55,753 nucleotides of DNA from an uncultured Candidatus Saccharibacteria bacterium (GTDB lineage: Bacteria; Patescibacteriota; Minisyncoccia; Portnoybacterales; UBA2143), in NCBI GenBank assembly GCA_964548405.1, contig CAZJPW010000004.1:1-55753 (forward strand), given 5' to 3'. A program made the translations under genes and the position numbers. Shown one piece after another: positions 1 through 55,753 of this stretch (within the stretch, counting starts at the first letter, position 1; each line of letters opens with the position of its first letter). Under the pieces are notes generated by a model. That model had not been told where the DNA came from. It did not search any database and saw only the letters and a program-made list of their open reading frames with translations.

Positions 1-22
1 CGATTTCGCAAAAAGTGAAAAT

Positions 23-111
<89 letters not shown>

Positions 112-194
112 ATATCGCTTAAAATACCACATTTTATAGCTTTTGGTCAAATAGCTATTGTTTTTGAATTATGTTTTAGGTAGTATATAAGTAT

Positions 195-1184
195 ATGAAA
201 AATATTTTAGTTATTATAGGCCTGGTTATATTACTAATTGGAGGCGCCTGGTATTATTTCCAGCAAGAACAACAAACGCCAGTTGATCAATCTAAATCAA
301 ATGATGAACAAGAATTCAATGATAGTGGTCGAGCTAAAGCTATTGAAGATGAAAAGGATTTATGGAAGGTTTATCAGGATAAAGATGGAAGATTTTCAAT
401 TAAATATCCAGGTAATGTTGATTTTGGAAAACAGGAAAATAGCTTATATACCCTAACAATTGAGAGTAATAAAGTAGCTGGATTAGAAGGAACCATGGGC
501 TATAACGAGGAAACAGCCTTGGAAAATATGGTTTCTTTGGAAAAAGGGGAATATGGTCAAGAAATTGATTTTCCTTTAACTGTTTCAAAAAAAGTAACAA
601 AGCTTAATAGTATTAATGCTCAGGAGTTTATGGTTTTAGGACGTTTTGAGGTTTGTGATGTTGCTTTTCAAAGAAAACTGTATTTCTTTAATAATGATTC
701 CCAAGTTGTAGTTACTCTTTATGGGTCTAGGGATCCACTTATTGAAGGTGCTTCAGAATACTTTGAAACTAATCCAGAGGATTGCCAAGATATGAAGGTT
801 TGGAATTTTGATAAACAAGCTCAGTTCTATCAAGATTTATCTCAGGGCAAGGGTTCTGAAACAGTCCAGGAATGGTTTGATTTATTTGATGAGATTGTTA
901 GTACAATTGAGTTTTATACTCCATCAGTTTTTGAGTTAATTAAAGGCAAATGGACTTCAATTGATGATAAAGATTCTGTAATTGAATTTAAAGATAAAAT
1001 AAAGATAGATTATTATGCTGGAGAGGAAATGTCTCAAGGAACTTTTGAACTTAAAGATAATAATCAACACTTAACCGTAACTATTGATAATGAAGTATTT
1101 GAGTACACTATTGTTGAATTAACAGATGATATTTTAACTTTAACCTATTTACCTCGGGGTAACACCTTGAAGTATCAGAGGTAA
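195..1184 (+). CDS. hypothetical secreted or membrane-anchored protein (329 aa)
   Basis: Long ORF with an N-terminal hydrophobic helix (MKNILVIIGLVILLIGGAWYYF), followed by a hairpin terminator. I recognise no family. Confidence 0.6.
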   Translation: MKNILVIIGLVILLIGGAWYYFQQEQQTPVDQSKSNDEQEFNDSGRAKAIEDEKDLWKVYQDKDGRFSIKYPGNVDFGKQENSLYTLTIESNKVAGLEGTMGYNEETALENMVSLEKGEYGQEIDFPLTVSKKVTKLNSINAQEFMVLGRFEVCDVAFQRKLYFFNNDSQVVVTLYGSRDPLIEGASEYFETNPEDCQDMKVWNFDKQAQFYQDLSQGKGSETVQEWFDLFDEIVSTIEFYTPSVFELIKGKWTSIDDKDSVIEFKDKIKIDYYAGEEMSQGTFELKDNNQHLTVTIDNEVFEYTIVELTDDILTLTYLPRGNTLKYQR

Positions 1185-1207
1185 GATTAAGTTGGATTAT
1201 AGAAATT

Positions 1208-1233
1208 GAAAATCCCCTGCCAGGGGATTTTCT
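1208..1233. terminator. hairpin terminator between the upstream CDS and tRNA-Val
   Basis: Stem aatcccctg / caggggatt followed by ttttct. It can serve both strands. Confidence 0.55.
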
Positions 1234-1238
1234 AATAG

Positions 1239-1311
1239 TGGGCAAGACAGGATTCGAACCTGTGACTCCTACGATGTAAGCGTAGTACTCTGACCGCTGA
1301 GTTACTTGCCC
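1239..1311 (-). tRNA. tRNA-Val(TAC)
   Basis: Reverse complement is GGGCAAGTAACTCAGCGGTCAGAGTACTACGCTTACATCGTAG...GGTTCGAATCC...CTTGCCCA. The anticodon loop CTTACAT gives TAC. CCA is not encoded. Confidence 0.85.
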
Positions 1312-1337
1312 AGATGTTTTCATCCTATCAGAATTTT

Positions 1338-1365
1338 TTGAAAAAATCCAGAGTTATGGTAGAAT
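1338..1365 (+). promoter_or_regulatory. sigma70-like promoter (TTGAAA-16/17-TAGAAT) abutting the start codon at 1372
   Basis: The -35 element ttgaaa is at 1338-1343 and the -10 element tagaat at 1360-1365, about 7 nt before the ATG. No SD is present, so the mRNA may be leaderless. Confidence 0.35.
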
Positions 1366-1371
1366 ATATTT

Positions 1372-2571
1372 ATGTTAGGTGAACTAGAAAAAAAATATTT
1401 TGACAAGCCTTTGTCTCAAGGGTTTGTTTCTTTATACACTGGCCGAACTATAATGATGATTGGGGGGGCACTTTTAGGGTTATTTTTACCTATTTTTTTG
1501 TATGAACTATTTAATCAGAACTTTATCGCTGTGGTTTTGTATTATAGTATTGGTTTTTTTCTTTACGGAATAACTATTACTGTTGGAGCTAAATTTTTAA
1601 ATAGGTTTGGCTTTAAAAAAGCTCTACAAGTTAGTATTCTTTTGGCAGCTTTATTCTATGTTATTTTTTATTTAATAGATAAACAAGGATCAAGTGAATT
1701 AATTCCTCTGACTGTTTTGGTAGTGGTTCTTTTTAGACTATTTCATTGGTTGCCTTATCATGTTGACTTTGCTAAGTTTAGTGATAAGAAGAATAGAGCT
1801 AAGCAAGTAAGTATTTTAAGTGCTACTCGTTTGGCTTTAGGTATTTTTATTCCTCTAATTTCAGGTTTGATTATAGCTAAATTTGGTTTTGATATTCTTT
1901 TTATGATTGCTATTGTCTTATATCTTTTGGCTGGTATTCCATATATGGCTGTTCCTAGAACTAGAGAAAAGTTTAGTTGGACAATAGGGCAGACCTGGAA
2001 GCAGTTTTTTTCCAAAAAAAGAAGAAACATGATTTTGGCCTATATGGCTGATGGGGCGGAAAATATGGTTGGTCTAGTTGTTTGGCCTATTTTCATATAT
2101 CAGCTTTTAAATGGAAATTATTTTCAAATAGGTGTTTTATCAACTTTAATAGTTGCCATCACTGTTATTTTGCAGCTTTTTACTGGGAAATATATTGATT
2201 CCAAGATATCTAAAGAAAAAGCAGTGCATTGGGGTAGCGCCTTATACGCCTTAGGCTGGGTTGCGAAGGTATTTATTGTTACTGCTTTTCAGATATTCAT
2301 TGTTGGCGCTTATCACAGCATTACCAGTATTCTATTAAGAACCCCCTTTGATGCTTTAACTTATGAAATAGCGGCTGATCAAGGACACTATGTTGATGAA
2401 TTCACAGTTTTAAGAGAAATGTCTATTAATTTGGGTAGAACCGTTATGGCTATCTTAATAATTTTAATTTCATTCTATTTTGCTATGCAATGGGTCTTTA
2501 TTCTAGCAGCCATAGCTACTATAATTTTTAATCTTCTTGAACAAAGAGATGTTAAATTAAATGTTACCTAA
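1372..2571 (+). CDS. MFS-type transporter (399 aa, about 12 TM)
   Basis: Polytopic membrane protein. The TM2-TM3 loop FLNRFGFKKAL resembles MFS motif A (G-x-LaD-R-x-G-R-K). Confidence 0.5.
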   Translation: MLGELEKKYFDKPLSQGFVSLYTGRTIMMIGGALLGLFLPIFLYELFNQNFIAVVLYYSIGFFLYGITITVGAKFLNRFGFKKALQVSILLAALFYVIFYLIDKQGSSELIPLTVLVVVLFRLFHWLPYHVDFAKFSDKKNRAKQVSILSATRLALGIFIPLISGLIIAKFGFDILFMIAIVLYLLAGIPYMAVPRTREKFSWTIGQTWKQFFSKKRRNMILAYMADGAENMVGLVVWPIFIYQLLNGNYFQIGVLSTLIVAITVILQLFTGKYIDSKISKEKAVHWGSALYALGWVAKVFIVTAFQIFIVGAYHSITSILLRTPFDALTYEIAADQGHYVDEFTVLREMSINLGRTVMAILIILISFYFAMQWVFILAAIATIIFNLLEQRDVKLNVT

Positions 2572-3865
2572 TTTAAAGGGTAAGAAAATTACAATTATGG
2601 GGTTAGGGGTTTTGGGTCGAGGTATTGGTCTGGCCCAATTTTTAGTTGAACAGGGAGTTGATTTGATTGTTACTGATTTAAAAACAAAAAAACAACTTAA
2701 GCCAGCTTTAGAACAATTAAAAAAATTCAGGAATATTAAGTATATTTTGGGTAAACATAGATTAGTTGATTTTAGGGATAAAGATATGGTTATTAAGGCA
2801 GCCAGTGTACCTTTTGATTCTAAATATATTAAAGAGGCAATTAAAAACAAAATTCCCGTAGAAATGGATTCTTCTTTATTTGCTAAGTTAACCCAAGCTA
2901 AAATCATTGGTATTACTGGTACTAGAGGTAAATCGACTGTGACTGATATTATTTATCAAATTCTTAAAAAAGAGTATTCTCAGGGCAATGTTTTTCTTGG
3001 AGGCAATGTTAAAGGAATAGCTACACTCCCCTTTCTTAAGAAAATTAGAAAAAATGATATTATTGTCCTAGAACTTGATTCCTGGCAACTTCAAGGTTTT
3101 GGCGATTCAAAAATCAGCCCTGATATATCTGTTATGACTAATTTTCTAAGAGATCATATGAATTACTACAAAAATGACATGATTCGATATTTTAACGACA
3201 AAGCTAATATTTTCAAATATCAAGATAAAAATGATTATTTAATTATTAGCCCGCAAGCAAAAAAACAAATTCAAAAAAGATTTAAAGGAAAGATTAAAAG
3301 TAAAGTTACTATTTCCCAAAACAAAAAATGGTTAACTAAGCTACCTGGTCAGCATAATCAAGATAATATCAATTTGGCTGTCAAAGTATTAAAGCTTTTT
3401 AAAATAAAAGATTCAGTTATTCAAAAGTATTTGAAAAATTATTCAGGTTTGCCTGGCCGAACGGAATTAGTTAGAAAATTCAAAGGCATTGAATATTATA
3501 ACGATACTAATGCCACTAGTCCGGAAGCAACAATAGCTGCGATTAAGTCTATGGGAAATAATATTATTCTGATTGCTGGGGGTAATGATAAGGAATTAAA
3601 ATACAAAGAAATGGTTCAAGTAATTGAGAAAAAAGTCAAAACGCTCGTTTTAATTAAAGGGACGGCGACTAATAAGATTATTAATTTAATGGGTTATTCA
3701 GTTGAAACTGTTGATAATATGAAGGATGCAGTTAAAAAAGCTAATAAATTTGCAAAAAAAGGCGATATAGTTTTAATGTCTCCAGGCGCAGCCAGTTTTG
3801 GTGTTTTTAAGAATGAATATGACCGAGGAGACCAGTTTAGAGAATTAATTAAAGGGTTGAAATAA
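2561..3865 (+). CDS. murD: UDP-N-acetylmuramoylalanine--D-glutamate ligase
   Basis: N-terminus KITIMGLGVLGRGIGLAQFL and the Mur ligase P-loop GITGTRGKSTVT are present. It overlaps murC by 1 nt. Confidence 0.85.
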   Translation: MLPNLKGKKITIMGLGVLGRGIGLAQFLVEQGVDLIVTDLKTKKQLKPALEQLKKFRNIKYILGKHRLVDFRDKDMVIKAASVPFDSKYIKEAIKNKIPVEMDSSLFAKLTQAKIIGITGTRGKSTVTDIIYQILKKEYSQGNVFLGGNVKGIATLPFLKKIRKNDIIVLELDSWQLQGFGDSKISPDISVMTNFLRDHMNYYKNDMIRYFNDKANIFKYQDKNDYLIISPQAKKQIQKRFKGKIKSKVTISQNKKWLTKLPGQHNQDNINLAVKVLKLFKIKDSVIQKYLKNYSGLPGRTELVRKFKGIEYYNDTNATSPEATIAAIKSMGNNIILIAGGNDKELKYKEMVQVIEKKVKTLVLIKGTATNKIINLMGYSVETVDNMKDAVKKANKFAKKGDIVLMSPGAASFGVFKNEYDRGDQFRELIKGLK

Positions 3866-5154
3866 TGTTTGAAAATATTAAAAAAGTTCACTTTATTGGT
3901 ATCGGCGGCATTGGCGTCTCAGCTTTGGCTAAAATGATGCTTTTACTAAAAAAGAAAGTATCTGGTTCTGATATTTCAGAAAATATTGTTAATCAAAGAA
4001 TTAAGAAGCTAGGTGCTAAAGTTTTTATCGGTCATAAAAAATCAAATCTGACTAAAAATACAGATATGGTTATTTATACGCCAGCTGTCAAACAAAGTAA
4101 TCCAGAATTAAGAAAAGCCAAACAACTAAAAATCCCCTCTTATTCTTATCCTCAAGCTCTAGGGTTAATTTCTAAAGAGAAATATACTATTGCTGTGGCT
4201 GGTACTCACGGAAAAACCACAACTACAGCCATGCTGGCTGAAACAATGATTTCAGCTAAAAAAGATCCTACAGTAATCATTGGCAGTTTTTTAAGAAAAC
4301 AAAAAGATAATTTTATTCCAGGCAAAAGTAAGTATTTTTTGGTTGAAGCTTGCGAATACAAAGAATCATTTTTAAATCTTTATCCTGATATTTTAATCAT
4401 TACTAATATTGATAACGATCATTTGGATTATTTTAAAAATATTAAAAATATTCAAAAAGTTTTTGCTCAAATGATCAGTAAGGTTCCAAAAAATGGTTTT
4501 ATCGTTTGTAATCCTAAAAATGAGAATACAAAACAAGCTTTGAAACTAGCTAAAATAAAAGCAGAAGTAGTTGATTATACCAAAGCCAAAAAACTTAAAT
4601 TACAAGTCCCAGGAGAACATAATATTGAAAATGCTCAGGCAGCTTTAGTGGTCAGTAAGTTAATTAAGATTAAAAGCCAACAAGCTGGAAAATCTTTAAA
4701 AAATTATCTTGGAGTCTGGCGTAGGTTTGAATACAAGGGATGGAGCAAGAAAGGAGTTTTAATCTATGATGATTATGCCCATCATCCTTTAGAAGTAAAA
4801 GCAACCGTTGAAGCAGCCAGAGAAAAATTCAAAAATCAAAAAATATTTATTGTTTTTCAACCTCATTTGTATTCTCGAACTAAATTATTAATAAATGATT
4901 TTGCTCAGAGTTTTAATTCGGCAGATCAAGTAATTATTACTGATATTTATGCTGCCCGGGAAAAAATGGATAAATCTATCCACGCTAGAGATTTAGTTAA
5001 ACAAATTAGAAAACATAATCCATTTGTTATCTATCTTAAAGATTTTGAGAAGATAGAGGAATATTTAAAAAAAGAAACCAAGAAAAATGATGTTATTATC
5101 ACTTTAGGAGCAGGGAATGTTTATGAAATTGGAGAAAGCTTGACAGATATTTAA
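3865..5154 (+). CDS. murC: UDP-N-acetylmuramate--L-alanine ligase
   Basis: The MurC N-terminus HFIGIGGIGVSALA and P-loop AVAGTHGKTTTTAM are present. Confidence 0.85.
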   Translation: MFENIKKVHFIGIGGIGVSALAKMMLLLKKKVSGSDISENIVNQRIKKLGAKVFIGHKKSNLTKNTDMVIYTPAVKQSNPELRKAKQLKIPSYSYPQALGLISKEKYTIAVAGTHGKTTTTAMLAETMISAKKDPTVIIGSFLRKQKDNFIPGKSKYFLVEACEYKESFLNLYPDILIITNIDNDHLDYFKNIKNIQKVFAQMISKVPKNGFIVCNPKNENTKQALKLAKIKAEVVDYTKAKKLKLQVPGEHNIENAQAALVVSKLIKIKSQQAGKSLKNYLGVWRRFEYKGWSKKGVLIYDDYAHHPLEVKATVEAAREKFKNQKIFIVFQPHLYSRTKLLINDFAQSFNSADQVIITDIYAAREKMDKSIHARDLVKQIRKHNPFVIYLKDFEKIEEYLKKETKKNDVIITLGAGNVYEIGESLTDI

Positions 5155-5357
5155 TCTATAGTATTATTAATACTAATGGAATATTATTATCACAATCAAA
5201 TAAAGCGTTGTCCAGCCAATTTAAATGTTGGCGTCTTTGGTATTTCCAATACTATGGAAAATACCAAAAATTTTGTTTGGCCTGGGCGGTGTTTAATTAA
5301 TTGTGATAATATGCTTATAATATAATTTCTAAGACAAATTGCGTTTAAAAACCTCCT

Positions 5358-5383
5358 CGGCCAGACAAAAGGCCGTTTTTTTA
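5358..5383 (+). terminator. rho-independent terminator after murC
   Basis: Hairpin cggccagacaaaaggccg followed by ttttttt. Confidence 0.6.
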
Positions 5384-5481
5384 TTTCGTCTGGAAAGTTC
5401 TTTAAAAAGAGAGGAGGTGATACTAATTTAAGGCTATGGTTAAGATTGGAATTAACAGAATAATTAAGAAGGAGATTAAAA

Positions 5482-6309
5482 ATGAAAAAGAAAAAAAATT
5501 GGATTGATTCGTTTTTTGGCGGAGAGGAAGATTTTTATGGGACAAGTTATAAAGCTATGGGTCGTTTTGATCCGGAAAAAACTGAGCATGAAGTATCCTC
5601 GATATTGAAACTCTTAGAGCCAAAAAAACGAGGAGTCCCTTTTGGAATGCATTATGATTCTAATCTAGAAGGTCGCATTCTTGATTGGTGTGGTGGTTGG
5701 GGGAGACATGCTATTATGTTGGCTAGAGAGGGATTTAAAGTGACTTTGCTTGATTTTTGCCAAGAATATCTTGATCAAGCAAAACAGGAGGCAAAACGGA
5801 TGGGTAAAAGTATTCTAGACAACCTAAATTTAGTTCATGCTGATTTTAGGAAAACACCTCCAGAAATCCAGGCTGATTATGCAATTAATATATTTACAGC
5901 TGGATTGGGATATCTTGGCGAAGAGAACGACATTATTGCTTTGAAATCTCTTTTTGCCGCGCTTAAACCCGGCGCTCGATTCCTGGTTGATACGATGAAT
6001 ATTTTCTGGATAGTCAAGAATTTCCAAGAACGTGCTTGGAGCGAGTCCCTTGATATGACTAAAAGGATAATCGAAAAGAGACGGATTGATTTCTGGAATC
6101 ATATCCTTCGTGCAGAACTTGTTTATCAAGATACGGAAGCGCAGATAGAAAAGAAAAGAGAGACAGATCATAAAATATATTCTCCGGCTGAATTAGCCCG
6201 TGTTTTGAGAGTTGCTGGATTTAAACCAGTAGAACTTTATGGAGATTTTGATGGTTCAAAATTTAGTCCTGAGTCGAAAAGAATTGTCATGATTTCCGAA
6301 AGACCTTAA
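5482..6309 (+). CDS. class I SAM-dependent methyltransferase (275 aa)
   Basis: Motif I ILDWCGGWGRHAIMLAREGFKVTLLDF. The gene is GC-richer than its flanks, and a GGAG RBS sits upstream (aagaaggagattaaaaatg). Confidence 0.7.
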   Translation: MKKKKNWIDSFFGGEEDFYGTSYKAMGRFDPEKTEHEVSSILKLLEPKKRGVPFGMHYDSNLEGRILDWCGGWGRHAIMLAREGFKVTLLDFCQEYLDQAKQEAKRMGKSILDNLNLVHADFRKTPPEIQADYAINIFTAGLGYLGEENDIIALKSLFAALKPGARFLVDTMNIFWIVKNFQERAWSESLDMTKRIIEKRRIDFWNHILRAELVYQDTEAQIEKKRETDHKIYSPAELARVLRVAGFKPVELYGDFDGSKFSPESKRIVMISERP

Positions 6310-6365
6310 TTCTAGGTAAAAACCATTAACCAAAAGGGCATCCAAATGGATGCCTTTTTGAAATG

Positions 6366-6448
6366 TGCCCAGGGCGGGACTCGAACCCGCACGCCTCGAA
6401 AGACACAGGCCCTCAACCTGCTGTGTAAACCAATTCCACCACCTGGGC
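6366..6448 (-). tRNA. tRNA-Leu(GAG), class II
   Basis: Reverse complement is GCCCAGGTGGTGGAATTGG...CAGG TTGAGGG CCTG... with a long variable arm and T-arm GGGTTCGAGTCCC. The anticodon is GAG. Confidence 0.8.
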
Positions 6449-6459
6449 TTATTCTTCTT

Positions 6460-6888
6460 TTAATTCCTTTTCTTCGTTTTTTCTTTATTGTCCCGCTCGA
6501 CGGGGTCAACTTTTTTAGGTTTTTTGTTTTCGCCGTTGGCGTTCTTAATTTCCTTAAGACGAGATTTTTTAGCAGATTTATCACGGATGTAATAAAGTTT
6601 AGCTCGTCTGACTTTTCCTTTTTTAACTACTTCAATTTTTTCAATAAAAGGTGCATGAATAGGGAAAATTCTTTCAACGCCTAATCCGGAAGTAACTTTT
6701 CTAACTGTAATCGTAGCATTAATGCCTTGGCCGTGTTTTCGGGCAATAATTAAGCCTTCAAAGACTTGAATTCTTTGTTTATCGCCTTCTTTAATCTTTT
6801 GATGAACCCGGACAGTATAACCAGACTTCATCTCAGGTAAATCTTTCTTTAATTGTCTCTTATTAAATTCGTCTAATTTTTTACTCAT
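6460..6888 (-). CDS. rplS: 50S ribosomal protein L19 with a K-rich C-terminal extension
   Basis: [32 protein letters not shown]...[13 protein letters not shown] is a typical L19 sequence. Confidence 0.85.
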
Positions 6889-7555
6889 ATATAATATTTT
6901 TTAAATCTTGAGGTAATTCTGATTTGAATTCCACCATCTTACCATCAACTAATTTAAATTTCAAGTAAGCAGCATGAAGGAATTGTCTAGTCAGACCCTT
7001 CGGGGTTTTTAATCGTTTAAACTTGTATTGTTGATCACCGACAATCGGATAACCGATTGAATGTAAATGAATCCTGATTTGATGGGTTCTACCTGTTTTG
7101 GGATAAGCTTTTAATAGAGTATAGTTTTTGAATCTTTGAATAACTTGGTATTCTGTAATTGCTGGCTTTGAATTTTTATCCAGTAAAGCACTTCTTTTCT
7201 TGAAATCTTTTTTTGAAAAACTGATTGATTTGGTAATGGTTCCTTTATCATCTTTAATTATTCCATGAACCAAAGCTAAGTATTTTTTAATGATTTTCCT
7301 GTCTTGAAACTGCTTTTTTAAATACTCAAAAGCTTTATTATTCTTAGCTACGACCATTAAACCTGAAGTATCTTTATCCAATCTATGAACAATACCAGGT
7401 CTTAAAGGATTGTCGCCTACATCTTTAATTTTTGGATAGTAGGCGAGTAATTGGTTAACTAAAGTATTATCTTGTTCTGGTTTGACCGGATGAACTGTCA
7501 ATCCAGCTGGTTTATCTATAACTAAAACGCCTTCATTTTCAAAAATGATTTTCAT
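6881..7555 (-). CDS. RluA-family pseudouridine synthase (no S4 domain)
   Basis: Catalytic motif [12 protein letters not shown] and [12 protein letters not shown] are present. It overlaps rplS by 8 nt. Confidence 0.8.
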
Positions 7556-7556
7556 G

Positions 7557-7629
7557 TGGACCGTGCCGGATTCGAACCGGCGACCTTCTCATTGCAAATG
7601 AGGTGCTCTACCAGCTGAGCTAACGGCCC
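7557..7629 (-). tRNA. tRNA-Ala(TGC)
   Basis: Reverse complement is GGGCCGTTAGCTCAGCTGGTAGAGCACCTCATTTGCAATGAG...GGTTCGAATCC...ACGGTCCA. The G3:U70 identity pair is present and the anticodon is TGC. Confidence 0.85.
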
Positions 7630-7678
7630 GTATTAGTAATAAAATAGCAGGATTTTGAGGAAAAAGCAAGGTTGTAAG

Positions 7679-7707
7679 TTGACTTATCTAAAGATTGAAC
7701 CTATACT
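7679..7707 (+). promoter_or_regulatory. sigma70-like promoter TTGACT-17-TATACT, about 9 nt upstream of the ATG at 7717
   Basis: Exact 17-nt spacing. No SD lies between the -10 element and the ATG, so a leaderless or very short leader is likely. Confidence 0.4.
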
Positions 7708-7716
7708 AAAAACATT

Positions 7717-8658
7717 ATGACTATAAAACAAATTTTTGATTTGGCGATAAAAATTGGGGTAGAGAATGATTTTCGAACTAAAAAGGAAATCAAGGAGTTT
7801 TTAAAGAGGAAGAAGGAGAAATACAACAAGCTTCCTAAAGAAGAAAAGAAGTTTTTTGATAAGGAAGAATTAATTAATCCTTATTCAGATTCTCGGATTC
7901 ATTTTGATGGCGGAAAGAAGAATATCAAAAAAGCTTTAGTTGGAATTGATTTAAGTATGGGTGGTGTTTTATTAGCCAAAGAGTTAGGTGTTGATTTAAT
8001 TATTAACCATCATCCAATTGGCATGGGCTTAGCCAAGTTAGATGATGTTATGGAATTACAGGTTGATATGATGGAAAAATTTGGCGTCCCAGTTAATATT
8101 GCTGAAAAAACTATTCACAAAAGGATTTCTGAAGTAGCTAGAGGTCTTAATCCGGCTAATCATTATGTAACAGTTGATGCGGCTAAATTGTTAAAAATCA
8201 ATTTGATCAATATTCATACTCCAGCCGATAACTGTGTGGCTCAATTTGTTACTAAAAAAATTGAAAAGGTAAAACCAAAGTATGTTAGCGATGTAATGAA
8301 AGTTTTAAATTCTATTAAAGAATATCAGGAGGCAAAAAAACAAGGAGTTGGACCAACTCTTTTTGCTGGAAAAGAGGATAATCGTTGTGGTAAAGTGGTT
8401 GTTTCAGAAATGACTGGCGGGACTGAAGGTTCAAAAGAAATTTATCAGGCTATGGCTAATGCAGGTATTGGAACAGTAGTAGGGATGCATCAAAGTGAAG
8501 CCCATCGTAAAGCAGCTGAAAAGGCCCATATTAATGTAATTATTGCTGGGCACATTTCTTCAGATAATATTGGTATGAATATTATCTTAGATGAATTAAA
8601 GAAAAAAGGAATAAAGATTATTCCTTATTCAGGGTTAATCAGGGTTTCTAGGAAATAA
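7717..8658 (+). CDS. Nif3-family dinuclear metal-centre protein
   Basis: LIINHHPIGMG (the HHP motif) and the C-terminal AGHISSD are characteristic of NIF3/YqfO. Confidence 0.7.
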   Translation: MTIKQIFDLAIKIGVENDFRTKKEIKEFLKRKKEKYNKLPKEEKKFFDKEELINPYSDSRIHFDGGKKNIKKALVGIDLSMGGVLLAKELGVDLIINHHPIGMGLAKLDDVMELQVDMMEKFGVPVNIAEKTIHKRISEVARGLNPANHYVTVDAAKLLKINLINIHTPADNCVAQFVTKKIEKVKPKYVSDVMKVLNSIKEYQEAKKQGVGPTLFAGKEDNRCGKVVVSEMTGGTEGSKEIYQAMANAGIGTVVGMHQSEAHRKAAEKAHINVIIAGHISSDNIGMNIILDELKKKGIKIIPYSGLIRVSRK

Positions 8659-8718
8659 TTTGAGTCTTGAAAATCAAAAATCACCTAAGCAGGTGATTTT
8701 TGGTTTATAGAATGATTC

Positions 8719-9576
8719 CTATTTTCCCACAATATCTTTTCCATAAACTCCTTTTAACAGCTCTATATCTTTTTTAGACTGAAGCAGTAATTCTATATTT
8801 TTTTCCTGGGCTTTTTCAAGAAAGTCATTTCCTTTTTTGTCTTTTGGATTTAGTTTTTTGTACATCTGGGCAAAAGCAGCGAAATCTTTAATAAAACAAT
8901 TACCGCCTGCACCCCGACCCGTTTTGTGAATAGGATCCAAATGAGTGAATCCTATTCTTGGATCATAGCTTATAGCATCCTTTACTGTTTCATAGTCAAG
9001 ATCCATTTTTTTAGCCAAGTCATAGATAAGATTAATGTAAATGACTTTAAGGTAGAACCAGCAGTTGCCGGTATATTTTATTAGTTCAGCAGTCTTGGCT
9101 GGCAGAATTGATTTATATGGGGCTTCTGGTAAGGTTTTCATTACCTTATTAGCCGCTCTTCTGCCTTTTTCATTAACGTACCCAATAATGTTTCTTTTGG
9201 GATGATTAGCGTCATAGCGGGCATCAGCTTCAGTTAAGAATTCAGGAGAATGCAGAACTATTTTTTTAGGATATTTCTTTTGTAGTTTTTCTGTGGTGCC
9301 AGGAATAACAGTAGATTTAATAACCGCTATTTTGCCTTCTTTGATCACAGACAGCGCTTTTTCTACGATAGAGGCGTCAAATTTGTCTTGGCAAGTTGGT
9401 GTAGGCACAGCTATAAAAATTATGTCACAGCTTTTAATCTTATTCTTATTCTTCAGATACTCTAGTTCTTTAGCATACCTTACAACCTGATAACCTCTAC
9501 TTTCGAAATTATCAGCGTAATTTTTACCAATCCAGCCCTGACCTATGAAGCCAATTTTTTGTTTTTGTTTTTTCAT
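8719..9576 (-). CDS. UDP-glucose/GDP-mannose 6-dehydrogenase family protein that appears to lack the C-terminal UDP-binding domain
   Basis: N-terminal Rossmann motif KIGFIGQGWIGKN, then VPTPT, and the catalytic Cys motif GRGAGGNCFIKD. At 285 aa it is short for this family. Confidence 0.6.
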   Translation of the reverse strand: MKKQKQKIGFIGQGWIGKNYADNFESRGYQVVRYAKELEYLKNKNKIKSCDIIFIAVPTPTCQDKFDASIVEKALSVIKEGKIAVIKSTVIPGTTEKLQKKYPKKIVLHSPEFLTEADARYDANHPKRNIIGYVNEKGRRAANKVMKTLPEAPYKSILPAKTAELIKYTGNCWFYLKVIYINLIYDLAKKMDLDYETVKDAISYDPRIGFTHLDPIHKTGRGAGGNCFIKDFAAFAQMYKKLNPKDKKGNDFLEKAQEKNIELLLQSKKDIELLKGVYGKDIVGK

Positions 9577-9614
9577 ATTTTATCAATTAAAAAAATATCT
9601 TACGATATAATTCT

Positions 9615-9691
9615 TGGTGGGCGGTACAGGAATCGAACCTGTGACCTCATCAATGTCAATGATGCGCGCTAACCGACTGCGCCAACCGCCC
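9615..9691 (-). tRNA. tRNA-Val(GAC)
   Basis: Reverse complement is GGGCGGTTGGCGCAGTCGGTTAGCGCGCATCATTGACATTGATG...GGTTCGATTCC...ACCGCCCACCA. The anticodon is GAC and CCA is encoded. Confidence 0.85.
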
Positions 9692-9692
9692 C

Positions 9693-9767
9693 TGGTGGGT
9701 GCGCCAGGATTCGAACCTGGAACCGCTTAGATATAAGCTAAGAGCTCTGCCATTGAGCTACGCACCC
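9693..9767 (-). tRNA. tRNA-Ile(TAT) (anticodon UAU, decodes AUA)
   Basis: Reverse complement is GGGTGCGTAGCTCAATGGCAGAGCTCTTAGCTTATATCTAAG...CCAGGTTCGAATCCTGGCGCACCCACCA. The anticodon stem CTTAG/CTAAG encloses the loop CTTATAT, giving TAT. CCA is encoded. Confidence 0.75.
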
Positions 9768-9783
9768 ATGGATATATATTATT

Positions 9784-11607
9784 CTAAACTTTCTTTTTCA
9801 TCAACCTTTCAAATTCTTTGCGTTCAATAACTTCTTTCTTGATTAAAACATCAGCAATTTGGTTAAGTTTTTTCCTTTTTTGAGTAATAATCTTTTTAGC
9901 TGTGTGAAAAGCGGTATCAAGAAATTTAGATACTTCTTTATCAATCTGGCTCGATATTTCTTCAGAATAATCTTTTTCTGTAGTCATTTCCCGGCCTAGA
10001 AAAATCATTTCTTCTTTTCCGCCAAAAGTTCTTGGTCCCAGTTTATCACTCATACCATACTTAGTAACTAGTCTATGAGCTAGGTCAGTTGCCTTTTGTA
10101 AGTCATTGGCGGCCCCAGTAGTTATTTCGCCAAAAATGCTTTTTTCTGCCACATAGCCACCCAAAAACACAGCTAATTCATCAATGAATTCAGAGCGAGA
10201 ATAAAGGTGTTTGTCTTCAATAGGAAGTTTTAAAGTATATCCGACTGCCTGACCTCGAGAAATGATAGAAATTTTTTGGACTGGATCAGTATTGGGCAGT
10301 AAAGCGGCCACTAAAGCATGGCCTGCTTCATGAAAAGCGGTGATTTCTTTTTCTTTTTTGGAGAAAATATGACTTTTTCTTTCCGGTCCTAAGAGAACTT
10401 TTTCAATCGCTTCTCTTAATTCATCTTGACTAATTTCTTTTTTGTTTCTTCGGGCAGTCAGAATAGCTGCTTCATTAACAATATTAGCTAAGTCAGCTCC
10501 AGAAAAACCAGGTGTCCTCTCAGCGATTTCTTTCAAATTAACATTCTTTCCCAATGGCTTATTTAAAGAATGAATTTTGAGGATATCTTTTCGGTCTTTA
10601 AGATCAGGTAAGTCAAAAACAACTCTTCGGTCAAAGCGGCCTGGCCTTAAAAGGGCTGGATCCAATACATCAGGTCGGTTAGTAGCTGCTAAGAGGATAA
10701 TGCCGGAATTAGGATCAAAGCCGTCCATTTCCACTAAGATTTGGTTAAGAGTTTGTTCACGTTCATCGTGTCCGCCTCCCATGCCGGCGCCCCGTTGTCG
10801 TCCAATAGCATCTAATTCATCAATAAAAATCAGAGCGGGTGCATTTTTCTTAGCAGTTTGGAAAAGATCTCTGGTTCGGGCAGAGCCAACTCCAACAAAC
10901 ATTTCTACGAATTCTGAGCCAGAAACGTTGAAAAAAGGAACATTGGCTTCAGTGGCCACAGCTCGGGCAATTAATGTTTTGCCGGTGCCTGGCGGACCAA
11001 CTAAGAGAACGCCTTTGGGAATTTTAGCGCCCAAATTGACGAATTTTCTAGGGCTTTTAAGAAAATCTACGATTTCATACAGTTCTTCTTTGGCTTCTTT
11101 TAAGCCAGCTACATCTTTAAAGGTTATTCGGTTTTTTTTATCTTTAGGGTCAACTAGTCGGGCTCGGGAACGGCCAAAGGTAAAAGCTTGCATTTGTCCT
11201 CTTTGAGCTCCTCTAAGCATAAACCAGAGGAAGAAGCCAATAATGACTAAGGGTAGAAGAAATGGTAGGACAGTGCCAATCCAGAAAGCCAATCCGCTTT
11301 CTCCCTTGATTTCTAAGTTAATTAACTTAAGTTTTTCCGGGTCAACATTAAAATTTTTGAGTGATTCAGTTAAAGACGATTCTTTCTCTTTTATAGCTAT
11401 TTGTTGAGTGCTGTCTTTTAATTCAATTTCTAGTTTATCCCCTTTAATGACTATTTTAGAAACTTGTTCTTGGTTAATCTGGGCAACTAGTTGATTAAGT
11501 GAAATTTCTTCTGGTTTTTCGCCTGTTTCGTTAATTAAAGCAAAAAATCCGGCTATGGTTAAAAAAGCCAGAAAGGCAATCAAAAGATTTTTAAAAAGAT
11601 ATTTCAT
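9784..11607 (-). CDS. ftsH: ATP-dependent zinc metalloprotease FtsH
   Basis: N-terminal TM, Walker [16 protein letters not shown], the SRH region and the zinc motif HEAGHAL. Confidence 0.9.
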
Positions 11608-11615
11608 GTGATAGT

Positions 11616-12794
11616 CTATTCTTTGACTAAAGTTAAAGCCATTTTGTGCGTTTGAGGACTCAGAGAAATAATTTCAAAATTATATGATTCATCTAGTCTG
11701 AGAGCATTCTCTATTTGTAAGTTGTTTTTGGTGAATTCAGCAGCGTGGGCCAAACCATGGATACCTTCTTCTACCTGGATAAAGGCGCCGGTCGGTGTGA
11801 ATTTAATAACCTTACCCTGGATTGTCTGTCCATTCTGATATTTCTCATTAATATTTTGCCAAGGATCTTCCTTTAATGTTTTAAGAGAAAGAGATATTTG
11901 TCCATTTTGAATATCAATAATTTGGGCTTTAATATTTTCGTTTTCTTTGAGAATTTGACTGGGATGATCAATAATTTGCCAGTCTAGTTCGGAAATGTGA
12001 GCTAAGCCTTCTAGGCTATCGTCAATTTTGATGAAGGCGCCGAAATTGGCTAGAGCAGAAACCGTTCCTTTAACTATATCGCCTTTTTTGTAGTTTTCTA
12101 AATTCGCCTGGAGCTTCTTTTCTTGAGCTGCTTTTTCAGAAACAATCAGTTTTTCATCTTTTTTATCCAAACCAATAATTTTTACTTTAATTTCTTGGCC
12201 GATAAACTTGCTAAGCTCTCTGAGTATTTTGTTTTTGTCTCCGTCTTCAACTCGAGGGTAGTTTTCGGGTGACAGTTGAGAAACGGGTAGGAATCCAGTT
12301 GTACCCGAGTAATTAATAACCAAGCCGCCCCGATTAGCATCTATTACTTTAACAGAAATAGTTTCGTTATCTTGTTTTTTAGTTTTAAGGTCAGACCACG
12401 TTTTTTCCAGAGTAGCTTCCTTTATTGATAATTCAATATATCCGTCGTCGTTTTCTGGACTTAAAACTAAGGCAGAAATTTTCTGGCCGACTTTTAGATC
12501 TTTGATTATAGCTTTGTTGTCTTTCCATTCTCCGCCATAGATAATACCGGTACCCAAAGGGCTTAATTCTAAAATGATTGCATTCTTACTAACTTTAATA
12601 ATCTTACCCTCAACTAAATCACCCGCTTGAGGTAGGCGAGGTGTTTTTTCGTCTTTAAACAGCAAGTCTTTCATTGTTTTTAATTCTTTCTTTATCATAC
12701 TTTTCAGAGTATAACCTAAGATTAGTCGCTTGGCAAGAGGTAGAAGATATGATAGAATAATTGTAGGAATAATTAATGGAACTATGGTTCCCAA
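11616..12794 (-). CDS. S1-domain RNA-binding protein (ribosomal protein S1-like, 3-4 S1 repeats)
   Basis: Repeated S1 motifs: GDLVEGKIIKVSKNAIILEL, GDIVKGTVSALANFGAFIKI and GQTIQGKVIKFTPTGAFIQV. The annotated N-terminus may be over-extended; an internal Met at MIKKELKTMKDLL is an alternative start. Confidence 0.7.
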   Translation of the reverse strand: MGTIVPLIIPTIILSYLLPLAKRLILGYTLKSMIKKELKTMKDLLFKDEKTPRLPQAGDLVEGKIIKVSKNAIILELSPLGTGIIYGGEWKDNKAIIKDLKVGQKISALVLSPENDDGYIELSIKEATLEKTWSDLKTKKQDNETISVKVIDANRGGLVINYSGTTGFLPVSQLSPENYPRVEDGDKNKILRELSKFIGQEIKVKIIGLDKKDEKLIVSEKAAQEKKLQANLENYKKGDIVKGTVSALANFGAFIKIDDSLEGLAHISELDWQIIDHPSQILKENENIKAQIIDIQNGQISLSLKTLKEDPWQNINEKYQNGQTIQGKVIKFTPTGAFIQVEEGIHGLAHAAEFTKNNLQIENALRLDESYNFEIISLSPQTHKMALTLVKE

Positions 12795-13447
12795 ATTTTT
12801 TTATGACCATTACTTGGTATGGCCATTCTTGTTTTAAAATAGCTAATCAAGGCGGCCATCTTACAATTATTACTGATCCTTTTGATAAGAAAATCGGATT
12901 GACCCCGCCTCGGGGCAATGCTGATATTATTACAATTTCCCATGATCATTTTGATCATAACAATGCTAAAGCGATCAGTGGAGAACCTTTTGTAATTGAA
13001 ACCCCAGGAGAATACGAAATTAAAGGAATCAGAATTCTAGGCGTAGCTGGGTATCATGATAAGGATAAGGGTAAAGAAAGAGGCAGTAATACAATATATC
13101 TTATTAAAGTAGATAGCATCAAGATTTGTCATTTGGGAGATATGGGGCAAGAAAAACTAACTGATAAACAGTTGGAGTTGATTGGTGATGTTGATATTTT
13201 AATGGTTCCAGTTGATGGAGTTTATACGATTAGCGCTAAAGAGGCAGTTAAAATTATCAAACAGATTGAGCCGAGCGTCGTTATACCAATGCACTATAAA
13301 TTACCAGGCTTGACAGAAAAGCTTGCCGAGGTCAAGGATTTTCTTAAAGAGATGGGCTTAAACGGACAGGAAGCAGTTGATAAATTAACCCTTAAGAAAA
13401 ATGATTTAGCTAATAGGGAAATGGAAGTAGTTGTATTTAAATTTTAA
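12776..13447 (+). CDS. UPF0173/YtkL-like metallo-beta-lactamase-fold hydrolase
   Basis: TITWYGHSCFKI...ITDPF...ADIITISHDHFDHNN. The true start is probably MTITWYGH at about 12806. Confidence 0.7.
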   Translation: MELWFPNFFMTITWYGHSCFKIANQGGHLTIITDPFDKKIGLTPPRGNADIITISHDHFDHNNAKAISGEPFVIETPGEYEIKGIRILGVAGYHDKDKGKERGSNTIYLIKVDSIKICHLGDMGQEKLTDKQLELIGDVDILMVPVDGVYTISAKEAVKIIKQIEPSVVIPMHYKLPGLTEKLAEVKDFLKEMGLNGQEAVDKLTLKKNDLANREMEVVVFKF

Positions 13448-13817
13448 AATGTCTTTAATTGAATTTATCCAAAAACTTCAAGATAAACCTCGTCATGTCC
13501 GCATTCAGATTCTCTGGTTGTCTGTTTTTGTTTCCATGATTATTATTATCTCTCTTTGGGTGATTTCTCTAAAAGATTCTCTGTCAGACAAGGCCGAAGA
13601 AAAAAAATCAGACGAGTTAGTCCAATCGTTAAATAAGGCAAAAGAACAAATACCTTCCTTAATAGATTCTTTTAAGGCAAGTATTGGTTCTTTTTTTGAA
13701 AAAGAGATAGAGATAGAAAGTGAACAGCCTATACAAGTTAAACAGCAAATATTGGAGGAAGATGATAATAAGATTAGTCCAGGCGAATTACCTTTAAGTA
13801 AAAGTATAAATGACTAA
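13431..13817 (+). CDS. hypothetical single-pass membrane protein
   Basis: One TM helix ([21 protein letters not shown]). It is tightly packed between the hydrolase gene and gyrA. No family recognised. Confidence 0.45.
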
Positions 13818-16278
13818 AAAAGTGGCTAAAACAAAACAAGCTAGTCCAGATATTGGATATGTAAAGAAGCGCTCGATTACCGAGGAGATGAAGGAGTCGT
13901 ATTTAGAATATGCTATGAGCGTGATTGTTGCTCGGGCTTTGCCAGATGTACGTGATGGACTTAAACCTGTTCACCGTCGTGTTTTGTATGGTATGCATGG
14001 AATGGGATTGAGTAGTGGGGCTAAATATCGCAAATCAGCTGCGATTGTAGGTAATGTCCTTGGGAGATATCATCCTCACGGTGATTTGGCTGTTTATGAG
14101 TCAATGGTCAGAATGGCTCAAGATTTCTCGTTAAGGTATCCTTTGGTTGATGGGCAAGGAAATTTTGGATCTATGGACGGGGATAATGCTGCGGCCCAAA
14201 GATATACAGAAGCAAGGATGACTAAGTTGTCTGAAGAAATGTTGACTGATATTGAAAAGGAAACAGTTGACTTAATTGATAATTATGACGGTACTAGACA
14301 AGAACCATCAGTCTTGCCGGCTAGGTTTCCTCAATTGCTGGTTAATGGTATTTTTGGCATTGCTGTAGGAATGACCACTAATATCCCGCCCCATAACTTG
14401 GGCGAGATAATTGATGCGACTATTTATTTAATTGATCATCCTAAAGCAACAGTTAAAGATTTATTTCAATTTGTCAAAGGTCCTGATTTTCCAACTGGTG
14501 GAGAGATTTATGATAAAAAGACTATGGTCCAGGCATATAGTACTGGTCGAGGACCAATCGTTAATCGAGCCAAAGCGGAAATCATTGAACGGAAATCAGG
14601 TAAATACCAGATCATTATTTCCCAAATAACCTACGGGACTAATAAGGCTACCTTGATTACCAAGATTGCTGAATTATACAAGGCCAAGAAACTTCAGGGA
14701 ATTAAAGATGTTAGAGATGAATCAGGTAGAGAAGATGAAGTTAGAATTGTCATTGACTTAAAAGGCGATGCTAGTCCTCAAAAGATACTTAATCGTCTAT
14801 ATAAGTTAACTGATTTACAAAAGACTTTCCATATGAATATGTTAGCCTTGGTAGATAGAGGTCTTCAGCCTCAAATGCTGTCTTTGGTTGGAGTACTTGA
14901 AGAATATATTAAACATCGTCAAGAAGTAATTACTCGTAGGACTAAATATTTATTAAATCAAGCTAAAGAAAGAGCCCATATTTTAGAAGGATTAAGTAAA
15001 GCCTTAGATCAGATTGATGCCGTTATTGAGACGATTAAAAAATCTCCAACCCGAGAAGAAGCGCATAAGAATTTAATCAGGAAATTTAAACTGAGCGATC
15101 GCCAGACAACAGCTATTTTGGAAATGCGCTTACAGACTTTAGCCGGTCTAGAACAGAAGAAGATTAAAGATGAACTCAAAGAAAAAAGGAAATTAATCAA
15201 GGAATTAGAAGCTTTGCTTAAGAGTCCGCGCAAGATTTTGACCGTTGTTAAAAAAGATCTCAAGGAATTAAAGGAAAAGTTTGCTGATCTTCGTAAGACT
15301 AAAGTTTTTGCCAGACCAGTTGGACAGCTAAGCGATGAAGATTTGATTCCTCAAGAAAACTGCGTAGTTATTCTTACTCAAGGGGGATATATTAAGAGGG
15401 TTAATCCTCAAGCCTACAAAGCTCAGAAAAGGGGTGGTAAGGGAATTTTGGGGATTACTCCGCGTGAAGAAGATGCAGTTGGTTGGTTTCTTTCTGCTTC
15501 AACTCATGATGATCTTCTTTTCTTTACTGACCAAGGCAGAGTTTTCCAGACTAAGGCCTATGAACTGCCTGAAGCTAGTCGAGTGGCCCGTGGTCAGGCT
15601 ATAGTTAATTTTCTTCAATTAGGTTCTAAAGAACAAGTTACAGCTGTTTTGAAAATGGAAAAGGATGTCCAATCTAAATATTTGGTTATGTCAACTGAAA
15701 ATGGTATAATTAAAAGGACTAAGTTGGGAGATTTTGCCAACGTTCGTAAAAATGGATTAATAGCTATTAATTTAAGAAAGGATGATAAGCTTAAGTGGGC
15801 CAAGTTAACTTCAGGGAAGGAAGAGATTCTTTTGGTTACGATTTATGGCCAGAGTATTCGTTTTAAAGAAAATGATGTTAGGGCGATGAGTCGGGCAGCA
15901 GCTGGAGTAAAAGGAATTAATCTAAAGAGTGATGATAAACTGGTTAGAATGGATGTAATTAACGAAGGGGGAAAAGGTCAAAAAGTACTGGTTGTTACGG
16001 AGAACGGATATGGCAAGAGGACCGATTTAAAAAACTACAAGATACAAAAAAGAGGCGGTTCGGGCGTTAAGACGGCTAAACTAACGGCCAAGACAGGAAA
16101 TATTGTGGCCAGCTATGTACTAAGGGACGAGCAAGAGGATTTAATCGCTATTTCTAAAAAAGGACAAGTCATTAGGACTAAACTTAAGAGTATTGCCACT
16201 TTAGGTAGGGCTACCCAAGGGGTCAGGATTATGAAATTGAATCGCGGGGATAAAGTGGTTTCAATTGCTTGTATTTAG
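13810..16278 (+). CDS. gyrA: DNA gyrase subunit A
   Basis: [24 protein letters not shown] and [10 protein letters not shown] are present. At 822 aa it includes the C-terminal beta-pinwheel repeats. Confidence 0.95.
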
Positions 16279-16816
16279 TATGGAAAAAGTTACTAATGGT
16301 TTAATTCAGCCAGAAGAAGTTTTAAATCAGTTGGATTTGCACGATAATATGCAAGTGGCTGATTTTGGTTGCGGCAACGGATATTTTAGTATTCCCTTGG
16401 CTAAGATAAATACCCTAGGGAAAGTTTATGCTTTAGATGTAATTAAAGAGGCCTTGGAAGCGGTTAAGAGCGGAGCTAATTTAGAAGGTATTGAAAATAT
16501 CGAGACAATCCATTGTAATTTAGAAATACCCGGTGCTTCTAAACTAGAGGATGAGTCAATGGATTTAGTTCTGTTGCGTAACATTTTGTTTCAGTCTCAG
16601 AAAAAGGAGGAGATTATTAGGGAGGCTAGTCGCGTCCTAAAGCCAGAAGGAAAACTGATTTTGCTTGAATGGGTGCTTGGTGCTTCTTTAGCGCCTAAGG
16701 AAGGTTGGATGATTTCTAAAGATGAGGCTGTAAAGCTTGTTGAGGCTGAAAATGTGTCTTTTGACAAAGAATTGGTTTTAGATAATCAACACTATGGATT
16801 AGTGTTTAAAAAATAG
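16265..16816 (+). CDS. class I SAM-dependent methyltransferase (183 aa)
   Basis: Motif [17 protein letters not shown] and motif [12 protein letters not shown]. Confidence 0.7.
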
Positions 16817-18108
16817 TGTCTAAACAAAAAGCGACAATTCTTTATACTTTTATTGCCCCAATGCTTATTTTTGGGTTAGCTGCTTCTTTACCTGGATGCA
16901 AGGAAGATCCTTTTAAAAAGGTAGAGTTGGAATTTTGGGGTGTTTTTGATGATTCTGACATTTACCAGCCATTGATTGATGCTTTTAATGAAGAATACAA
17001 ATACATTACTATTAATTATTATAAGAAGAACTATCAGACTTATGAAAAAGACCTATTAGAAGCTATGGCTACTGGCCGGGGACCTGATATATATATGATT
17101 CATCACACTTGGACATCAAGGTATAAGGATAAGTTTTTGGGGGCTCCTTCAGAACTAATTACTTTAAAAGACTTTCAGGATAATTTCGTTGATGTAGTTT
17201 ATAATGATTTTGTGATAGATGGATATATCGCGGCTATGCCTTTGAGTGTTGATACTTTAGCTCTTTATTATAACAAGGATATTTTTAATACAGCTGGTAT
17301 TCCCCAGCCCCCCAAGACCTGGGAAGAATTTTTAACTGTGTCAGAGAGAACAACTACTAAAGATCAGCGAGGTAATATTATTCAGGCCGGGGCAGCTTTA
17401 GGCACGGCTCGCAATGTTAATCGGTCAACTGATATCTTGTCTCTTTTAATGATTCAATCGGGCGCTCAAATGACTGATCAGAATAATACCAAAGCAACAT
17501 TTAACTTATCTGCTTCTGTAGATGGATCAAGGTTTTATCCGGGTCAAAGGGCCTTAGAATTCTATACTGATTTTGCCAATCCATTAAAATCTTCATATAC
17601 TTGGAATACCAGAATGCATTATTCAATAGATGCTTTTTACGAAGGCAAGGTAGCTATGATGTTTAATTATTCATATAATTTACCAACTATCAGGGCTAAG
17701 TCGCCTTATCTTAATTTTGGGGTAGCTCCTATGCCTCAAATTAAGGATTCAACTAAAGACATTAATTACGCTAATTATTGGGGTTTAACATCTTCTATTA
17801 ATTCCGAAGATTCCAATGAGGTCTGGCAGTTTATTATCTGGCTGACTAATAAGGATAATGCCCAAAAATATTTAGAAGTGGTTGAAAGACCGATTGCCCG
17901 GCGTGATTTAGTTGCTTGGCAGAGAAACGATAAGGATTTGGGCGTTTTTGCCGATCAATCTTTAACAGCCCACTCTTGGTACCAAGTGGATAACTCAGCT
18001 ATTGAACAGCATCTGGCAGATATGATAGAATCAATAGTGTTAAGTCAGGCAACTATTGAAGAGGCGATTAATAAGGCGACTAATCAAATAACTTTATTGA
18101 TGAGATAA
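16816..18108 (+). CDS. extracellular solute-binding lipoprotein (ABC transporter SBP family 1-like)
   Basis: Signal peptide with a lipobox (LAASLPGC). Its size and W/Y-rich composition are typical of sugar-binding SBPs. Confidence 0.55.
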   Translation: MSKQKATILYTFIAPMLIFGLAASLPGCKEDPFKKVELEFWGVFDDSDIYQPLIDAFNEEYKYITINYYKKNYQTYEKDLLEAMATGRGPDIYMIHHTWTSRYKDKFLGAPSELITLKDFQDNFVDVVYNDFVIDGYIAAMPLSVDTLALYYNKDIFNTAGIPQPPKTWEEFLTVSERTTTKDQRGNIIQAGAALGTARNVNRSTDILSLLMIQSGAQMTDQNNTKATFNLSASVDGSRFYPGQRALEFYTDFANPLKSSYTWNTRMHYSIDAFYEGKVAMMFNYSYNLPTIRAKSPYLNFGVAPMPQIKDSTKDINYANYWGLTSSINSEDSNEVWQFIIWLTNKDNAQKYLEVVERPIARRDLVAWQRNDKDLGVFADQSLTAHSWYQVDNSAIEQHLADMIESIVLSQATIEEAINKATNQITLLMR

Positions 18109-18536
18109 TGAAGATTGTAATTGTTTTAGTTTTGTTAGTTAATATATTCTTTGTTGGCGCAGCCTCTGCCGCTTTTATTACAGATCCGCTAGTACCTTGC
18201 GGCGGGGATAGTCAGCCAGAGTGTAATCTCTGTCATCTTTGGCGCTTGGGTAGTAATATCATTAACTTTATCAGTTTTAATTTAGCTATTCCCATAGCTG
18301 CCCTGTTGTTTGTGGTGGCTGGCGTTCTTTTCTTAACGTCTGGCGGTGATGAAAGCAGGGTGACCAAAGCCAGAAATATATTTACCAACACAGTTATCGG
18401 CCTAGTTATTATTTTTGCCAGCTGGCTTTTAGTTGATACTTTGATCAAAACGATAGCTAATCCAGATACCACTCCAGGATCAAGACTTATTTATTCATGG
18501 AATCATTTTCCGATTTGTTCAGATGTGGGTCCTTGA
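18108..18536 (+). CDS. TrbC/VirB2-like pilin paralogue 1
   Basis: Sec signal peptide (VGAASAAF), then helix 1 (ending VLFLTSGG), a short charged loop (DESRVTKARN) and helix 2 (IFTNTVIGLVIIFASWLL). This is the two-helix hairpin typical of T4SS pilins. Confidence 0.45.
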   Translation: MKIVIVLVLLVNIFFVGAASAAFITDPLVPCGGDSQPECNLCHLWRLGSNIINFISFNLAIPIAALLFVVAGVLFLTSGGDESRVTKARNIFTNTVIGLVIIFASWLLVDTLIKTIANPDTTPGSRLIYSWNHFPICSDVGP

Positions 18537-18547
18537 TACAAGAATTT

Positions 18548-18901
18548 ATGTTTAAAAATATTTTAATTTTTTCTATATTACTTTTGATATTGTTTATGAT
18601 TGGTTTCCCTGTGATAAATGTAAACGCGTTTACACCAGCGCCGCATATAGAGAATCCACTCCAAGCAACGAGTTTTAACGATTTAATATCGTCAATTATT
18701 AATTGGGTCGTGACCATCGGTGTGTTAATAGCTGTATTAATGATAATTTATTCAGGATTCTTATTTATGACAGCCGGAGGTGTTGAAGATAGAGTTACCA
18801 AAGCAAGGAAAACTTTAATCTGGTCTTTGGTTGGTCTGGCAATATTAATAATGGGTAGTAATTTTATCAACTTGATTCAAAATATTCTTGGAAGTAATTA
18901 A
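18548..18901 (+). CDS. TrbC/VirB2-like pilin paralogue 2
   Basis: Signal peptide MFKNILIFSILLLILFMIGFPVINVNAF, then ...FLFMTAGGVEDRVTKARKTLIWSLVGLAILIMG. I have re-called the start at an internal Met, because the track ORF starting at 18497 overlaps paralogue 1. Confidence 0.45.
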   Translation: MFKNILIFSILLLILFMIGFPVINVNAFTPAPHIENPLQATSFNDLISSIINWVVTIGVLIAVLMIIYSGFLFMTAGGVEDRVTKARKTLIWSLVGLAILIMGSNFINLIQNILGSN

Positions 18902-18937
18902 ATTAAATTAAATTATTAAGGAAGGGGGTGAAATTTA

Positions 18938-19282
18938 GTGAAAAATAAAAAGGTTGCTGTTTTAGTTACATCTTTTATGTTTTTGTTTATTTTGGCGCCT
19001 ATGGTTTATTCTGCGTATGCGCCACCAACAGGAACAGGTCCAACTAGTTTAACTGCTATGGAAAACATAGTAAAAAAGATTGTTGGATGGGTTTCGAATA
19101 TTGTTTTGTTGATAGGTGTTATGATGATTGCTTGGGCTGGTTTCACTTGGATGACAGCTGGAGGTGATACGGATAAGTTGGGCGAAGCGAGACAAAGATT
19201 AATTTGGGGTCTAGTTGGTATTGCCGTAGCTCTATTTGCCGGTATGGCTGATGACTTTATTATGACTTTATTAGGATCATAA
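18938..19282 (+). CDS. TrbC/VirB2-like pilin paralogue 3 (GTG start)
   Basis: RBS aaggaagggggtg sits upstream. Signal peptide, then ...FTWMTAGGDTDKLGEARQRLIWGLVGIAVALFAG. It shares the TAGG-[DE]x[RK]-x-K/E-AR-x-LIW-LVG motif with paralogues 1 and 2. Confidence 0.45.
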   Translation: MKNKKVAVLVTSFMFLFILAPMVYSAYAPPTGTGPTSLTAMENIVKKIVGWVSNIVLLIGVMMIAWAGFTWMTAGGDTDKLGEARQRLIWGLVGIAVALFAGMADDFIMTLLGS

Positions 19283-19314
19283 CTAGTTAGTATATATTTT
19301 GATTGAAATAAAAA

Positions 19315-19358
19315 AGCCGGGACGTACGCTTTTATTAAGCGTGTCCGGCTTTTTGTTT
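19315..19358. terminator. bidirectional hairpin terminator
   Basis: Stem agccgggacg...cgtgtccggct with ttttg following. It sits between convergent genes. Confidence 0.55.
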
Positions 19359-19380
19359 TGTTTTTTTAGCTTACGTTACA

Positions 19381-20403
19381 TTAGCGGGGCGAGATGATTG
19401 TTACTTGAACTAGTAACGATTCATCATTGTTCCCGTTGGCCATAAGCCTAGTGATACCGTCCGTAGCTGCAGGGCCCGTCTGGTAGTTCTTTCTTCTAAT
19501 TTCAAAGGGATTCCCATGAGTAGGGATAACGGAGTAAATTCCCTTTCCCTGAATCCTGTGAATCTGGGCTCGGTCACCCTTTTTATAAGGATTCTGGTTC
19601 CCGTCCGTGTCCAGATTTACAATCTTTCCTGGAGGGAGAAGATACATGACTGAAGGTTTTAAGATATCTTTTTTAGGTTCAATGATCAAAGATATTTTAG
19701 AAAACGATTCCTCCCAGTTGATTTTTTGATCCTCTGGAACGGCGAATATCTTTTCAACTTCTATTTTTATTTTTCTTATTTCCTCCAAATTTTCGTCTGT
19801 TGGGTTTCTTATCTTATCAAGTTCAGCCAGTCGTTCCATGTATTTTTTAACCTTACCCTTTTTATTCCCTTCCTCGGCTTTTGCCAAAGCATGTTGTACC
19901 TTGGAAGTAAATACTTGATAAAGCGCTGCCCTATCAAGGTTGGTCGTGAATTCCCCGGCAAAGATTCGGAGACCGATCGAAATCATAGAGGCGAACAATA
20001 TCATCACGAACGTGGTTGCTAATAAAAATCGCGATACTCTTTTTGTAAAGGGCACATCCTTATTAACAATGGTATTCAACATAAATACCGAGATTTCGAC
20101 GGTAGCTAACCAATGCCAATGTGTTGTCCACATCTCGTGGAATACATTTGGCATAATTAGCGCTAGGACCAAGTGAAGAGTTCCCCATGCAATGGGTGTT
20201 GCCGCGACGGGTTTAAAATACTCCCACCAGAATTTCTTTGGTCCTATGGCGTACATGCCGCCGATAATAATGCCTGCGAATAAGGCGGCGGCGATTAGCA
20301 TTAAGGTTGCTTGGAAAAGCCCTATCCCCAACATCGACGAGATTACACATACGATTACGAATATAATCGTCAATGCTGTAAGTGTAGTCCGGTATGTGTT
20401 CAT
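19381..20403 (-). CDS. polytopic membrane protein, possible NfeD-like partner of the upstream SPFH protein
   Basis: About 5 N-terminal TM helices, a coiled-coil middle section, and a beta-rich C-terminal domain. Its start overlaps the SPFH stop by 4 nt (ATGA). GC content is elevated. Confidence 0.5.
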   Translation of the reverse strand: MNTYRTTLTALTIIFVIVCVISSMLGIGLFQATLMLIAAALFAGIIIGGMYAIGPKKFWWEYFKPVAATPIAWGTLHLVLALIMPNVFHEMWTTHWHWLATVEISVFMLNTIVNKDVPFTKRVSRFLLATTFVMILFASMISIGLRIFAGEFTTNLDRAALYQVFTSKVQHALAKAEEGNKKGKVKKYMERLAELDKIRNPTDENLEEIRKIKIEVEKIFAVPEDQKINWEESFSKISLIIEPKKDILKPSVMYLLPPGKIVNLDTDGNQNPYKKGDRAQIHRIQGKGIYSVIPTHGNPFEIRRKNYQTGPAATDGITRLMANGNNDESLLVQVTIISPR

Positions 20404-21629
20404 TTTTTCTCCTCCCTATTTTTGATTTCAGCCGATTTCTGTTCTGCTGCTCCGATAACACTTCTGGCCACGTTGGCAACAGCTTCGGAAATAAGGACCC
20501 ATTTAATGTCCTTTTTTTCGATTTTGGTTTCGTCAATTACTTTTTTCATGGCTGCTGCTTCGTGTTGTGATGCCTCTTCACGTAGTTTCGACACCACGAC
20601 CTGACTTGAAGCAGCTTCGATTACCTTGGGTGGGCGAATGTTATGTATGGTAATTTCACCCTGGATCCCGAAATGCTTCATTTCTTCATTGAAGCCTTTA
20701 GTGATCTTTTCGGCCAGTTTGTTGAGTTGACTTTCGTTCATTTCGGTTAGTCCGATGTCACCAGGGTTATTTGAATCTTTAGGTTTGCTGCAAAAATATC
20801 CGGCAGTAGTCCTGTTTAGTACCGTTTGAATCCATTGATCTTCAAGCTCTGCCCTATCTTTCACTCTCAGGGCATACTTTATGGCGGCATTCTCGACTTC
20901 TTCATGGCCGCCGATTTTATTCTGGGCGACCCATGTTTTCGTTCGATAGTCCACTAGAGGTAAGATATTGTCTTTAGTGTTGACTTCTACTAGATCCGGA
21001 TCTCTTTGTAGGGGAACCAGACTAACGAGTCTTACTTCGTCATGCCATACTTTTGGGATGAAGATTCTTAAACCTTCTTTTTTGGCCTGATAGCCCCGGT
21101 AGGGTTTTTTTTCTGGATCGGATCCCCAGACATTGCGGAGTACCCAAATATGATTTTCAGGTACATCGGCAAGAATTGCCTTAACCTCGTCCATCAGGCT
21201 CTCGGGGTTTTTTTCCGTTTTTTCCTTATTCTTCTCGCCTTCTTTTTTCTTATTAGTTGCCATGACGCTCGCGCCCCCGGCAACAATAGCGAAAAGAAGA
21301 ACAAGAATCAGCCCAATCAACAGCTTGGTTAAAAGTGAGACTTCAATAGTTCGGGTGAGCAGATAAAATGCTCCGCCGAGCAACAGTACGGCTACGGTGA
21401 ATATTATACTCAATACCCCTCTCTTAACGAAATCAGGCATCTTGACTCTCTTTTTTTTGAAGATTAATGCCGCAGTCACTGCGATTACGACTACCCCAAT
21501 TCCAATAAGAATTATGGGATTGAATTCGGGCAATCCAAATTTCTGGATTGCTACCGAAATCAAGATTACGATCAAAATTACCGCCGAGGTTAAACCGATG
21601 GCTTTGAATAGAGTAGATAATTTTTTCAT
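20400..21629 (-). CDS. SPFH/band-7 (stomatin/HflK-like) membrane protein
   Basis: N-terminal TM helices followed by GLRIFIPKVWHDEVRLVSLVPLQRDPDLVEVNTKDNILPLVDYRT and ...GIQGEITIHNIRPPKVIEAA, which match the SPFH consensus (GL..IPFID.V...DL....D.....TKDN....D; I.DI.PP..V..A). Confidence 0.6.
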   Translation of the reverse strand: MKKLSTLFKAIGLTSAVILIVILISVAIQKFGLPEFNPIILIGIGVVVIAVTAALIFKKKRVKMPDFVKRGVLSIIFTVAVLLLGGAFYLLTRTIEVSLLTKLLIGLILVLLFAIVAGGASVMATNKKKEGEKNKEKTEKNPESLMDEVKAILADVPENHIWVLRNVWGSDPEKKPYRGYQAKKEGLRIFIPKVWHDEVRLVSLVPLQRDPDLVEVNTKDNILPLVDYRTKTWVAQNKIGGHEEVENAAIKYALRVKDRAELEDQWIQTVLNRTTAGYFCSKPKDSNNPGDIGLTEMNESQLNKLAEKITKGFNEEMKHFGIQGEITIHNIRPPKVIEAASSQVVVSKLREEASQHEAAAMKKVIDETKIEKKDIKWVLISEAVANVARSVIGAAEQKSAEIKNREEKK

Positions 21630-21762
21630 CTTTTTCTCCTTTCAATCTTTTCTGAGTTTCAGTAAATGTTATATAAATTTTGAAGGGACTTGATGAAACT
21701 AGCCCTCCTTGTTCTAGTTTCGCTGTCTATATTATATATTACAAATATGGATTTGTCAATAG

Positions 21763-21791
21763 TTGACTGATGATTAAAAAGCGTTTAGAAT
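21763..21791 (+). promoter_or_regulatory. candidate tRNA-Leu promoter (TTGACT-17-TAGAAT) overlapping the palindrome gtcaa-tag-ttgac
   Basis: The -35 element is at 21763-21768 and the -10 at 21786-21791, with the tRNA beginning at 21801. The 13-nt palindrome at 21755-21767 could be an operator. Confidence 0.3.
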
Positions 21792-21800
21792 TAATGTTAA

Positions 21801-21884
21801 GCCTTGGTGGCGGAACTGGCATACGCGTCGGGTTTAGGACCCGATTCCCGCAAGGGATTGAGAGTTCGAATCTCTCCCAAGGCA
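21801..21884 (+). tRNA. tRNA-Leu(TAG), class II
   Basis: GCCTTGGTGGCGGAACTGG...TCGGG TTTAGGA CCCGA with a long variable arm, then GAGAGTTCGAATCTCTC CCAAGGC A. The anticodon is TAG. Confidence 0.8.
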
Positions 21885-21886
21885 CA

Positions 21887-23062
21887 ATGGCTAAACTTAA
21901 GAAAATTCTTCAGTCTGTTAGGATTGAAGAATATGTTTTATTTATTTCCTCTTTAATTGTATCGTCTGTTTGTTTAATCCTGTCTTATCAATTAATTGGA
22001 TCTGGATATTTTGGGCATGGTTTTAGAACTGTTTTCTTAGGAGTAAAATATTTCTCTGTAGTTTTGGTTTTTGTATATTTATATATTTTTTACAAATTAT
22101 TCCTCTATCTGACTAACTGGCTTTCACCTTTTTACAAGAAAAATTTTCCTAAAGATTTATCAAATCCTTTAATTGGAGTTTGGCCCAGAATCAAGAACGT
22201 TTTAATTAATGTTTTAGTTATTCTAAGACCGTTTTTTTTGGCGGTTGTTTTTTTTAGTCTGCTTACCTTGCTGCTTGGTTTCTTTTCGGTTTATCTCCAA
22301 GAAAGTCTGATTGATGATCAGTTAATGAGAGTGGATAAGTCTTTATTTAGTTCATATCCTTTTTTCTGGTCATATGATTGGATTCCGTTTTTCAAATATC
22401 TTTCTCCCTTAATTGTTTATTCGTACAATCTATTAGGAACTATGATGGGTGTAAGCTGGATTATATTCTATTTAACTAAAAAAAGAGAAATATTCAGCAA
22501 ATATATTGTAGCTATGGTTTTGTCCTCTATTATCGGTTTAATCTTATGGTTCATTTTTCCTGCTCTTACTCCTCAAGATCGTTATCTTGATAATATATAT
22601 GGTTTAGAAATCAATCCTTCAATACAGGCATTAATTAAAGATTATAATCCTGATAAGTATGTATTGGATTTTCAAGAAGAAATACGTTTAGAGCCGGACG
22701 AAGTGGGGGGTGTTAGTACTATGCCTAGTATGCATGTGACTTGGTCAATGATTATTATTTACTATCTCTTTAAGTTAAAAAGGAAGACGGTTTTTATCAC
22801 CTTACCTTGGTTCTTTCTTTCTACTTGGGGAACATTCTATCTGGCCGAACATTATTTTGTGGATATCTTGGCTGCTTTGCCGATAATTGTGGTAGTTATC
22901 TGGCTATCTAATTTATTGGTTAAAAAGGAAAAGAAGTATTACCAGATAGGAAAATGGGATGATCGAGAGGATGAATTTAAAAGAGGGATAAATAGGGATA
23001 TTCGGAAAATATCTAAATTTTTCAAAAATCTTTTGTTTGTGGATAAAAAACTTGACAAGTAA
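21887..23062 (+). CDS. polytopic membrane protein, PAP2-superfamily-like
   Basis: The track ORF starts at 21770 and runs through the tRNA, so I re-called the start at MAKLKK (21887). The motifs PSMHVTWS and AEHYFVD resemble PAP2 signature motifs 2 and 3. Confidence 0.4.
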   Translation: MAKLKKILQSVRIEEYVLFISSLIVSSVCLILSYQLIGSGYFGHGFRTVFLGVKYFSVVLVFVYLYIFYKLFLYLTNWLSPFYKKNFPKDLSNPLIGVWPRIKNVLINVLVILRPFFLAVVFFSLLTLLLGFFSVYLQESLIDDQLMRVDKSLFSSYPFFWSYDWIPFFKYLSPLIVYSYNLLGTMMGVSWIIFYLTKKREIFSKYIVAMVLSSIIGLILWFIFPALTPQDRYLDNIYGLEINPSIQALIKDYNPDKYVLDFQEEIRLEPDEVGGVSTMPSMHVTWSMIIIYYLFKLKRKTVFITLPWFFLSTWGTFYLAEHYFVDILAALPIIVVVIWLSNLLVKKEKKYYQIGKWDDREDEFKRGINRDIRKISKFFKNLLFVDKKLDK

Positions 23063-23217
23063 AGGCTGTTTGGATAAAATTAACTCTAAGTATGGATACT
23101 TACCTAACCAAAACTTATTTATTGTTTGCAGTCTATTTTATTATCTGGCTTGGTCAGACTGGTTTTGGTTTAGCGAAAATTAGAGCATAGGGTAAAATAT
23201 AATTTTCTATAAATCAA

Positions 23218-23241
23218 AGCCGGCCTGGAGCCGGTTTTTTG
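23218..23241 (+). terminator. hairpin terminator
   Basis: agccggcctggagccgg followed by tttttt. Confidence 0.5.
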
Positions 23242-23246
23242 TTTGT

Positions 23247-23287
23247 CCTGCGCTTTTGGGGAAAATCCTCCAAGCAACAAGCGCAGG
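23247..23287 (+). promoter_or_regulatory. long-stem hairpin in the 5' region of the GC-rich gene
   Basis: A 9-bp stem cctgcgctt / aagcgcagg encloses a 23-nt loop (ttggggaaaatcctccaagcaac). It lies about 70 nt upstream of the ATG at 23360. Confidence 0.35.
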
Positions 23288-23359
23288 GCAGGCATATCAA
23301 GTAAGTTCTTTTAAAGAGTTTTCTATAAACCCAAAACCCAAAACAAGAGAAAAGGAGAA

Positions 23360-24559
23360 ATGGCTATGTTTTCAGTTGTAACTCATGAAAAGGATGATTT
23401 TGCAGTTGAAGCACTGGATAAGTTTAAAAAAAGAGGATATCCAGTAAATGTTTTAACAGACGGGGAATATGCTCAGCCAAGCGATCTGGCAATATTTTCT
23501 GTCAACGGAAATGGTATCCAGATAAACTTTCCAGGACGACATTCGAGATTAGCTGCTCACCGGTTGATTGAGGCGGGAGTGGTCCCGGAATGGGCCTTAT
23601 CTACTCCATATCTGATAGCTATCAGAAAGCATCCCAATCAAAAGACTTGGCAAACCTTTGATAGTACAGTCAAATTTATCGGCCAGATGTACGAGCAATG
23701 GTTTGCCGGGATAAGAAACTGTAATTGTCCCTGGGGCTGTGAGCCAACCGGCGATTCCTTGTCATTTTTCACAGAGTGGCAAAAAATGAATATGTCGGTA
23801 ATAGCCGGTTCGGTTTCCGATAAGGTTAGGCAATTCTTCACTTATTTAGAACCCCTTAACACCGAGTGTTTAAGAAAGGCGGTCGAACGAGTTGATGGGA
23901 ATCTTCGGGCGGTTTCTGCCTTCTGCTTTCATTCGGATAAATCCCGAGAAGGAATTGTTGATTCTAATCCACTTATTGAAGGGGCGGTGGCAGAATTGAT
24001 TGATTTTTTACCGATTGAGCGATTGGATGTTTTCACCTTTCATCCGGATGATATCCCTGTTTTGGAGAAGTACAACTTACAGGATGTAATTCTTTCCGAG
24101 CTTTGGGGAGACCGTTCGGCTTTTGAAAAACAATGGCAGGCGTCTGAAAGAATTGTCCAACTCACCTCTAAAGTCAATCTTCTACCCCTTAAAGATCTTT
24201 TCCAGGATGAAAAGCAAGTTGAAGAGGCAATCAGAATAGCTAAGGCCCGGGCTGGGATAATGGCAAAAGTTATTGCTAAGGATCCCCCACCAATTTTCCA
24301 AATGCTCAGTAAAAAAGAGCAGAAGAAAAGATTGGCAGCCGAGGCGGTTCTCTATCTTCTTATGACCGCTCGGTTTCCAGAGTATGTTTATATCGGGTTT
24401 GAAGTTCACGCCGAATACTGGCGAACCGGGGAACTCTTTAAATGGGGCAAAAATTATCTTCCGATTCTTTTTACCCCTAAGTGTCTTCGTCAACATTGGG
24501 GAGACTGGAATGTTGATGAGGCGCGAATAGCTGAAGTCAGAAAATTGGCTTTGGCCTAA
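23360..24559 (+). CDS. hypothetical cytoplasmic protein (399 aa), GC-rich and W/C-rich
   Basis: RBS aaaaggagaaatg is present. No TM helix, and a Cys cluster CNCPWGCEP. At about 44% GC it is well above its flanks. I recognise no family. Confidence 0.6.
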   Translation: MAMFSVVTHEKDDFAVEALDKFKKRGYPVNVLTDGEYAQPSDLAIFSVNGNGIQINFPGRHSRLAAHRLIEAGVVPEWALSTPYLIAIRKHPNQKTWQTFDSTVKFIGQMYEQWFAGIRNCNCPWGCEPTGDSLSFFTEWQKMNMSVIAGSVSDKVRQFFTYLEPLNTECLRKAVERVDGNLRAVSAFCFHSDKSREGIVDSNPLIEGAVAELIDFLPIERLDVFTFHPDDIPVLEKYNLQDVILSELWGDRSAFEKQWQASERIVQLTSKVNLLPLKDLFQDEKQVEEAIRIAKARAGIMAKVIAKDPPPIFQMLSKKEQKKRLAAEAVLYLLMTARFPEYVYIGFEVHAEYWRTGELFKWGKNYLPILFTPKCLRQHWGDWNVDEARIAEVRKLALA

Positions 24560-24570
24560 CAAAAATAGAA

Positions 24571-24606
24571 GGGGAGCAAGCAAGGCGCTCCCCTCTATTC
24601 TTTTCA
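24571..24606 (+). terminator. rho-independent terminator
   Basis: aggggagc-loop-gctcccct followed by ctattctttt. Confidence 0.55.
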
Positions 24607-24635
24607 AAAACAAAAAGATTATCTATACTAAAATT

Positions 24636-25628
24636 ATGTCTAAAATACCATTTATTGATCTACATCAGGATATTGCTAGTAATATTTTAATTCTTTCCCA
24701 TAAGGATTTTTTTAAGAAGAACACAATAGCTGATGGTTATAATAATGTTGGGTTGCCGGTTAATAATCAAGTTGATTTTCCGCGTTTAAAAAAAGCAAAT
24801 GCTAAATTAGTTTTTGCGGCCGCCTGTCCTTTTGAAGTCAAAAATGGAGATGCTAAGATTTCTTCCAATCCTATTTTAGATACTTTAAAACAATTGAAAA
24901 TATATTCAGATTTAATTAAAAAAGAAGATGATTTGGTTTTGGTTAAAAACTGGGAGAATTATCAGTCATTAAAGAATAATAAATTGGGCTTTATTTTACA
25001 TATTGAGGGCTCTGATTTTATTGATCAGGATTTACAGGAATTAAAAGCTGTTTATCAATTAGGGGTGAGATCTATTGGTTTAACCCACAATCAAAGAAAT
25101 CATTTAGCGACCGGAGCATCTGAAACAAAGGGCGGCTTGTCTAATTTGGGCCAAGAAACCATTATCAAAGCTCAGGAATTGGGGATGATTATTGATTTGG
25201 CCCATCTTAATCAAGAAAGCTTTAATCAAGCTATAGAGATTGTAAAACCGCCATTTATGTTTTCTCATGGAGGACTTAAGGAAGATTTTGATAATCCTAG
25301 GAATTTAAATAAGAGACAGATAAAAAAAATCGCCCAAAAGGACGGCATAATTGGTATTTGCTTTGTACCTAATTTTTTGTCAGATAACAAGGTTAGAGTA
25401 GTAGCTAAAATTTATTCTTATTTAAAAAAGATAGTTGGGGTTAATAATTTAGCAGTAGGCAGTGATTTTGATGGAATCATTTCAAAGAAACTAGTTCAAG
25501 GCCTAGAAGATGTTTCTAAAATTCAGAATCTGCAAAAAGCTTTAGTTAAAGAAAAGTTCAAATTAGCTGAAATCGAGAAAATTTTCTATAAAAATGCTGA
25601 GGAGAAGTTATTAAGGCGTCTCATTTAA
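24636..25628 (+). CDS. peptidase M19 (renal-dipeptidase-like) family protein
   Basis: N-terminal IDLHQD (H-x-D), then GVRSIGLTHNQRNHLA...GMIIDLAHLNQESF...PFMFSHGG, matching M19 zinc-ligand regions. A -10-like tatact lies 6 nt before the ATG and no SD is present. Confidence 0.6.
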   Translation: MSKIPFIDLHQDIASNILILSHKDFFKKNTIADGYNNVGLPVNNQVDFPRLKKANAKLVFAAACPFEVKNGDAKISSNPILDTLKQLKIYSDLIKKEDDLVLVKNWENYQSLKNNKLGFILHIEGSDFIDQDLQELKAVYQLGVRSIGLTHNQRNHLATGASETKGGLSNLGQETIIKAQELGMIIDLAHLNQESFNQAIEIVKPPFMFSHGGLKEDFDNPRNLNKRQIKKIAQKDGIIGICFVPNFLSDNKVRVVAKIYSYLKKIVGVNNLAVGSDFDGIISKKLVQGLEDVSKIQNLQKALVKEKFKLAEIEKIFYKNAEEKLLRRLI

Positions 25629-27337
25629 GATTCGTCTTTCTCGTCGTCTTCTCCGTCGTCTTCTCCGTCGTCTACAGGATACAAATCAGGGGATTTATAA
25701 TTGGAATAAAAGATTTGTTTTTCTAGTTCTTCTCCGCTCAGCTTATAAACTTCCTGGGTTAAGATGGCTTTCATAGAACCATCTTCATTACTTTCTAAAA
25801 TATAGGGCCCTTTGACTTTAACTGTCCTTTTGTCATCGGTGGCATAAAAATCAACAAAAACCTGGTTGCCTTGAACATAGGAATGGATTAAAAGATGGTT
25901 GGGCGTGTTGTTTATAAACATCAAGTCGGGTTTAGGATCGTAAACTGTGGCGTCAAAGCCTTGGGGATTGTAATATACAACTGGGAAAGAATGGTTCCTC
26001 CGTTCAGTTATTTTCAAGCCGGAATTAATAGCCGCTCTAAAAAAAGTGGTCGAAACTTGACAGACACCACCTCCATATTCGAGAGTAGTTTTCTTGTCTT
26101 TAATAACTAATTCAGCCAAGTATCCTTGTTCTGCTTCAGTCGGTCCTAAGAAGTTAACAAAAGAGAATTCTTCATCTGGACTTAAAATATATCCATTTAA
26201 TTTATTAACTGCTGTTTTAATATTATGTTTTCTGTTACTAGGCGATCCAGCGAAGTTGGAATATCCTTGGCCAATTAATTTTTTTATGCCCAATTCGTTG
26301 GTTTGCCATAATTTAATTTCTGATAGGGCTTTATCAGCTACAATAGCTGTTCTTTTGATTGGCGGGTTAGCCAGGAGATTTCCTACGAAGTTATCAAAAG
26401 TTAAATCCCTTTTAACTTCAAAACCGGGCTGGTCAGGGATAAAAACTGTTGCCTTATTATCCTTAGTTTCCATTTGAGCATTAGTCATTGGTTGATCAAC
26501 TTTAACCGCTATTTTATCTAGATATTTTTTGACTTTTTGGAAATCTAAATTAAAACCAAGAATTAGATTATCCGAATCATTTTCTTGGATTGGTTCAAAT
26601 ATTATCCAGTCAATTAGAATATTTTTATTAATTTTGTATTTCTTTCCTTCAAAGGTTAGATAATATGGTTGGTTAGCCATAATTCTTTGAGCTTTTTCTT
26701 TAGCTGTTTTAATTTCATCATTTTCCACTTCTGGCTGATCAATAATTAATTCCAAAGTAACTTGTTCTGAATAAAAAGATGAAATTTGTTTATCTATATT
26801 ATCAATTAACTGTTTTTTATCTATGGTAATTCCTTGAGTTGAATGTTCAAGGGAAAAATCGTTTATTTCTGAATTAAAAACTAGGGTGGCGTTTTGGGCT
26901 GGCTTTTCAATATTTTCAAAAAGTTCGTTAGTCTTATTTTTAAATTGCTCTCCATCTATTTTATAAACAGGCTGAATATTATACGTTCCGAAAAGGGCAA
27001 ATATTTGTTCTTGGGAAGTTACGAAAAAGTTTGAATAATGGCCAATAGAATATATTTGATTAATAGTAGCTTTATTATCCAATTCAAATCCTAAATCAAC
27101 TAAGCCAATCAGCCAACTTTTGTCTTCGTAGATTAGCTTAAATTCTTGCTGGGCAAATTGATTCCATTTATCTTGAATAATCTGTTCGCTTTGAGAAATG
27201 TCTTTTCCACCCAAAGACAAACCAGCTATTTTAACGCCCCAGGCAATTCTTTGACCATTAACTATTTGGAGGGTTAGAATGAAATAGATTAAAAAAACAA
27301 AGACAATTAAGCCAATAATTTTAAGATTTTTTATCAT
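25625..27337 (-). CDS. VanW-family protein with N-terminal TM and acidic C-terminal tail
   Basis: The VanW core LEYGGGVCQVSTTFFRAAINSGLKITERRNHSFPVVYY is present. The C-terminus is DDGEDDGEDDEKDES. Confidence 0.7.
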   Translation of the reverse strand: MIKNLKIIGLIVFVFLIYFILTLQIVNGQRIAWGVKIAGLSLGGKDISQSEQIIQDKWNQFAQQEFKLIYEDKSWLIGLVDLGFELDNKATINQIYSIGHYSNFFVTSQEQIFALFGTYNIQPVYKIDGEQFKNKTNELFENIEKPAQNATLVFNSEINDFSLEHSTQGITIDKKQLIDNIDKQISSFYSEQVTLELIIDQPEVENDEIKTAKEKAQRIMANQPYYLTFEGKKYKINKNILIDWIIFEPIQENDSDNLILGFNLDFQKVKKYLDKIAVKVDQPMTNAQMETKDNKATVFIPDQPGFEVKRDLTFDNFVGNLLANPPIKRTAIVADKALSEIKLWQTNELGIKKLIGQGYSNFAGSPSNRKHNIKTAVNKLNGYILSPDEEFSFVNFLGPTEAEQGYLAELVIKDKKTTLEYGGGVCQVSTTFFRAAINSGLKITERRNHSFPVVYYNPQGFDATVYDPKPDLMFINNTPNHLLIHSYVQGNQVFVDFYATDDKRTVKVKGPYILESNEDGSMKAILTQEVYKLSGEELEKQIFYSNYKSPDLYPVDDGEDDGEDDEKDES

Positions 27338-27411
27338 GCTATTATTTCAATTCTACCACAAAAACAGGGGATACGTAATGTATCCCCTGTTTCATTTCTA
27401 TTTAATAAATC

Positions 27412-27984
27412 CTATTCGCTTTTAATCACTATTTTCTTAGTCTTAATCTTTTCAATCTTAGGCAATCTAATAGTCAGAATGCCATTTTTCATGCCGGCAT
27501 CGGCATGATCAACTTCTACGTCAACTGGCAAGATTACTGAACGAGAGAATGGTCCCCAATAGCATTCTTGATAGTAGTAATCTTCTTCTTTGACTTCTTC
27601 ATCTTTTTTTCTATTTCCCTTAATGGTAATCATGTCATTAGTCATGCTAATATCAATATCTTCCGGCTTTACTCCGGCAATAGTCGATTTAATCACAATT
27701 TCGGTAGGCGTCTGATAGACATCAATTGTTAGTTGGCCTTCTGATTCAGTTAGCCATTCTTCTTGTTTCTTTTCATTATCCTTTTCAGCTTTTTTGGGCA
27801 TAATTACCCTTTTAATCCTTTCAGCTGGCTGGGTCACAGAAATATCTTTTTGAGTTGCCTTAGTTTTGGCAGGCTCTTTTTTCTCTGGTTTATTTTTTAC
27901 TTCCTTTTTGGCTGCTTTTTTTCCAGAAGCATTTTCGTCTGAAAAGTTAGCGCCAGTTAATTTTTCGAAGAATGATGGGGACAT
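27412..27984 (-). CDS. Hsp20/alpha-crystallin small heat-shock protein with a K/E-rich N-terminal extension
   Basis: ACD region QLTIDVYQTPTEIVIKSTIAGVKPEDIDISMTNDMITIKG...GILTIRLPK. Confidence 0.8.
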   Translation of the reverse strand: MSPSFFEKLTGANFSDENASGKKAAKKEVKNKPEKKEPAKTKATQKDISVTQPAERIKRVIMPKKAEKDNEKKQEEWLTESEGQLTIDVYQTPTEIVIKSTIAGVKPEDIDISMTNDMITIKGNRKKDEEVKEEDYYYQECYWGPFSRSVILPVDVEVDHADAGMKNGILTIRLPKIEKIKTKKIVIKSE

Positions 27985-27999
27985 ATTTTTAATTCCTTT

Positions 28000-28749
28000 T
28001 TAAATTTTACAAATTGATTGTTGTTTTTTTAATTTTTTAAAACAAAGTGAAATTACTAAAGCCACAGAAATCAAGAGAATGGCGATTAGAGACAAAAAGA
28101 ACAGTTTACTTTCAGTTTCGCCAAAGGTAGTTAGAATAAGGTAATTATAGCAGGTATGAAAGGCGATTGCAATAGTTAAGCCGATTAGCACGAATTTTTT
28201 TCTTTTCTTAAGTTCTAGTAAACCGCGGGCTAGCCAATAACCGACTATGGCCGAAGCTAATACATGAAGTAAGGTTGCTCCTAGAAAGCGGAATCCGATT
28301 ACTCCCAAAGCTTGTCCTAAATTAGGGAAATCAACTTTAAAGAGAACCATTAGGTTTTCCACAGCGGCAAATCCTAAGGCGGCTACAATACAGTATATCA
28401 TAGCGTCAGTTGGTTCGTCAAATACGGATTTTTTGATGACTTGGAACCTGACTACAGCGTATTTGAGGTATTCTTCAACTAAAGCAGGGATTAAAGTGGC
28501 GGCTAATAGGGCGCTGATAAAGCTGTTTTGGGGTATATGAGATAGAATATCAAAAGGATGTATTGTTGGGTTAAGTAGCCAAATTAAGAGTAATTCAAAA
28601 ACAATGGCTAGGGGTGCTATGAGTGCACCTAAAAAGAAAACTTTTATAACGAAGCGGTTTGGCTCAGGGTTTTTATCTTTCCTCAGATAGAAAGAGAGCC
28701 AAATCAAACTAGGCAGAAGTCCTAGTAGAATGTAGAAAACGTATTTCAT
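28000..28749 (-). CDS. PrsW/CPBP-like intramembrane metalloprotease
   Basis: Polytopic protein with the motifs ALVEEYLKY (EExxK) and AFHTCYNYL (HxxxN). Confidence 0.5.
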   Translation of the reverse strand: MKYVFYILLGLLPSLIWLSFYLRKDKNPEPNRFVIKVFFLGALIAPLAIVFELLLIWLLNPTIHPFDILSHIPQNSFISALLAATLIPALVEEYLKYAVVRFQVIKKSVFDEPTDAMIYCIVAALGFAAVENLMVLFKVDFPNLGQALGVIGFRFLGATLLHVLASAIVGYWLARGLLELKKRKKFVLIGLTIAIAFHTCYNYLILTTFGETESKLFFLSLIAILLISVALVISLCFKKLKKQQSICKI

Positions 28750-30813
28750 TTATTTAGGCCAAGTTTCGACCATTAAGAATTTTTCTTTTTTAAATGGAAG
28801 TGTTTGGTAAATTGTTTCAGTCACAAAAGGCATGAAAGGATGTAATAGTTTTAAAGAGTTAACTAGGACGTAGGCTAGAATTTCTTTAGTTTCCTTATTA
28901 TCTTGTTTTTTGGCAGATTCAATGTATTTATCGCAAAAGTCGTGCCAGAAGAAATCGTAAAGTAAATGAGCTGCTTGGCCAAAGCGAAACTTTTCCAATT
29001 CTTTATCTATTTTTTTAGTAGTCTCAGACAGTTTTTTAAGGATTTTTTTGTCAGCTGTGGTTAGTTTTTTGCTATTAGGCGCTTTACTAGGCAACTTTAT
29101 CTTTTGATTGCCTATTTGCATTAAGGCAAATCTTGAAGCATTCCATACCTTATTACCAAACTTTTTGCCCATGATGATGTTTTCTTCTGAAAAGTGAATG
29201 TCTTGTCCGCCTAAAGATTGATAAATCATGCCAAATCTGGTGGCATCAGCTCCGTATTGATTAACTAAATCTAAAGGATTAATGCCTGTACCTAAAGATT
29301 TACTCATTCGTTTGCCGTCTTTGGTCAGGATAGTGGCATGAATAATTACATCAGTAAAAGGAATTTTTTTAGTAAATTCTAGCCCAGAATAGATCATTCT
29401 GGCTACCCAGAGGTTAATAATATCTCGAGCTGTGCTTAATACATCAGTTGGATAAAATTCTTTTAAATCTTTTGTTTTTTTGGGCCAGCCCAAAGTAGCA
29501 AAAGGCCACAAAGCTGAGGAAAACCAAGTGTCCAAAACATCGGTTTCACCTTCAATTGGAATTTTGTGGCCCCACCAGATTTGACGAGAAATACACCAAT
29601 CTTTGATGTTTTCCATCCAATCGAAATATATTTTTTCCATACGCTTGGGATGAAATTTAATCTGCCCGCTTTTAACCGTCTTAATGGCCATTTGAGCCAG
29701 TTTATCCATTTTAACAAACCATTGTTGGCTGATTAAAGGTTCAATAGTACTGTTACAACGATAGCAGCAAGGCACCTGGTGAAGATAGTTTTCCGTTTTA
29801 ATTAGAAGTCTTTGTTCTTCTAGTTTTTCAACGACTTTTTTGCGAGCGTCTAAAACTGTTAAGCTGGCAAAATCTTTACCGGCTTTTTTAGTCATCCTTC
29901 CTTTATCGCTAATTACCTGAATTACTTGTAAATCATGCCTTTGAGCAATTTCTGCATCAACTGGTGAATGAGCTGGGGTAACTTTTACTGCTCCTGTGCC
30001 GAATTCAGATTCGATTATTCTATCAGCGATGATTGGAATCTTTCGGTTAGTTAGAGGTAAGACTGCTTTTTTACCGATTAATTTCTTGTATCTTTTGTCA
30101 TTAGGGTTAACTGCTACAGCAGTATCGCCTAACATTGTTTCTGGTCGAGTGGTGGCGACAGTAATGTATCCTTTGCCGTTAGCTAGGGGGTATTTAATAT
30201 ACCACAAGAAACTTTTTTCTTCTTTATGTTCTAGTTCTAAGTCAGACAGGCTGGTTTGACAGCGTGGACACCAGTTAACTACTCTTTTGCCTTTGTAGAT
30301 CCAGCCTTTTTTGTAATAATGCAGGAAAGCGATTTTGACCGCCTCTTGATAGTCAGGATCCATGGTAAAGGCAGTTCTTGACCAATCACAAGAATTACCT
30401 AGTTTTTTGAATTGATTTGATATTAAATCTCCGTATTTGTCTTTCCATTTCCAAACTTCTTTGAGGAATTTTTCTCTGCCTAAGTCATGTCTAGTTATTC
30501 CTTCTTTTTTTAGTTTTTTTTCAACTACGTTCTGAGTGGCAATACCAGCGTGGTCTGTCCCAAAAACCCACAAAGTTTTGTACCCTTTCATTCTTTTCCA
30601 GCGAATCAGAATATCCTGGGTAAAAGCGTTAAGAGCGTGACCCATATGCAGTTCGCCAGTCACATTAGGAGGCGGATTAGCAATAGTATATCTTTTGGCT
30701 GTTTTTTTAACTTTTAATTTATCAGGATTAAAAAAGCCTGACTTTTCCCAAGCTTGGTAAATCTTATCTTCAGATTCTTTCGGATTGTATGATTTAGGCA
30801 ATTCAGTTGACAT
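28750..30813 (-). CDS. valS: valyl-tRNA synthetase (687 aa; CP1 editing motifs present, no long C-terminal coiled-coil)
   Basis: ANPPPNVTGELHMGHALN, TTRPETMLGDTAVAVNP, GTGAVKVTPAHSPVD and KMSKS (GKRMSKSLG). Confidence 0.85.
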   Translation of the reverse strand: MSTELPKSYNPKESEDKIYQAWEKSGFFNPDKLKVKKTAKRYTIANPPPNVTGELHMGHALNAFTQDILIRWKRMKGYKTLWVFGTDHAGIATQNVVEKKLKKEGITRHDLGREKFLKEVWKWKDKYGDLISNQFKKLGNSCDWSRTAFTMDPDYQEAVKIAFLHYYKKGWIYKGKRVVNWCPRCQTSLSDLELEHKEEKSFLWYIKYPLANGKGYITVATTRPETMLGDTAVAVNPNDKRYKKLIGKKAVLPLTNRKIPIIADRIIESEFGTGAVKVTPAHSPVDAEIAQRHDLQVIQVISDKGRMTKKAGKDFASLTVLDARKKVVEKLEEQRLLIKTENYLHQVPCCYRCNSTIEPLISQQWFVKMDKLAQMAIKTVKSGQIKFHPKRMEKIYFDWMENIKDWCISRQIWWGHKIPIEGETDVLDTWFSSALWPFATLGWPKKTKDLKEFYPTDVLSTARDIINLWVARMIYSGLEFTKKIPFTDVIIHATILTKDGKRMSKSLGTGINPLDLVNQYGADATRFGMIYQSLGGQDIHFSEENIIMGKKFGNKVWNASRFALMQIGNQKIKLPSKAPNSKKLTTADKKILKKLSETTKKIDKELEKFRFGQAAHLLYDFFWHDFCDKYIESAKKQDNKETKEILAYVLVNSLKLLHPFMPFVTETIYQTLPFKKEKFLMVETWPK

Positions 30814-30905
30814 AAATAAATTTTTACTTTATAGTGTGTATAATCAAATTAGTTCTTCTTATGTTTGTAAATATACTCTATTAACCACTTTTTTTCAAGG
30901 AGGCA

Positions 30906-31124
30906 ATGATGGATAAAGAAAAATTAGTAAAAGATATCATTAGTGCTTTGTCAGAGGTAACAGGTTCTCGGCCAGAGGAATTTGAGAGTCAAAGCGAGGT
31001 TTCTTTTAGTATGTTTGTCCCTGTTATTATTAGAATGAACAGGAAAAGCGGGTTTTCTTTTGACCCAAATTTTTGTTTAACCGTAGAACAATTCGCCCAG
31101 GTTTTGATTGAATCAGCGAGTTGA
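30906..31124 (+). CDS. hypothetical small protein (72 aa)
   Basis: A strong RBS caaggaggcaatg and an upstream TATAAT at 30839-30844 support this ORF. No family recognised. Confidence 0.4.
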   Translation: MMDKEKLVKDIISALSEVTGSRPEEFESQSEVSFSMFVPVIIRMNRKSGFSFDPNFCLTVEQFAQVLIESAS

Positions 31125-31144
31125 TGATTTATTTAGAGCCAGTC

Positions 31145-32110
31145 TCATTTAGAGGCTGGCTGCTTTTTGTACACTGCCGCTAGGGCGGTCATGGCGCCAT
31201 TGTCAGTACAGAGTTTAATATCCGGCATTTGGAATTTAATATTCAGTTCATTAACTGATTTTTCTATTTGTTTTCTTAGTTCGGGATTAGCTGCTACGCC
31301 GCCAGACAAGATAACTGTTTTAACTTTGTATTCTTTGGCTGCTTTGATTGTTTTTTTAATTAAAACATCAATCGCTGCTTGCTGGAAAGAAGCAGCCATA
31401 TCATTAATATATTTTTGTGAAATCTTTTTTTGTTTTTTGACTTCGTAAAGCACAGCTGTTTTTAAGCCAGAAAAAGAAAAGTCATAATCTTTGGAATTAA
31501 TCATTGGTCTAGGTAAATTAAAAACAGAGGAATCGCCTTTTAAGGCTCTTTGAGAAATTAAGGGTCCGCCTGGATATCCTAATCCTAAAAGTTTAGCTAC
31601 TTTGTCAAAAGCTTCGCCGGCCGCGTCATCTCTGGTCTGGCCTAATATTTTAAAATCTCCGTATTTTTTGATTAAAACTAATTGGGTGTGTCCGCCAGAA
31701 ACTACTAGAGCTAAAAGAGGAAATTCAGGTTTAGTGTCATTGAACCAGTTGGCGTAAATATGCCCTTGAATGTGATTAATTTCCATAATTGGTTTTTGCC
31801 AGTTATATGCCAAGGCTTTGGCAAAATTCAATCCAACTAAAAGACAAGGAATTAAACCCGGTTTATGAGTCACAGCTATTAAATCAATTCTTTGATCGCC
31901 AGCTTGTTTTAAAGCTTGTTGTAAAACAGGCTTAATGTTTTTTAAATGGGCCCGGGCAGCCAAATTAGGCACCACACCACCATGGGGGGCGTGTACCTTG
32001 ATTTGAGAAGAAATTACATTAGAAAGAATCCGGCATTTTTTTTGCCGGTCAAATTCAACTACTGCAATTCCAGTGTCATCGCAAGATGTTTCTATGCCTA
32101 AGATAATCAT
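31145..32110 (-). CDS. tsaD: tRNA N6-adenosine threonylcarbamoyltransferase
   Basis: MIILGIETSCDDTGIAVV...HMEGH-like HIQGHIYA...SGGVAANPELR. Confidence 0.85.
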   Translation of the reverse strand: MIILGIETSCDDTGIAVVEFDRQKKCRILSNVISSQIKVHAPHGGVVPNLAARAHLKNIKPVLQQALKQAGDQRIDLIAVTHKPGLIPCLLVGLNFAKALAYNWQKPIMEINHIQGHIYANWFNDTKPEFPLLALVVSGGHTQLVLIKKYGDFKILGQTRDDAAGEAFDKVAKLLGLGYPGGPLISQRALKGDSSVFNLPRPMINSKDYDFSFSGLKTAVLYEVKKQKKISQKYINDMAASFQQAAIDVLIKKTIKAAKEYKVKTVILSGGVAANPELRKQIEKSVNELNIKFQMPDIKLCTDNGAMTALAAVYKKQPASK

Positions 32111-32152
32111 ACTTTACAAATCATAACTTAGGTTGTATCATATTACAAGTAT

Positions 32153-32224
32153 GGCCCCATCGTCTAGTGGTTAGGACATTAGCTTTTCAAGCTAAGAACA
32201 GGAGTTCGATTCTCCTTGGGGCTA
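32153..32224 (+). tRNA. tRNA-Glu(TTC)
   Basis: GGCCCCATCGTCTAGTGGTTAGGACATTAGCTTTTCAAGCTAAGAACAGGAGTTCGATTCTCCTTGGGGCTA. The first acceptor pair is G1:U72. Confidence 0.8.
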
Positions 32225-32237
32225 CTAAATAAAAACT

Positions 32238-32924
32238 ATGGCTACTATAAATAAAGAAGTTACAATTAAAAAATTTCAAGGGTTTATTGAAGAGGTATAT
32301 GGATTATCTAATAATCGGTATTTTAGCTTGGGTGATATGATTGTTAATATGGAGCGTTTCCTAATGAGAAGCCTTAAAGGCATCAGAAAAGGAAACGATC
32401 AAAAAGCTAAATCAAATCTGTTATTATCATTAAGCTGGTTTATGTCAATTATGAACCGTCTTCATATTAATGTTGAAGATGAAGTTTGGAAACGATTCCC
32501 TTATCTTTGTTCCTATTGCGGAACTTATCCTTGTCTCTGTAAAAAAGAAAAAGTCAAAACAAGAAGAAAAGTTATTATTGATAATAAAAAGCGTCCTAAA
32601 ACCCTAAAACAGTTCCAAAGAATGTTTGATGATATTTATCCATCAGCGGCCCGAACTCTGGAACATGCCGGAGTTCATTTAGCCGAGGAGCTCGGAGAAT
32701 TTTCAGAGGCAATCATGACTTTTAGGGGCGCTCACAATGATGAAGATTTCAATCGAGTGAAAATAGAAGCAGCTGATTTATTCTCGTGTGTAGCTGGCGT
32801 CTTTAATTCATTGGAAAAGGATATAGTTGACGGACTGGTCAAACTGTATTCAAAAAACTGTCACGTTTGTAAAAAAGCGCCTTGTGCTTGCAGCTTTAAC
32901 TACATTTCTAATTATAAGTCTTAA
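32238..32924 (+). CDS. MazG-like NTP pyrophosphohydrolase-fold protein with Cys-rich insertions
   Basis: HLAEELGEFSEAI matches the MazG EExGE helix, and an earlier helix LSLSWFMSIMNRL may be a second MazG-like unit. Cys clusters CSYCGTYPCLC and CHVCKKAPCAC are present. Confidence 0.45.
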   Translation: MATINKEVTIKKFQGFIEEVYGLSNNRYFSLGDMIVNMERFLMRSLKGIRKGNDQKAKSNLLLSLSWFMSIMNRLHINVEDEVWKRFPYLCSYCGTYPCLCKKEKVKTRRKVIIDNKKRPKTLKQFQRMFDDIYPSAARTLEHAGVHLAEELGEFSEAIMTFRGAHNDEDFNRVKIEAADLFSCVAGVFNSLEKDIVDGLVKLYSKNCHVCKKAPCACSFNYISNYKS

Positions 32925-32940
32925 TTAATGACTAAAAAAT

Positions 32941-33486
32941 ATGGCTTTTGAAAAATCACAAACAAATAATGAACCAAAAACAGAAGAGTATAAGCCGGAA
33001 GGTCGTCTTAGAAGTACCGAAGAGATTGCTATGGAAAGATCTGATAAAATATTACAAGAAGACAGAAAAAAAGTAATAGAAAGAAAAAAACACCTTGAAA
33101 CAGAAAAACAAAGAACCATATCTGATAATAAATTATTAAAAGGCGGAGCTGAATATCAAGTTGATAAAAATAACAACGCTTTTTTAATGCCTACAGAAGA
33201 ACAAGTAAAAGAAGCCCGTAAAGAAATGAATGAAGTTTTCGAGAAAAGAGAAGAAGTAGAAAAAAATAAAGAAGCTGAACATAAAGAAAAGATAACTAAG
33301 GTTGCAAGGAGGAAAACTGAAAAAGAGGCAGAATTACTAAAAGGAGGCGCTCGTTATGTTATTAACAAAAAAGGTAAAAGAGTTATAGTTTTGACTAGAA
33401 AACAAAGGGAAAAGAAGAGAAAATGGAAAACAAGACAAGAAAAGGCAACAGGAGTTTGGGGTTGGTTTAAATCACTTTTTAGATAA
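32941..33486 (+). CDS. highly charged K/E-rich protein with two LLKGGA-Y repeats
   Basis: LLKGGAEYQVDKNN and LLKGGARYVINKKG sit in a K/E-rich background and are reminiscent of KGG stress-protein repeats. Confidence 0.45.
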   Translation: MAFEKSQTNNEPKTEEYKPEGRLRSTEEIAMERSDKILQEDRKKVIERKKHLETEKQRTISDNKLLKGGAEYQVDKNNNAFLMPTEEQVKEARKEMNEVFEKREEVEKNKEAEHKEKITKVARRKTEKEAELLKGGARYVINKKGKRVIVLTRKQREKKRKWKTRQEKATGVWGWFKSLFR

Positions 33487-33495
33487 AATATTTTA

Positions 33496-34557
33496 ATGCC
33501 TTTATCTATTGGAATAGTTGGCTTGCCTAATGTGGGCAAGTCAACTTTGTTCCAAACTTTAACCAAGAAGCAAATAGACCGGGCTAATTATCCTTTTTGC
33601 ACCATAGATCCTAATGTAGGTGTAGTTACTGTACCTGATCAAAGAGTGGATAAATTAGCTGAGTTAACTAAATCAGCCAAGAAAATATATACGACTATTG
33701 AATTTATTGATATTGCTGGATTAGTTGAAGGAGCCCATCAGGGAGAAGGATTGGGTAATAAGTTTCTGGCTAATATTAGGAAAACTGATGCCATTTTATA
33801 TATTTTAAGGATTTTTAAAAATGAAAAGATAGTTAATACTCAAAACAAGATAGATCCTTTAGGATCTAAAGAAATTTTAGATACGGAAATGGCTTTGAAG
33901 GATATGGCTACTTTAGAAAAAAGATTGGTTTCTTTAGAAAAAGAAGCCAAAAGATCAAAAGAAGCTCTAAAAGAAATTGGTCTTGTTAAAAAAGCTAAAG
34001 AGATTCTAGAACAGGGAAAACTGCTTTGCGAAAATATATCGGAAGAAGATAAAGAAACTTTAAAACAATATCAGCTATTAACCCTTAAGCCAAGACTTTT
34101 CCTTTTAAATGGCAGTCAAAATGAATTAACTGATCAAATTAAGAATGAGTTTGAAAAAAATAATTGGCCTTATCTAACTATAGACATCTTAAATGAATTT
34201 GAAGTGGATAGTTTGAGTCAAGAAGAAAAAAAGGATTTAGGAGTCACAAATGATTCAGGCCTTGATGTATTAATTAAGGAATCATATAAGCTTCTTAATC
34301 TGATTACTTTTTTGACAACCGGGTCTGACGAAACAAGGGCTTGGACCATAGAAAAAGGAAGCTTGGCGCCCCAAGCTGGCGGAGTTATTCATACTGATTT
34401 TAAAAAAAACTTCATTAAGGCTGATGTCATTTCTTATCAAAATTTAATTGAGGTAGGCAGTATTGCTCAAGCTAGGGAAAAAGGATTAATCAGAATTGAA
34501 GGCAAGGATTATATTATTAAGGACGGCGATGTTATAGAAATCAAACACGGGGCTTAA
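33496..34557 (+). CDS. ychF: ribosome-binding ATPase YchF
   Basis: G1 motif GIVGLPNVGKSTLF and the C-terminal TGS motif IHTDFKKNFIKADVISY. Confidence 0.85.
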   Translation: MPLSIGIVGLPNVGKSTLFQTLTKKQIDRANYPFCTIDPNVGVVTVPDQRVDKLAELTKSAKKIYTTIEFIDIAGLVEGAHQGEGLGNKFLANIRKTDAILYILRIFKNEKIVNTQNKIDPLGSKEILDTEMALKDMATLEKRLVSLEKEAKRSKEALKEIGLVKKAKEILEQGKLLCENISEEDKETLKQYQLLTLKPRLFLLNGSQNELTDQIKNEFEKNNWPYLTIDILNEFEVDSLSQEEKKDLGVTNDSGLDVLIKESYKLLNLITFLTTGSDETRAWTIEKGSLAPQAGGVIHTDFKKNFIKADVISYQNLIEVGSIAQAREKGLIRIEGKDYIIKDGDVIEIKHGA

Positions 34558-34584
34558 AAATTATAGGAGAAAGGGGGGTAGTCT

Positions 34585-34758
34585 ATGAATGGTTCTTTAA
34601 CGCTAAAGAAGAAAGTTTCCTCAGGTGAGAATAAAGAGACCTCTTTCGAAGTCGTAGAAGCAGAAAATATTCCGAATATTGAAAAAGGAGCGCTTCTAAC
34701 ACCCAAGAATGTTGATTGCTTCAAGGCTTTTGACTGGGTTGAGATTTCGTATGTTTAG
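34585..34758 (+). CDS. unannotated small ORF (58 aa) with a strong SD
   Basis: ggagaaaggggggtagtctATG. The product is MNGSLTLKKKVSSGENKETSFEVVEAENIPNIEKGALLTPKNVDCFKAFDWVEISYV. It is below the 60-aa cutoff of the ORF track. Confidence 0.35.
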   Translation: MNGSLTLKKKVSSGENKETSFEVVEAENIPNIEKGALLTPKNVDCFKAFDWVEISYV

Positions 34759-34811
34759 ATAGGCCTCGTTGATAAAATCCCAAAACTGATCTTAATTTGA
34801 CAGGATGACGC

Positions 34812-36845
34812 TTGCGTGTTATCCTGTTTCTAATTCAGATGAGGAAAATATTAATAATTTTTTTAATTATGTCCCTGGGAGGGGCTTTTAGTTTTCCAGT
34901 AAATGCTTTTGAAGTTAAGGAAGAATTTCCTAAATTAGCCAACTATTACCTTCAATCTTTAATCCCATCATATATTTATAGTGATTTGGCTAAATATGAT
35001 TTATTAATTCTAGATGTAGATACTCAAACTCATCAACCAGAGATGTTTACAGAAATTGAAAAGAAGAACCCCCAAGTTCAATTCTTAGCATATATCCTTA
35101 GTGAGAGTATTAATATTGAATATCTGGATTGGTGGGCTCGTTTTCGCAAAATGACTTATCAGAAAGTTGAATCAGAAGATTGGTGGTTAAGAGATAGTCA
35201 AGGAGATCTAATTGGTTTTTCCGAAATTTGGCCTGATCACAAGTTTGTTGATCCGGGTAATGGCTGGGTGGAATATATGTCAGACTTAGTTGCCCAAGAT
35301 GTTGCTTCACGGGATATCTGGGATGGTATTTTCTATGATATGGTTTTTGGCCAATTGGACTGGCTTAATGATGGAGATTTTGATATAGATAAAGACGGCA
35401 TTAAAGATAGTCCAGAAGAGATTAATAGCTATTGGCAAGAACACACTAAGGAATTAATGGATCAGACTAAGGCTAAAATTAATCCTAAAGTCTTGGTGGC
35501 CAACCTTGATTTAATAAACTATTATCAAGATAGTCTTAATGGAACAATGATAGAAAACTTTCCTGCTCAATGGTTGGGAGAGGATGCCTGGCCTTGGCTG
35601 ATTGATCAATATATTAATCATTTTCCGGCCAATGCCCAAGATCCCCAAATATATGTGATTAACGCCAATACCGATAATATTGGCCATATGGCTGATTATC
35701 AAAAAATGAGGTTTGGATTAACTAGTGCTCTTTTGGGAGATGGTTATTATTCTTTTGATAAAGGAGATCAGAGCCATGCCCAGAATTGGTGGTATGATGA
35801 ATATAATGTTAGTTTGGGTAAAGCTATTTCTAAACCTTCTAACTTATTAGATCTCAATAATCAGGAAGTTAAACCGGGATTATGGCGCAGAGATTTTGAA
35901 CAGGGAGTCGCTTTAGTCAATTCAACTAACCAAGAGCAGACTTACGCTTTTTCCGGTGAAGAATTTGAAAAAATAAATGGAATACAGGATAGAAGGATTA
36001 ATAACGGGACAAAGATTAATCTGGTTACTATAGATTCAAATGACGGAGTTGTTTTATTAAAAACAAACCAGGAAATCAGGAATAGCAGTTTTAATAACGG
36101 AAGTTTTGTCAGGATTTTCAATGATCAAGGCCAGCAAACCCAAAATGGATTCTTTGCTTTTAAAAGTCAGTTTCCAGGCAATGTTCAAGTTTTAACAACT
36201 GATTTAGATAACGATGGTAAGGACGAAACGTTAGTTAATGGTAATGGAATAATTTCAGTTTACGAGGATAATAGGAAGATAAGAGAGTTTAAGCCATACG
36301 ATTTTGAAGGCGATGTATTTCTATCAACAGGCGACGTTAATGGAGATGGAGTTAATGAAATTGTCACGGGCGTAGGATTGGGCGGAGGCCCTCATGTAAA
36401 AGTATTAGATCAAGAAGGTCAGATTATTAGCGAATTTATGGCTTATGACGAAAGATTTAGAGGCGGAGTCAGCGTTTCAGTCGGGGATATTAATAACGAT
36501 GGAATTGATGAAATTGTTACGGGAACAGGCATAACGGGCGGGCCCCATGTAAAAATAGTTGATCAGTATGGTAATTTGATTAATGAATTTATGGCTTACG
36601 ATGAAAGATTTAGAGGCGGAGTCAATGTCGCTTTGGGCGACCTTAACAGTGATGGGTCTGATGAGATAATTACCGGGGCTGGACCAACGGGCGGACCTCA
36701 TGTTAAGGTTTTTAACCAGCATAACAGAATATTAAATGAATTCATGGCATACAACGAAAACGACAGGAGTGGTATAATGGTAATGAGTGATGATTTGGAT
36801 AAAAATAATTTTTATGAAATTTTAGTTGGGATAATAAATTTTTAA
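34812..36845 (+). CDS. secreted protein with an N-terminal GH114-like (TIM-barrel glycosidase-like) domain and three C-terminal FG-GAP/VCBS repeats
   Basis: Signal peptide. The N-terminal domain carries YDLLILDVD...FLAYILSE...WDGIFYDMVFGQLDWLNDGDFD, which resembles the GH114 FDLvvID and GFDGvflD motifs. The C-terminus has three 51-aa repeats of the form GD(V/I/L)N.DG..EI(V/I)TG.G..GGPHVK... The true start may be MRKILIIF at 34842. Confidence 0.4.
   Translation: MRVILFLIQMRKILIIFLIMSLGGAFSFPVNAFEVKEEFPKLANYYLQSLIPSYIYSDLAKYDLLILDVDTQTHQPEMFTEIEKKNPQVQFLAYILSESINIEYLDWWARFRKMTYQKVESEDWWLRDSQGDLIGFSEIWPDHKFVDPGNGWVEYMSDLVAQDVASRDIWDGIFYDMVFGQLDWLNDGDFDIDKDGIKDSPEEINSYWQEHTKELMDQTKAKINPKVLVANLDLINYYQDSLNGTMIENFPAQWLGEDAWPWLIDQYINHFPANAQDPQIYVINANTDNIGHMADYQKMRFGLTSALLGDGYYSFDKGDQSHAQNWWYDEYNVSLGKAISKPSNLLDLNNQEVKPGLWRRDFEQGVALVNSTNQEQTYAFSGEEFEKINGIQDRRINNGTKINLVTIDSNDGVVLLKTNQEIRNSSFNNGSFVRIFNDQGQQTQNGFFAFKSQFPGNVQVLTTDLDNDGKDETLVNGNGIISVYEDNRKIREFKPYDFEGDVFLSTGDVNGDGVNEIVTGVGLGGGPHVKVLDQEGQIISEFMAYDERFRGGVSVSVGDINNDGIDEIVTGTGITGGPHVKIVDQYGNLINEFMAYDERFRGGVNVALGDLNSDGSDEIITGAGPTGGPHVKVFNQHNRILNEFMAYNENDRSGIMVMSDDLDKNNFYEILVGIINF
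36331..36766 (+). repeat. three 153-nt imperfect tandem repeats inside the CDS, encoding the FG-GAP blades
   Basis: The units begin near 36331, 36484 and 36637, for example ...gatgaaattgttacggg...ggcggaggccctcatgtaaaagtattagatcaagaaggt.../...gggcgggccccatgtaaaaatagttgatcag... Confidence 0.7.
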
Positions 36846-36849
36846 TAAC

Positions 36850-37557
36850 ATGACAAACAAAACACCAAAAAATCATTATATATTTTTAGGAGCTATCACT
36901 ATTATAGCCTTAGGTTTGGTTTGGTATTACAGCCAGGTAACAGTTAATGAAATCAGCATCTTGACTAGTAATATTAGCGGTGTTGTTATCGAGAATAAAG
37001 ATGAGCCAAAGGACGAATCTAAGAGCGAGTCAAGCGAGCCAAGCGAACCAGAAAAATTCGTCTGCCAAAGTCCTATTCTAAAAGTAGATTCAGTTGGTTT
37101 GTATTATAGTTCTCAAGGTGATCAATTGGGAGTTGGGCCTTTGCCACCCATGGTTAATGTCCAGACTAGTTATTGGGTATTTTGGGAAATATCCAATTTG
37201 AACAAAAACTTAAAAGATTTCGAAGTTACTGCTCAGTTGCCAGATGGGATTGTTTGGAATAACAAGAAAACTGCTTTAGCTGGTAGTTTACAATACGGTG
37301 AAATGACCAGAAAAGTGGTTTGGACAGTAGATCAGGTTGAACAAGGTAAAGGAAATTACAAAGTTGGTTTTGAAGTTGGTTTAATTCCTACAGATCAGGA
37401 TACAGGAAAAATTTTAAATCTATTGACTGATATTAAGTATCAAGCAATAGATAAGAGTTGTAATGAGAAAGTTAGTGGTAGTTTAAATAATATTACCACT
37501 GATTTAGTTTTTGATAATTTGGCTAAAGGTAAAGGAATAATTATTCCGTTTGAATAA
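36850..37557 (+). CDS. membrane-anchored hypothetical protein with a Ser/Glu-rich linker
   Basis: N-terminal TM (IFLGAITIIALGLVWYY), then a linker KDESKSESSEPSEPEK, then a beta-rich domain. It lies between the GH114-like gene and the GT2 gene. Confidence 0.5.
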   Translation: MTNKTPKNHYIFLGAITIIALGLVWYYSQVTVNEISILTSNISGVVIENKDEPKDESKSESSEPSEPEKFVCQSPILKVDSVGLYYSSQGDQLGVGPLPPMVNVQTSYWVFWEISNLNKNLKDFEVTAQLPDGIVWNNKKTALAGSLQYGEMTRKVVWTVDQVEQGKGNYKVGFEVGLIPTDQDTGKILNLLTDIKYQAIDKSCNEKVSGSLNNITTDLVFDNLAKGKGIIIPFE

Positions 37558-37559
37558 AT

Positions 37560-39104
37560 ATGTTGCCTAAGGATAAATATTATCTAAAGCTGGGCAAAGC
37601 GTCTGATTTAAAAAGCCCGAAAGAACGATTTGTTTATCGGGCTTTTGAGATTTTGCCTGGAGCTCTGGCTTGGACTACTATTTTAAGTGTTATCTTTTTT
37701 TCCTGGTATCGTCCAGTCTGGGTAGCTATTTTTATTATTACTTTTGACGTTTACTGGGTTTTAAAGACTATCTATTTTTCAGTTCACTTAAGAGCCAGCT
37801 ACAAGCAGATGAAGAAAAATATTAGAGTTGACTGGATAAGTAAAGTTAAACAGCAAAAAGATTGGCAAAGAATTCATCATCTATTGATTTTACCTTTTTA
37901 CAAAGAATCTTTTGAAGTAATTGAAAAAACCATGCAGGCTTTAATTGATTCTGATTATTCAAAAGATAAGATGATTGTGATTTTAGGAGCTGAAGAAAGA
38001 GCCGGAGAAGAGGTTCAAGAAACTATGAGAAGAATAGAAAGAAAATTTGGTGATAAATTTTATAAATTTATGACCACTACTCATCCACAAGGATTGCCAG
38101 GCGAAATGGCTGGCAAAGGATCAAATAGCACTTGGATGATTAGACAAGCTAAAAAAGAAATTATTGATCCTTTGAAAATTCCCTATGAAGATATTATTGT
38201 TTCTTGTGGGGATGTTGACACTCGGGTTTATCCTAAATATTTTTCTTGTTTGACTTATCATTATTTAACAACTGATAAGCCAACCAGGGTTGGTTATCAG
38301 CCCGTACCTGTGTTTAATAATAATATTTGGAAGACATCGTGTTTTTCTAGAGTAGTGGCTACTTCAGGAACATTCTGGCAAATGATCCAACAGATGAGGC
38401 CAGAAAGGCTTTCTAGTTTTTCTTCTCAGGCTTTGAGTTTTAAAGTTTTAGTTGATGTTGATTTTTGGCCGGTTAACATGGTTTCTGAAGATTCAAGGAT
38501 ATTCTGGCAGAATTTATTATATTATCATGGTGATTACAAGGCGATTCCTTTATATTATCCGGTTTCTATGGATGCCAATCTGGCTCCTACTTTTTTACAG
38601 ACTTCAATCAATGTTTACAAACAGCAAAGGCGTTGGGGTTGGGGAGCGGAAAACATTCCTTATCTGCTGTTTGGATTTATTAAAAACAAAAAAATTTCCA
38701 AGAGAATAAAATGGCATTGGACTTGGGTTCAATTGGAAGGATTCTGGTCTTGGGCTACTAACGCTTTATTAATTTTTATGCTTGGTTGGTTGCCTTTATA
38801 CTTGGGCGGAGACAGGTTTAATGTTACTTTGTTATCATATAACCTACCTCTGATAACTAGAACTCTAATGAATATTGCTATGATTGGTTTGATTGGTTCA
38901 GCTATTTATTCTACTTTACTTTTACCTAAGCGACCCAAAAATTTTGGTTTATTTAGACATTTAGGAATGGTTGTTCAATGGATCTTAGTGCCTTTGACAA
39001 TACTTATCTTTGGAGCTTTTCCAGGATTAGAAGCTCAAACTAGATTATTATTAGGTAGGTATATGGGTTTCTGGGTAACGCCTAAGAATGAACCGAAGAA
39101 ATAA
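37560..39104 (+). CDS. processive family-2 glycosyltransferase (cellulose/chitin/PNAG-synthase-like, membrane-embedded)
   Basis: N- and C-terminal TM bundles flank the cytoplasmic GT-A domain. The motifs are DxD-like CGDVDT and Q-x-x-R-W (QQRRWGWGAEN). Confidence 0.7.
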   Translation: MLPKDKYYLKLGKASDLKSPKERFVYRAFEILPGALAWTTILSVIFFSWYRPVWVAIFIITFDVYWVLKTIYFSVHLRASYKQMKKNIRVDWISKVKQQKDWQRIHHLLILPFYKESFEVIEKTMQALIDSDYSKDKMIVILGAEERAGEEVQETMRRIERKFGDKFYKFMTTTHPQGLPGEMAGKGSNSTWMIRQAKKEIIDPLKIPYEDIIVSCGDVDTRVYPKYFSCLTYHYLTTDKPTRVGYQPVPVFNNNIWKTSCFSRVVATSGTFWQMIQQMRPERLSSFSSQALSFKVLVDVDFWPVNMVSEDSRIFWQNLLYYHGDYKAIPLYYPVSMDANLAPTFLQTSINVYKQQRRWGWGAENIPYLLFGFIKNKKISKRIKWHWTWVQLEGFWSWATNALLIFMLGWLPLYLGGDRFNVTLLSYNLPLITRTLMNIAMIGLIGSAIYSTLLLPKRPKNFGLFRHLGMVVQWILVPLTILIFGAFPGLEAQTRLLLGRYMGFWVTPKNEPKK

Positions 39105-39107
39105 AAA

Positions 39108-39141
39108 GGCCGCGTCCTTTGTTGGATCGCGGCTTTTTTTA
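39108..39141 (+). terminator. rho-independent terminator after the GT2 gene
   Basis: ggccgcg-13 nt loop-cgcggc followed by ttttttt. Confidence 0.6.
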
Positions 39142-39241
39142 TTGAAGCCCACTCACTACCTTTGAATCGCCCTCGAGAAAAGCAACAATTCCTAGTAGCG
39201 AGCGGGCAAATCTATTATACTACATTATTTTAAAAAGAGTA

Positions 39242-39277
39242 ACCGGAAGATCAAATTGACCTTCCGGTTGTTTTTAT
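39242..39277. terminator. hairpin terminator (serves the minus-strand DksA-like gene, possibly both strands)
   Basis: A 9-bp stem aaccggaag / cttccggtt followed by gttttta. Confidence 0.5.
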
Positions 39278-39330
39278 CTGTCAAATAAATGCCTCGAGAG
39301 CTTGCGCCCATTTACTCGGCAGATAAAGGT

Positions 39331-39696
39331 TTATTGTTTTTCGCAACAGGGTCTGCAGAATAGAGTGTGTGGGACCGCTTTCAATCGTTTGATCCCAATC
39401 TTTTTTCTACATTCTATGCAATAACCATATGTTCCGTTTTTTATCCTGTCAATAGCGGCACATACAGACTCATAGAAATAACTTACCCCAGTTGTTCGTT
39501 TACACAAAACAGCAAGTTCGTTTGTTACTCCTTTTATCTTGCTCCCGGAACATTCAAGGGGTTCTATGTTTCGACTCATGGTCGAAATTCTACCTCTTAT
39601 CGAGATTTCCCCTCTTCCAAACAGTTCCACTTCAAGCTCTTTGGCCGTTGCGACTAGGATTGTCTTAAATTCTTGAATGTTTCCTTTTTGCTTCAT
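39331..39696 (-). CDS. DksA/TraR-family C4 zinc-finger protein
   Basis: The C-terminal CIECRKKIGIKRLKAVPHTLFCRPCC has CxxC-17-CxxC spacing. The N-terminal half is predicted helical. Confidence 0.65.
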   Translation of the reverse strand: MKQKGNIQEFKTILVATAKELEVELFGRGEISIRGRISTMSRNIEPLECSGSKIKGVTNELAVLCKRTTGVSYFYESVCAAIDRIKNGTYGYCIECRKKIGIKRLKAVPHTLFCRPCCEKQ

Positions 39697-39768
39697 TTAA
39701 ACCTCCTTTATTATGAATTTAGTGTACTGCTATTCTCTATTATACACAAAATACATAATTTGTCAAGG

Positions 39769-41817
39769 TTATTCAAGATGAATGGATTGATGGAAGTTTT
39801 TGAGTTTTTGTTCTAAAGCTGGATTAGAAATATTTTTTTCTAAAACTAAATTAGCCGCTTGCCGGCTTTTTTTAATTAAATCTAAATCATCCAATGAAGC
39901 CATAGCTAAATCAGGTAATCCCCATTGTCTAGTGCCAATAAAGTTGCCCGGTCCCCTGATCTTTAAATCTTTTTCTGCCAGTTCAAATCCATCTTTAGCA
40001 TCAATAATGGCTTTTAATCTTTGATTGGTTCTTTTGGCTATTAAATCAGTAAAAAGGAAACAATGAGATTGATGTTTACCTCGGCCAATTCTTCCTCTAA
40101 ATTGATGAAGCTGGGCTAAACCAAATCTGTCAGCTCCTTCAATAATCATAACGGTGGCATTAGGTATATCAACACCAACTTCAATAACTGAGGTTGAAAC
40201 TAATATGTCGGTTTTTCCATTTTTGAATTCTTCCATTATTTGTTCTTTTTCTTTAGGCTTTAATTTTCCATGAAGCATCGCTGTTTTGAATTTAGGAAAG
40301 ATTTCTTTGGAAAGCTTCTCATATTCTTGGGTAACTGATTTAACTTCCAGTTTTTCTGATTCGTCAATCAAGGGACAAATGACAAAAACTTGTCTTTTCT
40401 TTTTAATTTGCTGAGTAATGAAATTATATGCTTTTTGACGGTCATTCGGAATAACTAGTTGAGTAATAATTTTCTGTCTGCCCTTGGGTAATTCTTTAAT
40501 TAGAGAAATATCCAAGTCTCCATAAATGGTTAGAGTCAGGGTACGAGGGATTGGCGTAGCGGTCATGGAAAGCAGATGAGGAATAGTTGGTAGTCCGTCT
40601 TCTATATTGTATACTCTTTTTTGGAGAGTAGCTCGTTGGGCCACGCCAAAGCGATGCTGTTCATCAATAATGGTTAAAGCCAAATTTTTAAAAGACAGAC
40701 TTTCCTGGATCAAGGCATGGGTGCCAATAACGATATCTATATTCCCCTGATATATTTCCTTTTTAAGTTGTGGTTTGTTTTTAGTTGAGCCAATTAATAG
40801 AGTAATATTTATTTTTTGTTTTTTAAGAAATTGGCTGAAACTTTCAAAGTGCTGTCTAGCTAATATTTCTGTTGGGGCCATCAGAGCTATTTGATAGCCG
40901 GCCTTGGCTGTTTCTAGAGCAACCATTAAGGCAACAATGGTTTTTCCTGAACCAACATCACCGTTAAGCAAACGATTCATAGGTTGATTTTTAGATAAAT
41001 CTTGAAATATTTCCCAGGCCGCCAAGCGTTGATCATTAGTTAATTTAAAGGGTAGGCCTTTAACAAAGGATTTAACTAGTTTTTGATTGAAGGGAATGTT
41101 AATTGCTTTTTCTTGGGCCAGCTTTTGTTTTTGTTTGAGGGTAGTTAATTGGATTAAAAAAAGCTCATCAAAGCTTAAACGCTGACGGGCTTTTTTGGCT
41201 GATAAAAGATTATCAGGAAAGTGAATTTGTTTAATGGCTTGATTTAAGCTTATTAACTGAAATTGTTTTTTGATTTGATCAGGTAAAAAATCAATTATTT
41301 GTTGAGTTAAATGGAGGATAGGTTTAATTACAAAACGGAGATAGCGTGAGCTTAATCCTTCTGTTTCGTGGTAGACAGGTACTAGGCGGCCGGTATGAAC
41401 AGTATCTTGTTTAGCTAATTCGTGAACCGGGTTTGACAAGCAAAGAGTTTTTTTGGTAAAAGTCAGTTTGCCGGAAAGATTAACTAATCTTCCTTTTTTA
41501 AGAGTTTCAGTTAAATATGGTTGATTAAACCAGATAACTTTAATTGTTCCAGTTTTATCTTTAACTAGAGCTTCAGTTAAAGTCATCTTCCTATGGTAAA
41601 GTTGAGTGTTTTTAATATCTACAATTTCAGCTTGAATAGTTGCTTTTTGTCCTTCTTTGAGTTGGCTAATAGGGATGGTTTGGCTGAAATCTTCATAGCG
41701 ATGGGGGAAATGAAAAAAGAGATCCCAGACAGTTTTGATGTTAAGCTTATTCAGCTTTTTCAAATATACAGGACCTACTTTTTTAATAGTTTCAATTTTA
41801 GATGATAGAGATAACAT
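39769..41817 (-). CDS. recG: ATP-dependent DNA helicase RecG
   Basis: Wedge/OB N-terminal domain, Walker A GDVGSGKT, DEQHRFGV and QFRGRIGRG. Confidence 0.9.
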   Translation of the reverse strand: MLSLSSKIETIKKVGPVYLKKLNKLNIKTVWDLFFHFPHRYEDFSQTIPISQLKEGQKATIQAEIVDIKNTQLYHRKMTLTEALVKDKTGTIKVIWFNQPYLTETLKKGRLVNLSGKLTFTKKTLCLSNPVHELAKQDTVHTGRLVPVYHETEGLSSRYLRFVIKPILHLTQQIIDFLPDQIKKQFQLISLNQAIKQIHFPDNLLSAKKARQRLSFDELFLIQLTTLKQKQKLAQEKAINIPFNQKLVKSFVKGLPFKLTNDQRLAAWEIFQDLSKNQPMNRLLNGDVGSGKTIVALMVALETAKAGYQIALMAPTEILARQHFESFSQFLKKQKINITLLIGSTKNKPQLKKEIYQGNIDIVIGTHALIQESLSFKNLALTIIDEQHRFGVAQRATLQKRVYNIEDGLPTIPHLLSMTATPIPRTLTLTIYGDLDISLIKELPKGRQKIITQLVIPNDRQKAYNFITQQIKKKRQVFVICPLIDESEKLEVKSVTQEYEKLSKEIFPKFKTAMLHGKLKPKEKEQIMEEFKNGKTDILVSTSVIEVGVDIPNATVMIIEGADRFGLAQLHQFRGRIGRGKHQSHCFLFTDLIAKRTNQRLKAIIDAKDGFELAEKDLKIRGPGNFIGTRQWGLPDLAMASLDDLDLIKKSRQAANLVLEKNISNPALEQKLKNFHQSIHLE

Positions 41818-41824
41818 TACAGGA

Positions 41825-42424
41825 TTATTTCTTCTTTTTGTTTCGGTCTACCCACCAATCATCATCTTTATTTCTGAACCACCAGCGGTCAGAATCAGTT
41901 TTAATAATCTCATTTGCTAATTTTTTTGCCTCACTAGTTTTTAGTCGTTTTAGTAAACTTGGTATCCATGTTTTTGCTCTTTCGTTTCCAATATCTCTTT
42001 GTTCTTTAAGTGAAAGAAGAAATTCAAGATTATCTGCATCTTTAGTCAATTTTGCTTCTTTGGATTCTCTTTTTTCATACTCATTAAGTAAATTTTTTAA
42101 ATCGTTACCAAAAGGCAAGGATTCAACTAGATCTTTACGAGCTTTTTTTTCAAGCCGTTTTGTGTATTTTTGATGTACATAATTTAGGTCTGATATTCTT
42201 GACTCTGAAATATCATGAAAAATGCACATTTGTACTACTTTGCCAACATCAACATCTTTTGCTAATTTAGCTAAACAATATCCTATATATGAAGCTCTAT
42301 TGATGTGTTCAGCGACTGTTTGTTCTCCGCTTCCCAAAAAGAAAAAACCACTACGAGGTGTTTTGGCAAGTATCCCGACCTCGTATAGGAAATCTACAAC
42401 ATCATTTAAGCTTTTGTTTTTCAC
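41825..42424 (-). CDS. HD-domain phosphohydrolase (YfbR-like)
   Basis: H...HD motif (AEHINRASY ... IFHDISESRISDL ... D). The start is GTG. Confidence 0.65.
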   Translation of the reverse strand: MKNKSLNDVVDFLYEVGILAKTPRSGFFFLGSGEQTVAEHINRASYIGYCLAKLAKDVDVGKVVQMCIFHDISESRISDLNYVHQKYTKRLEKKARKDLVESLPFGNDLKNLLNEYEKRESKEAKLTKDADNLEFLLSLKEQRDIGNERAKTWIPSLLKRLKTSEAKKLANEIIKTDSDRWWFRNKDDDWWVDRNKKKK

Positions 42425-42426
42425 AG

Positions 42427-42499
42427 TACGCCCAGTAGGATTCGAACCTACGACTTCCTCCTCCGCAAGGAGACACTCTATCCACTGAGCTATGGGCGC
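42427..42499 (-). tRNA. tRNA-Arg(GCG)
   Basis: Reverse complement is GCGCCCATAGCTCAGTGGATAGAGTGTCTCCTTGCGGAGGAGGAAGTCGTAGGTTCGAATCCTACTGGGCGTA. The anticodon loop TTGCGGA gives GCG with G37. The first acceptor pair is G1:U72. Confidence 0.7.
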
Positions 42500-42504
42500 A
42501 TTAT

Positions 42505-42975
42505 TTAGAATTTTATCTGTCTGGCTAAATTATCTGTTAAAGATTCTTTATGTTTCTTTTCTGGCAAATATTTGATTAATACTTGTCTGATTTCAATCGG
42601 GTCTTGCTCACCCAGAGGAAGTTTAATATATGGCATAATTGATTTTTTACTTCTTAGGCTTAGTTCTTTCACTTCTGGCGGATCATAAAAGAGCCAGAAT
42701 GATCTTAGGTTTTCAAAACTGTATAAGGTTTTTTCAATTTTAATTCCTTTAGGAGTAATAGCTAATTTAATCTCTCTCGGTTTTTTAGATGCATAAGTGG
42801 TGATAATAAAATATGATAAGGCGACCATTAAGGCAAAAAGGAGATTTTTAGTAAAAATGGCTATTAAAAACAATATGCCGGCAATTGCTCCGGTAATAAT
42901 ATACCAGGATTTACTTTTTTGGTACTGTTCAAATTCAGGAGCAGTCCATTCAATTTGATTTTTGTTTTTTGACAT
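42505..42975 (-). CDS. hypothetical membrane protein (2 TM), bacterial-PH-like
   Basis: The track ORF reads through two tRNA genes. I re-called the start at MSKNKNQIEW (ATG at 42973-42975), whose first base overlaps the CCA end of tRNA-Ser. Confidence 0.5.
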   Translation of the reverse strand: MSKNKNQIEWTAPEFEQYQKSKSWYIITGAIAGILFLIAIFTKNLLFALMVALSYFIITTYASKKPREIKLAITPKGIKIEKTLYSFENLRSFWLFYDPPEVKELSLRSKKSIMPYIKLPLGEQDPIEIRQVLIKYLPEKKHKESLTDNLARQIKF

Positions 42976-43061
42976 GGCGGAGAGGGTGGGATTCGAACCC
43001 ACATGTCCAAAAAGGACGCCGCTTTTCAAGAGCGGTGGAATAGCCGTTATCCGACCTCTCC
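42975..43061 (-). tRNA. tRNA-Ser(TGA), class II
   Basis: GGAGAGGTCGGATAACGGCTATTCCACCGCTCTTGAAAAGCGG + long variable hairpin + GTGGGTTCGAATCCCACCCTCTCCGCCA. The anticodon is TGA. Confidence 0.8.
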
Positions 43062-43074
43062 AAGTCGTTTTTTT

Positions 43075-43159
43075 TGGCGGAAGAGGCGGGATTCGAACCC
43101 GCAAGCCCCGAAGGGCGACAGATTAGCAATCTGCTACAATACCATTATGTGACTCTTCC
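43075..43159 (-). tRNA. tRNA-Ser(GCT), class II
   Basis: GGAAGAGTCACATAATGGTATTGTAGCAGATTGCTAATCTGT + variable hairpin CGCCCTTCGGGGC + GCGGGTTCGAATCCCGCCTCTTCCGCCA. The anticodon is GCT. Confidence 0.8.
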
Positions 43160-43195
43160 TAGTATTTTTAGGATAGCTTATTTTAGTAATTTTGT

Positions 43196-43819
43196 CTATC
43201 CTTGAGCCACGACTAGTTTCCAAATCTGCTTAGCCTGAAGAGGTTGTAAAGCTTGAACGGCTTGTTCTAAAGTAGCGCCGGTTGTTGAGATATCATCGAT
43301 GAGGATAAGGGTTTTGTTGGATAAGTTGATCTCTTTAGATAAAGCAAAGGCTTGTTCTATATTTTCCCTTCTTTGCTGGGCGTTCTGTATTCCCATTTGG
43401 GGCAAAGTATGTTTAGTTCGGATGAGAAGGTTGTTATTTACAGGAATATTTAGTTTTTGGCTGATTTGTTGGACTAGGAGTTCAGCTTGGTTAAAACCGC
43501 GCCAGCGCAGACGACGAGGATGGAGAGGGATGGGGATTAAGACGAGGTCCAACTTCAGCTGAGGTCGGACCTCTTGAAGACGCTTAACCATTAATAATCC
43601 CAGAGGTTTAGCCAGATCTTTGACAAAATCATACTTGTACCTATGAATCAATTGTTTGATTAAGGGATTTTCGTAATAACTGGCAATTAACAAGTTATTT
43701 TTGATTGGTTTGGTGTTAAAAGGCAGTTTTTTAAAACAATTAAAACAAATAAAGTTGCCTTCTTGGCCGCAGCCGAGGCACTGGATGGGAAAGAGCAGAT
43801 CTGAAATAGTTTTCCACAT
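43196..43819 (-). CDS. comFC: ComF family competence protein (phosphoribosyltransferase domain)
   Basis: N-terminal Cys4 (CLGCG...CFNC) and the PRTase motif LILIDDISTTGATL. Confidence 0.75.
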   Translation of the reverse strand: MWKTISDLLFPIQCLGCGQEGNFICFNCFKKLPFNTKPIKNNLLIASYYENPLIKQLIHRYKYDFVKDLAKPLGLLMVKRLQEVRPQLKLDLVLIPIPLHPRRLRWRGFNQAELLVQQISQKLNIPVNNNLLIRTKHTLPQMGIQNAQQRRENIEQAFALSKEINLSNKTLILIDDISTTGATLEQAVQALQPLQAKQIWKLVVAQG

Positions 43820-43935
43820 AGATTAATTTCTTTGTTCTTTTATTTATGTTATACTTTTCTATAGATAAAGAAAAGAAAGGAATTGTCCTGAGAAAAGCAT
43901 AAGGGTGGTTTTTGGTAATTTAAGAGATTAAAATA

Positions 43936-44997
43936 ATGTTTTTATTTAAGAAAAAGCCAAAGAATTGTCTAGGTATTGATATTAGCGCCTCGGCTGTAAA
44001 AATGGTTGAGTTAGGAAAAGAGGATGGCAGACATAAATTGAATAATTACGCAATTTTTTCCCTAGATAAATATTTAAAGAGTAAGGATCAACAGTCTGAT
44101 CTAGAAAATTTTCAGATTTCTAATGAGAAAATAGCCAAGATAATCAAGCAAACTATTAAAGAAGCTAAGATTGAATCCAGGGATGTCTATTTTTCAGTCC
44201 CAGTCTATTCTAGTTTTTATACTCTGATTGATTTTCCAGATATGTCCAAAAAGGAGATTAAAGCAGCTATTCCTTTTGAGGCGAGAAAATATGTGCCCAT
44301 TCCAATTTCAGAAGTTATCCTGGACTGGAGCGTGGTTAATCCGCCTAATAATAAGGATAGCAAGCAAGTTTTGCTTATTGCTGTACCTAAGAAAGTTATC
44401 GATAACTATAATCAGATAGTCGAATTGGCTGGTTTAAATCTTAGAGGAATTGAAGGAGAGACTTTTAGTTTGACCCGCGCTTTGATAGGTAATGATGAAA
44501 GTGTTATTATCCTAATAGATAGTGGCGCTCGTTCCATTAATGTTAGTATTATTGATGATGGCTACATTAGAGTGACTCATAATTTGGAAATGGGCGGTCG
44601 TAAGATAACTAAGGCTATTGCTCAACAGATGAATATGGATTTGGAAAAGGCGGAATATTTCAAAAGGAGGTTGTCTGGCGAGGAATCAACTGATCAAATA
44701 AGCCCTCAATTAAAGGGGGTTGTCCAATCATCTTTGGGAATGATCCTTATTGAGATTAAGAAGATTATCGATAATTATCAAAATAAGTATAATCGTAAGA
44801 TTGAAAAAAGCGTTTTGGTCGGCAGCGGCGTTCATTTGTCAGGATTTTCCGACAGTCTGGTTAATAAATTATCTTTAGATGTCTCTATAGGTGATCCTTT
44901 TGCCCGAATAACCTATCCTGATGTGCTTAAACCGGTCTTAAAGGATTTAGGCCCTCCTTTGGCTGTAGCTATAGGGTTAGCCATGAGGGAAGAATAA
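43936..44997 (+). CDS. pilM: type IV pilus assembly ATPase-fold protein PilM
   Basis: LGIDISASAVKMVEL is an actin-like N-terminus, and the size is typical. Confidence 0.75.
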   Translation: MFLFKKKPKNCLGIDISASAVKMVELGKEDGRHKLNNYAIFSLDKYLKSKDQQSDLENFQISNEKIAKIIKQTIKEAKIESRDVYFSVPVYSSFYTLIDFPDMSKKEIKAAIPFEARKYVPIPISEVILDWSVVNPPNNKDSKQVLLIAVPKKVIDNYNQIVELAGLNLRGIEGETFSLTRALIGNDESVIILIDSGARSINVSIIDDGYIRVTHNLEMGGRKITKAIAQQMNMDLEKAEYFKRRLSGEESTDQISPQLKGVVQSSLGMILIEIKKIIDNYQNKYNRKIEKSVLVGSGVHLSGFSDSLVNKLSLDVSIGDPFARITYPDVLKPVLKDLGPPLAVAIGLAMREE

Positions 44998-45004
44998 AAA
45001 TATT

Positions 45005-45595
45005 ATGGACATCAAATTGATGCCAGAAAAATATAAGAGAAAAGGGATTGGTGGCGGATTGAGCCTATTCAGGAGCGGTCCCTTGAGAATTATTGTCCAG
45101 CTGGCCTCTAAGGCTAATCTTTGGTTTGTTTTGTCGTTTGTTTTATTAATTGGTCTGGTTTTGGTTTGTTTTGGTTTATGGGGGTACAAGATTAATTTAG
45201 ATAAGAATAAGGAAAGCTTAGTCCAGAAAATGGAAGAGCTACAAGCTCAGAGGGATTTAAATTTGGAAAATGATTTTATGGAATTGAAAGAAACGATTGA
45301 AAATTTCAGAAAGATACTGGATAAAAGAATCTATTCTTCAAATATTTTGGAAACACTAGAGGAATTGACTATTCCTGATGTCCAATACAGCAATTTTAAA
45401 GTTAATTTTGGCCGTTTATTACTTGATTTAAAAGCAGAGGCAGCTGACTATAATTCTTTGGCCAAGCAAGTAATAATTTTCAAAAATGATTCCCGGATAA
45501 ACAAAGTTAATTTGTTTGAGGTTAGTTTGGAAAAAAGCGGCTGGGTTGGGACTAACTTGAATCTTGAATTAAATCCAAGTTTTTTGTATGAATAA
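45005..45595 (+). CDS. PilN-like bitopic pilus assembly protein
   Basis: Single TM followed by a coiled coil. Its position immediately after pilM supports the call. Confidence 0.5.
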   Translation: MDIKLMPEKYKRKGIGGGLSLFRSGPLRIIVQLASKANLWFVLSFVLLIGLVLVCFGLWGYKINLDKNKESLVQKMEELQAQRDLNLENDFMELKETIENFRKILDKRIYSSNILETLEELTIPDVQYSNFKVNFGRLLLDLKAEAADYNSLAKQVIIFKNDSRINKVNLFEVSLEKSGWVGTNLNLELNPSFLYE

Positions 45596-46184
45596 AAAAG
45601 TTATTATCATTTTAGTTAATTTGTTGGTCAGTATAGCTTTAGTGTTTGTTTTTGCTGATCCTCTTTGGAATTCAGTTAAAAGTCTGAGGGTTGATATAGA
45701 CAAACGAGGTCAGGAAGTTAAAAAGGTTGAACAGTTTTTAGCTAAGGTACAGGAATTAGAAAAGGAATATCAGGAGATGGGAGGGGAAGGTGTTAAAGAT
45801 ATTGTTTCGGTTTTACCTAAGGAAAAAGATTTACCCTACTTAATGAATCAATTTGAGGTTTTGGCTGCAAGTAACGGCCTATTATTAGAGTCATTAAAAT
45901 TTAACGAAGAAATTGAACGAGAGGGAAAAGACAGCAAGCTTTCTCAAAAGAAATTAAACCAGACTGAAGAGATTATTCCGCTCTTCCCTTATTTATCCGT
46001 TGAAATAAGGTTAAACGGATCTTATCAGGGCCTTAAGAGCTATTTGGAAGATTTAGAAAACAGTGTTCGTTTAATGGATGTTAAAGAGATTGGCTTTAGA
46101 AGTGAACGGGATAAGGGAGGTATTAATTTGTCCGGCCTGTCTATTTTTAAGTTTACTTTAGGAATATTAGTATATTATCAATAA
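45588..46184 (+). CDS. PilO-like bitopic pilus assembly protein
   Basis: N-terminal TM followed by a coiled coil, in the pilM-N-O gene order. Confidence 0.45.
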   Translation: MNKKVIIILVNLLVSIALVFVFADPLWNSVKSLRVDIDKRGQEVKKVEQFLAKVQELEKEYQEMGGEGVKDIVSVLPKEKDLPYLMNQFEVLAASNGLLLESLKFNEEIEREGKDSKLSQKKLNQTEEIIPLFPYLSVEIRLNGSYQGLKSYLEDLENSVRLMDVKEIGFRSERDKGGINLSGLSIFKFTLGILVYYQ

Positions 46185-46507
46185 TGAATTTCAAATCAAT
46201 TTTTTCTAAAGGTTCTTTATCCCAAGATCAGAAACAGCAAATACTGATAAGTGTTTTTATTGTGGTTATTTTTGCCACTCTTATGGTTCTGTATTTTGGC
46301 TTTTGGCGTTCTTCGCCGGCTCCGTCCGATCCGGACTCTCAGACTCCAGGAGTGACTAAGGGCCAAAGTATTAATCTTGAAAAGATTGATTTTGATGTTA
46401 GTTTCTTAAAGACTTCTCGTTTTCAGGATTTAAATATTTATGGGAAGTGGCCCTTAGAAATAGAAGAAAAAGGTCGGCAAAACCCATTTTTGCCATATAA
46501 TCAATGA
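46184..46507 (+). CDS. small membrane protein (PilP-position)
   Basis: One TM helix. Translationally coupled between the pilO-like gene and pilB. Confidence 0.4.
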   Translation: MNFKSIFSKGSLSQDQKQQILISVFIVVIFATLMVLYFGFWRSSPAPSDPDSQTPGVTKGQSINLEKIDFDVSFLKTSRFQDLNIYGKWPLEIEEKGRQNPFLPYNQ

Positions 46508-48138
46508 GTGGTTTAAATAAAAAAGACAACCTAAAAGATAAAAAAGCAGCCAAAGATGATAATCAGACGTTAAAAGTTCCTTTTATAGATTTAGCTCATA
46601 AAGAGATTCCAGTTGAAGTGTTAAAAGAGGTTCCTGAAGAGGCGGCAGCTTTTTATAATTTTGTTCCCATAGCCAGAAAAGGTAATATCCTTGAAGTGGG
46701 CATGGTCGATACAGATAATCTTAAAGCCAAAGAAGCTTTAAGATTTATTACTCGGAGAAGTGGCCTGGAGTCAAAAATATTTGCCATTAGTTCAGTTGAT
46801 TTTGAAAACGTTTTAAGGCAGTATCAGAGTCTTCGGGGCGAAGTTAATAAAGCACTTAAGGAGTTGGAAGAAGAAATAGAGGCAGGAGAAGGCGCTGAAT
46901 CATTCAAAGGGAAGCCCAAGGAGATGGCTGAAAAAATTGTTGCCGAAGCGCCAATCACTAGAATTGTTGCAGTTATCTTAAGACATGCGACCGAGGGCAA
47001 AGCTTCTGACGTACATATTGAGGCAGCCGAAAATAAAGTTAAAGTTCGTTTTAGGGTTGATGGAGTCCTTTATACTAGTTTAGTCCTGCCTAGAGATATT
47101 CATTCAGCTGTTGTTTCCCGGATTAAGATACTTTCTGATTTAAAGATTGATGAGACAAGAATACCTCAAGATGGTCGATTCCATACTGTGATTGCTGGGA
47201 AAAAGATTGATTTTCGTGTTTCTACGTTACCGACAGCTGGAGGAGAAAAAGTTGTTTTAAGAGTTTTGGACCTATCAGCCGGCCTAAGGGATTTCATTAG
47301 TTTAGGTTTAGAGGGATATAATTTAGAAATTTTAAAGAAAGAAATTAAGCAGCCCTTTGGTATGATTTTACTTACTGGTCCGACTGGTTCTGGTAAGTCA
47401 ACCACCCTTTATGCTATCCTTGATAGCTTGAATCGGGAAGGAATTAATATTATTAGCTTAGAAGACCCGGTTGAATATTTTGTCGAAGGAATTAGCCAGT
47501 CACAGATTATGCCTGAAATAGGATATACTTTTGCTTCAGGTCTGCGTCATATTTTAAGACAAGATCCTGATGTAATTATGGTAGGAGAGATTAGGGATCA
47601 GGAAACGGCTGAGTTAGCCATCCATGCCGCCTTGACTGGGCATATTCTTCTTTCTACTTTACATACTAATGACGCTATAGGAGTGATTCCGCGCCTGATT
47701 GATATGAAAATTGGATCATTTCTTTTACCTTCTTCGTTAAATTTAATGATTGCTCAGCGTTTAGTTAGGCGGCTTTGTGAGAAATGTAAAAAGGAAATTC
47801 CTGCTCCGTCTAAAGTTGTTGAAATAATTGAAAGTGAGTTGACTGAGTTGAGTCCGGTGCATAAAGAATCCTTTTCTTGGAAAAAACCTTTCAAAATTTA
47901 TCGGCCGGTTGGATGTAAGTTTTGTGGCAATAAGGGGACAAAAGGTCGAATTGCCCTTTATGAAATATTGCAAATGACTCCTCAATTAGAGGAAATCATT
48001 GCCGGAGAGTTAAGTGAAGTGAGAATAAAGGAAGAGGCCCACAGACAGGGTATGATTACGATGAAGCAAGATGGAATTACCAAGTCACTTCAAGGAATTA
48101 TTTCTTTTGAGGAAATGATTAGGATGGTTGAGGAATAG
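46504..48138 (+). CDS. pilB: type IV pilus assembly ATPase PilB (GspE family)
   Basis: Walker A LLTGPTGSGKSTTLYA, the Asp box and His box, and a tetra-Cys motif CEKCKK...CKFCGN. Confidence 0.85.
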   Translation: MSGLNKKDNLKDKKAAKDDNQTLKVPFIDLAHKEIPVEVLKEVPEEAAAFYNFVPIARKGNILEVGMVDTDNLKAKEALRFITRRSGLESKIFAISSVDFENVLRQYQSLRGEVNKALKELEEEIEAGEGAESFKGKPKEMAEKIVAEAPITRIVAVILRHATEGKASDVHIEAAENKVKVRFRVDGVLYTSLVLPRDIHSAVVSRIKILSDLKIDETRIPQDGRFHTVIAGKKIDFRVSTLPTAGGEKVVLRVLDLSAGLRDFISLGLEGYNLEILKKEIKQPFGMILLTGPTGSGKSTTLYAILDSLNREGINIISLEDPVEYFVEGISQSQIMPEIGYTFASGLRHILRQDPDVIMVGEIRDQETAELAIHAALTGHILLSTLHTNDAIGVIPRLIDMKIGSFLLPSSLNLMIAQRLVRRLCEKCKKEIPAPSKVVEIIESELTELSPVHKESFSWKKPFKIYRPVGCKFCGNKGTKGRIALYEILQMTPQLEEIIAGELSEVRIKEEAHRQGMITMKQDGITKSLQGIISFEEMIRMVEE

Positions 48139-48159
48139 GATAATAAATATATATAAATT

Positions 48160-48594
48160 ATGAAAATTACAAAGCAGGGATTTACATTAATTGAGCTTTT
48201 AGTGGTAGTAGCTATAATAGGTCTTTTAGCTACCATTATCTTATACAGTGTTAGTACAATTAAAGCCAAGAGCCGTGATGCTCGTCGGGTCACGGATGTT
48301 AAAGTTATTCAGCAGGGATTATCAATGTATTACAATGATAATTTTCTTTATCCTGATTCTGGCGGGAGCGCTATTGAAATTAATGGAAGTAGCGATGATA
48401 TGTCGCAAGCATTGATTAATAATGGATCAATGAATGGTCTGCCAGTTGATCCATTAAATGGAGATATGGGTGGAGTGACGTATAAATACTATTATCAATC
48501 ACTCGATAGTCAGGATGATTACGAACTAACTTTCTATTTAGAGACAAATACAGTTCAAAATAGGTCGCAAGGAATTAATGTAGTTAAACCATAA
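48160..48594 (+). CDS. type IV pilin (prepilin, class III signal)
   Basis: MKITKQG|FTLIELLVVVAIIGLLATI, with Glu5 in the mature protein. Confidence 0.85.
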   Translation: MKITKQGFTLIELLVVVAIIGLLATIILYSVSTIKAKSRDARRVTDVKVIQQGLSMYYNDNFLYPDSGGSAIEINGSSDDMSQALINNGSMNGLPVDPLNGDMGGVTYKYYYQSLDSQDDYELTFYLETNTVQNRSQGINVVKP

Positions 48595-48606
48595 TACATA
48601 AAAATT

Positions 48607-48978
48607 ATGAAAAAAATACTAATTATTGAAGATGATCCATTTCTTAGTGAAATGTATGCCGCTAAGTTTACTGAGAGCGGTTTTGAAACGGAGGTGGCAT
48701 CTGACGGTAAGGAGGGTTTAGCTAAAATAGAGAATTTTCAGTCTGATTTGGTCCTTTTGGATATTGTTTTACCCAAAATGGACGGTTTTGAAATATTAAA
48801 GAAGATTAAAGAGAAGGAAGAATTAAAAGAAGTTCCGATTGTCTTGTTGACTAATTTGGGTCAAAAGAACGAAGTTGAAAAGGGATTATCTTTAGGTGCT
48901 GACGAATACATTATTAAGGCCCACTTTACGCCTACAGCAGTGGTGGCCAAAGTAAAGGAAATATTAAGTAAAAAATAA
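48607..48978 (+). CDS. stand-alone CheY-like response-regulator receiver (PilH-like)
   Basis: IIEDDPF...LVLLDIVLPKMDGFEIL...PIVLLTNLG... Confidence 0.8.
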   Translation: MKKILIIEDDPFLSEMYAAKFTESGFETEVASDGKEGLAKIENFQSDLVLLDIVLPKMDGFEILKKIKEKEELKEVPIVLLTNLGQKNEVEKGLSLGADEYIIKAHFTPTAVVAKVKEILSKK

Positions 48979-48981
48979 TAT

Positions 48982-50049
48982 ATGAGTGAATATCAAAAAA
49001 AACTTGATGATATTTTGAATCATGCGATCAAAGATGGAGCCAGTGATGTCCATCTTTCAGCTGGTCGGACGCCTACTTTTCGGGTTCACGGCTCTTTGAT
49101 TGCTTATGATAAATATCCTGTTATGACCGAGAAAGATACTCAAGAATTGGCTTCTGTTATCCTTCCAGAAGACCGCCGGGAGCAATTCTATAGTCAAAGA
49201 GATATTGATTTATCATATGCTCATCAAGATAAGAGTAGATTTAGGGTTAATGTTTATCATCAGCTTGGTCAGATCAGTATTGCTATGCGTTTGATTCCGA
49301 ATAAGATTAGGAATATTGATGAATTAAATTTGCCGGCAGCCTGTCATAATTTTACCAAGGCGCCTCAAGGATTCTTTTTAGTAGTTGGTCCTTCTGGTCA
49401 AGGTAAATCAGCTGCTCTGGTTGCTCTAGTTGATGAAATAAATCACATTCGCCAGGATCATGTGATTACAATTGAGGATCCAGTAGAATATTTATTTAAG
49501 GAAGATAAGTGTATTATTGATCAGCGTGAGGTGGGCGAAGATGTTCAAAATTTTCATCGGGGTTTAAGGGAAGCTTTGCGTCAGGATCCGGATGTGATTA
49601 TGATTGGTGAGATGCGTGATCCTGAAACCATCAGTAGCGCGGTAACGGCGGCTGAAACAGGTCATTTGGTCCTGGCTACTTTACATACTAATACAGCTGC
49701 TCAGACAATTGACCGGATTATAGATAGTTTTCCTCCTCATCAACAGAATCAAATCAGGATACAGTTAGCATCTACTGTTTTAGGCATTCTTTCCCGTCGT
49801 TTAATTCCTTGTCTAAAGGGCGAGGTGATTAATGCAGTTGAATTAATGATTGCCAATTCAGCTATTAGGAACTTAATTAGGGAGGGCAAGACTCACCAAA
49901 TCGATATGATTATTGAAACCGGGTCTGAAGAAGGAATGATTTCTTTAAATCGTTCTTTGGCTGATTTAACTAATAGCGGGATGATTACCAGAGAACATGC
50001 AGAAGCGCATTCGCTCAATGTTAATGAATTAAGGCTGTTGCTGAAATAA
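48982..50049 (+). CDS. pilT: twitching-motility retraction ATPase PilT
   Basis: Walker A VVGPSGQGKSAAL and the PilT-type motifs, at 355 aa. Confidence 0.8.
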   Translation: MSEYQKKLDDILNHAIKDGASDVHLSAGRTPTFRVHGSLIAYDKYPVMTEKDTQELASVILPEDRREQFYSQRDIDLSYAHQDKSRFRVNVYHQLGQISIAMRLIPNKIRNIDELNLPAACHNFTKAPQGFFLVVGPSGQGKSAALVALVDEINHIRQDHVITIEDPVEYLFKEDKCIIDQREVGEDVQNFHRGLREALRQDPDVIMIGEMRDPETISSAVTAAETGHLVLATLHTNTAAQTIDRIIDSFPPHQQNQIRIQLASTVLGILSRRLIPCLKGEVINAVELMIANSAIRNLIREGKTHQIDMIIETGSEEGMISLNRSLADLTNSGMITREHAEAHSLNVNELRLLLK

Positions 50050-50061
50050 TAAATATAAATT

Positions 50062-51267
50062 ATGAAATTTAATTATCTTGTTCGGGATCAGAAGGGAGAG
50101 ACCCAAACTGGAACAATAGATGCATCTAATAAACAGACTGCCCTAAAAGCTCTTCAAGATCGCGGCTTTATAATCGTTAAGCTAGAATTAATTGAAAAGG
50201 CATCTTTTTTTGCCAAGAGGATTAAATTTTTAGAGAGAGTTAAAAGAAAAGAGGTCTTTGTCTTCTTTCGTCAGTTAGCCGTTTTGGTTGACGCCAATGT
50301 GCCCTTGGTCCAGTCTTTGAAATCACTTAGTCAGCAAATTGAAAGCGATTATTTTAGAGAGATTATTTTTGGAGTAGCCAATGATATTGATGGAGGAATG
50401 GCTTTTTCTAAAGCCTTGTCTAAATATCCCAGAGTCTTCTCTACTTTTACTATAAATTTAATGAAAACAGGTGAAGTTAGCGGACGTCTTCAAGAATCAT
50501 TAAATTATTTGGCTGATCATCTTGAAAATGAATACTACCTTATTTCAAAAATTCGAGGAGCAATGACTTATCCAATTTTTATTCTGAGTACTTTTTTAAT
50601 TATTGGTGTCCTAGTGATGGTTATGGTTATTCCACAGTTGACTTCCATCTTAACCGAAGCTGGTCAAGATCTGCCCTGGTCAACTAAAATAGTTATCTTT
50701 TTAAGTAATTTTATTAGGAGTTGGGGTTGGTTATTCTTATTATTTGGTGTTGCCGCTGGCTTTGCCTTTTGGCGTTATAAAAATACAGATAAAGGGAGAG
50801 TTGTTTGGGATACGATCAAGTTGAAAACTCCCATTTTTGGAAAGATTCTTCAAAAAACATATTTGGCTCGGTTGTCTAATAATTTGGGCGCTCTAATTAA
50901 AGGGGGCGTTTCAGTTATTCAAAGTTTGAATGTTTCTGGCCAGGTGGTGGGTAATGCTGTTTTTCAACAGATTCTTTTTAAAGCCAGAGACGAAATTAAA
51001 GTAGGACGGAGTATTAGCTCTTCTCTGGAACAATATCAGGAGTTTCCTACCTTGTTTACCCAAATGATTAAAACGGGTGAACAAACGGGTAAGCTAGATA
51101 GTATTTTGGAAAAGTTAAGCACATTTTATAACAAGGAAGTTGAAAATGTGGTTGATAATCTAAGTCAGTTAATTGAACCGATTTTACTTGTGTTTTTAGG
51201 GATTGGGGTGAGTATTTTAGTCTTTTCCGTGTTTATGCCTATTTATAATTTAGCTGGAGTGATGTAA
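50062..51267 (+). CDS. pilC: type IV pilus platform protein PilC (GspF family)
   Basis: Duplicated GspF domains and three TM segments. Confidence 0.8.
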   Translation: MKFNYLVRDQKGETQTGTIDASNKQTALKALQDRGFIIVKLELIEKASFFAKRIKFLERVKRKEVFVFFRQLAVLVDANVPLVQSLKSLSQQIESDYFREIIFGVANDIDGGMAFSKALSKYPRVFSTFTINLMKTGEVSGRLQESLNYLADHLENEYYLISKIRGAMTYPIFILSTFLIIGVLVMVMVIPQLTSILTEAGQDLPWSTKIVIFLSNFIRSWGWLFLLFGVAAGFAFWRYKNTDKGRVVWDTIKLKTPIFGKILQKTYLARLSNNLGALIKGGVSVIQSLNVSGQVVGNAVFQQILFKARDEIKVGRSISSSLEQYQEFPTLFTQMIKTGEQTGKLDSILEKLSTFYNKEVENVVDNLSQLIEPILLVFLGIGVSILVFSVFMPIYNLAGVM

Positions 51268-51339
51268 AAATTAGACAATTTGTGGTACAATAAAGGGTCG
51301 AAAAAAAATAAGTTAAAATATAGCTATTAAGGAAAGGGG

Positions 51340-51801
51340 GTGAAAAAAATGATAAAGTATTTTCACGAAAAGAAGAACCAAAAAGGTTTTACCTTAATTG
51401 AACTGTTAGTGGTTATCGCCATTATTGGTGTCTTAGCTACTATTGTCTTGGTTTCTTTGAATACAGCTAGGAGTAAGGCGCGTGACAGTCGAAGGGTTAG
51501 TGATCTAAGGCAGTTAGCTTTGGCTTTAGAAATGTATTATGATGATAACGATGCTTATATCGATTCTTCTGGTGCATGTGTTACAGTTAATGAAACAAAC
51601 TTAGGCGCTTTGACTACTACTTATATGGGGACTATTCCTGATGATCCAGGCACTGGAGACTATTCTTACGGAGCAGCTACTGACGAGCAGGATTATGTTT
51701 TGAAGGCAGTAGTAGAAAATGCTCTGCCTGATGGCGCTTATAGGACAACTGTTTATGGTTGTACTTGTGTTGGAGCCGCAGAATATTGTATTAGGCCTTA
51801 A
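51340..51801 (+). CDS. second type IV pilin with an unusually long 16-aa leader
   Basis: RBS ggaaagggggtgaaaaaaATG, then MKKMIKYFHEKKNQKG|FTLIELLVVIAIIGVLATI. The C-terminus is Cys-rich (CTCVGAAEYC). Confidence 0.8.
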   Translation: MKKMIKYFHEKKNQKGFTLIELLVVIAIIGVLATIVLVSLNTARSKARDSRRVSDLRQLALALEMYYDDNDAYIDSSGACVTVNETNLGALTTTYMGTIPDDPGTGDYSYGAATDEQDYVLKAVVENALPDGAYRTTVYGCTCVGAAEYCIRP

Positions 51802-51810
51802 TTAGTTTTT

Positions 51811-51880
51811 AAACAGTCTGATAGCCGAAGACCTCATGAGAGTTGTCTCGTGGGGTTAGGGTTGTCAGACTGTTTGTTTT
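51811..51880 (+). terminator. long structured hairpin/terminator after the second pilin
   Basis: An 11-bp outer stem aaacagtctga / tcagactgttt encloses an internally structured loop of about 43 nt, followed by gttttt. Confidence 0.5.
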
Positions 51881-51932
51881 TGTAACTTAAACTACGAAAA
51901 CTAAATTTTTTAAAATCGCTTATCCCTACCCT

Positions 51933-51960
51933 CCCCGCTACGCGGGTCGGGCGCGCGCCC
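51933..51960. other. GC-rich palindromic island in the AT-rich intergenic region
   Basis: cccgc-tac-gcggg is immediately followed by the perfect 12-nt palindrome gggcgcgcgccc. Confidence 0.5.
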
Positions 51961-52006
51961 ACACCTACGATTTAAAAAATTTGTTTTCTTCGTTTAATAG
52001 TAAAAT

Positions 52007-52759
52007 ATGTATCTTTTAGTTTTTGTATTTGGTTTAGTAATCGGGAGTTTTCTCAATGTGGTTATCTGCCGGTTAAAGACTAAAGAAACAATTTTTTTCA
52101 ATCGTTCTTATTGTCCAGAATGCAAAGCAGTTTTGAGATGGTATGATTTAATTCCGATATTAAGCTTTTTAATTCAAAGAGGTAAGTGCCGTTATTGCGA
52201 AAAGAAAATCAGCTGGCAATATCCTCTAGTAGAAATATCCACGGCCTGTTTATTTCTACTAATTTTCAATTTTCAATTTTCAATTTTCAATTTAATTTAT
52301 TACCTGATAATAGTTAGTCTTCTAATAGTTATATTCACCTATGACTTAAAACATTATTTAATTCCTGATAGAATAGTTTTTCCTGGTATGATTATTACCT
52401 TGCTTTATCAGGTTTTGAGTAATGATTTTTATCGTCCTGTTTTAGCTGGTTTGGCTACTTCGGGCTTTTTTCTTCTTTTGGTTTTAATCACTAAAGGTAA
52501 AGGCATGGGCTTGGGTGATGTTAAGCTAGTTGGCTTAATGGGTTTAATTCTATCTTGGCCTAATGTTTTGATTGCCCTATTCTTGTCTTTTTTCTCCGGA
52601 GCGGTTATCGGCTTATTACTAATTGTTTTTAGTAAGAAAGGTTTAAAGTCGCAAATTCCCTTTGGCCCCTTTTTGAGCGGAGCAACAGTTTTGACAATGT
52701 TTTACAGTCAATTTTTGATTGATTGGTGTTATAGGGTGCTTCCAATTCTTGCTCTTTAA
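52007..52759 (+). CDS. pilD: prepilin peptidase PilD (A24 family)
   Basis: N-terminal Zn-binding CxxC...CxxC (CPECK...CRYCEK) and a polytopic A24 core (GLGDVKL). Confidence 0.8.
   Translation: MYLLVFVFGLVIGSFLNVVICRLKTKETIFFNRSYCPECKAVLRWYDLIPILSFLIQRGKCRYCEKKISWQYPLVEISTACLFLLIFNFQFSIFNLIYYLIIVSLLIVIFTYDLKHYLIPDRIVFPGMIITLLYQVLSNDFYRPVLAGLATSGFFLLLVLITKGKGMGLGDVKLVGLMGLILSWPNVLIALFLSFFSGAVIGLLLIVFSKKGLKSQIPFGPFLSGATVLTMFYSQFLIDWCYRVLPILAL
52261..52293 (+). repeat. heptanucleotide SSR (aattttc)x4.7 inside pilD
   Basis: aattttcaattttcaattttcaattttcaattt encodes FNFQFSIFNL. Confidence 0.8.
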
Positions 52760-52817
52760 TCAATTTATTGATAAAATTAGGTTAAGTAGTTAAATAAAAA
52801 TAAAAGGAGAAAAAAAT

Positions 52818-53300
52818 ATGGATAAAAATATATATATCATCCTACTGTTGGTTTTGGCAGTAGTGTTTGGTGGATATTACTATTATCAGTCGACTACTTC
52901 GGAGGATCGGATTCAGCCAGAGGAACCGGCTGGACAATCTTCGGGTCAGTCGGATGAACAACCATCAGGAGGCAGTCAGGGTGAAATATTGGAAGGCGGC
53001 CGATGTCAGCCATCTGCCAATATTGTGCTCGATGGTGCTTTTGAAAAGGTTGAAAATGGTGTTTTCCATTTTACACTTAAGAATAAGCAGAATTTAGAAA
53101 TGGTCAATTTGAACGACGAAACTGTTTTTTCCGAAATACTTTTTTCAGCTGACTTGGAAAGAATAAGTGATAAAGAAATATCTTTGGCTGATTTGGCTCA
53201 AGGAGACCAAGTTTCTCTATTAATTGCTTGTGGTCAGGCAGAGGGTGATCCAAAAGTGGCTACGGCCATCAGACGTATAGAAGTTGAGGCAAGGAAATAG
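52818..53300 (+). CDS. membrane-anchored hypothetical protein with a Gln/Ser/Gly-rich linker
   Basis: RBS aaggagaaaaaaatATG. N-terminal TM (IYIILLLVLAVVFGGYYYY), then the low-complexity stretch PEEPAGQSSGQSDEQPSGGSQ. Confidence 0.5.
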   Translation: MDKNIYIILLLVLAVVFGGYYYYQSTTSEDRIQPEEPAGQSSGQSDEQPSGGSQGEILEGGRCQPSANIVLDGAFEKVENGVFHFTLKNKQNLEMVNLNDETVFSEILFSADLERISDKEISLADLAQGDQVSLLIACGQAEGDPKVATAIRRIEVEARK

Positions 53301-53304
53301 GTTT

Positions 53305-53706
53305 ATGGCGAAAATAAGGACTAATACTTTAAAGTTTGTTTTTGATATTCAGAATTATCCCCTAGAAGCTCTTTACGGGGCTGCTTATGTTTTCTTTGAT
53401 AAAGCCTATATTTTCCTAGACAGCCGGGCTAAGAATAAGATTGAGGTTTCTCTAAGGGGTAAAAGGAAATTAAATAAAAAACAACTAGAGGAATTGAAGG
53501 GGGAGTTCTTAAACGAACTCCTTAATTATACTCTGCGTATCAAATTAGCTAAGAGCAATAAAAAGCTTAGAGAGTTTGTTGTTGGCCAAGCTTTAATTTC
53601 AGCTTATGGGCTTGAACAAGAAACTGACAAGGAAGAACTTAAATATCAAGATGATCCATTGGGTATTGCTGTGCCTTGGGAGGAGAAATACGGTAAGAAA
53701 AAATGA
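53305..53706 (+). CDS. hxsD: HxsD-like small protein of the His-Xaa-Ser system
   Basis: Contains ELLNYTLRIKL, matching the LLNDYxLRE signature that I recall names the HxsD family. I re-called the start at MAKIRTN, after the upstream stop and an aggaaa RBS. Confidence 0.45.
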   Translation: MAKIRTNTLKFVFDIQNYPLEALYGAAYVFFDKAYIFLDSRAKNKIEVSLRGKRKLNKKQLEELKGEFLNELLNYTLRIKLAKSNKKLREFVVGQALISAYGLEQETDKEELKYQDDPLGIAVPWEEKYGKKK

Positions 53707-53903
53707 AGATAAAATTCAATAAGAAAATATACAGCTTAAGAGCGGTAAAATTAGCCATTAAAGATTATCACAATTTGGCTGATTTTAGTTTGGAACAAAA
53801 AGGGAAATATATCATTGTTACTTTAACCAAAATAGATAAAGATGTTAAAGAAATAATTAGAGATGAGTTTTGTAATTATGTCCTTGGATTTGAAAAAAAT
53901 TAA
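53703..53903 (+). CDS. small paralogue of the HxsD N-terminal region (66 aa)
   Basis: MKIKFNKKIYSLRAVKLAIKDYHNLADFSLEQKGKYIIVTL parallels MAKIRTNTLKFVFDIQNYPLEALYGAAYVFFDKAYIFLD..KIEVSL. Its start overlaps the hxsD stop (ATGA) and its end overlaps the radical-SAM start. Confidence 0.4.
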   Translation: MKIKFNKKIYSLRAVKLAIKDYHNLADFSLEQKGKYIIVTLTKIDKDVKEIIRDEFCNYVLGFEKN

Positions 53904-55329
53904 ATACAATCAGCTAGGTTTTTTCCGTTTTAAGAAATTTAGGAACAAGTATCTTTTAACCAATGATTCGGGCCAGTATTTGTTTTTAACTCAAAAAGAG
54001 TTTAAGGATTTTTTGGCTAATAAATTGAAAAAAGATACAAAAACATATTTATCCTTAAAAGAAAGGAATTTTCTTAAAAATGAAATGGATCTAACTGAAT
54101 CCGTAGATAGATATCGTTTTAAAAATGAGTTTCTTTTTGGCGGGCCAAGCTTGCATATAGTTGTAGTCACTTTGCGCTGTAATCTTAAATGCGTTTATTG
54201 TCACGCCAGCGCTCAGGGCATGAATAAAAAGGGCTTAGACATGGATAAAAAAACTGCTCAAGCGGTAGTTGATAAGATTTTTGAAACAACCAGTCCTTAT
54301 GTAGCCATTGAATTTCAGGGCGGCGAACCTTTGGTTAACTGGCCGATAGTCAAATATATTGTTGAATATGCCCAGAAGAAGAATAAAAAGGCTAAGAAAG
54401 AATTAGAGCTGCGTTTAGTTTCAAATTTTGTTTTAATGACTGAGAGTAGGTTTAAGTATTTGATTGATAATAGGGTGGCGATGTGCCTTTCTTTGGATGG
54501 ATCGGCTAAAGTCCACGATAGAAATAGGATTTTGGTAGATGGTAAAGGGAAAAGTTATCAATATGCAGCTAAATGGGCTAAAAAGTTTTTTAAGTTTTAT
54601 CCTCAGTTAAGGAAAAAAGGATATATTTTTAAAATAGGGGCCTCTATTACGGTCAGCCGCTTTTCCTTGGCTTATTACAAGCAAATAGTTGACGAATTCA
54701 TTAAACTTGGTTTTGATGATATTTATTTACGGCCCTTAAACCCTTTTGGTTTTAGTAGGGGTCATTTTCGAAAAATCGGCTATAGTGTTGATGAGTACAT
54801 TAAATTTTATAAGAAAGCAATTAATTACATGATTGAGATAAATCTTAAAGGCAAGAAATTTAGAGAAAAAGCTGCTTGTATTTTTTTAACCAAGATTTTA
54901 ACCGAATATGATCCTAATCATTTGGAATTGCGTTCACCCTGTGGAGCGGGTATTGGTCAGTTAGCCTATAATTACAACGGCCAAGTTTATACTTGTGATG
55001 AGGGCAGAATGATGTCAATGATGGGTGATGAAAGTTTTTGTTTAGGTAATGTTCATAAAAATACTTATCAAGAATTGGTTAGTAGTCCGGTGGTCCGGAC
55101 TTTGTGTACAGCTTCCTGTTTAGATGGGTTGCCTCATTGTAATGATTGCGTTTACAAGCCATACTGCGGGGTTTGTCCGATTTACAATTATTCAGAGCAG
55201 GGTAATATTTTTGGCCAAATGCCAACTAATGAGCGTTGCCAAATTAATATGGCTATTTTGGATTTTTTGTTTGAAAAACTCCAAGATAAAAAGGCCGGAC
55301 CAATCCTTGAATCCTGGCTGGAGAAATAG
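53863..55329 (+). CDS. radical SAM/SPASM-domain maturase (HxsB/HxsC-like, AnSME-related)
   Basis: The CxxxCxxC cluster LRCNLKCVYCHAS lies at nt 54178-54201. The C-terminal SPASM Cys cluster is CGAGIGQ...YTCDEG...CLGN...CTASC...HCNDCVYKPYCGVCP. An N-terminal extension of about 95 aa precedes the cluster. An alternative start is at 53878. Confidence 0.85.
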   Translation: MSFVIMSLDLKKIKYNQLGFFRFKKFRNKYLLTNDSGQYLFLTQKEFKDFLANKLKKDTKTYLSLKERNFLKNEMDLTESVDRYRFKNEFLFGGPSLHIVVVTLRCNLKCVYCHASAQGMNKKGLDMDKKTAQAVVDKIFETTSPYVAIEFQGGEPLVNWPIVKYIVEYAQKKNKKAKKELELRLVSNFVLMTESRFKYLIDNRVAMCLSLDGSAKVHDRNRILVDGKGKSYQYAAKWAKKFFKFYPQLRKKGYIFKIGASITVSRFSLAYYKQIVDEFIKLGFDDIYLRPLNPFGFSRGHFRKIGYSVDEYIKFYKKAINYMIEINLKGKKFREKAACIFLTKILTEYDPNHLELRSPCGAGIGQLAYNYNGQVYTCDEGRMMSMMGDESFCLGNVHKNTYQELVSSPVVRTLCTASCLDGLPHCNDCVYKPYCGVCPIYNYSEQGNIFGQMPTNERCQINMAILDFLFEKLQDKKAGPILESWLEK

Positions 55330-55389
55330 AGTTATCCACAGAAGAATAATTCGGATTTTTTAGAGAAAACTGGTAAAATGGAGATATAA

Positions 55390-55753
55390 ATGAAAAAAGT
55401 TAAACTGCCTCAAATTAAAAAAGACATTAAGGCCTTTTTGACGAGCGAAGAAGGCAGGATTAATAAAAAAACTGTAGCTAAAACAGCTATGAGTCTTTTG
55501 GCTTTGGGAATTGGCTTGGCAGGAGTCATGAAGGCAGATTCGACTTCTGCAGCTACTACTCATGCTTCTCATGGATCTCATTCTTCCCATGGTTCCCATT
55601 CTTCCCATGGTTCCCATAGTTCTCATTCTTCCCACGGCTCCCATGGTTCCCACGGCTCACATGGTTCTCATAGCTCTCACGGTTCTCATAGTAGTCACGG
55701 CTCACATGGCTCCCACGGTTCCCACGGCTCACATGGTTCTCATGGTTCACACG
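55390..55753 (+). CDS. hxsA: His-Xaa-Ser repeat precursor (HxsA-like), partial, runs off the window end
   Basis: GGAG RBS at about 55380. The product is MKKVKLPQIKKDIKAFLTSEEGRINKKTVAKTAMSLLALGIGLAGVMKADSTSAATT followed by HASHGSHSSHGSHSSHGSHSSHSSHGSHGSHGSH... continuing to the end of the window. Confidence 0.8.
   Translation, partial: MKKVKLPQIKKDIKAFLTSEEGRINKKTVAKTAMSLLALGIGLAGVMKADSTSAATTHASHGSHSSHGSHSSHGSHSSHSSHGSHGSHGSHGSHSSHGSHSSHGSHGSHGSHGSHGSHGSH
55561..55753 (+). repeat. 9/18-nt coding tandem repeat (cat-NNN-tcN)n
   Basis: cattcttcccatggttcc units encode H-S-S-H-G-S. The same repeat generates the spurious antisense ORFs at 55360-55750. Confidence 0.85.

Follow-up and report, generated by a model that had tools for sequence, protein, structure and literature searches.

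The window, which is the whole 55.7-kb contig that was analyzed (55,753 nucleotides), contains three consecutive small genes downstream of gyrA, a class I SAM methyltransferase gene, and a gene for an orphan carbohydrate-type solute-binding lipoprotein (SBP) (Table 1). A preliminary description of this DNA had read the three genes as an array of tandem VirB2/TrbC-like pilin paralogs, and they are referred to here as pilins 1, 2, and 3. Three plus-strand open reading frames are indeed present at the coordinates given there, apart from the beginning of the second gene, which had been placed at position 18497. The most likely start of that gene is the ATG at 18548 (MFKNIL...), since its orthologs begin with MFK and this codon sits 11 nt past the stop codon of gene 1; the spacer between pilins 2 and 3 is 36 nt. 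The pilin genes are closely spaced, one of them is preceded by a Shine-Dalgarno-like sequence, and a strong terminator follows them, all of which marks an operon; the three pilins are therefore probably co-expressed. The RNA fold of positions 19305 to 19368 amounts to -24.5 kcal/mol (z = -5.2 versus shuffled sequences), and a terminator-like site lies within the hairpin at 19324 to 19344. This hairpin ends the pilin operon and probably terminates the convergent minus-strand genes as well.

Table 1. Features of the pilin locus and of other parts of the window discussed in the text
Feature	Position	Strand	Remarks
gyrA	13810-16278	+	Pfam; context only, no joint action with the pilins claimed
Class I SAM methyltransferase	16265-16816	+	Pfam; context only, no joint action with the pilins claimed
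Orphan carbohydrate-type solute-binding lipoprotein (SBP_bac_1)	16816-18108	+	Co-operonic with the pilin genes
Pilin 1	18108-18536	+	142 aa; signal peptide, then an N-terminal segment with three cysteines, a two-helix hairpin, and a C-terminal tail ending WNHFPIC(137)
Pilin 2	18548-18901	+	117 aa; ATG start
Shine-Dalgarno-like sequence GGAAGGGGGTGA	18920-18931		5' of pilin 3
Pilin 3	18938-19282	+	114 aa; GTG start
Intrinsic terminator hairpin	19310-19367		Flanked by an A-tract and a T-tract
Multi-pass membrane protein	19381-20403	-	340 aa
PF00437 ATPases	46504-48138; 48982-50049		
Type IV pilus (T4P) pilins	48160-48594; 51340-51801		N_methyl motif present

The lipoprotein encoded directly upstream of pilin 1 matches the Pfam families SBP_bac_1 (2e-34) and SBP_bac_8 (1.2e-30), and its similarity to the NCBIfam models for MalE, GanS, and UgpB is weak and far below threshold. 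Its N terminus contains a lipobox-like sequence (...LAASLPGC). The TAA stop codon of this gene and the ATG of pilin 1 share one base (TAATG), and pilin 1 is translationally coupled to the SBP gene. No ABC permease or ATPase that might serve the SBP was found by a Pfam scan of essentially all open reading frames of at least 100 aa across the whole window. An SBP gene lies directly 5' of the pilin gene or genes in 22 of 34 species-representative loci, and the adjacency is kept down to an SBP identity of 33 to 40% (loci L037, L038, and L045); even in rearranged, Azambacteria-like loci the SBP gene is within about 5 kb of a pilin gene. The order gyrA, methyltransferase, SBP, and three pilins is conserved in relatives, and the locus is a vertically inherited housekeeping neighborhood and not a T4SS island.

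All three proteins belong to the Pfam T4SS_pilin family (PF18895; gathering score, 26.6 bits), with scores of 41.2, 41.4, and 36.3 bits and E-values of 1.7e-10, 1.5e-10, and 6.1e-9 for pilins 1, 2, and 3, respectively. Pilin 3 also passes the gathering score of the TrbC/VirB2 family (PF04956; 35.0 against 27.9 bits), and pilins 1 and 2 fall under it (20.2 and 23.4 bits). The VirB2/TrbC-like identity proposed from the sequence is upheld by these matches. None of the three proteins matched the N_methyl family (PF07963), even at E-values up to 10. Homologs of the trio number in the hundreds, all carry precomputed PF18895 assignments, and they bear NCBI or JGI names such as "TrbC/VirB2 family protein," "pilin," and "type IV secretory pathway VirB2 component"; the family as a whole comprises about 50,700 representatives at 50% identity. 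The three copies are diverged, with mature domains that are 28 to 38% identical, and a profile-profile comparison joins the pilin 1 and pilin 3 families with a probability of 96%. The open reading frames are short, hydrophobic, and AT rich, as might be expected of chance frames or misannotations that are not real genes; however, the significant PF18895 E-values, the hundreds of homologs, and the recurrence of the three genes in the same order in more than 20 other species leave that explanation a negligible probability.

Hydropathy and analysis of -3/-1 sites agree with the earlier assignment of a Sec-type signal peptide to each protein, with predicted sites at ASA|A after residue 21 of pilin 1, VNA|F after residue 27 of pilin 2, and VYS|A after residue 25 of pilin 3. 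An alternative site in pilin 3, AYA|P after residue 28, was noticed by eye and is absent from the output of the scan. Each protein has two hydrophobic segments beyond the signal-like N terminus. The charged loop described as common to all three copies was recovered as GG-x3-[KR]-[VL]-x-[KE]-A-R (GGDESRVTKAR in pilin 1, GGVEDRVTKAR in pilin 2, and GGDTDKLGEAR in pilin 3). The helix 2 motif LIWxLVG[IL]A, which had likewise been assigned to all of them, occurs in pilins 2 and 3, and pilin 1 has IFTNTVIGLV instead. AF2 models, which had been suggested as a check, consist of a signal helix followed by a two-helix hairpin for both pilin 1 (pLDDT of 74; helices at residues 2 to 18, 41 to 77, and 82 to 117) and pilin 3 (pLDDT of 80; helices at residues 4 to 27, 38 to 73, and 78 to 111). 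On the points covered by these analyses, neither of the outcomes that had been named as refuting the pilin reading was obtained. Fold searches do not separate this hairpin from generic helical hairpins, and a profile of the pilin 3 family retrieved no PDB sequence even at E-values up to 10.

Pilin 1 differs from the other two proteins, which have no cysteines, in carrying cysteines at residues 31, 39, 42, and 137, in agreement with the earlier description. P30, C31, C39, C42, W45, W131, P135, and the C-terminal cysteine are invariant in 55 homologs of pilin 1, which defines a subfamily marked by four invariant cysteines. The Cys-bearing segments are modeled with low confidence (pLDDT of 53 to 68). 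The N- and C-terminal tails of pilin 1 would lie next to each other on the outer face, probably stapled to one another by two disulfides between the four cysteines. Head-to-tail cyclization has been reported for VirB2 and TrbC, and the stapling of the tails may be a functional analog of it.

The absence from the window of any other T4SS component, also part of the preliminary description, held up in the Pfam scan, which covered essentially all open reading frames of at least 100 aa in the contig and found no VirB4/CagE, VirD4/TraG, TrbL/VirB6, or VirB3. None of VirB4, VirD4, VirB6, and VirB3 was found in the 10 kb past the right end of the contig, as represented by a 92-kb scaffold of the same region, and no linkage of the trio to VirB4 or to a membrane translocon (VirB3, VirB6, or VirB8) was seen in the window plus these 10 kb. 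The same applies to the relatives: no T4SS genes were seen near the orthologous trios in the loci examined, tblastn of the 34 species-representative loci recovered only housekeeping relatives of the window's neighboring genes within 10 kb of the pilin, and a crude screen for a large, VirB4-like Walker A open reading frame in 8 loci was negative. Two candidates in the window were considered and rejected. The PF00437 ATPases are not taken for VirB11, as their genes are part of a complete and unrelated type IV pilus cluster (PilM/O/B/T/C/D) that also encodes N_methyl pilins. The 340-aa multi-pass membrane protein, which is encoded convergently and has no Pfam or NCBIfam match, is not taken to be VirB6-like. 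Its gene is translationally coupled to that of an SPFH/Band-7 protein, and the two are treated as an unrelated SPFH-partner pair. Of nine listed draft metagenome-assembled genomes of Portnoybacteria, five are reported to have VirB4.

The best explanation of the locus as a whole, and a reasonably probable one, is that the products of the three genes are VirB2-like pilins of the T4SS_pilin family, of a kind typical of Patescibacteria (CPR). Judging from the family and from published work, they would make up a surface filament assembled by a T4SS that is encoded at another locus. The pilin genes and the upstream lipoprotein gene would be carried on one transcript ending at the hairpin (about 19316 to 19349). 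Each precursor would be exported by Sec and then cleaved by signal peptidase I, leaving a mature pilin of about 86 to 121 aa that is predicted to form a two-helix hairpin in the cytoplasmic membrane, with both termini facing outward and the basic loop in the cytoplasm. The hairpins would then, by analogy with F and T pili, be extracted and polymerized by a monoderm-type T4SS (VirB4, VirB3/PrgI, VirB6, and TrsD) encoded elsewhere on the chromosome, giving a pilus or a short conduit for epibiotic contact with a host cell. The lumen of such a filament would be lined by the conserved loop arginine (A84-R85 in pilin 3), which would also bind lipid, and the termini would be exposed. The three pilins would act as fixed, noninterchangeable subunit types, for instance, a major one and two minor ones. 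To our knowledge, no VirB2-like protein of Patescibacteria has been demonstrated to form filaments.

Antigenic or host range variation has been proposed for the VirB2 paralogs of Bartonella and Anaplasma, and the three copies had been taken to suggest antigenic or functional diversification of a surface filament. Under the antigenic interpretation, the array would supply interchangeable variants of one filament subunit, an idea also offered in a published survey (Quinonero-Coronel et al. 2025, PMC12102498). The divergence among the copies fits such variation, and pilins 2 and 3 have changed more rapidly than the genes around them (mostly about 30 to 63% identity between collinear loci, compared with 54 to 81% for the SBP and 67 to 87% for GyrA). 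Array size also differs in some relatives, with five genes in locus L029, two of which form a tandem pair of apparently identical copies, and about seven in L045. The trio is, however, positionally orthologous in about 20 species: the gene at position 1 is the best match of pilin 1 and that at position 2 the best match of pilin 2 in about 20 species each, and position 3 matches pilin 3 best in most of the same species, the assignment being ambiguous in about five cases. It follows that the three types are older than the species that carry them, and all have been retained. Each type also has invariant features not shared by the others, the four cysteines of pilin 1 being one example, and the single operon makes co-expression of all three probable. 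Because of this position-by-position orthology, fixed subunit roles are favored and interchangeable variants are very unlikely; of the diversification originally suggested, the functional part fits, as fixed specialization of old paralogs, and the antigenic part is not favored.

The conserved SBP gene raises another alternative, in which the hairpins form a T4SS-independent membrane or surface module together with the co-translated lipoprotein, the VirB2-like fold having been reused as a membrane-anchoring element. The hairpins could, for example, display the SBP for binding to host glycans, serving as its oligomeric anchor or scaffold, or they could form part of a non-ABC uptake route. It would account for the persistence of an SBP gene upstream of the pilins at low sequence identity, the overlapping stop and start codons, the SBP without an ABC partner in the window, and the failure to see nearby T4SS genes in any of the loci examined. 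Lone pilin-1-type genes occur between dnaE and ligA in other lineages, and distant relatives have giant surface proteins of the Ig-like (Big_5) kind with the PF18895 hairpin fused to them, apparently as an anchor. Adjacency is nevertheless no evidence for physical interaction, and gyrA and the methyltransferase gene are equally conserved neighbors that are clearly unrelated in function. The family is also homologous to VirB2/TrbC, and most of the Patescibacteria with such genes that are covered in the survey have VirB4 as well: pilins and VirB4 occur together in 1,948 assemblies, with the pilin genes near virB4 in only 1,135, which is still more than half (PMC12102498). In Southlakia epibionticum, according to a later account of Wang et al. 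2023, a six-gene pilin array is essential together with the T4SS (PMC12857230). On balance, a T4SS-independent module is rather unlikely.

A broader proposal, which we regard as unlikely, is that the orphan carbohydrate-binding lipoprotein and the three fixed VirB2-like hairpin proteins make up an operon that is a unit of its own, located off any T4SS locus. Such an operon may have been inherited vertically beside gyrA in much of the Paceibacteria-like Patescibacteria. Its product may be a pilus or conduit that is decorated or served by the SBP and captures sugars from the host, or it may be a T4SS-independent membrane or surface assembly made from the repurposed pilin fold; in both forms two disulfides linking the N- and C-terminal tails of pilin 1 would lock this protein, substituting for the cyclization of VirB2. 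If the linkage to the SBP gene is functional, it would suggest that the filaments serve nutrient capture, with the SBP and a Cys-stapled pilin 1 as testable partners; if it is not, the locus is another instance of an abundant family.

Comparison with known systems places VirB2-like pilins, the preferred reading, among several kinds of small secreted proteins. T4P pilins, on which Saccharibacteria depend for their epibiotic lifestyle, are small, secreted, and filament forming, like the proposed products of the trio. They differ in having a class III leader cut by PilD, an N_methyl motif, and a single N-terminal helix, whereas the trio has Sec-type leaders, and the T4P machinery is unrelated to that of VirB2-type systems. 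The Mbov_0395/MMCAP2_0565 protein of the Mycoplasma integrative and conjugative element (ICE) (NF045849) is a small two-helix protein of monoderm MPF-FATA conjugation, in contrast to the non-ICE context of the trio. Pilins 2 and 3 score 30.5 and 25.1 bits against its model, aligned over 59 to 74 of 80 profile positions, and are therefore not members at the cutoff of 40; the sub-threshold similarity speaks for a link to monoderm conjugation. The conjugative pilin type VirB2/TrbC/TraA (the Agrobacterium tumefaciens T pilus, PDB 8cue and 8exh, and the F pilus) shares with the trio a small size, an N-terminal leader that is cleaved (as predicted for the trio), and two hydrophobic helices with a short basic loop between them. 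Those pilins belong to diderm T4SS, whereas the organism here is a monoderm; the loop of the trio is longer, no virB operon is adjacent, and the disulfide-capable tails of pilin 1 are absent from VirB2 and TraA. Sequence similarity is marginal, with pilin 3 aligning to A. tumefaciens VirB2 weakly (hhalign E-value of 3e-4 and probability of 39%) in the same helix-loop-helix register.

Tandem sets of VirB2-like pilins are already known in Patescibacteria. The survey lists 441 arrays of 2 to 11 pilin genes with a mean identity of 25% and a maximum of 54% (PMC12102498). A "VirB2 array" is defined there by low identity between copies and by genes that either follow one another in tandem or have a single non-pilin gene between them, and the trio has the tandem arrangement and the low identity. 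These arrays (including those of S. epibionticum ML1 and the "Sec-secreted array" of TM7x) resemble the trio in phylum, PF18895 and PF04956 matches, tandem small genes, Sec signal peptides, low identity between copies, and a chromosomal position often away from virB4. The ML1 array is located within a T4SS locus, whereas the trio lies in a gyrA/housekeeping neighborhood on a contig with no T4SS gene, and the published arrays are reported to be most abundant in Microgenomatia and Saccharimonadia, whereas the nearest named relatives of the trio are Portnoybacteria (Paceibacteria). The parts of the published accounts that were available make no mention of coupling to an orphan SBP or of a four-Cys pilin 1 subfamily. 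The literature describes the T4SS and VirB2-like pilins of Patescibacteria as essential and their role as completely unknown (PMC11665869 and PMC12857230), a picture that this locus leaves unchanged. What is mildly new is a clean example of an old, conserved operon whose three pilin types keep a fixed order and are tied to an orphan SBP gene, not to a secretion ATPase or other genes of a secretion machine.

The window, an entire contig of 55,753 bp, comes from a Patescibacteria/CPR genome of low GC (about 32-43%), and the nearest named homologs belong to "Candidatus Portnoybacteria" and unclassified Patescibacteria. All three open reading frames that the preliminary description had assigned to tandem TrbC/VirB2-like pilins (pilins 1, 2, and 3) are present on the plus strand at the position claimed, and spurious ORFs were excluded. 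The start of pilin 2 was moved downstream because its orthologs begin with MFK... and because the corrected ATG leaves a spacing of 11 nt from the TGA of gene 1. The pilin 1 ATG shares one base with the TAA of the upstream gene for a solute-binding lipoprotein, SBP (TAATG), GGAAGGGGGTGA lies six bases 5' of the pilin 3 GTG, and a hairpin with A- and T-tract flanks (-24.5 kcal/mol, z = -5.2, fold versus shuffles) is found directly 3' of pilin 3. In our reading, the three pilin genes form the last part of an operon to which at least the lipoprotein gene before them also belongs. The convergent pair that follows encodes a protein with a hydrophobic N-terminal half and no family match and an SPFH/Band-7 membrane protein; it may represent an SPFH/NfeD-like pair and adjoins the trio in several relatives too, with no link to the pilins seen.

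Coordinates of features in the window and, where prefixed by a locus name (L), in other loci
Feature	Position	Strand	Description
GyrA	13810-16278		822 aa, without intein
SBP gene	16816-18108	+	carbohydrate-type SBP
Pilin 1 gene	18108-18536	+	ORF, 142 aa
Pilin 2 gene	18497-18901 as first read; ATG 18548 as corrected	+	117 aa from 18548
Pilin 3 gene	18938-19282	+	ORF, 114 aa, GTG start
Convergent pair	19381-21629	-	340-aa and 409-aa proteins; genes overlap 4 nt
Type IV pilus cluster	43936-52759	+	PilM, PilN-position gene (no family assigned), PilO, PilB-like ATPase with MshEN domain, N_methyl pilin, response regulator, PilT-like ATPase, PilC, second N_methyl/ComP-like pilin, prepilin peptidase PilD
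HxsD/radical-SAM region	53284-55329; L048:9443-19067		HxsD-like genes, then radical-SAM/SPASM enzyme
GyrA with intein	L003:3284-7327; L007:351-4115		Intein_splicing with or without LAGLIDADG; 1,254-1,347 aa
Five pilin genes after SBP	L029:10329-12029		one relative
Adjacent pilin copies	L029:11256-11600, 11685-12029		identical scores
Large hairpin proteins	L043:9959-14941; L046:2609-5584, 5595-12989		sizes 991, 1,660, and at least 2,465 aa
Mid-size hairpin proteins	L045:2584-3516, 4929-5891; L047:1519-2853		310-444 aa

The N-terminal segment of each pilin is hydrophobic and bears a signal-peptidase-I-like site (ASA↓A after residue 21 in pilin 1, VNA↓F after 27 in pilin 2, and VYS↓A after 25 in pilin 3, with AYA↓P after 28 as an alternative in our own reading of the latter); two more hydrophobic segments follow, separated by a common loop, GG-x3-[KR]-[VL]-x-[KE]-A-R. 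The three mature domains are 28-38% identical in pairwise comparison. AlphaFold2 models built from family alignments for pilins 1 and 3 contain a two-helix hairpin, long and preceded by the signal helix (pilin 1, pLDDT 74, helices 41-77 and 82-117; pilin 3, pLDDT 80, helices 38-73 and 78-111). The preliminary description gave the correct motifs for the helix 1 end and the loop; its helix 2 motif occurs only in proteins 2 and 3. The cysteines claimed for protein 1 were found at positions 31, 39, 42, and 137; all four, together with P30, W45, W131, and P135, are invariant in 55 pilin-1 homologs. Between the first and the second Cys the spacing ranges from about 4 to about 20 residues. This pattern would fit one disulfide closing a loop and a second running from N to C.

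All three proteins scored above the gathering score (26.6) of the Pfam T4SS_pilin family PF18895, with 41.2, 41.4, and 36.3 bits for pilins 1, 2, and 3; pilin 3 also exceeded the cutoff of the TrbC/VirB2 family PF04956 (35.0 versus 27.9), with pilins 1 and 2 slightly below. The proposed family assignment is supported, and the observation of a three-gene tandem array is confirmed. The pilin-1 and pilin-3 families matched each other with 96% probability in profile-profile comparison, and the pilin-3 profile aligned with Agrobacterium tumefaciens VirB2 (sequence checked against PDB 8cue) in the expected helix-loop-helix register, as a weak match (E value of 3e-4, probability of 39%). Sub-threshold NCBIfam matches were to a Mycoplasma ICE "pilin-like conjugal transfer protein," and homologs carry the source names "TrbC/VirB2 family protein," "pilin," and "type IV secretory pathway VirB2 component." Fold searches and a PDB sequence-profile search were uninformative for a fold of this simplicity. 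The family is very large: the pilin-3-group profile matched 50,701 cluster representatives with a cutoff of E ≤ 1e-3, and 5,788 with one of E ≤ 1e-10. Many representatives (P0154-P0299) carry several pilin-like stretches per polypeptide (for example, 17 in 1,775 aa, 11 in 1,147 aa, and 7 in 606 aa), which could be true hairpin polyproteins or tandem arrays merged by gene callers or an alternative genetic code. In two loci of more distant Patescibacteria (L043 and L046), the PF18895 hairpin is N-terminal in large proteins that also bear Big_5 Ig-like domains; of the mid-size proteins of L045 and L047, one has it at the N-terminal end and two have it towards the C-terminal end. In such proteins it may serve as an anchor or a pilus-integrated adhesin module.

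Pfam scans of essentially all window ORFs of at least 100 aa identified housekeeping genes (MurD/MurC-type ligases, FtsH, S1, GyrA, LeuRS, TsaD, YchF, and RecG) and no VirB4/CagE, VirD4/TraG, TrbL/VirB6, or VirB3 family member. On a 92-kb scaffold that covers this region, the first 10 kb to the right of the window likewise contained no T4SS genes but radical-SAM/HxsD genes, asparagine synthase, Sua5, and ATP-grasp genes; the earlier statement that other T4SS components are missing from the window was thus correct. The PF00437 ATPases of the window were rejected as T4SS parts, as they are members of a complete type IV pilus cluster, a machine distinct from a T4SS. Both machines have been reported as essential in Saccharibacteria. 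No ABC permease or ATPase was found for the SBP anywhere in the 55.7 kb. The HxsD/radical-SAM region at the right end, which continues beyond the window with three further radical-SAM genes and the asparagine synthase, looks like a His-Xaa-Ser-type peptide-modification cluster.

When each GTDB species, represented by one genome, was scanned with the pilin-1 alignment, 34 loci were recovered; their neighbors were identified by tblastn with the window proteins. Relatives 46-63% identical in pilin 3 retain the order FtsH-S1-MBL-x-GyrA-methyltransferase-SBP-pilin x3, followed by the convergent membrane-protein/SPFH pair. The SBP gene lies directly upstream of the pilin gene(s) in 22 of the 34 loci, including three (L037, L038, and L045) with an SBP only 33-40% identical. 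The contig begins at the pilin in two, leaving the upstream side out of view, and in three Azambacteria-like loci, plus the truncated L044 (GyrA-MBL only), an SBP-MTase-GyrA-MBL block (MTase, class I SAM methyltransferase) is divergent from a single pilin-1-type gene; SBP is absent within 10 kb of the pilin in six. A pilin-1-type gene stands alone between dnaE and ligA in three loci. In the clearly collinear loci (L014-L036), tblastn identity to the window proteins was 67-87% for GyrA, 54-81% for SBP, 53-71% for pilin 1, and mostly about 30-63% for pilins 2 and 3. Several relatives have a GyrA intein. In the collinear loci, the best match of the first gene is pilin 1 and that of the second is pilin 2, in about 20 loci each; for the third gene it is pilin 3 in most, about five cases being ambiguous. 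The three paralogs are therefore old and have been retained as a set. One relative has five pilin genes after SBP, so array size is not completely fixed; its adjacent identical-scoring copies suggest a recent tandem duplication.

The reading that we consider probable, with some reserve, is that the pilins are Sec-exported hairpins polymerized by a T4SS encoded elsewhere into a host-contact pilus or conduit. Beyond gene structure, family membership, hairpin architecture, conservation, and synteny, which the analysis establishes directly, we infer that the precursors would be exported by Sec, cleaved by signal peptidase I, and held in the membrane, termini facing out and basic loop facing in. 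A monoderm-type T4SS would then extract and polymerize them in the way established for the pili of VirB2 and TraA. The three conserved types may have distinct subunit roles, pilin 1 contributing disulfide-stapled surface tails.

The main competing explanation, that the hairpins act without a T4SS and together with the translationally coupled orphan SBP, seems to us rather unlikely, though it draws on the depth of the SBP linkage across species representatives, on the absence of a nearby T4SS gene in every locus examined, and on the anchor-like look of the hairpins fused to giant Big_5 surface proteins in distant relatives; what counts against it is that the proteins are homologous to VirB2 and, in published data, co-occur with VirB4. 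Antigenic variation, which the preliminary description had raised for the three copies, is very improbable, as the positional orthology of the paralogs across species disfavors it.

A 2024 perspective described the role of the T4SS in Patescibacteria as completely unknown (PMC11665869), and a 2025 review names Patescibacteria as the sole exception among monoderms, in that they may elaborate conjugative pili, and cites a six-gene VirB2-like array as essential in Southlakia epibionticum (PMC12857230). From a search of 3,035 Patescibacteria genomes that used exactly the PF18895 and PF04956 models, Quinonero-Coronel et al. (2025; PMC12102498) report VirB2-like pilins together with VirB4 in 1,948 assemblies, with pilins near virB4 in only 1,135; among the genomes listed in their Table S1, five of nine Portnoybacteria drafts have VirB4. 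They also describe 441 arrays of 2-11 pilin genes each in 383 assemblies, with a mean between-copy identity of 25%, and suggest antigenic or host-range versatility. The kind of system is thus already known, and what is modestly new is that the gyrA-MTase-SBP-pilin x3 operon is conserved and that pilin 1 represents a four-Cys subfamily. The window trio is a further member of the described class of Patescibacteria VirB2-like arrays, in which distance from virB4 is common.

What the first reader, a model, noticed from the sequence alone, without database searches (positions are those of the whole stretch)
53305..55753. His-Xaa-Ser (Hxs) radical-SAM peptide-maturation system directly downstream of the type IV pilus locus
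A compact co-directional cassette holds four genes in the same orientation with overlapping stops and starts.
- An HxsD-like protein carrying an LLNYTLR motif.
- A 66-aa paralogue of the HxsD N-terminus.
- A 488-aa radical-SAM enzyme with CxxxCxxC (nt 54178-54201) and a C-terminal Cys-rich SPASM domain.
- A precursor whose C-terminal region is an uninterrupted (His-Gly/Ser-Ser)n array.
This is the architecture of the poorly characterised Hxs system, which is defined only by comparative genomics; its chemistry and function are unknown. SPASM radical-SAM enzymes of the AnSME clade oxidise Ser or Cys side chains, so every Ser of the H-x-S triplet is a candidate modification site. A His-rich product of that kind would be a strong metal-binding peptide. 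The window ends inside hxsA, so a second radical-SAM gene (the HxsB/HxsC pair) may lie just beyond.
Basis: partly seen in the sequence, partly recalled or inferred. Interest (0 to 1): 0.85.

Follow-up and report, generated by a model that had tools for sequence, protein, structure and literature searches.

The report
HxsA4-type His-Xaa-Ser maturation cassette
This is a real but already catalogued His-Xaa-Ser radical-SAM cassette from an uncultivated Patescibacteria bacterium; it is the HxsA4 subtype, which lacks the usual second enzyme HxsC, and its canonical cousin was shown in 2026 to be an anti-phage defence in E. coli.

Summary
Window 53305-55753 holds four co-directional genes, and each product passes the curated NCBIfam cut-off:
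- HxsD: 60.5 bits against a cut-off of 50.
- A 66-aa HxsD-like protein: 78.3 against 41.
- HxsB radical-SAM/SPASM maturase: 528 against 370.
- The 5' part of an HxsA4 repeat protein: 91.7 against 55.

A near-identical public contig completes hxsA4 at 166 aa, with 36 uninterrupted H-(G/S/A)-S triplets.

- The function of Hxs is no longer unknown. Li et al. (Nat Commun 2026) showed that the canonical E. coli HxsD-B-C-A system blocks phage DNA entry.
- This locus is not that four-gene form. No HxsC lies next to hxsB, the repeats are neutral rather than Arg-rich, and HxsA4 has no peptidoglycan-binding domain.
- HxsB looks most like the RRE-bearing peptide maturase CteB, not a sulfatase maturase.

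In 80 related loci from Patescibacteria, Elusimicrobia and Omnitrophota the D-d-B-A core recurs. Extra co-directional radical-SAM genes follow it in 44 of the 48 loci with enough downstream sequence.

Verdict: a new member of a known, database-defined kind. The chemistry and role of this subtype are untested. Interest is moderate.

The parts
53305..53706 (+). hxsD (133 aa): an HxsD domain (residues 14-99, LLNYTLR at 72-78) followed by a clade-specific conserved C-terminal tail, DDPLGIAVPWEEKYGKK.
53703..53903 (+). hxsD-like gene (66 aa), a short paralogue of the HxsD core domain.
   Evidence: NF038315 scores 78.3 bits against a cut-off of 41. hhalign against the HxsD family gives 88.5% probability and E = 2.8e-6. 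The gene sits between hxsD and hxsB in 55 of 81 loci.
53863..55329 (+). hxsB (488 aa; alternative start at 53878): radical-SAM/SPASM peptide maturase.
   Evidence: TIGR03978 scores 528 bits against a cut-off of 370, matched end to end. Pfam Radical_SAM and Fer4_12 also match. The AF2 model has pLDDT 93.1. The top Foldseek hits in the PDB are CteB 5wgg (E = 8.5e-23, 483 columns) and then anSMEcpe.
53920..54132 (+). N-terminal RRE-like domain of HxsB (residues about 20-90), the predicted leader-binding module.
   Evidence: The AF2 secondary structure is three strands (22-26, 29-33, 39-43) followed by three helices (44-51, 60-67, 77-87). The full-length alignment to the RRE-bearing CteB agrees. 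This is predicted, not shown.
54178..54201 (+). CxxxCxxC motif (C106, C110, C113) for the SAM-binding [4Fe-4S] cluster.
   Evidence: Read directly from the sequence. The three Cys are invariant in 88 homologues.
54940..55239 (+). SPASM region of HxsB (C360 to C459), ligands for the auxiliary Fe-S clusters.
   Evidence: C360, C378, C419, C426, C429, C435, C438 and C459 are invariant. Pfam SPASM scores 20.3 bits, just under its gathering threshold of 21.5. Many homologues carry a precomputed PF13186 hit.
55390..55560 (+). hxsA4 N-terminal part: a Lys-rich conserved leader (PQIKKDIKAFLTSEEGRINKK), then a hydrophobic segment (TAMSLLALGIGLAGVM) and a short polar linker.
   Evidence: NF038313 HxsA4 scores 91.7 bits (truncated) and 129.9 bits (full length) against a cut-off of 55. 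The leader consensus xKxKlPkIKKDIKaFLtSEEGKInKK is conserved in 58 precursors from several phyla.
55561..55753 (+). hxsA4 repeat array, cut by the window end: 21 of 36 H-(G/S/A)-S triplets. The complete gene would end at window-equivalent position 55890.
   Evidence: Translation, the full gene on L001 at 11528-12028, the repeat census and Tandem Repeats Finder.
52818..53300 (+). 160-aa protein with an N-terminal membrane anchor. Its stop is 4 nt before the hxsD start. It is possibly co-transcribed; membership of the system is uncertain.
   Evidence: No Pfam, NCBIfam or PADLOC family matches. It is conserved between pilD and hxsD in 8 close loci. A hydrophobic N-terminus is present.

Best explanation
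The locus is an HxsA4-type His-Xaa-Ser system in the chromosome of a low-GC Patescibacteria (CPR) bacterium. It comprises hxsD, an hxsD-like gene, hxsB and hxsA4. A downstream Cys-rich membrane protein, outside the window, is probably co-transcribed.

Shown here:
- All four proteins belong to the curated Hxs families.
- The gene order D-d-B-A is conserved across phyla.
- The precursor has three parts: a strongly conserved Lys-rich leader of about 30 aa, a hydrophobic segment, and an uninterrupted H-(G/S/A)-S array ending in an aromatic residue.

Inferred mechanism:
1. In the cytoplasm the conserved leader is bound by the N-terminal RRE-like domain of HxsB. The two small HxsD-fold proteins act as adaptors or chaperones.
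2. HxsB uses SAM with one radical-SAM [4Fe-4S] cluster and two auxiliary SPASM clusters. It abstracts hydrogen atoms and installs covalent modifications on His/Ser residues of the repeats.
3. The positive-inside leader and the hydrophobic segment then drive export with an N-in, C-out topology. The modified poly-His tail is thereby displayed at, or released from, the outer face of the membrane.
4. By homology with the E. coli HXS system, the most likely role is an envelope-located barrier to incoming phage DNA.

Caveats. The repeats here are neutral and there is no peptidoglycan-binding domain, so His-mediated metal binding is a serious alternative output. Other radical-SAM enzymes encoded downstream may add further modifications.
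For: Family membership:
- HxsD 60.5 bits against 50, HxsD-like 78.3 against 41, HxsB 528 against 370, HxsA4 91.7 (truncated) and 129.9 (full length) against 55.
- Public homologues at 50-82% identity are named HxsB or HxsD by NCBI in Portnoy-, Falkow- and Magasanikbacteria and in the Parcubacteria group.

Conservation:
- Among the 81 loci, hxsD, the hxsD-like gene and an HxS-repeat gene are all present in 43.
- hxsD and a repeat gene occur without the hxsD-like gene in 15.
- Most of the remaining loci are cut by contig ends.

Enzyme:
- CxxxCxxC and the SPASM Cys are invariant.
- The AF2 model has pLDDT 93.1 and a three-strand, three-helix N-terminal domain.
- The best PDB match is CteB, aligned over the full length.

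Precursor: conserved leader, hydrophobic segment and C-terminal Y/W.

The repeat DNA is diverse in codon use, so the protein sequence is under selection.

Functional precedent, canonical type only: anti-phage activity, radical-SAM-dependent processing, a +8 Da modification on an HxS motif, and export of HxsA (PMC13128918).
Against: - No experiment exists for the HxsA4 subtype.
- The E. coli model needs HxsC, a peptidoglycan-binding domain and basic residues in the repeats. None of these is present here.
- With x = G/S/A, the only charge comes from His, which weakens the electrostatic DNA-binding analogy.
- HxsD is not an RRE-type fold, and its partner here is unknown. In E. coli it binds HxsC.
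- Export and topology are inferred from hydrophobicity and charge only; no signal-peptide predictor was available.
- The locus sits in conserved chromosomal synteny next to pilus genes, not in an obvious defence island.
- PADLOC 2023 has no model that recognises it.
Confidence: 0.8

Rival explanations
1. The product is a RiPP-type metal-binding peptide or surface metal store. HxsB modifies Ser/His in every triplet. The exported poly-His product chelates Zn, Ni or Cu for uptake, buffering or detoxification, and has no role in phage defence.
For: - There are 36 His residues spaced every third position, with small neutral residues between them. Across 58 relatives x is G in 551 triplets, S in 166 and A in 142.
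- There is no DNA-binding-type basic residue and no peptidoglycan-binding domain, unlike canonical HxsA.
- The locus is chromosomal and syntenic, not island-like.
Against: - No metal transporter, metallochaperone or metal-responsive regulator was identified among the genes next to the core. Those tested had no family match or were radical-SAM enzymes.
- The only experimental precedent for an Hxs system is anti-phage (PMC13128918).
- A plain poly-His tract would bind metal without a radical-SAM enzyme, so the strict linkage to HxsB/HxsD needs another reason.
Confidence: 0.3
2. The D-d-B-A genes are only the front end of a larger multi-enzyme radical-SAM pathway. In this contig that pathway would include a HemN-like enzyme, a B12-dependent radical-SAM enzyme, an HxsC-like radical-SAM enzyme, an AsnB-like amidotransferase, a YrdC/Kae1-type carbamoyltransferase and an ATP-grasp enzyme. 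Together they would rebuild the HxS chain extensively into a product unlike the E. coli effector.
For: - Of the 48 loci with at least 6 kb downstream of hxsB, 44 carry additional radical-SAM genes there: 153 genes, 151 of them co-directional.
- Upstream, only 9 of 55 loci do (20 genes).
- The main family hits HxsC in 105 of 109 members and HxsC4 in 103 of 109.
- Arrays are tightly packed, for example L036 12129-16927.
- The same gene families recur near the core in the closest relatives L004, L006, L009 and L011-L013.
Against: - In this contig a perfect sigma-70 promoter (L001 12916-12944) and a strong terminator (13525-13560) bracket an unrelated 153-aa gene between the core and the radical-SAM operon. 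The two are therefore separate transcription units.
- The downstream radical-SAM protein tested on this contig (72.6 bits) is far below the curated HxsC cut-off, and the best E-values among the 109 family members suggest the same for the rest.
- Proximity alone does not show a shared substrate.
Confidence: 0.3
3. HxsA4 is an accessory of type IV pilus or competence biology, such as a surface factor acting with the pilus. This would explain the position immediately after pilD.
For: - The pilus operon (PilB, PilT, PilC, pilins, PilD) lies directly upstream in 13 of 81 loci. These include relatives whose HxsB is only about 50% identical: L038, L042 (a complete Nealsonbacteria genome) and L062.
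- The 160-aa gene bridges pilD and hxsD with a 4-nt gap.
- A polytopic membrane protein with a weak Peptidase_A24 match lies next to the radical-SAM arrays in 9 other loci.
Against: - 68 of 81 loci have other, lineage-specific upstream neighbours, such as DnaJ or ClpP.
- HxsA4 has no prepilin G|F(T/S)LxE motif.
- Canonical Hxs systems have no pilus linkage.
- The adjacency may simply be retained synteny in small genomes.
Confidence: 0.1
4. HxsA4 is an ordinary unmodified His-rich surface protein, and its neighbourhood with a radical-SAM enzyme is fortuitous.
For: Low-complexity His/Gly/Ser proteins occur widely. The repeat region also hits collagen-like adhesin models weakly.
Against: - An HxS-repeat gene with the same conserved leader lies close to hxsB, almost always just downstream, in at least 58 loci from several phyla.
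- Curated HxsA4 model scores are far above the cut-off.
- The collagen-like hits are far below their cut-offs.
Confidence: 0.03

Closest known systems
Canonical HXS anti-phage system, HxsD-HxsB-HxsC-HxsA (E. coli, Li et al. Nat Commun 2026, PMC13128918; example read here: Aeromonas salmonicida plasmid pAsa4, locus L082)
   Same: - HxsB is orthologous: 36% identity over 96% of its length, and both pass TIGR03978.
- Both have an HxsD-family protein with the LLN(D)YxLR(E) motif.
- Both substrates have a hydrophobic N-terminal segment and tandem H-x-S triplets.
- Both are compact co-directional cassettes.
   Different: - No adjacent HxsC, and an extra 66-aa HxsD paralogue.
- HxsD carries a conserved C-terminal tail.
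- HxsA4 has a conserved leader of about 30 aa ahead of the hydrophobic segment.
- It has 36 neutral repeats (x = G/S/A), against the five basic-residue-rich repeats reported for E. coli HxsA (HRS/HSS triplets in the Aeromonas example).
- It has no peptidoglycan-binding domain and ends in an aromatic residue.
- The host is a CPR bacterium, which to my knowledge is not a classical diderm, so a 'periplasmic' mechanism cannot be transferred directly.
NCBIfam HxsA4 subtype models (NF038313 HxsA4, NF038315 HxsD-like, NF038332 'rare' HxsC4)
   Same: HxsA4 and the HxsD-like protein both exceed their curated cut-offs. The locus is a straightforward member of this subtype.
   Different: - No protein here reaches the HxsC4 cut-off. 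The nearest candidate scores 38.4 bits against 500.
- I found no paper in the searchable library that describes this subtype.
CteB and related RRE-radical-SAM-SPASM RiPP maturases (PDB 5wgg; also SuiB, TigE, ChlB)
   Same: The predicted three-domain architecture (RRE-like, radical-SAM barrel, SPASM with two auxiliary clusters) aligns over the full length (E = 8.5e-23, TM about 0.7). This implies leader-guided modification of a peptide.
   Different: - Only about 21% identity.
- The substrate is a Cys-poor His/Gly/Ser repeat, not a Cys-containing sactipeptide core, so thioether chemistry is unlikely in this protein.
- NCBIfam scores for PapB, SCIFF and similar maturases are far below their cut-offs.
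   Same: It is the second-best structural neighbour (E about 1e-19, TMt 0.82-0.85). It shares the SPASM fold and acts on Ser/Cys side chains.
   Different: - anSME has no RRE domain.
- HxsB scores 82.9 bits on TIGR03942 against a cut-off of 349.
- The only mass shift reported for an Hxs substrate is +8 Da, not the -2 Da of formylglycine formation.

Membership tests
His-Xaa-Ser (Hxs) system, as defined by TIGRFAMs/NCBIfam equivalogs | HxsB radical-SAM/SPASM maturase (TIGR03978) at or above the curated cut-off | tested here: met
   528 bits against 370, with profile positions 3-466 of 466 matched.
His-Xaa-Ser (Hxs) system, as defined by TIGRFAMs/NCBIfam equivalogs | HxsD small protein (TIGR03976) carrying the LLNDYxLRE-type motif | tested here: met
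   60.5 bits against 50. The motif ELLNYTLRI is at residues 71-79.
His-Xaa-Ser (Hxs) system, as defined by TIGRFAMs/NCBIfam equivalogs | Adjacent substrate protein with tandem His-Xaa-Ser repeats | tested here: met
   36 uninterrupted triplets, beginning 60 nt after hxsB. The protein matches the HxsA4 model, not the classic HxsA model; no classic HxsA model was among the hits at E of 1 or below.
His-Xaa-Ser (Hxs) system, as defined by TIGRFAMs/NCBIfam equivalogs | Second radical-SAM enzyme HxsC (TIGR03977) paired with HxsB | tested here: not met
   HxsB is the only ORF of at least 100 aa in the window with a CxxxCxxC motif. The genes directly after hxsA4 are not radical-SAM enzymes. The nearest HxsC-like protein starts 6.1 kb beyond hxsA4 and scores 72.6 bits against 267.9. 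It has 21% identity to Aeromonas HxsC and lacks that protein's N-terminal domain of about 100 aa.
HxsA4 subtype (NCBIfam NF038313 / NF038315 / NF038332) | HxsA4 repeat protein at or above the cut-off | tested here: met
   91.7 bits for the window fragment and 129.9 bits for the full protein, against 55.
HxsA4 subtype (NCBIfam NF038313 / NF038315 / NF038332) | HxsD-like short protein (NF038315) at or above the cut-off | tested here: met
   78.3 bits against 41.
HxsA4 subtype (NCBIfam NF038313 / NF038315 / NF038332) | HxsC4 radical-SAM protein (the model name itself calls it 'rare') | tested here: not met
   The best candidate on the contig scores 38.4 bits against 500. Related loci carry HxsC4-like genes with a best E-value of 1.1e-85.
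HXS anti-phage defence system (Li et al. 2026) | Four-gene set HxsD-HxsB-HxsC-HxsA | tested here: not met
   The order here is HxsD, HxsD-like, HxsB, HxsA4, with no HxsC. The paper states that 99.6% of systems have the order D-B-C-A.
HXS anti-phage defence system (Li et al. 2026) | [quoted passage not shown] | tested here: not met
   The full HxsA4 ends right after the repeats (...HSSY). No Pfam domain matches. x is G/S/A and there is no Arg or Lys in the array. For contrast see Aeromonas HxsA.
HXS anti-phage defence system (Li et al. 2026) | Export of the processed effector out of the cytoplasm | tested here: inconclusive
   A 16-residue hydrophobic segment is preceded by a Lys-rich leader and followed by small residues (TSAA). 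No signal-peptide or topology predictor was available.
HXS anti-phage defence system (Li et al. 2026) | Protection against phage by blocking DNA entry | not testable with these tools
   This needs experiments. PADLOC-DB 2023 has no Hxs model and gave only weak viperin-type hits to the radical-SAM core.
RRE-dependent radical-SAM/SPASM RiPP maturases | CxxxCxxC motif, a 7-Cys SPASM motif and an N-terminal RRE-like domain | tested here: met
   The Cys residues are invariant. The AF2 model has a three-strand, three-helix N-terminal domain. The model aligns over its full length to CteB. The RRE function itself is predicted, not shown.
Anaerobic sulfatase-maturing enzymes (anSME) | Score at or above the cut-off on TIGR03942 / PRK13758 | tested here: not met
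   82.9 bits against 349.45, and 63.4 bits against 441.

The most novel reading that the evidence does not exclude
In Patescibacteria, Elusimicrobia, Omnitrophota and other uncultivated phyla, the HxsD/HxsD-like/HxsB/HxsA4 core may be the entry module of a much larger radical-SAM pathway that has not been described. That pathway would hold up to seven further co-directional radical-SAM genes (HxsC-like, RRE-less PapB/HxsB-like, HemN-like and B12-dependent), often with a Cys-rich bitopic membrane protein and sometimes an A24-like polytopic membrane protein. It would rewrite a long poly(His-Gly-Ser) chain into a heavily modified surface polymer. The role of that polymer, whether phage or DNA gatekeeping at a pilus-bearing envelope, metal handling or host attachment, would differ from the E. 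coli effector.
Probability: 0.25. Interest if true: 0.7.

Novelty: new member of a known kind. Interest (0 to 1): 0.38.

Why it matters
The Hxs family now has one experimentally defined role, blocking phage DNA entry in E. coli. The published survey placed 99.7% of systems in Pseudomonadota. This locus and its 80 relatives show that a distinct branch, recognised by databases but unstudied, is common in CPR bacteria and other uncultivated phyla. That branch has no adjacent HxsC and carries a very long neutral repeat.

If the subtype also defends against phage, it would extend a new defence principle to organisms with tiny genomes and a different envelope. If it does not, it shows that the same radical-SAM chemistry has been put to another use.

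The substrate should also suit experiments. It should purify on Ni resin by its own sequence, and it offers 36 identical candidate sites. That could help solve the chemistry behind the unexplained +8 Da modification.

Tried and rejected
- PADLOC-DB 2023 scan of the four proteins and both flanking unknowns: no Hxs or other defence model, only weak viperin-type hits to the radical-SAM core.
- BLASTP of HxsD against the 66-aa protein: not significant. Only the profile-profile comparison shows the relationship.
- Test of whether the Cys-rich bitopic proteins of about 300 aa next to hxsA4 (x286 and clusters 37, 51 and 36) form one family. hhalign matches only the membrane helix or is weak, so homology is not shown. 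An earlier local hhalign script timed out.
- Pfam and NCBIfam on the 160-aa upstream and 286-aa downstream proteins: nothing.
- Rfam on the whole window: only 11 tRNAs, and no riboswitch or leader RNA near the cassette.
- Literature search for CPR together with radical SAM and SPASM: nothing relevant.
- Exact-sequence cluster look-up: the proteins are in public collections but carry no names there.
- Lipoprotein reading of HxsA4, rejected. The Cys seen in relatives lies 8-10 polar residues after the hydrophobic segment, and it is absent from the window protein.
- Prepilin reading of HxsA4, rejected. It has no G|F(T/S)LxE motif.

Full report
**1. Observation**

The four ORFs are present on the + strand as described.
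- hxsD runs from 53305 to 53706 (133 aa), with LLNYTLR at residues 72-78.
- A 66-aa ORF (53703-53903) overlaps the hxsD stop by 4 nt.
- A 488-aa ORF (53863-55329) overlaps the 66-aa ORF by 41 nt. Public gene calls also use M6 as the start, giving 483 aa.
- After a 60-nt spacer with a GGAG, a fourth ORF starts at 55390 and runs off the window.

CxxxCxxC lies exactly at nt 54178-54201. In 88 homologues C106, C110 and C113 are invariant. So are C360, C378, C419, C426, C429, C435, C438 and C459, which fit a SPASM pattern.

A public ENA contig, L001, differs from the window at 2 of 11,891 overlapping bases, so I used it to extend the window. The complete fourth gene encodes 166 aa. It has a 57-residue N-terminal part, then 27 HGS, 8 HSS and 1 HAS triplets without interruption, and a terminal Tyr.

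At the DNA level the array is diverged. Tandem Repeats Finder gives period 9, 35.6 copies and 73% matches, and there are 18 different 9-nt units. The repeat is therefore maintained at the protein level and is not a recent slippage product.

**2. Identity**

Each protein passes its curated NCBIfam cut-off (for the full-length HxsA4):

| Protein | Model | Score (bits) | Cut-off (bits) |
|---|---|---|---|
| HxsD | TIGR03976 | 60.5 | 50 |
| HxsD-like (66 aa) | NF038315 | 78.3 | 41 |
| HxsB | TIGR03978 | 528 (end to end) | 370 |
| HxsA4, window fragment | NF038313 | 91.7 | 55 |
| HxsA4, full length | NF038313 | 129.9 | 55 |

Pfam adds Radical_SAM and Fer4_12, plus a SPASM hit just under threshold.

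The 66-aa protein is related to the HxsD core only at profile level. BLASTP gives E = 6.7. hhalign gives 88.5% probability and E = 2.8e-6.

Homologues of HxsB at 50-82% identity, and of HxsD, are abundant in metagenomes. Where they are named, NCBI calls them HxsB or HxsD in Portnoy-, Falkow- and Magasanikbacteria, the Parcubacteria group and the Patescibacteria group.

The window has 35.7% GC and many tRNA genes. It looks like ordinary CPR chromosome.

**3. What is known**

The family was defined by comparative genomics by Haft and Basu, as cited in PMC9062424. It is no longer without a function.

Li et al. (PMC13128918, 2026) report the following for E. coli HxsD-HxsB-HxsC-HxsA:
- The system gives broad anti-phage protection by blocking DNA entry.
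[quoted passage not shown] - A +8 Da modification maps to an SHRSS motif.
- HxsC binds HxsD.
- Periplasmic HxsA binds DNA.
- 99.7% of systems were found in Pseudomonadota, and 99.6% have the order D-B-C-A.

**4. How this locus differs**

I read a canonical example from Aeromonas plasmid pAsa4.
- Its HxsD has 96 aa, HxsB 484 aa (36% identical to ours), HxsC 401 aa and HxsA 192 aa.
- That HxsA has a short Sec-type signal, the repeat HRSHRSHSSHRSHSSHRSH, and a C-terminal region where the paper places the peptidoglycan-binding domain.

Here the picture differs in five ways.
- There is no adjacent HxsC. HxsB is the only ORF of at least 100 aa in the window with a CxxxCxxC motif.
- After hxsA4 come a 286-aa membrane-anchored Cys-rich protein (9-nt gap) and a 153-aa protein.
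- A second HxsD-fold gene is inserted between hxsD and hxsB.
- HxsD carries an extra, almost invariant C-terminal tail, DDPLGIAVPWEEKYGKK.
- The substrate has a long conserved leader, 36 neutral repeats and no further domain.

The nearest HxsC-like gene starts 6.1 kb beyond hxsA4, at L001 18126-19067.
- Its best NCBIfam match is HxsC, but at 72.6 bits against a cut-off of 267.9.
- It is 21% identical to Aeromonas HxsC and lacks that protein's N-terminal 100 residues.

**5. Structure predictions**

HxsB models with pLDDT 93.1. Residues 22-87 form three strands followed by three helices, which is the topology of RiPP recognition elements. Foldseek against the PDB gives these matches, in order:
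1. The RRE-bearing sactisynthase CteB, aligned over the full length (5wgg, E = 8.5e-23).
2. anSMEcpe (E about 1e-19).
3. ChlB, TigE and SuiB.

HxsB is thus best described as a leader-guided peptide maturase. The sulfatase-maturase model scores only 82.9 bits against 349.

**6. Comparative genomics**

I analysed the best 80. All are MAGs labelled as uncultivated lineages. They include Patescibacteria groups, Elusimicrobia, Omnitrophota, Schekmanbacteria and some bins labelled Spirochaetes, Planctomycetia or Myxococcales.

ORF calling and clustering gave these results:
- The order D-d-B-A holds in most loci. All three non-HxsB parts are present in 43 of 81 loci, and D plus A without the HxsD-like gene in 15. 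Most of the rest are truncated by contig ends.
- The precursors share the leader consensus xKxKlPkIKKDIKaFLtSEEGKInKK followed by a hydrophobic segment.
- They carry 4 to 46 HxS triplets. x is G in 551 triplets, S in 166 and A in 142.
- They end in SY, QW, SW or GGWC.

Context specific to the closest clade:
- The type IV pilus operon lies directly upstream in 13 loci. Three of these have HxsB only about 50% identical to ours.
- The 160-aa gene lies before hxsD in 8 loci.
- The 286-aa gene lies right after hxsA4 in 8 to 10 loci.

**7. An unexpected regularity**

Extra radical-SAM genes follow the core. Of the 48 loci with at least 6 kb downstream of hxsB, 44 carry at least one. That is 153 genes, 151 of them co-directional and often overlapping. 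Upstream, only 9 of 55 loci carry any (20 genes).

Three families make up most of these genes:
- The largest has 123 genes of about 313 aa in 45 loci. Of 109 members scanned, 105 match HxsC and 103 match HxsC4, below the cut-offs as far as seen.
- A second has 40 genes of about 359 aa. It resembles PapB and HxsB but lacks the RRE.
- HemN-like enzymes occur in 17 loci.

On this contig the downstream operon encodes, in order:
- a HemN-like radical-SAM enzyme;
- an AsnB-like amidotransferase;
- a B12-dependent radical-SAM enzyme;
- the HxsC-like radical-SAM enzyme;
- a Sua5/YrdC protein;
- a TsaD/HypF-like protein;
- an ATP-grasp enzyme.

It is separated from the core by the 153-aa gene. That gene has its own perfect TTGACA-17-TATAAT promoter and a terminator with a 16-bp stem. 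So the linkage is by neighbourhood, not by a shared transcript.

It points to something real at the scale of the neighbourhood.

**8. Mechanism**

Shown: family membership, the conserved gene order, the conserved leader and repeats, and the invariant cluster ligands.

Inferred:
1. The leader is bound in the cytoplasm by the RRE-like domain of HxsB, with the two HxsD-fold proteins as helpers.
2. HxsB modifies His/Ser in the repeats by radical chemistry.
3. The Lys-rich leader and hydrophobic segment direct N-in, C-out export, so the modified tail is displayed outside the membrane.
4. By homology, the role is a barrier to incoming phage DNA.

The last step is the weakest. This effector lacks Arg, a peptidoglycan anchor and HxsC. 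Metal binding by the His array is a credible alternative.

**9. Verdict**

The finding is real and correctly named, and curated models already cover it. It is a new member of a known kind that is poorly studied in this subtype. The interest is moderate. It lies in the absence of an adjacent HxsC, the long neutral repeat, the CPR host, and the wider radical-SAM neighbourhood that the published survey of HXS systems does not mention.

Noticed in passing
L001 13651-21467 (beyond the window); related loci such as L036 12129-16927, L032 and L052: Additional co-directional radical-SAM genes follow the Hxs core in 44 of the 48 loci with at least 6 kb downstream (153 genes). Upstream, only 9 of 55 loci have any. 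The families are HxsC/HxsC4-like (about 313 aa, in tandem arrays of up to 6), RRE-less PapB/HxsB-like (about 359 aa), HemN-like and B12-dependent.
   Followed up: partly
window 53650-53703 (HxsD residues 116-133): HxsD of this clade ends in a nearly invariant tail, DDPLGIAVPWEEKYGKK, after a variable low-confidence linker. The tail is absent from the 96-aa canonical HxsD. It looks like a docking motif for an unknown partner.
   Followed up: partly
L001 12037-12897 (9 nt after hxsA4, beyond the window); L035 10837-11757, L036 9933-10820, L029 5710-6720: Proteins of about 290-330 aa with one N-terminal membrane helix and 8-16 Cys sit next to hxsA4 in at least 19 loci. They fall into four clusters that are unrelated by BLAST. 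Profile comparison matched only the membrane helix, so common ancestry is not shown.
   Followed up: yes
L005 2718-3923, L025 5338-6516 and 7 further loci: A polytopic membrane protein of about 400 aa (7-10 hydrophobic segments) with a weak Peptidase_A24 match (24.7 bits, threshold 26.5) lies next to the HxsC-like arrays. It is a candidate leader peptidase. It is absent from the window's contig stretch, where the ordinary PilD lies two genes upstream of hxsD.
   Followed up: partly
window 43936-52759: A complete type IV pilus operon (PilM/O, PilB, pilin, response regulator, PilT, PilC, pilin, PilD) ends just before the cassette. The same adjacency occurs in 13 of 81 loci, including relatives whose HxsB is only about 50% identical (L038, L042, L062).
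   Followed up: partly
L001 12916-12944 and 13525-13560 (beyond the window): A perfect TTGACA-17-TATAAT promoter and a terminator with a 16-bp stem bracket a single 153-aa gene, a secreted-looking protein with a weak SgcJ/EcaC-like hit. This gene is wedged between the Hxs core and the downstream radical-SAM operon.
   Followed up: no
window 55552-55560 (HxsA4 residues 55-57): Most HxsA4 relatives have a Cys one or two residues before the first HxS triplet (for example SAACSHASH). The window protein has Thr-Thr there instead.
   Followed up: no
L015 9542-10061, L020 2824-3366: Runs of N inside hxsA4 in two public MAGs show that the repeat is hard to assemble. Repeat counts in short-read assemblies, including the 36 here, may be under- or over-estimates.
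   Followed up: no
window 26-111, 1239-1311, 6366-6448, 7557-7629, 9618-9767, 21801-21884, 32153-32224, 42427-42499, 42978-43159: Eleven tRNA genes are scattered through the window. The tRNA match at 21801-21884 lies inside the listed ORF 21770-23062, so that ORF's start is probably over-extended.
   Followed up: no
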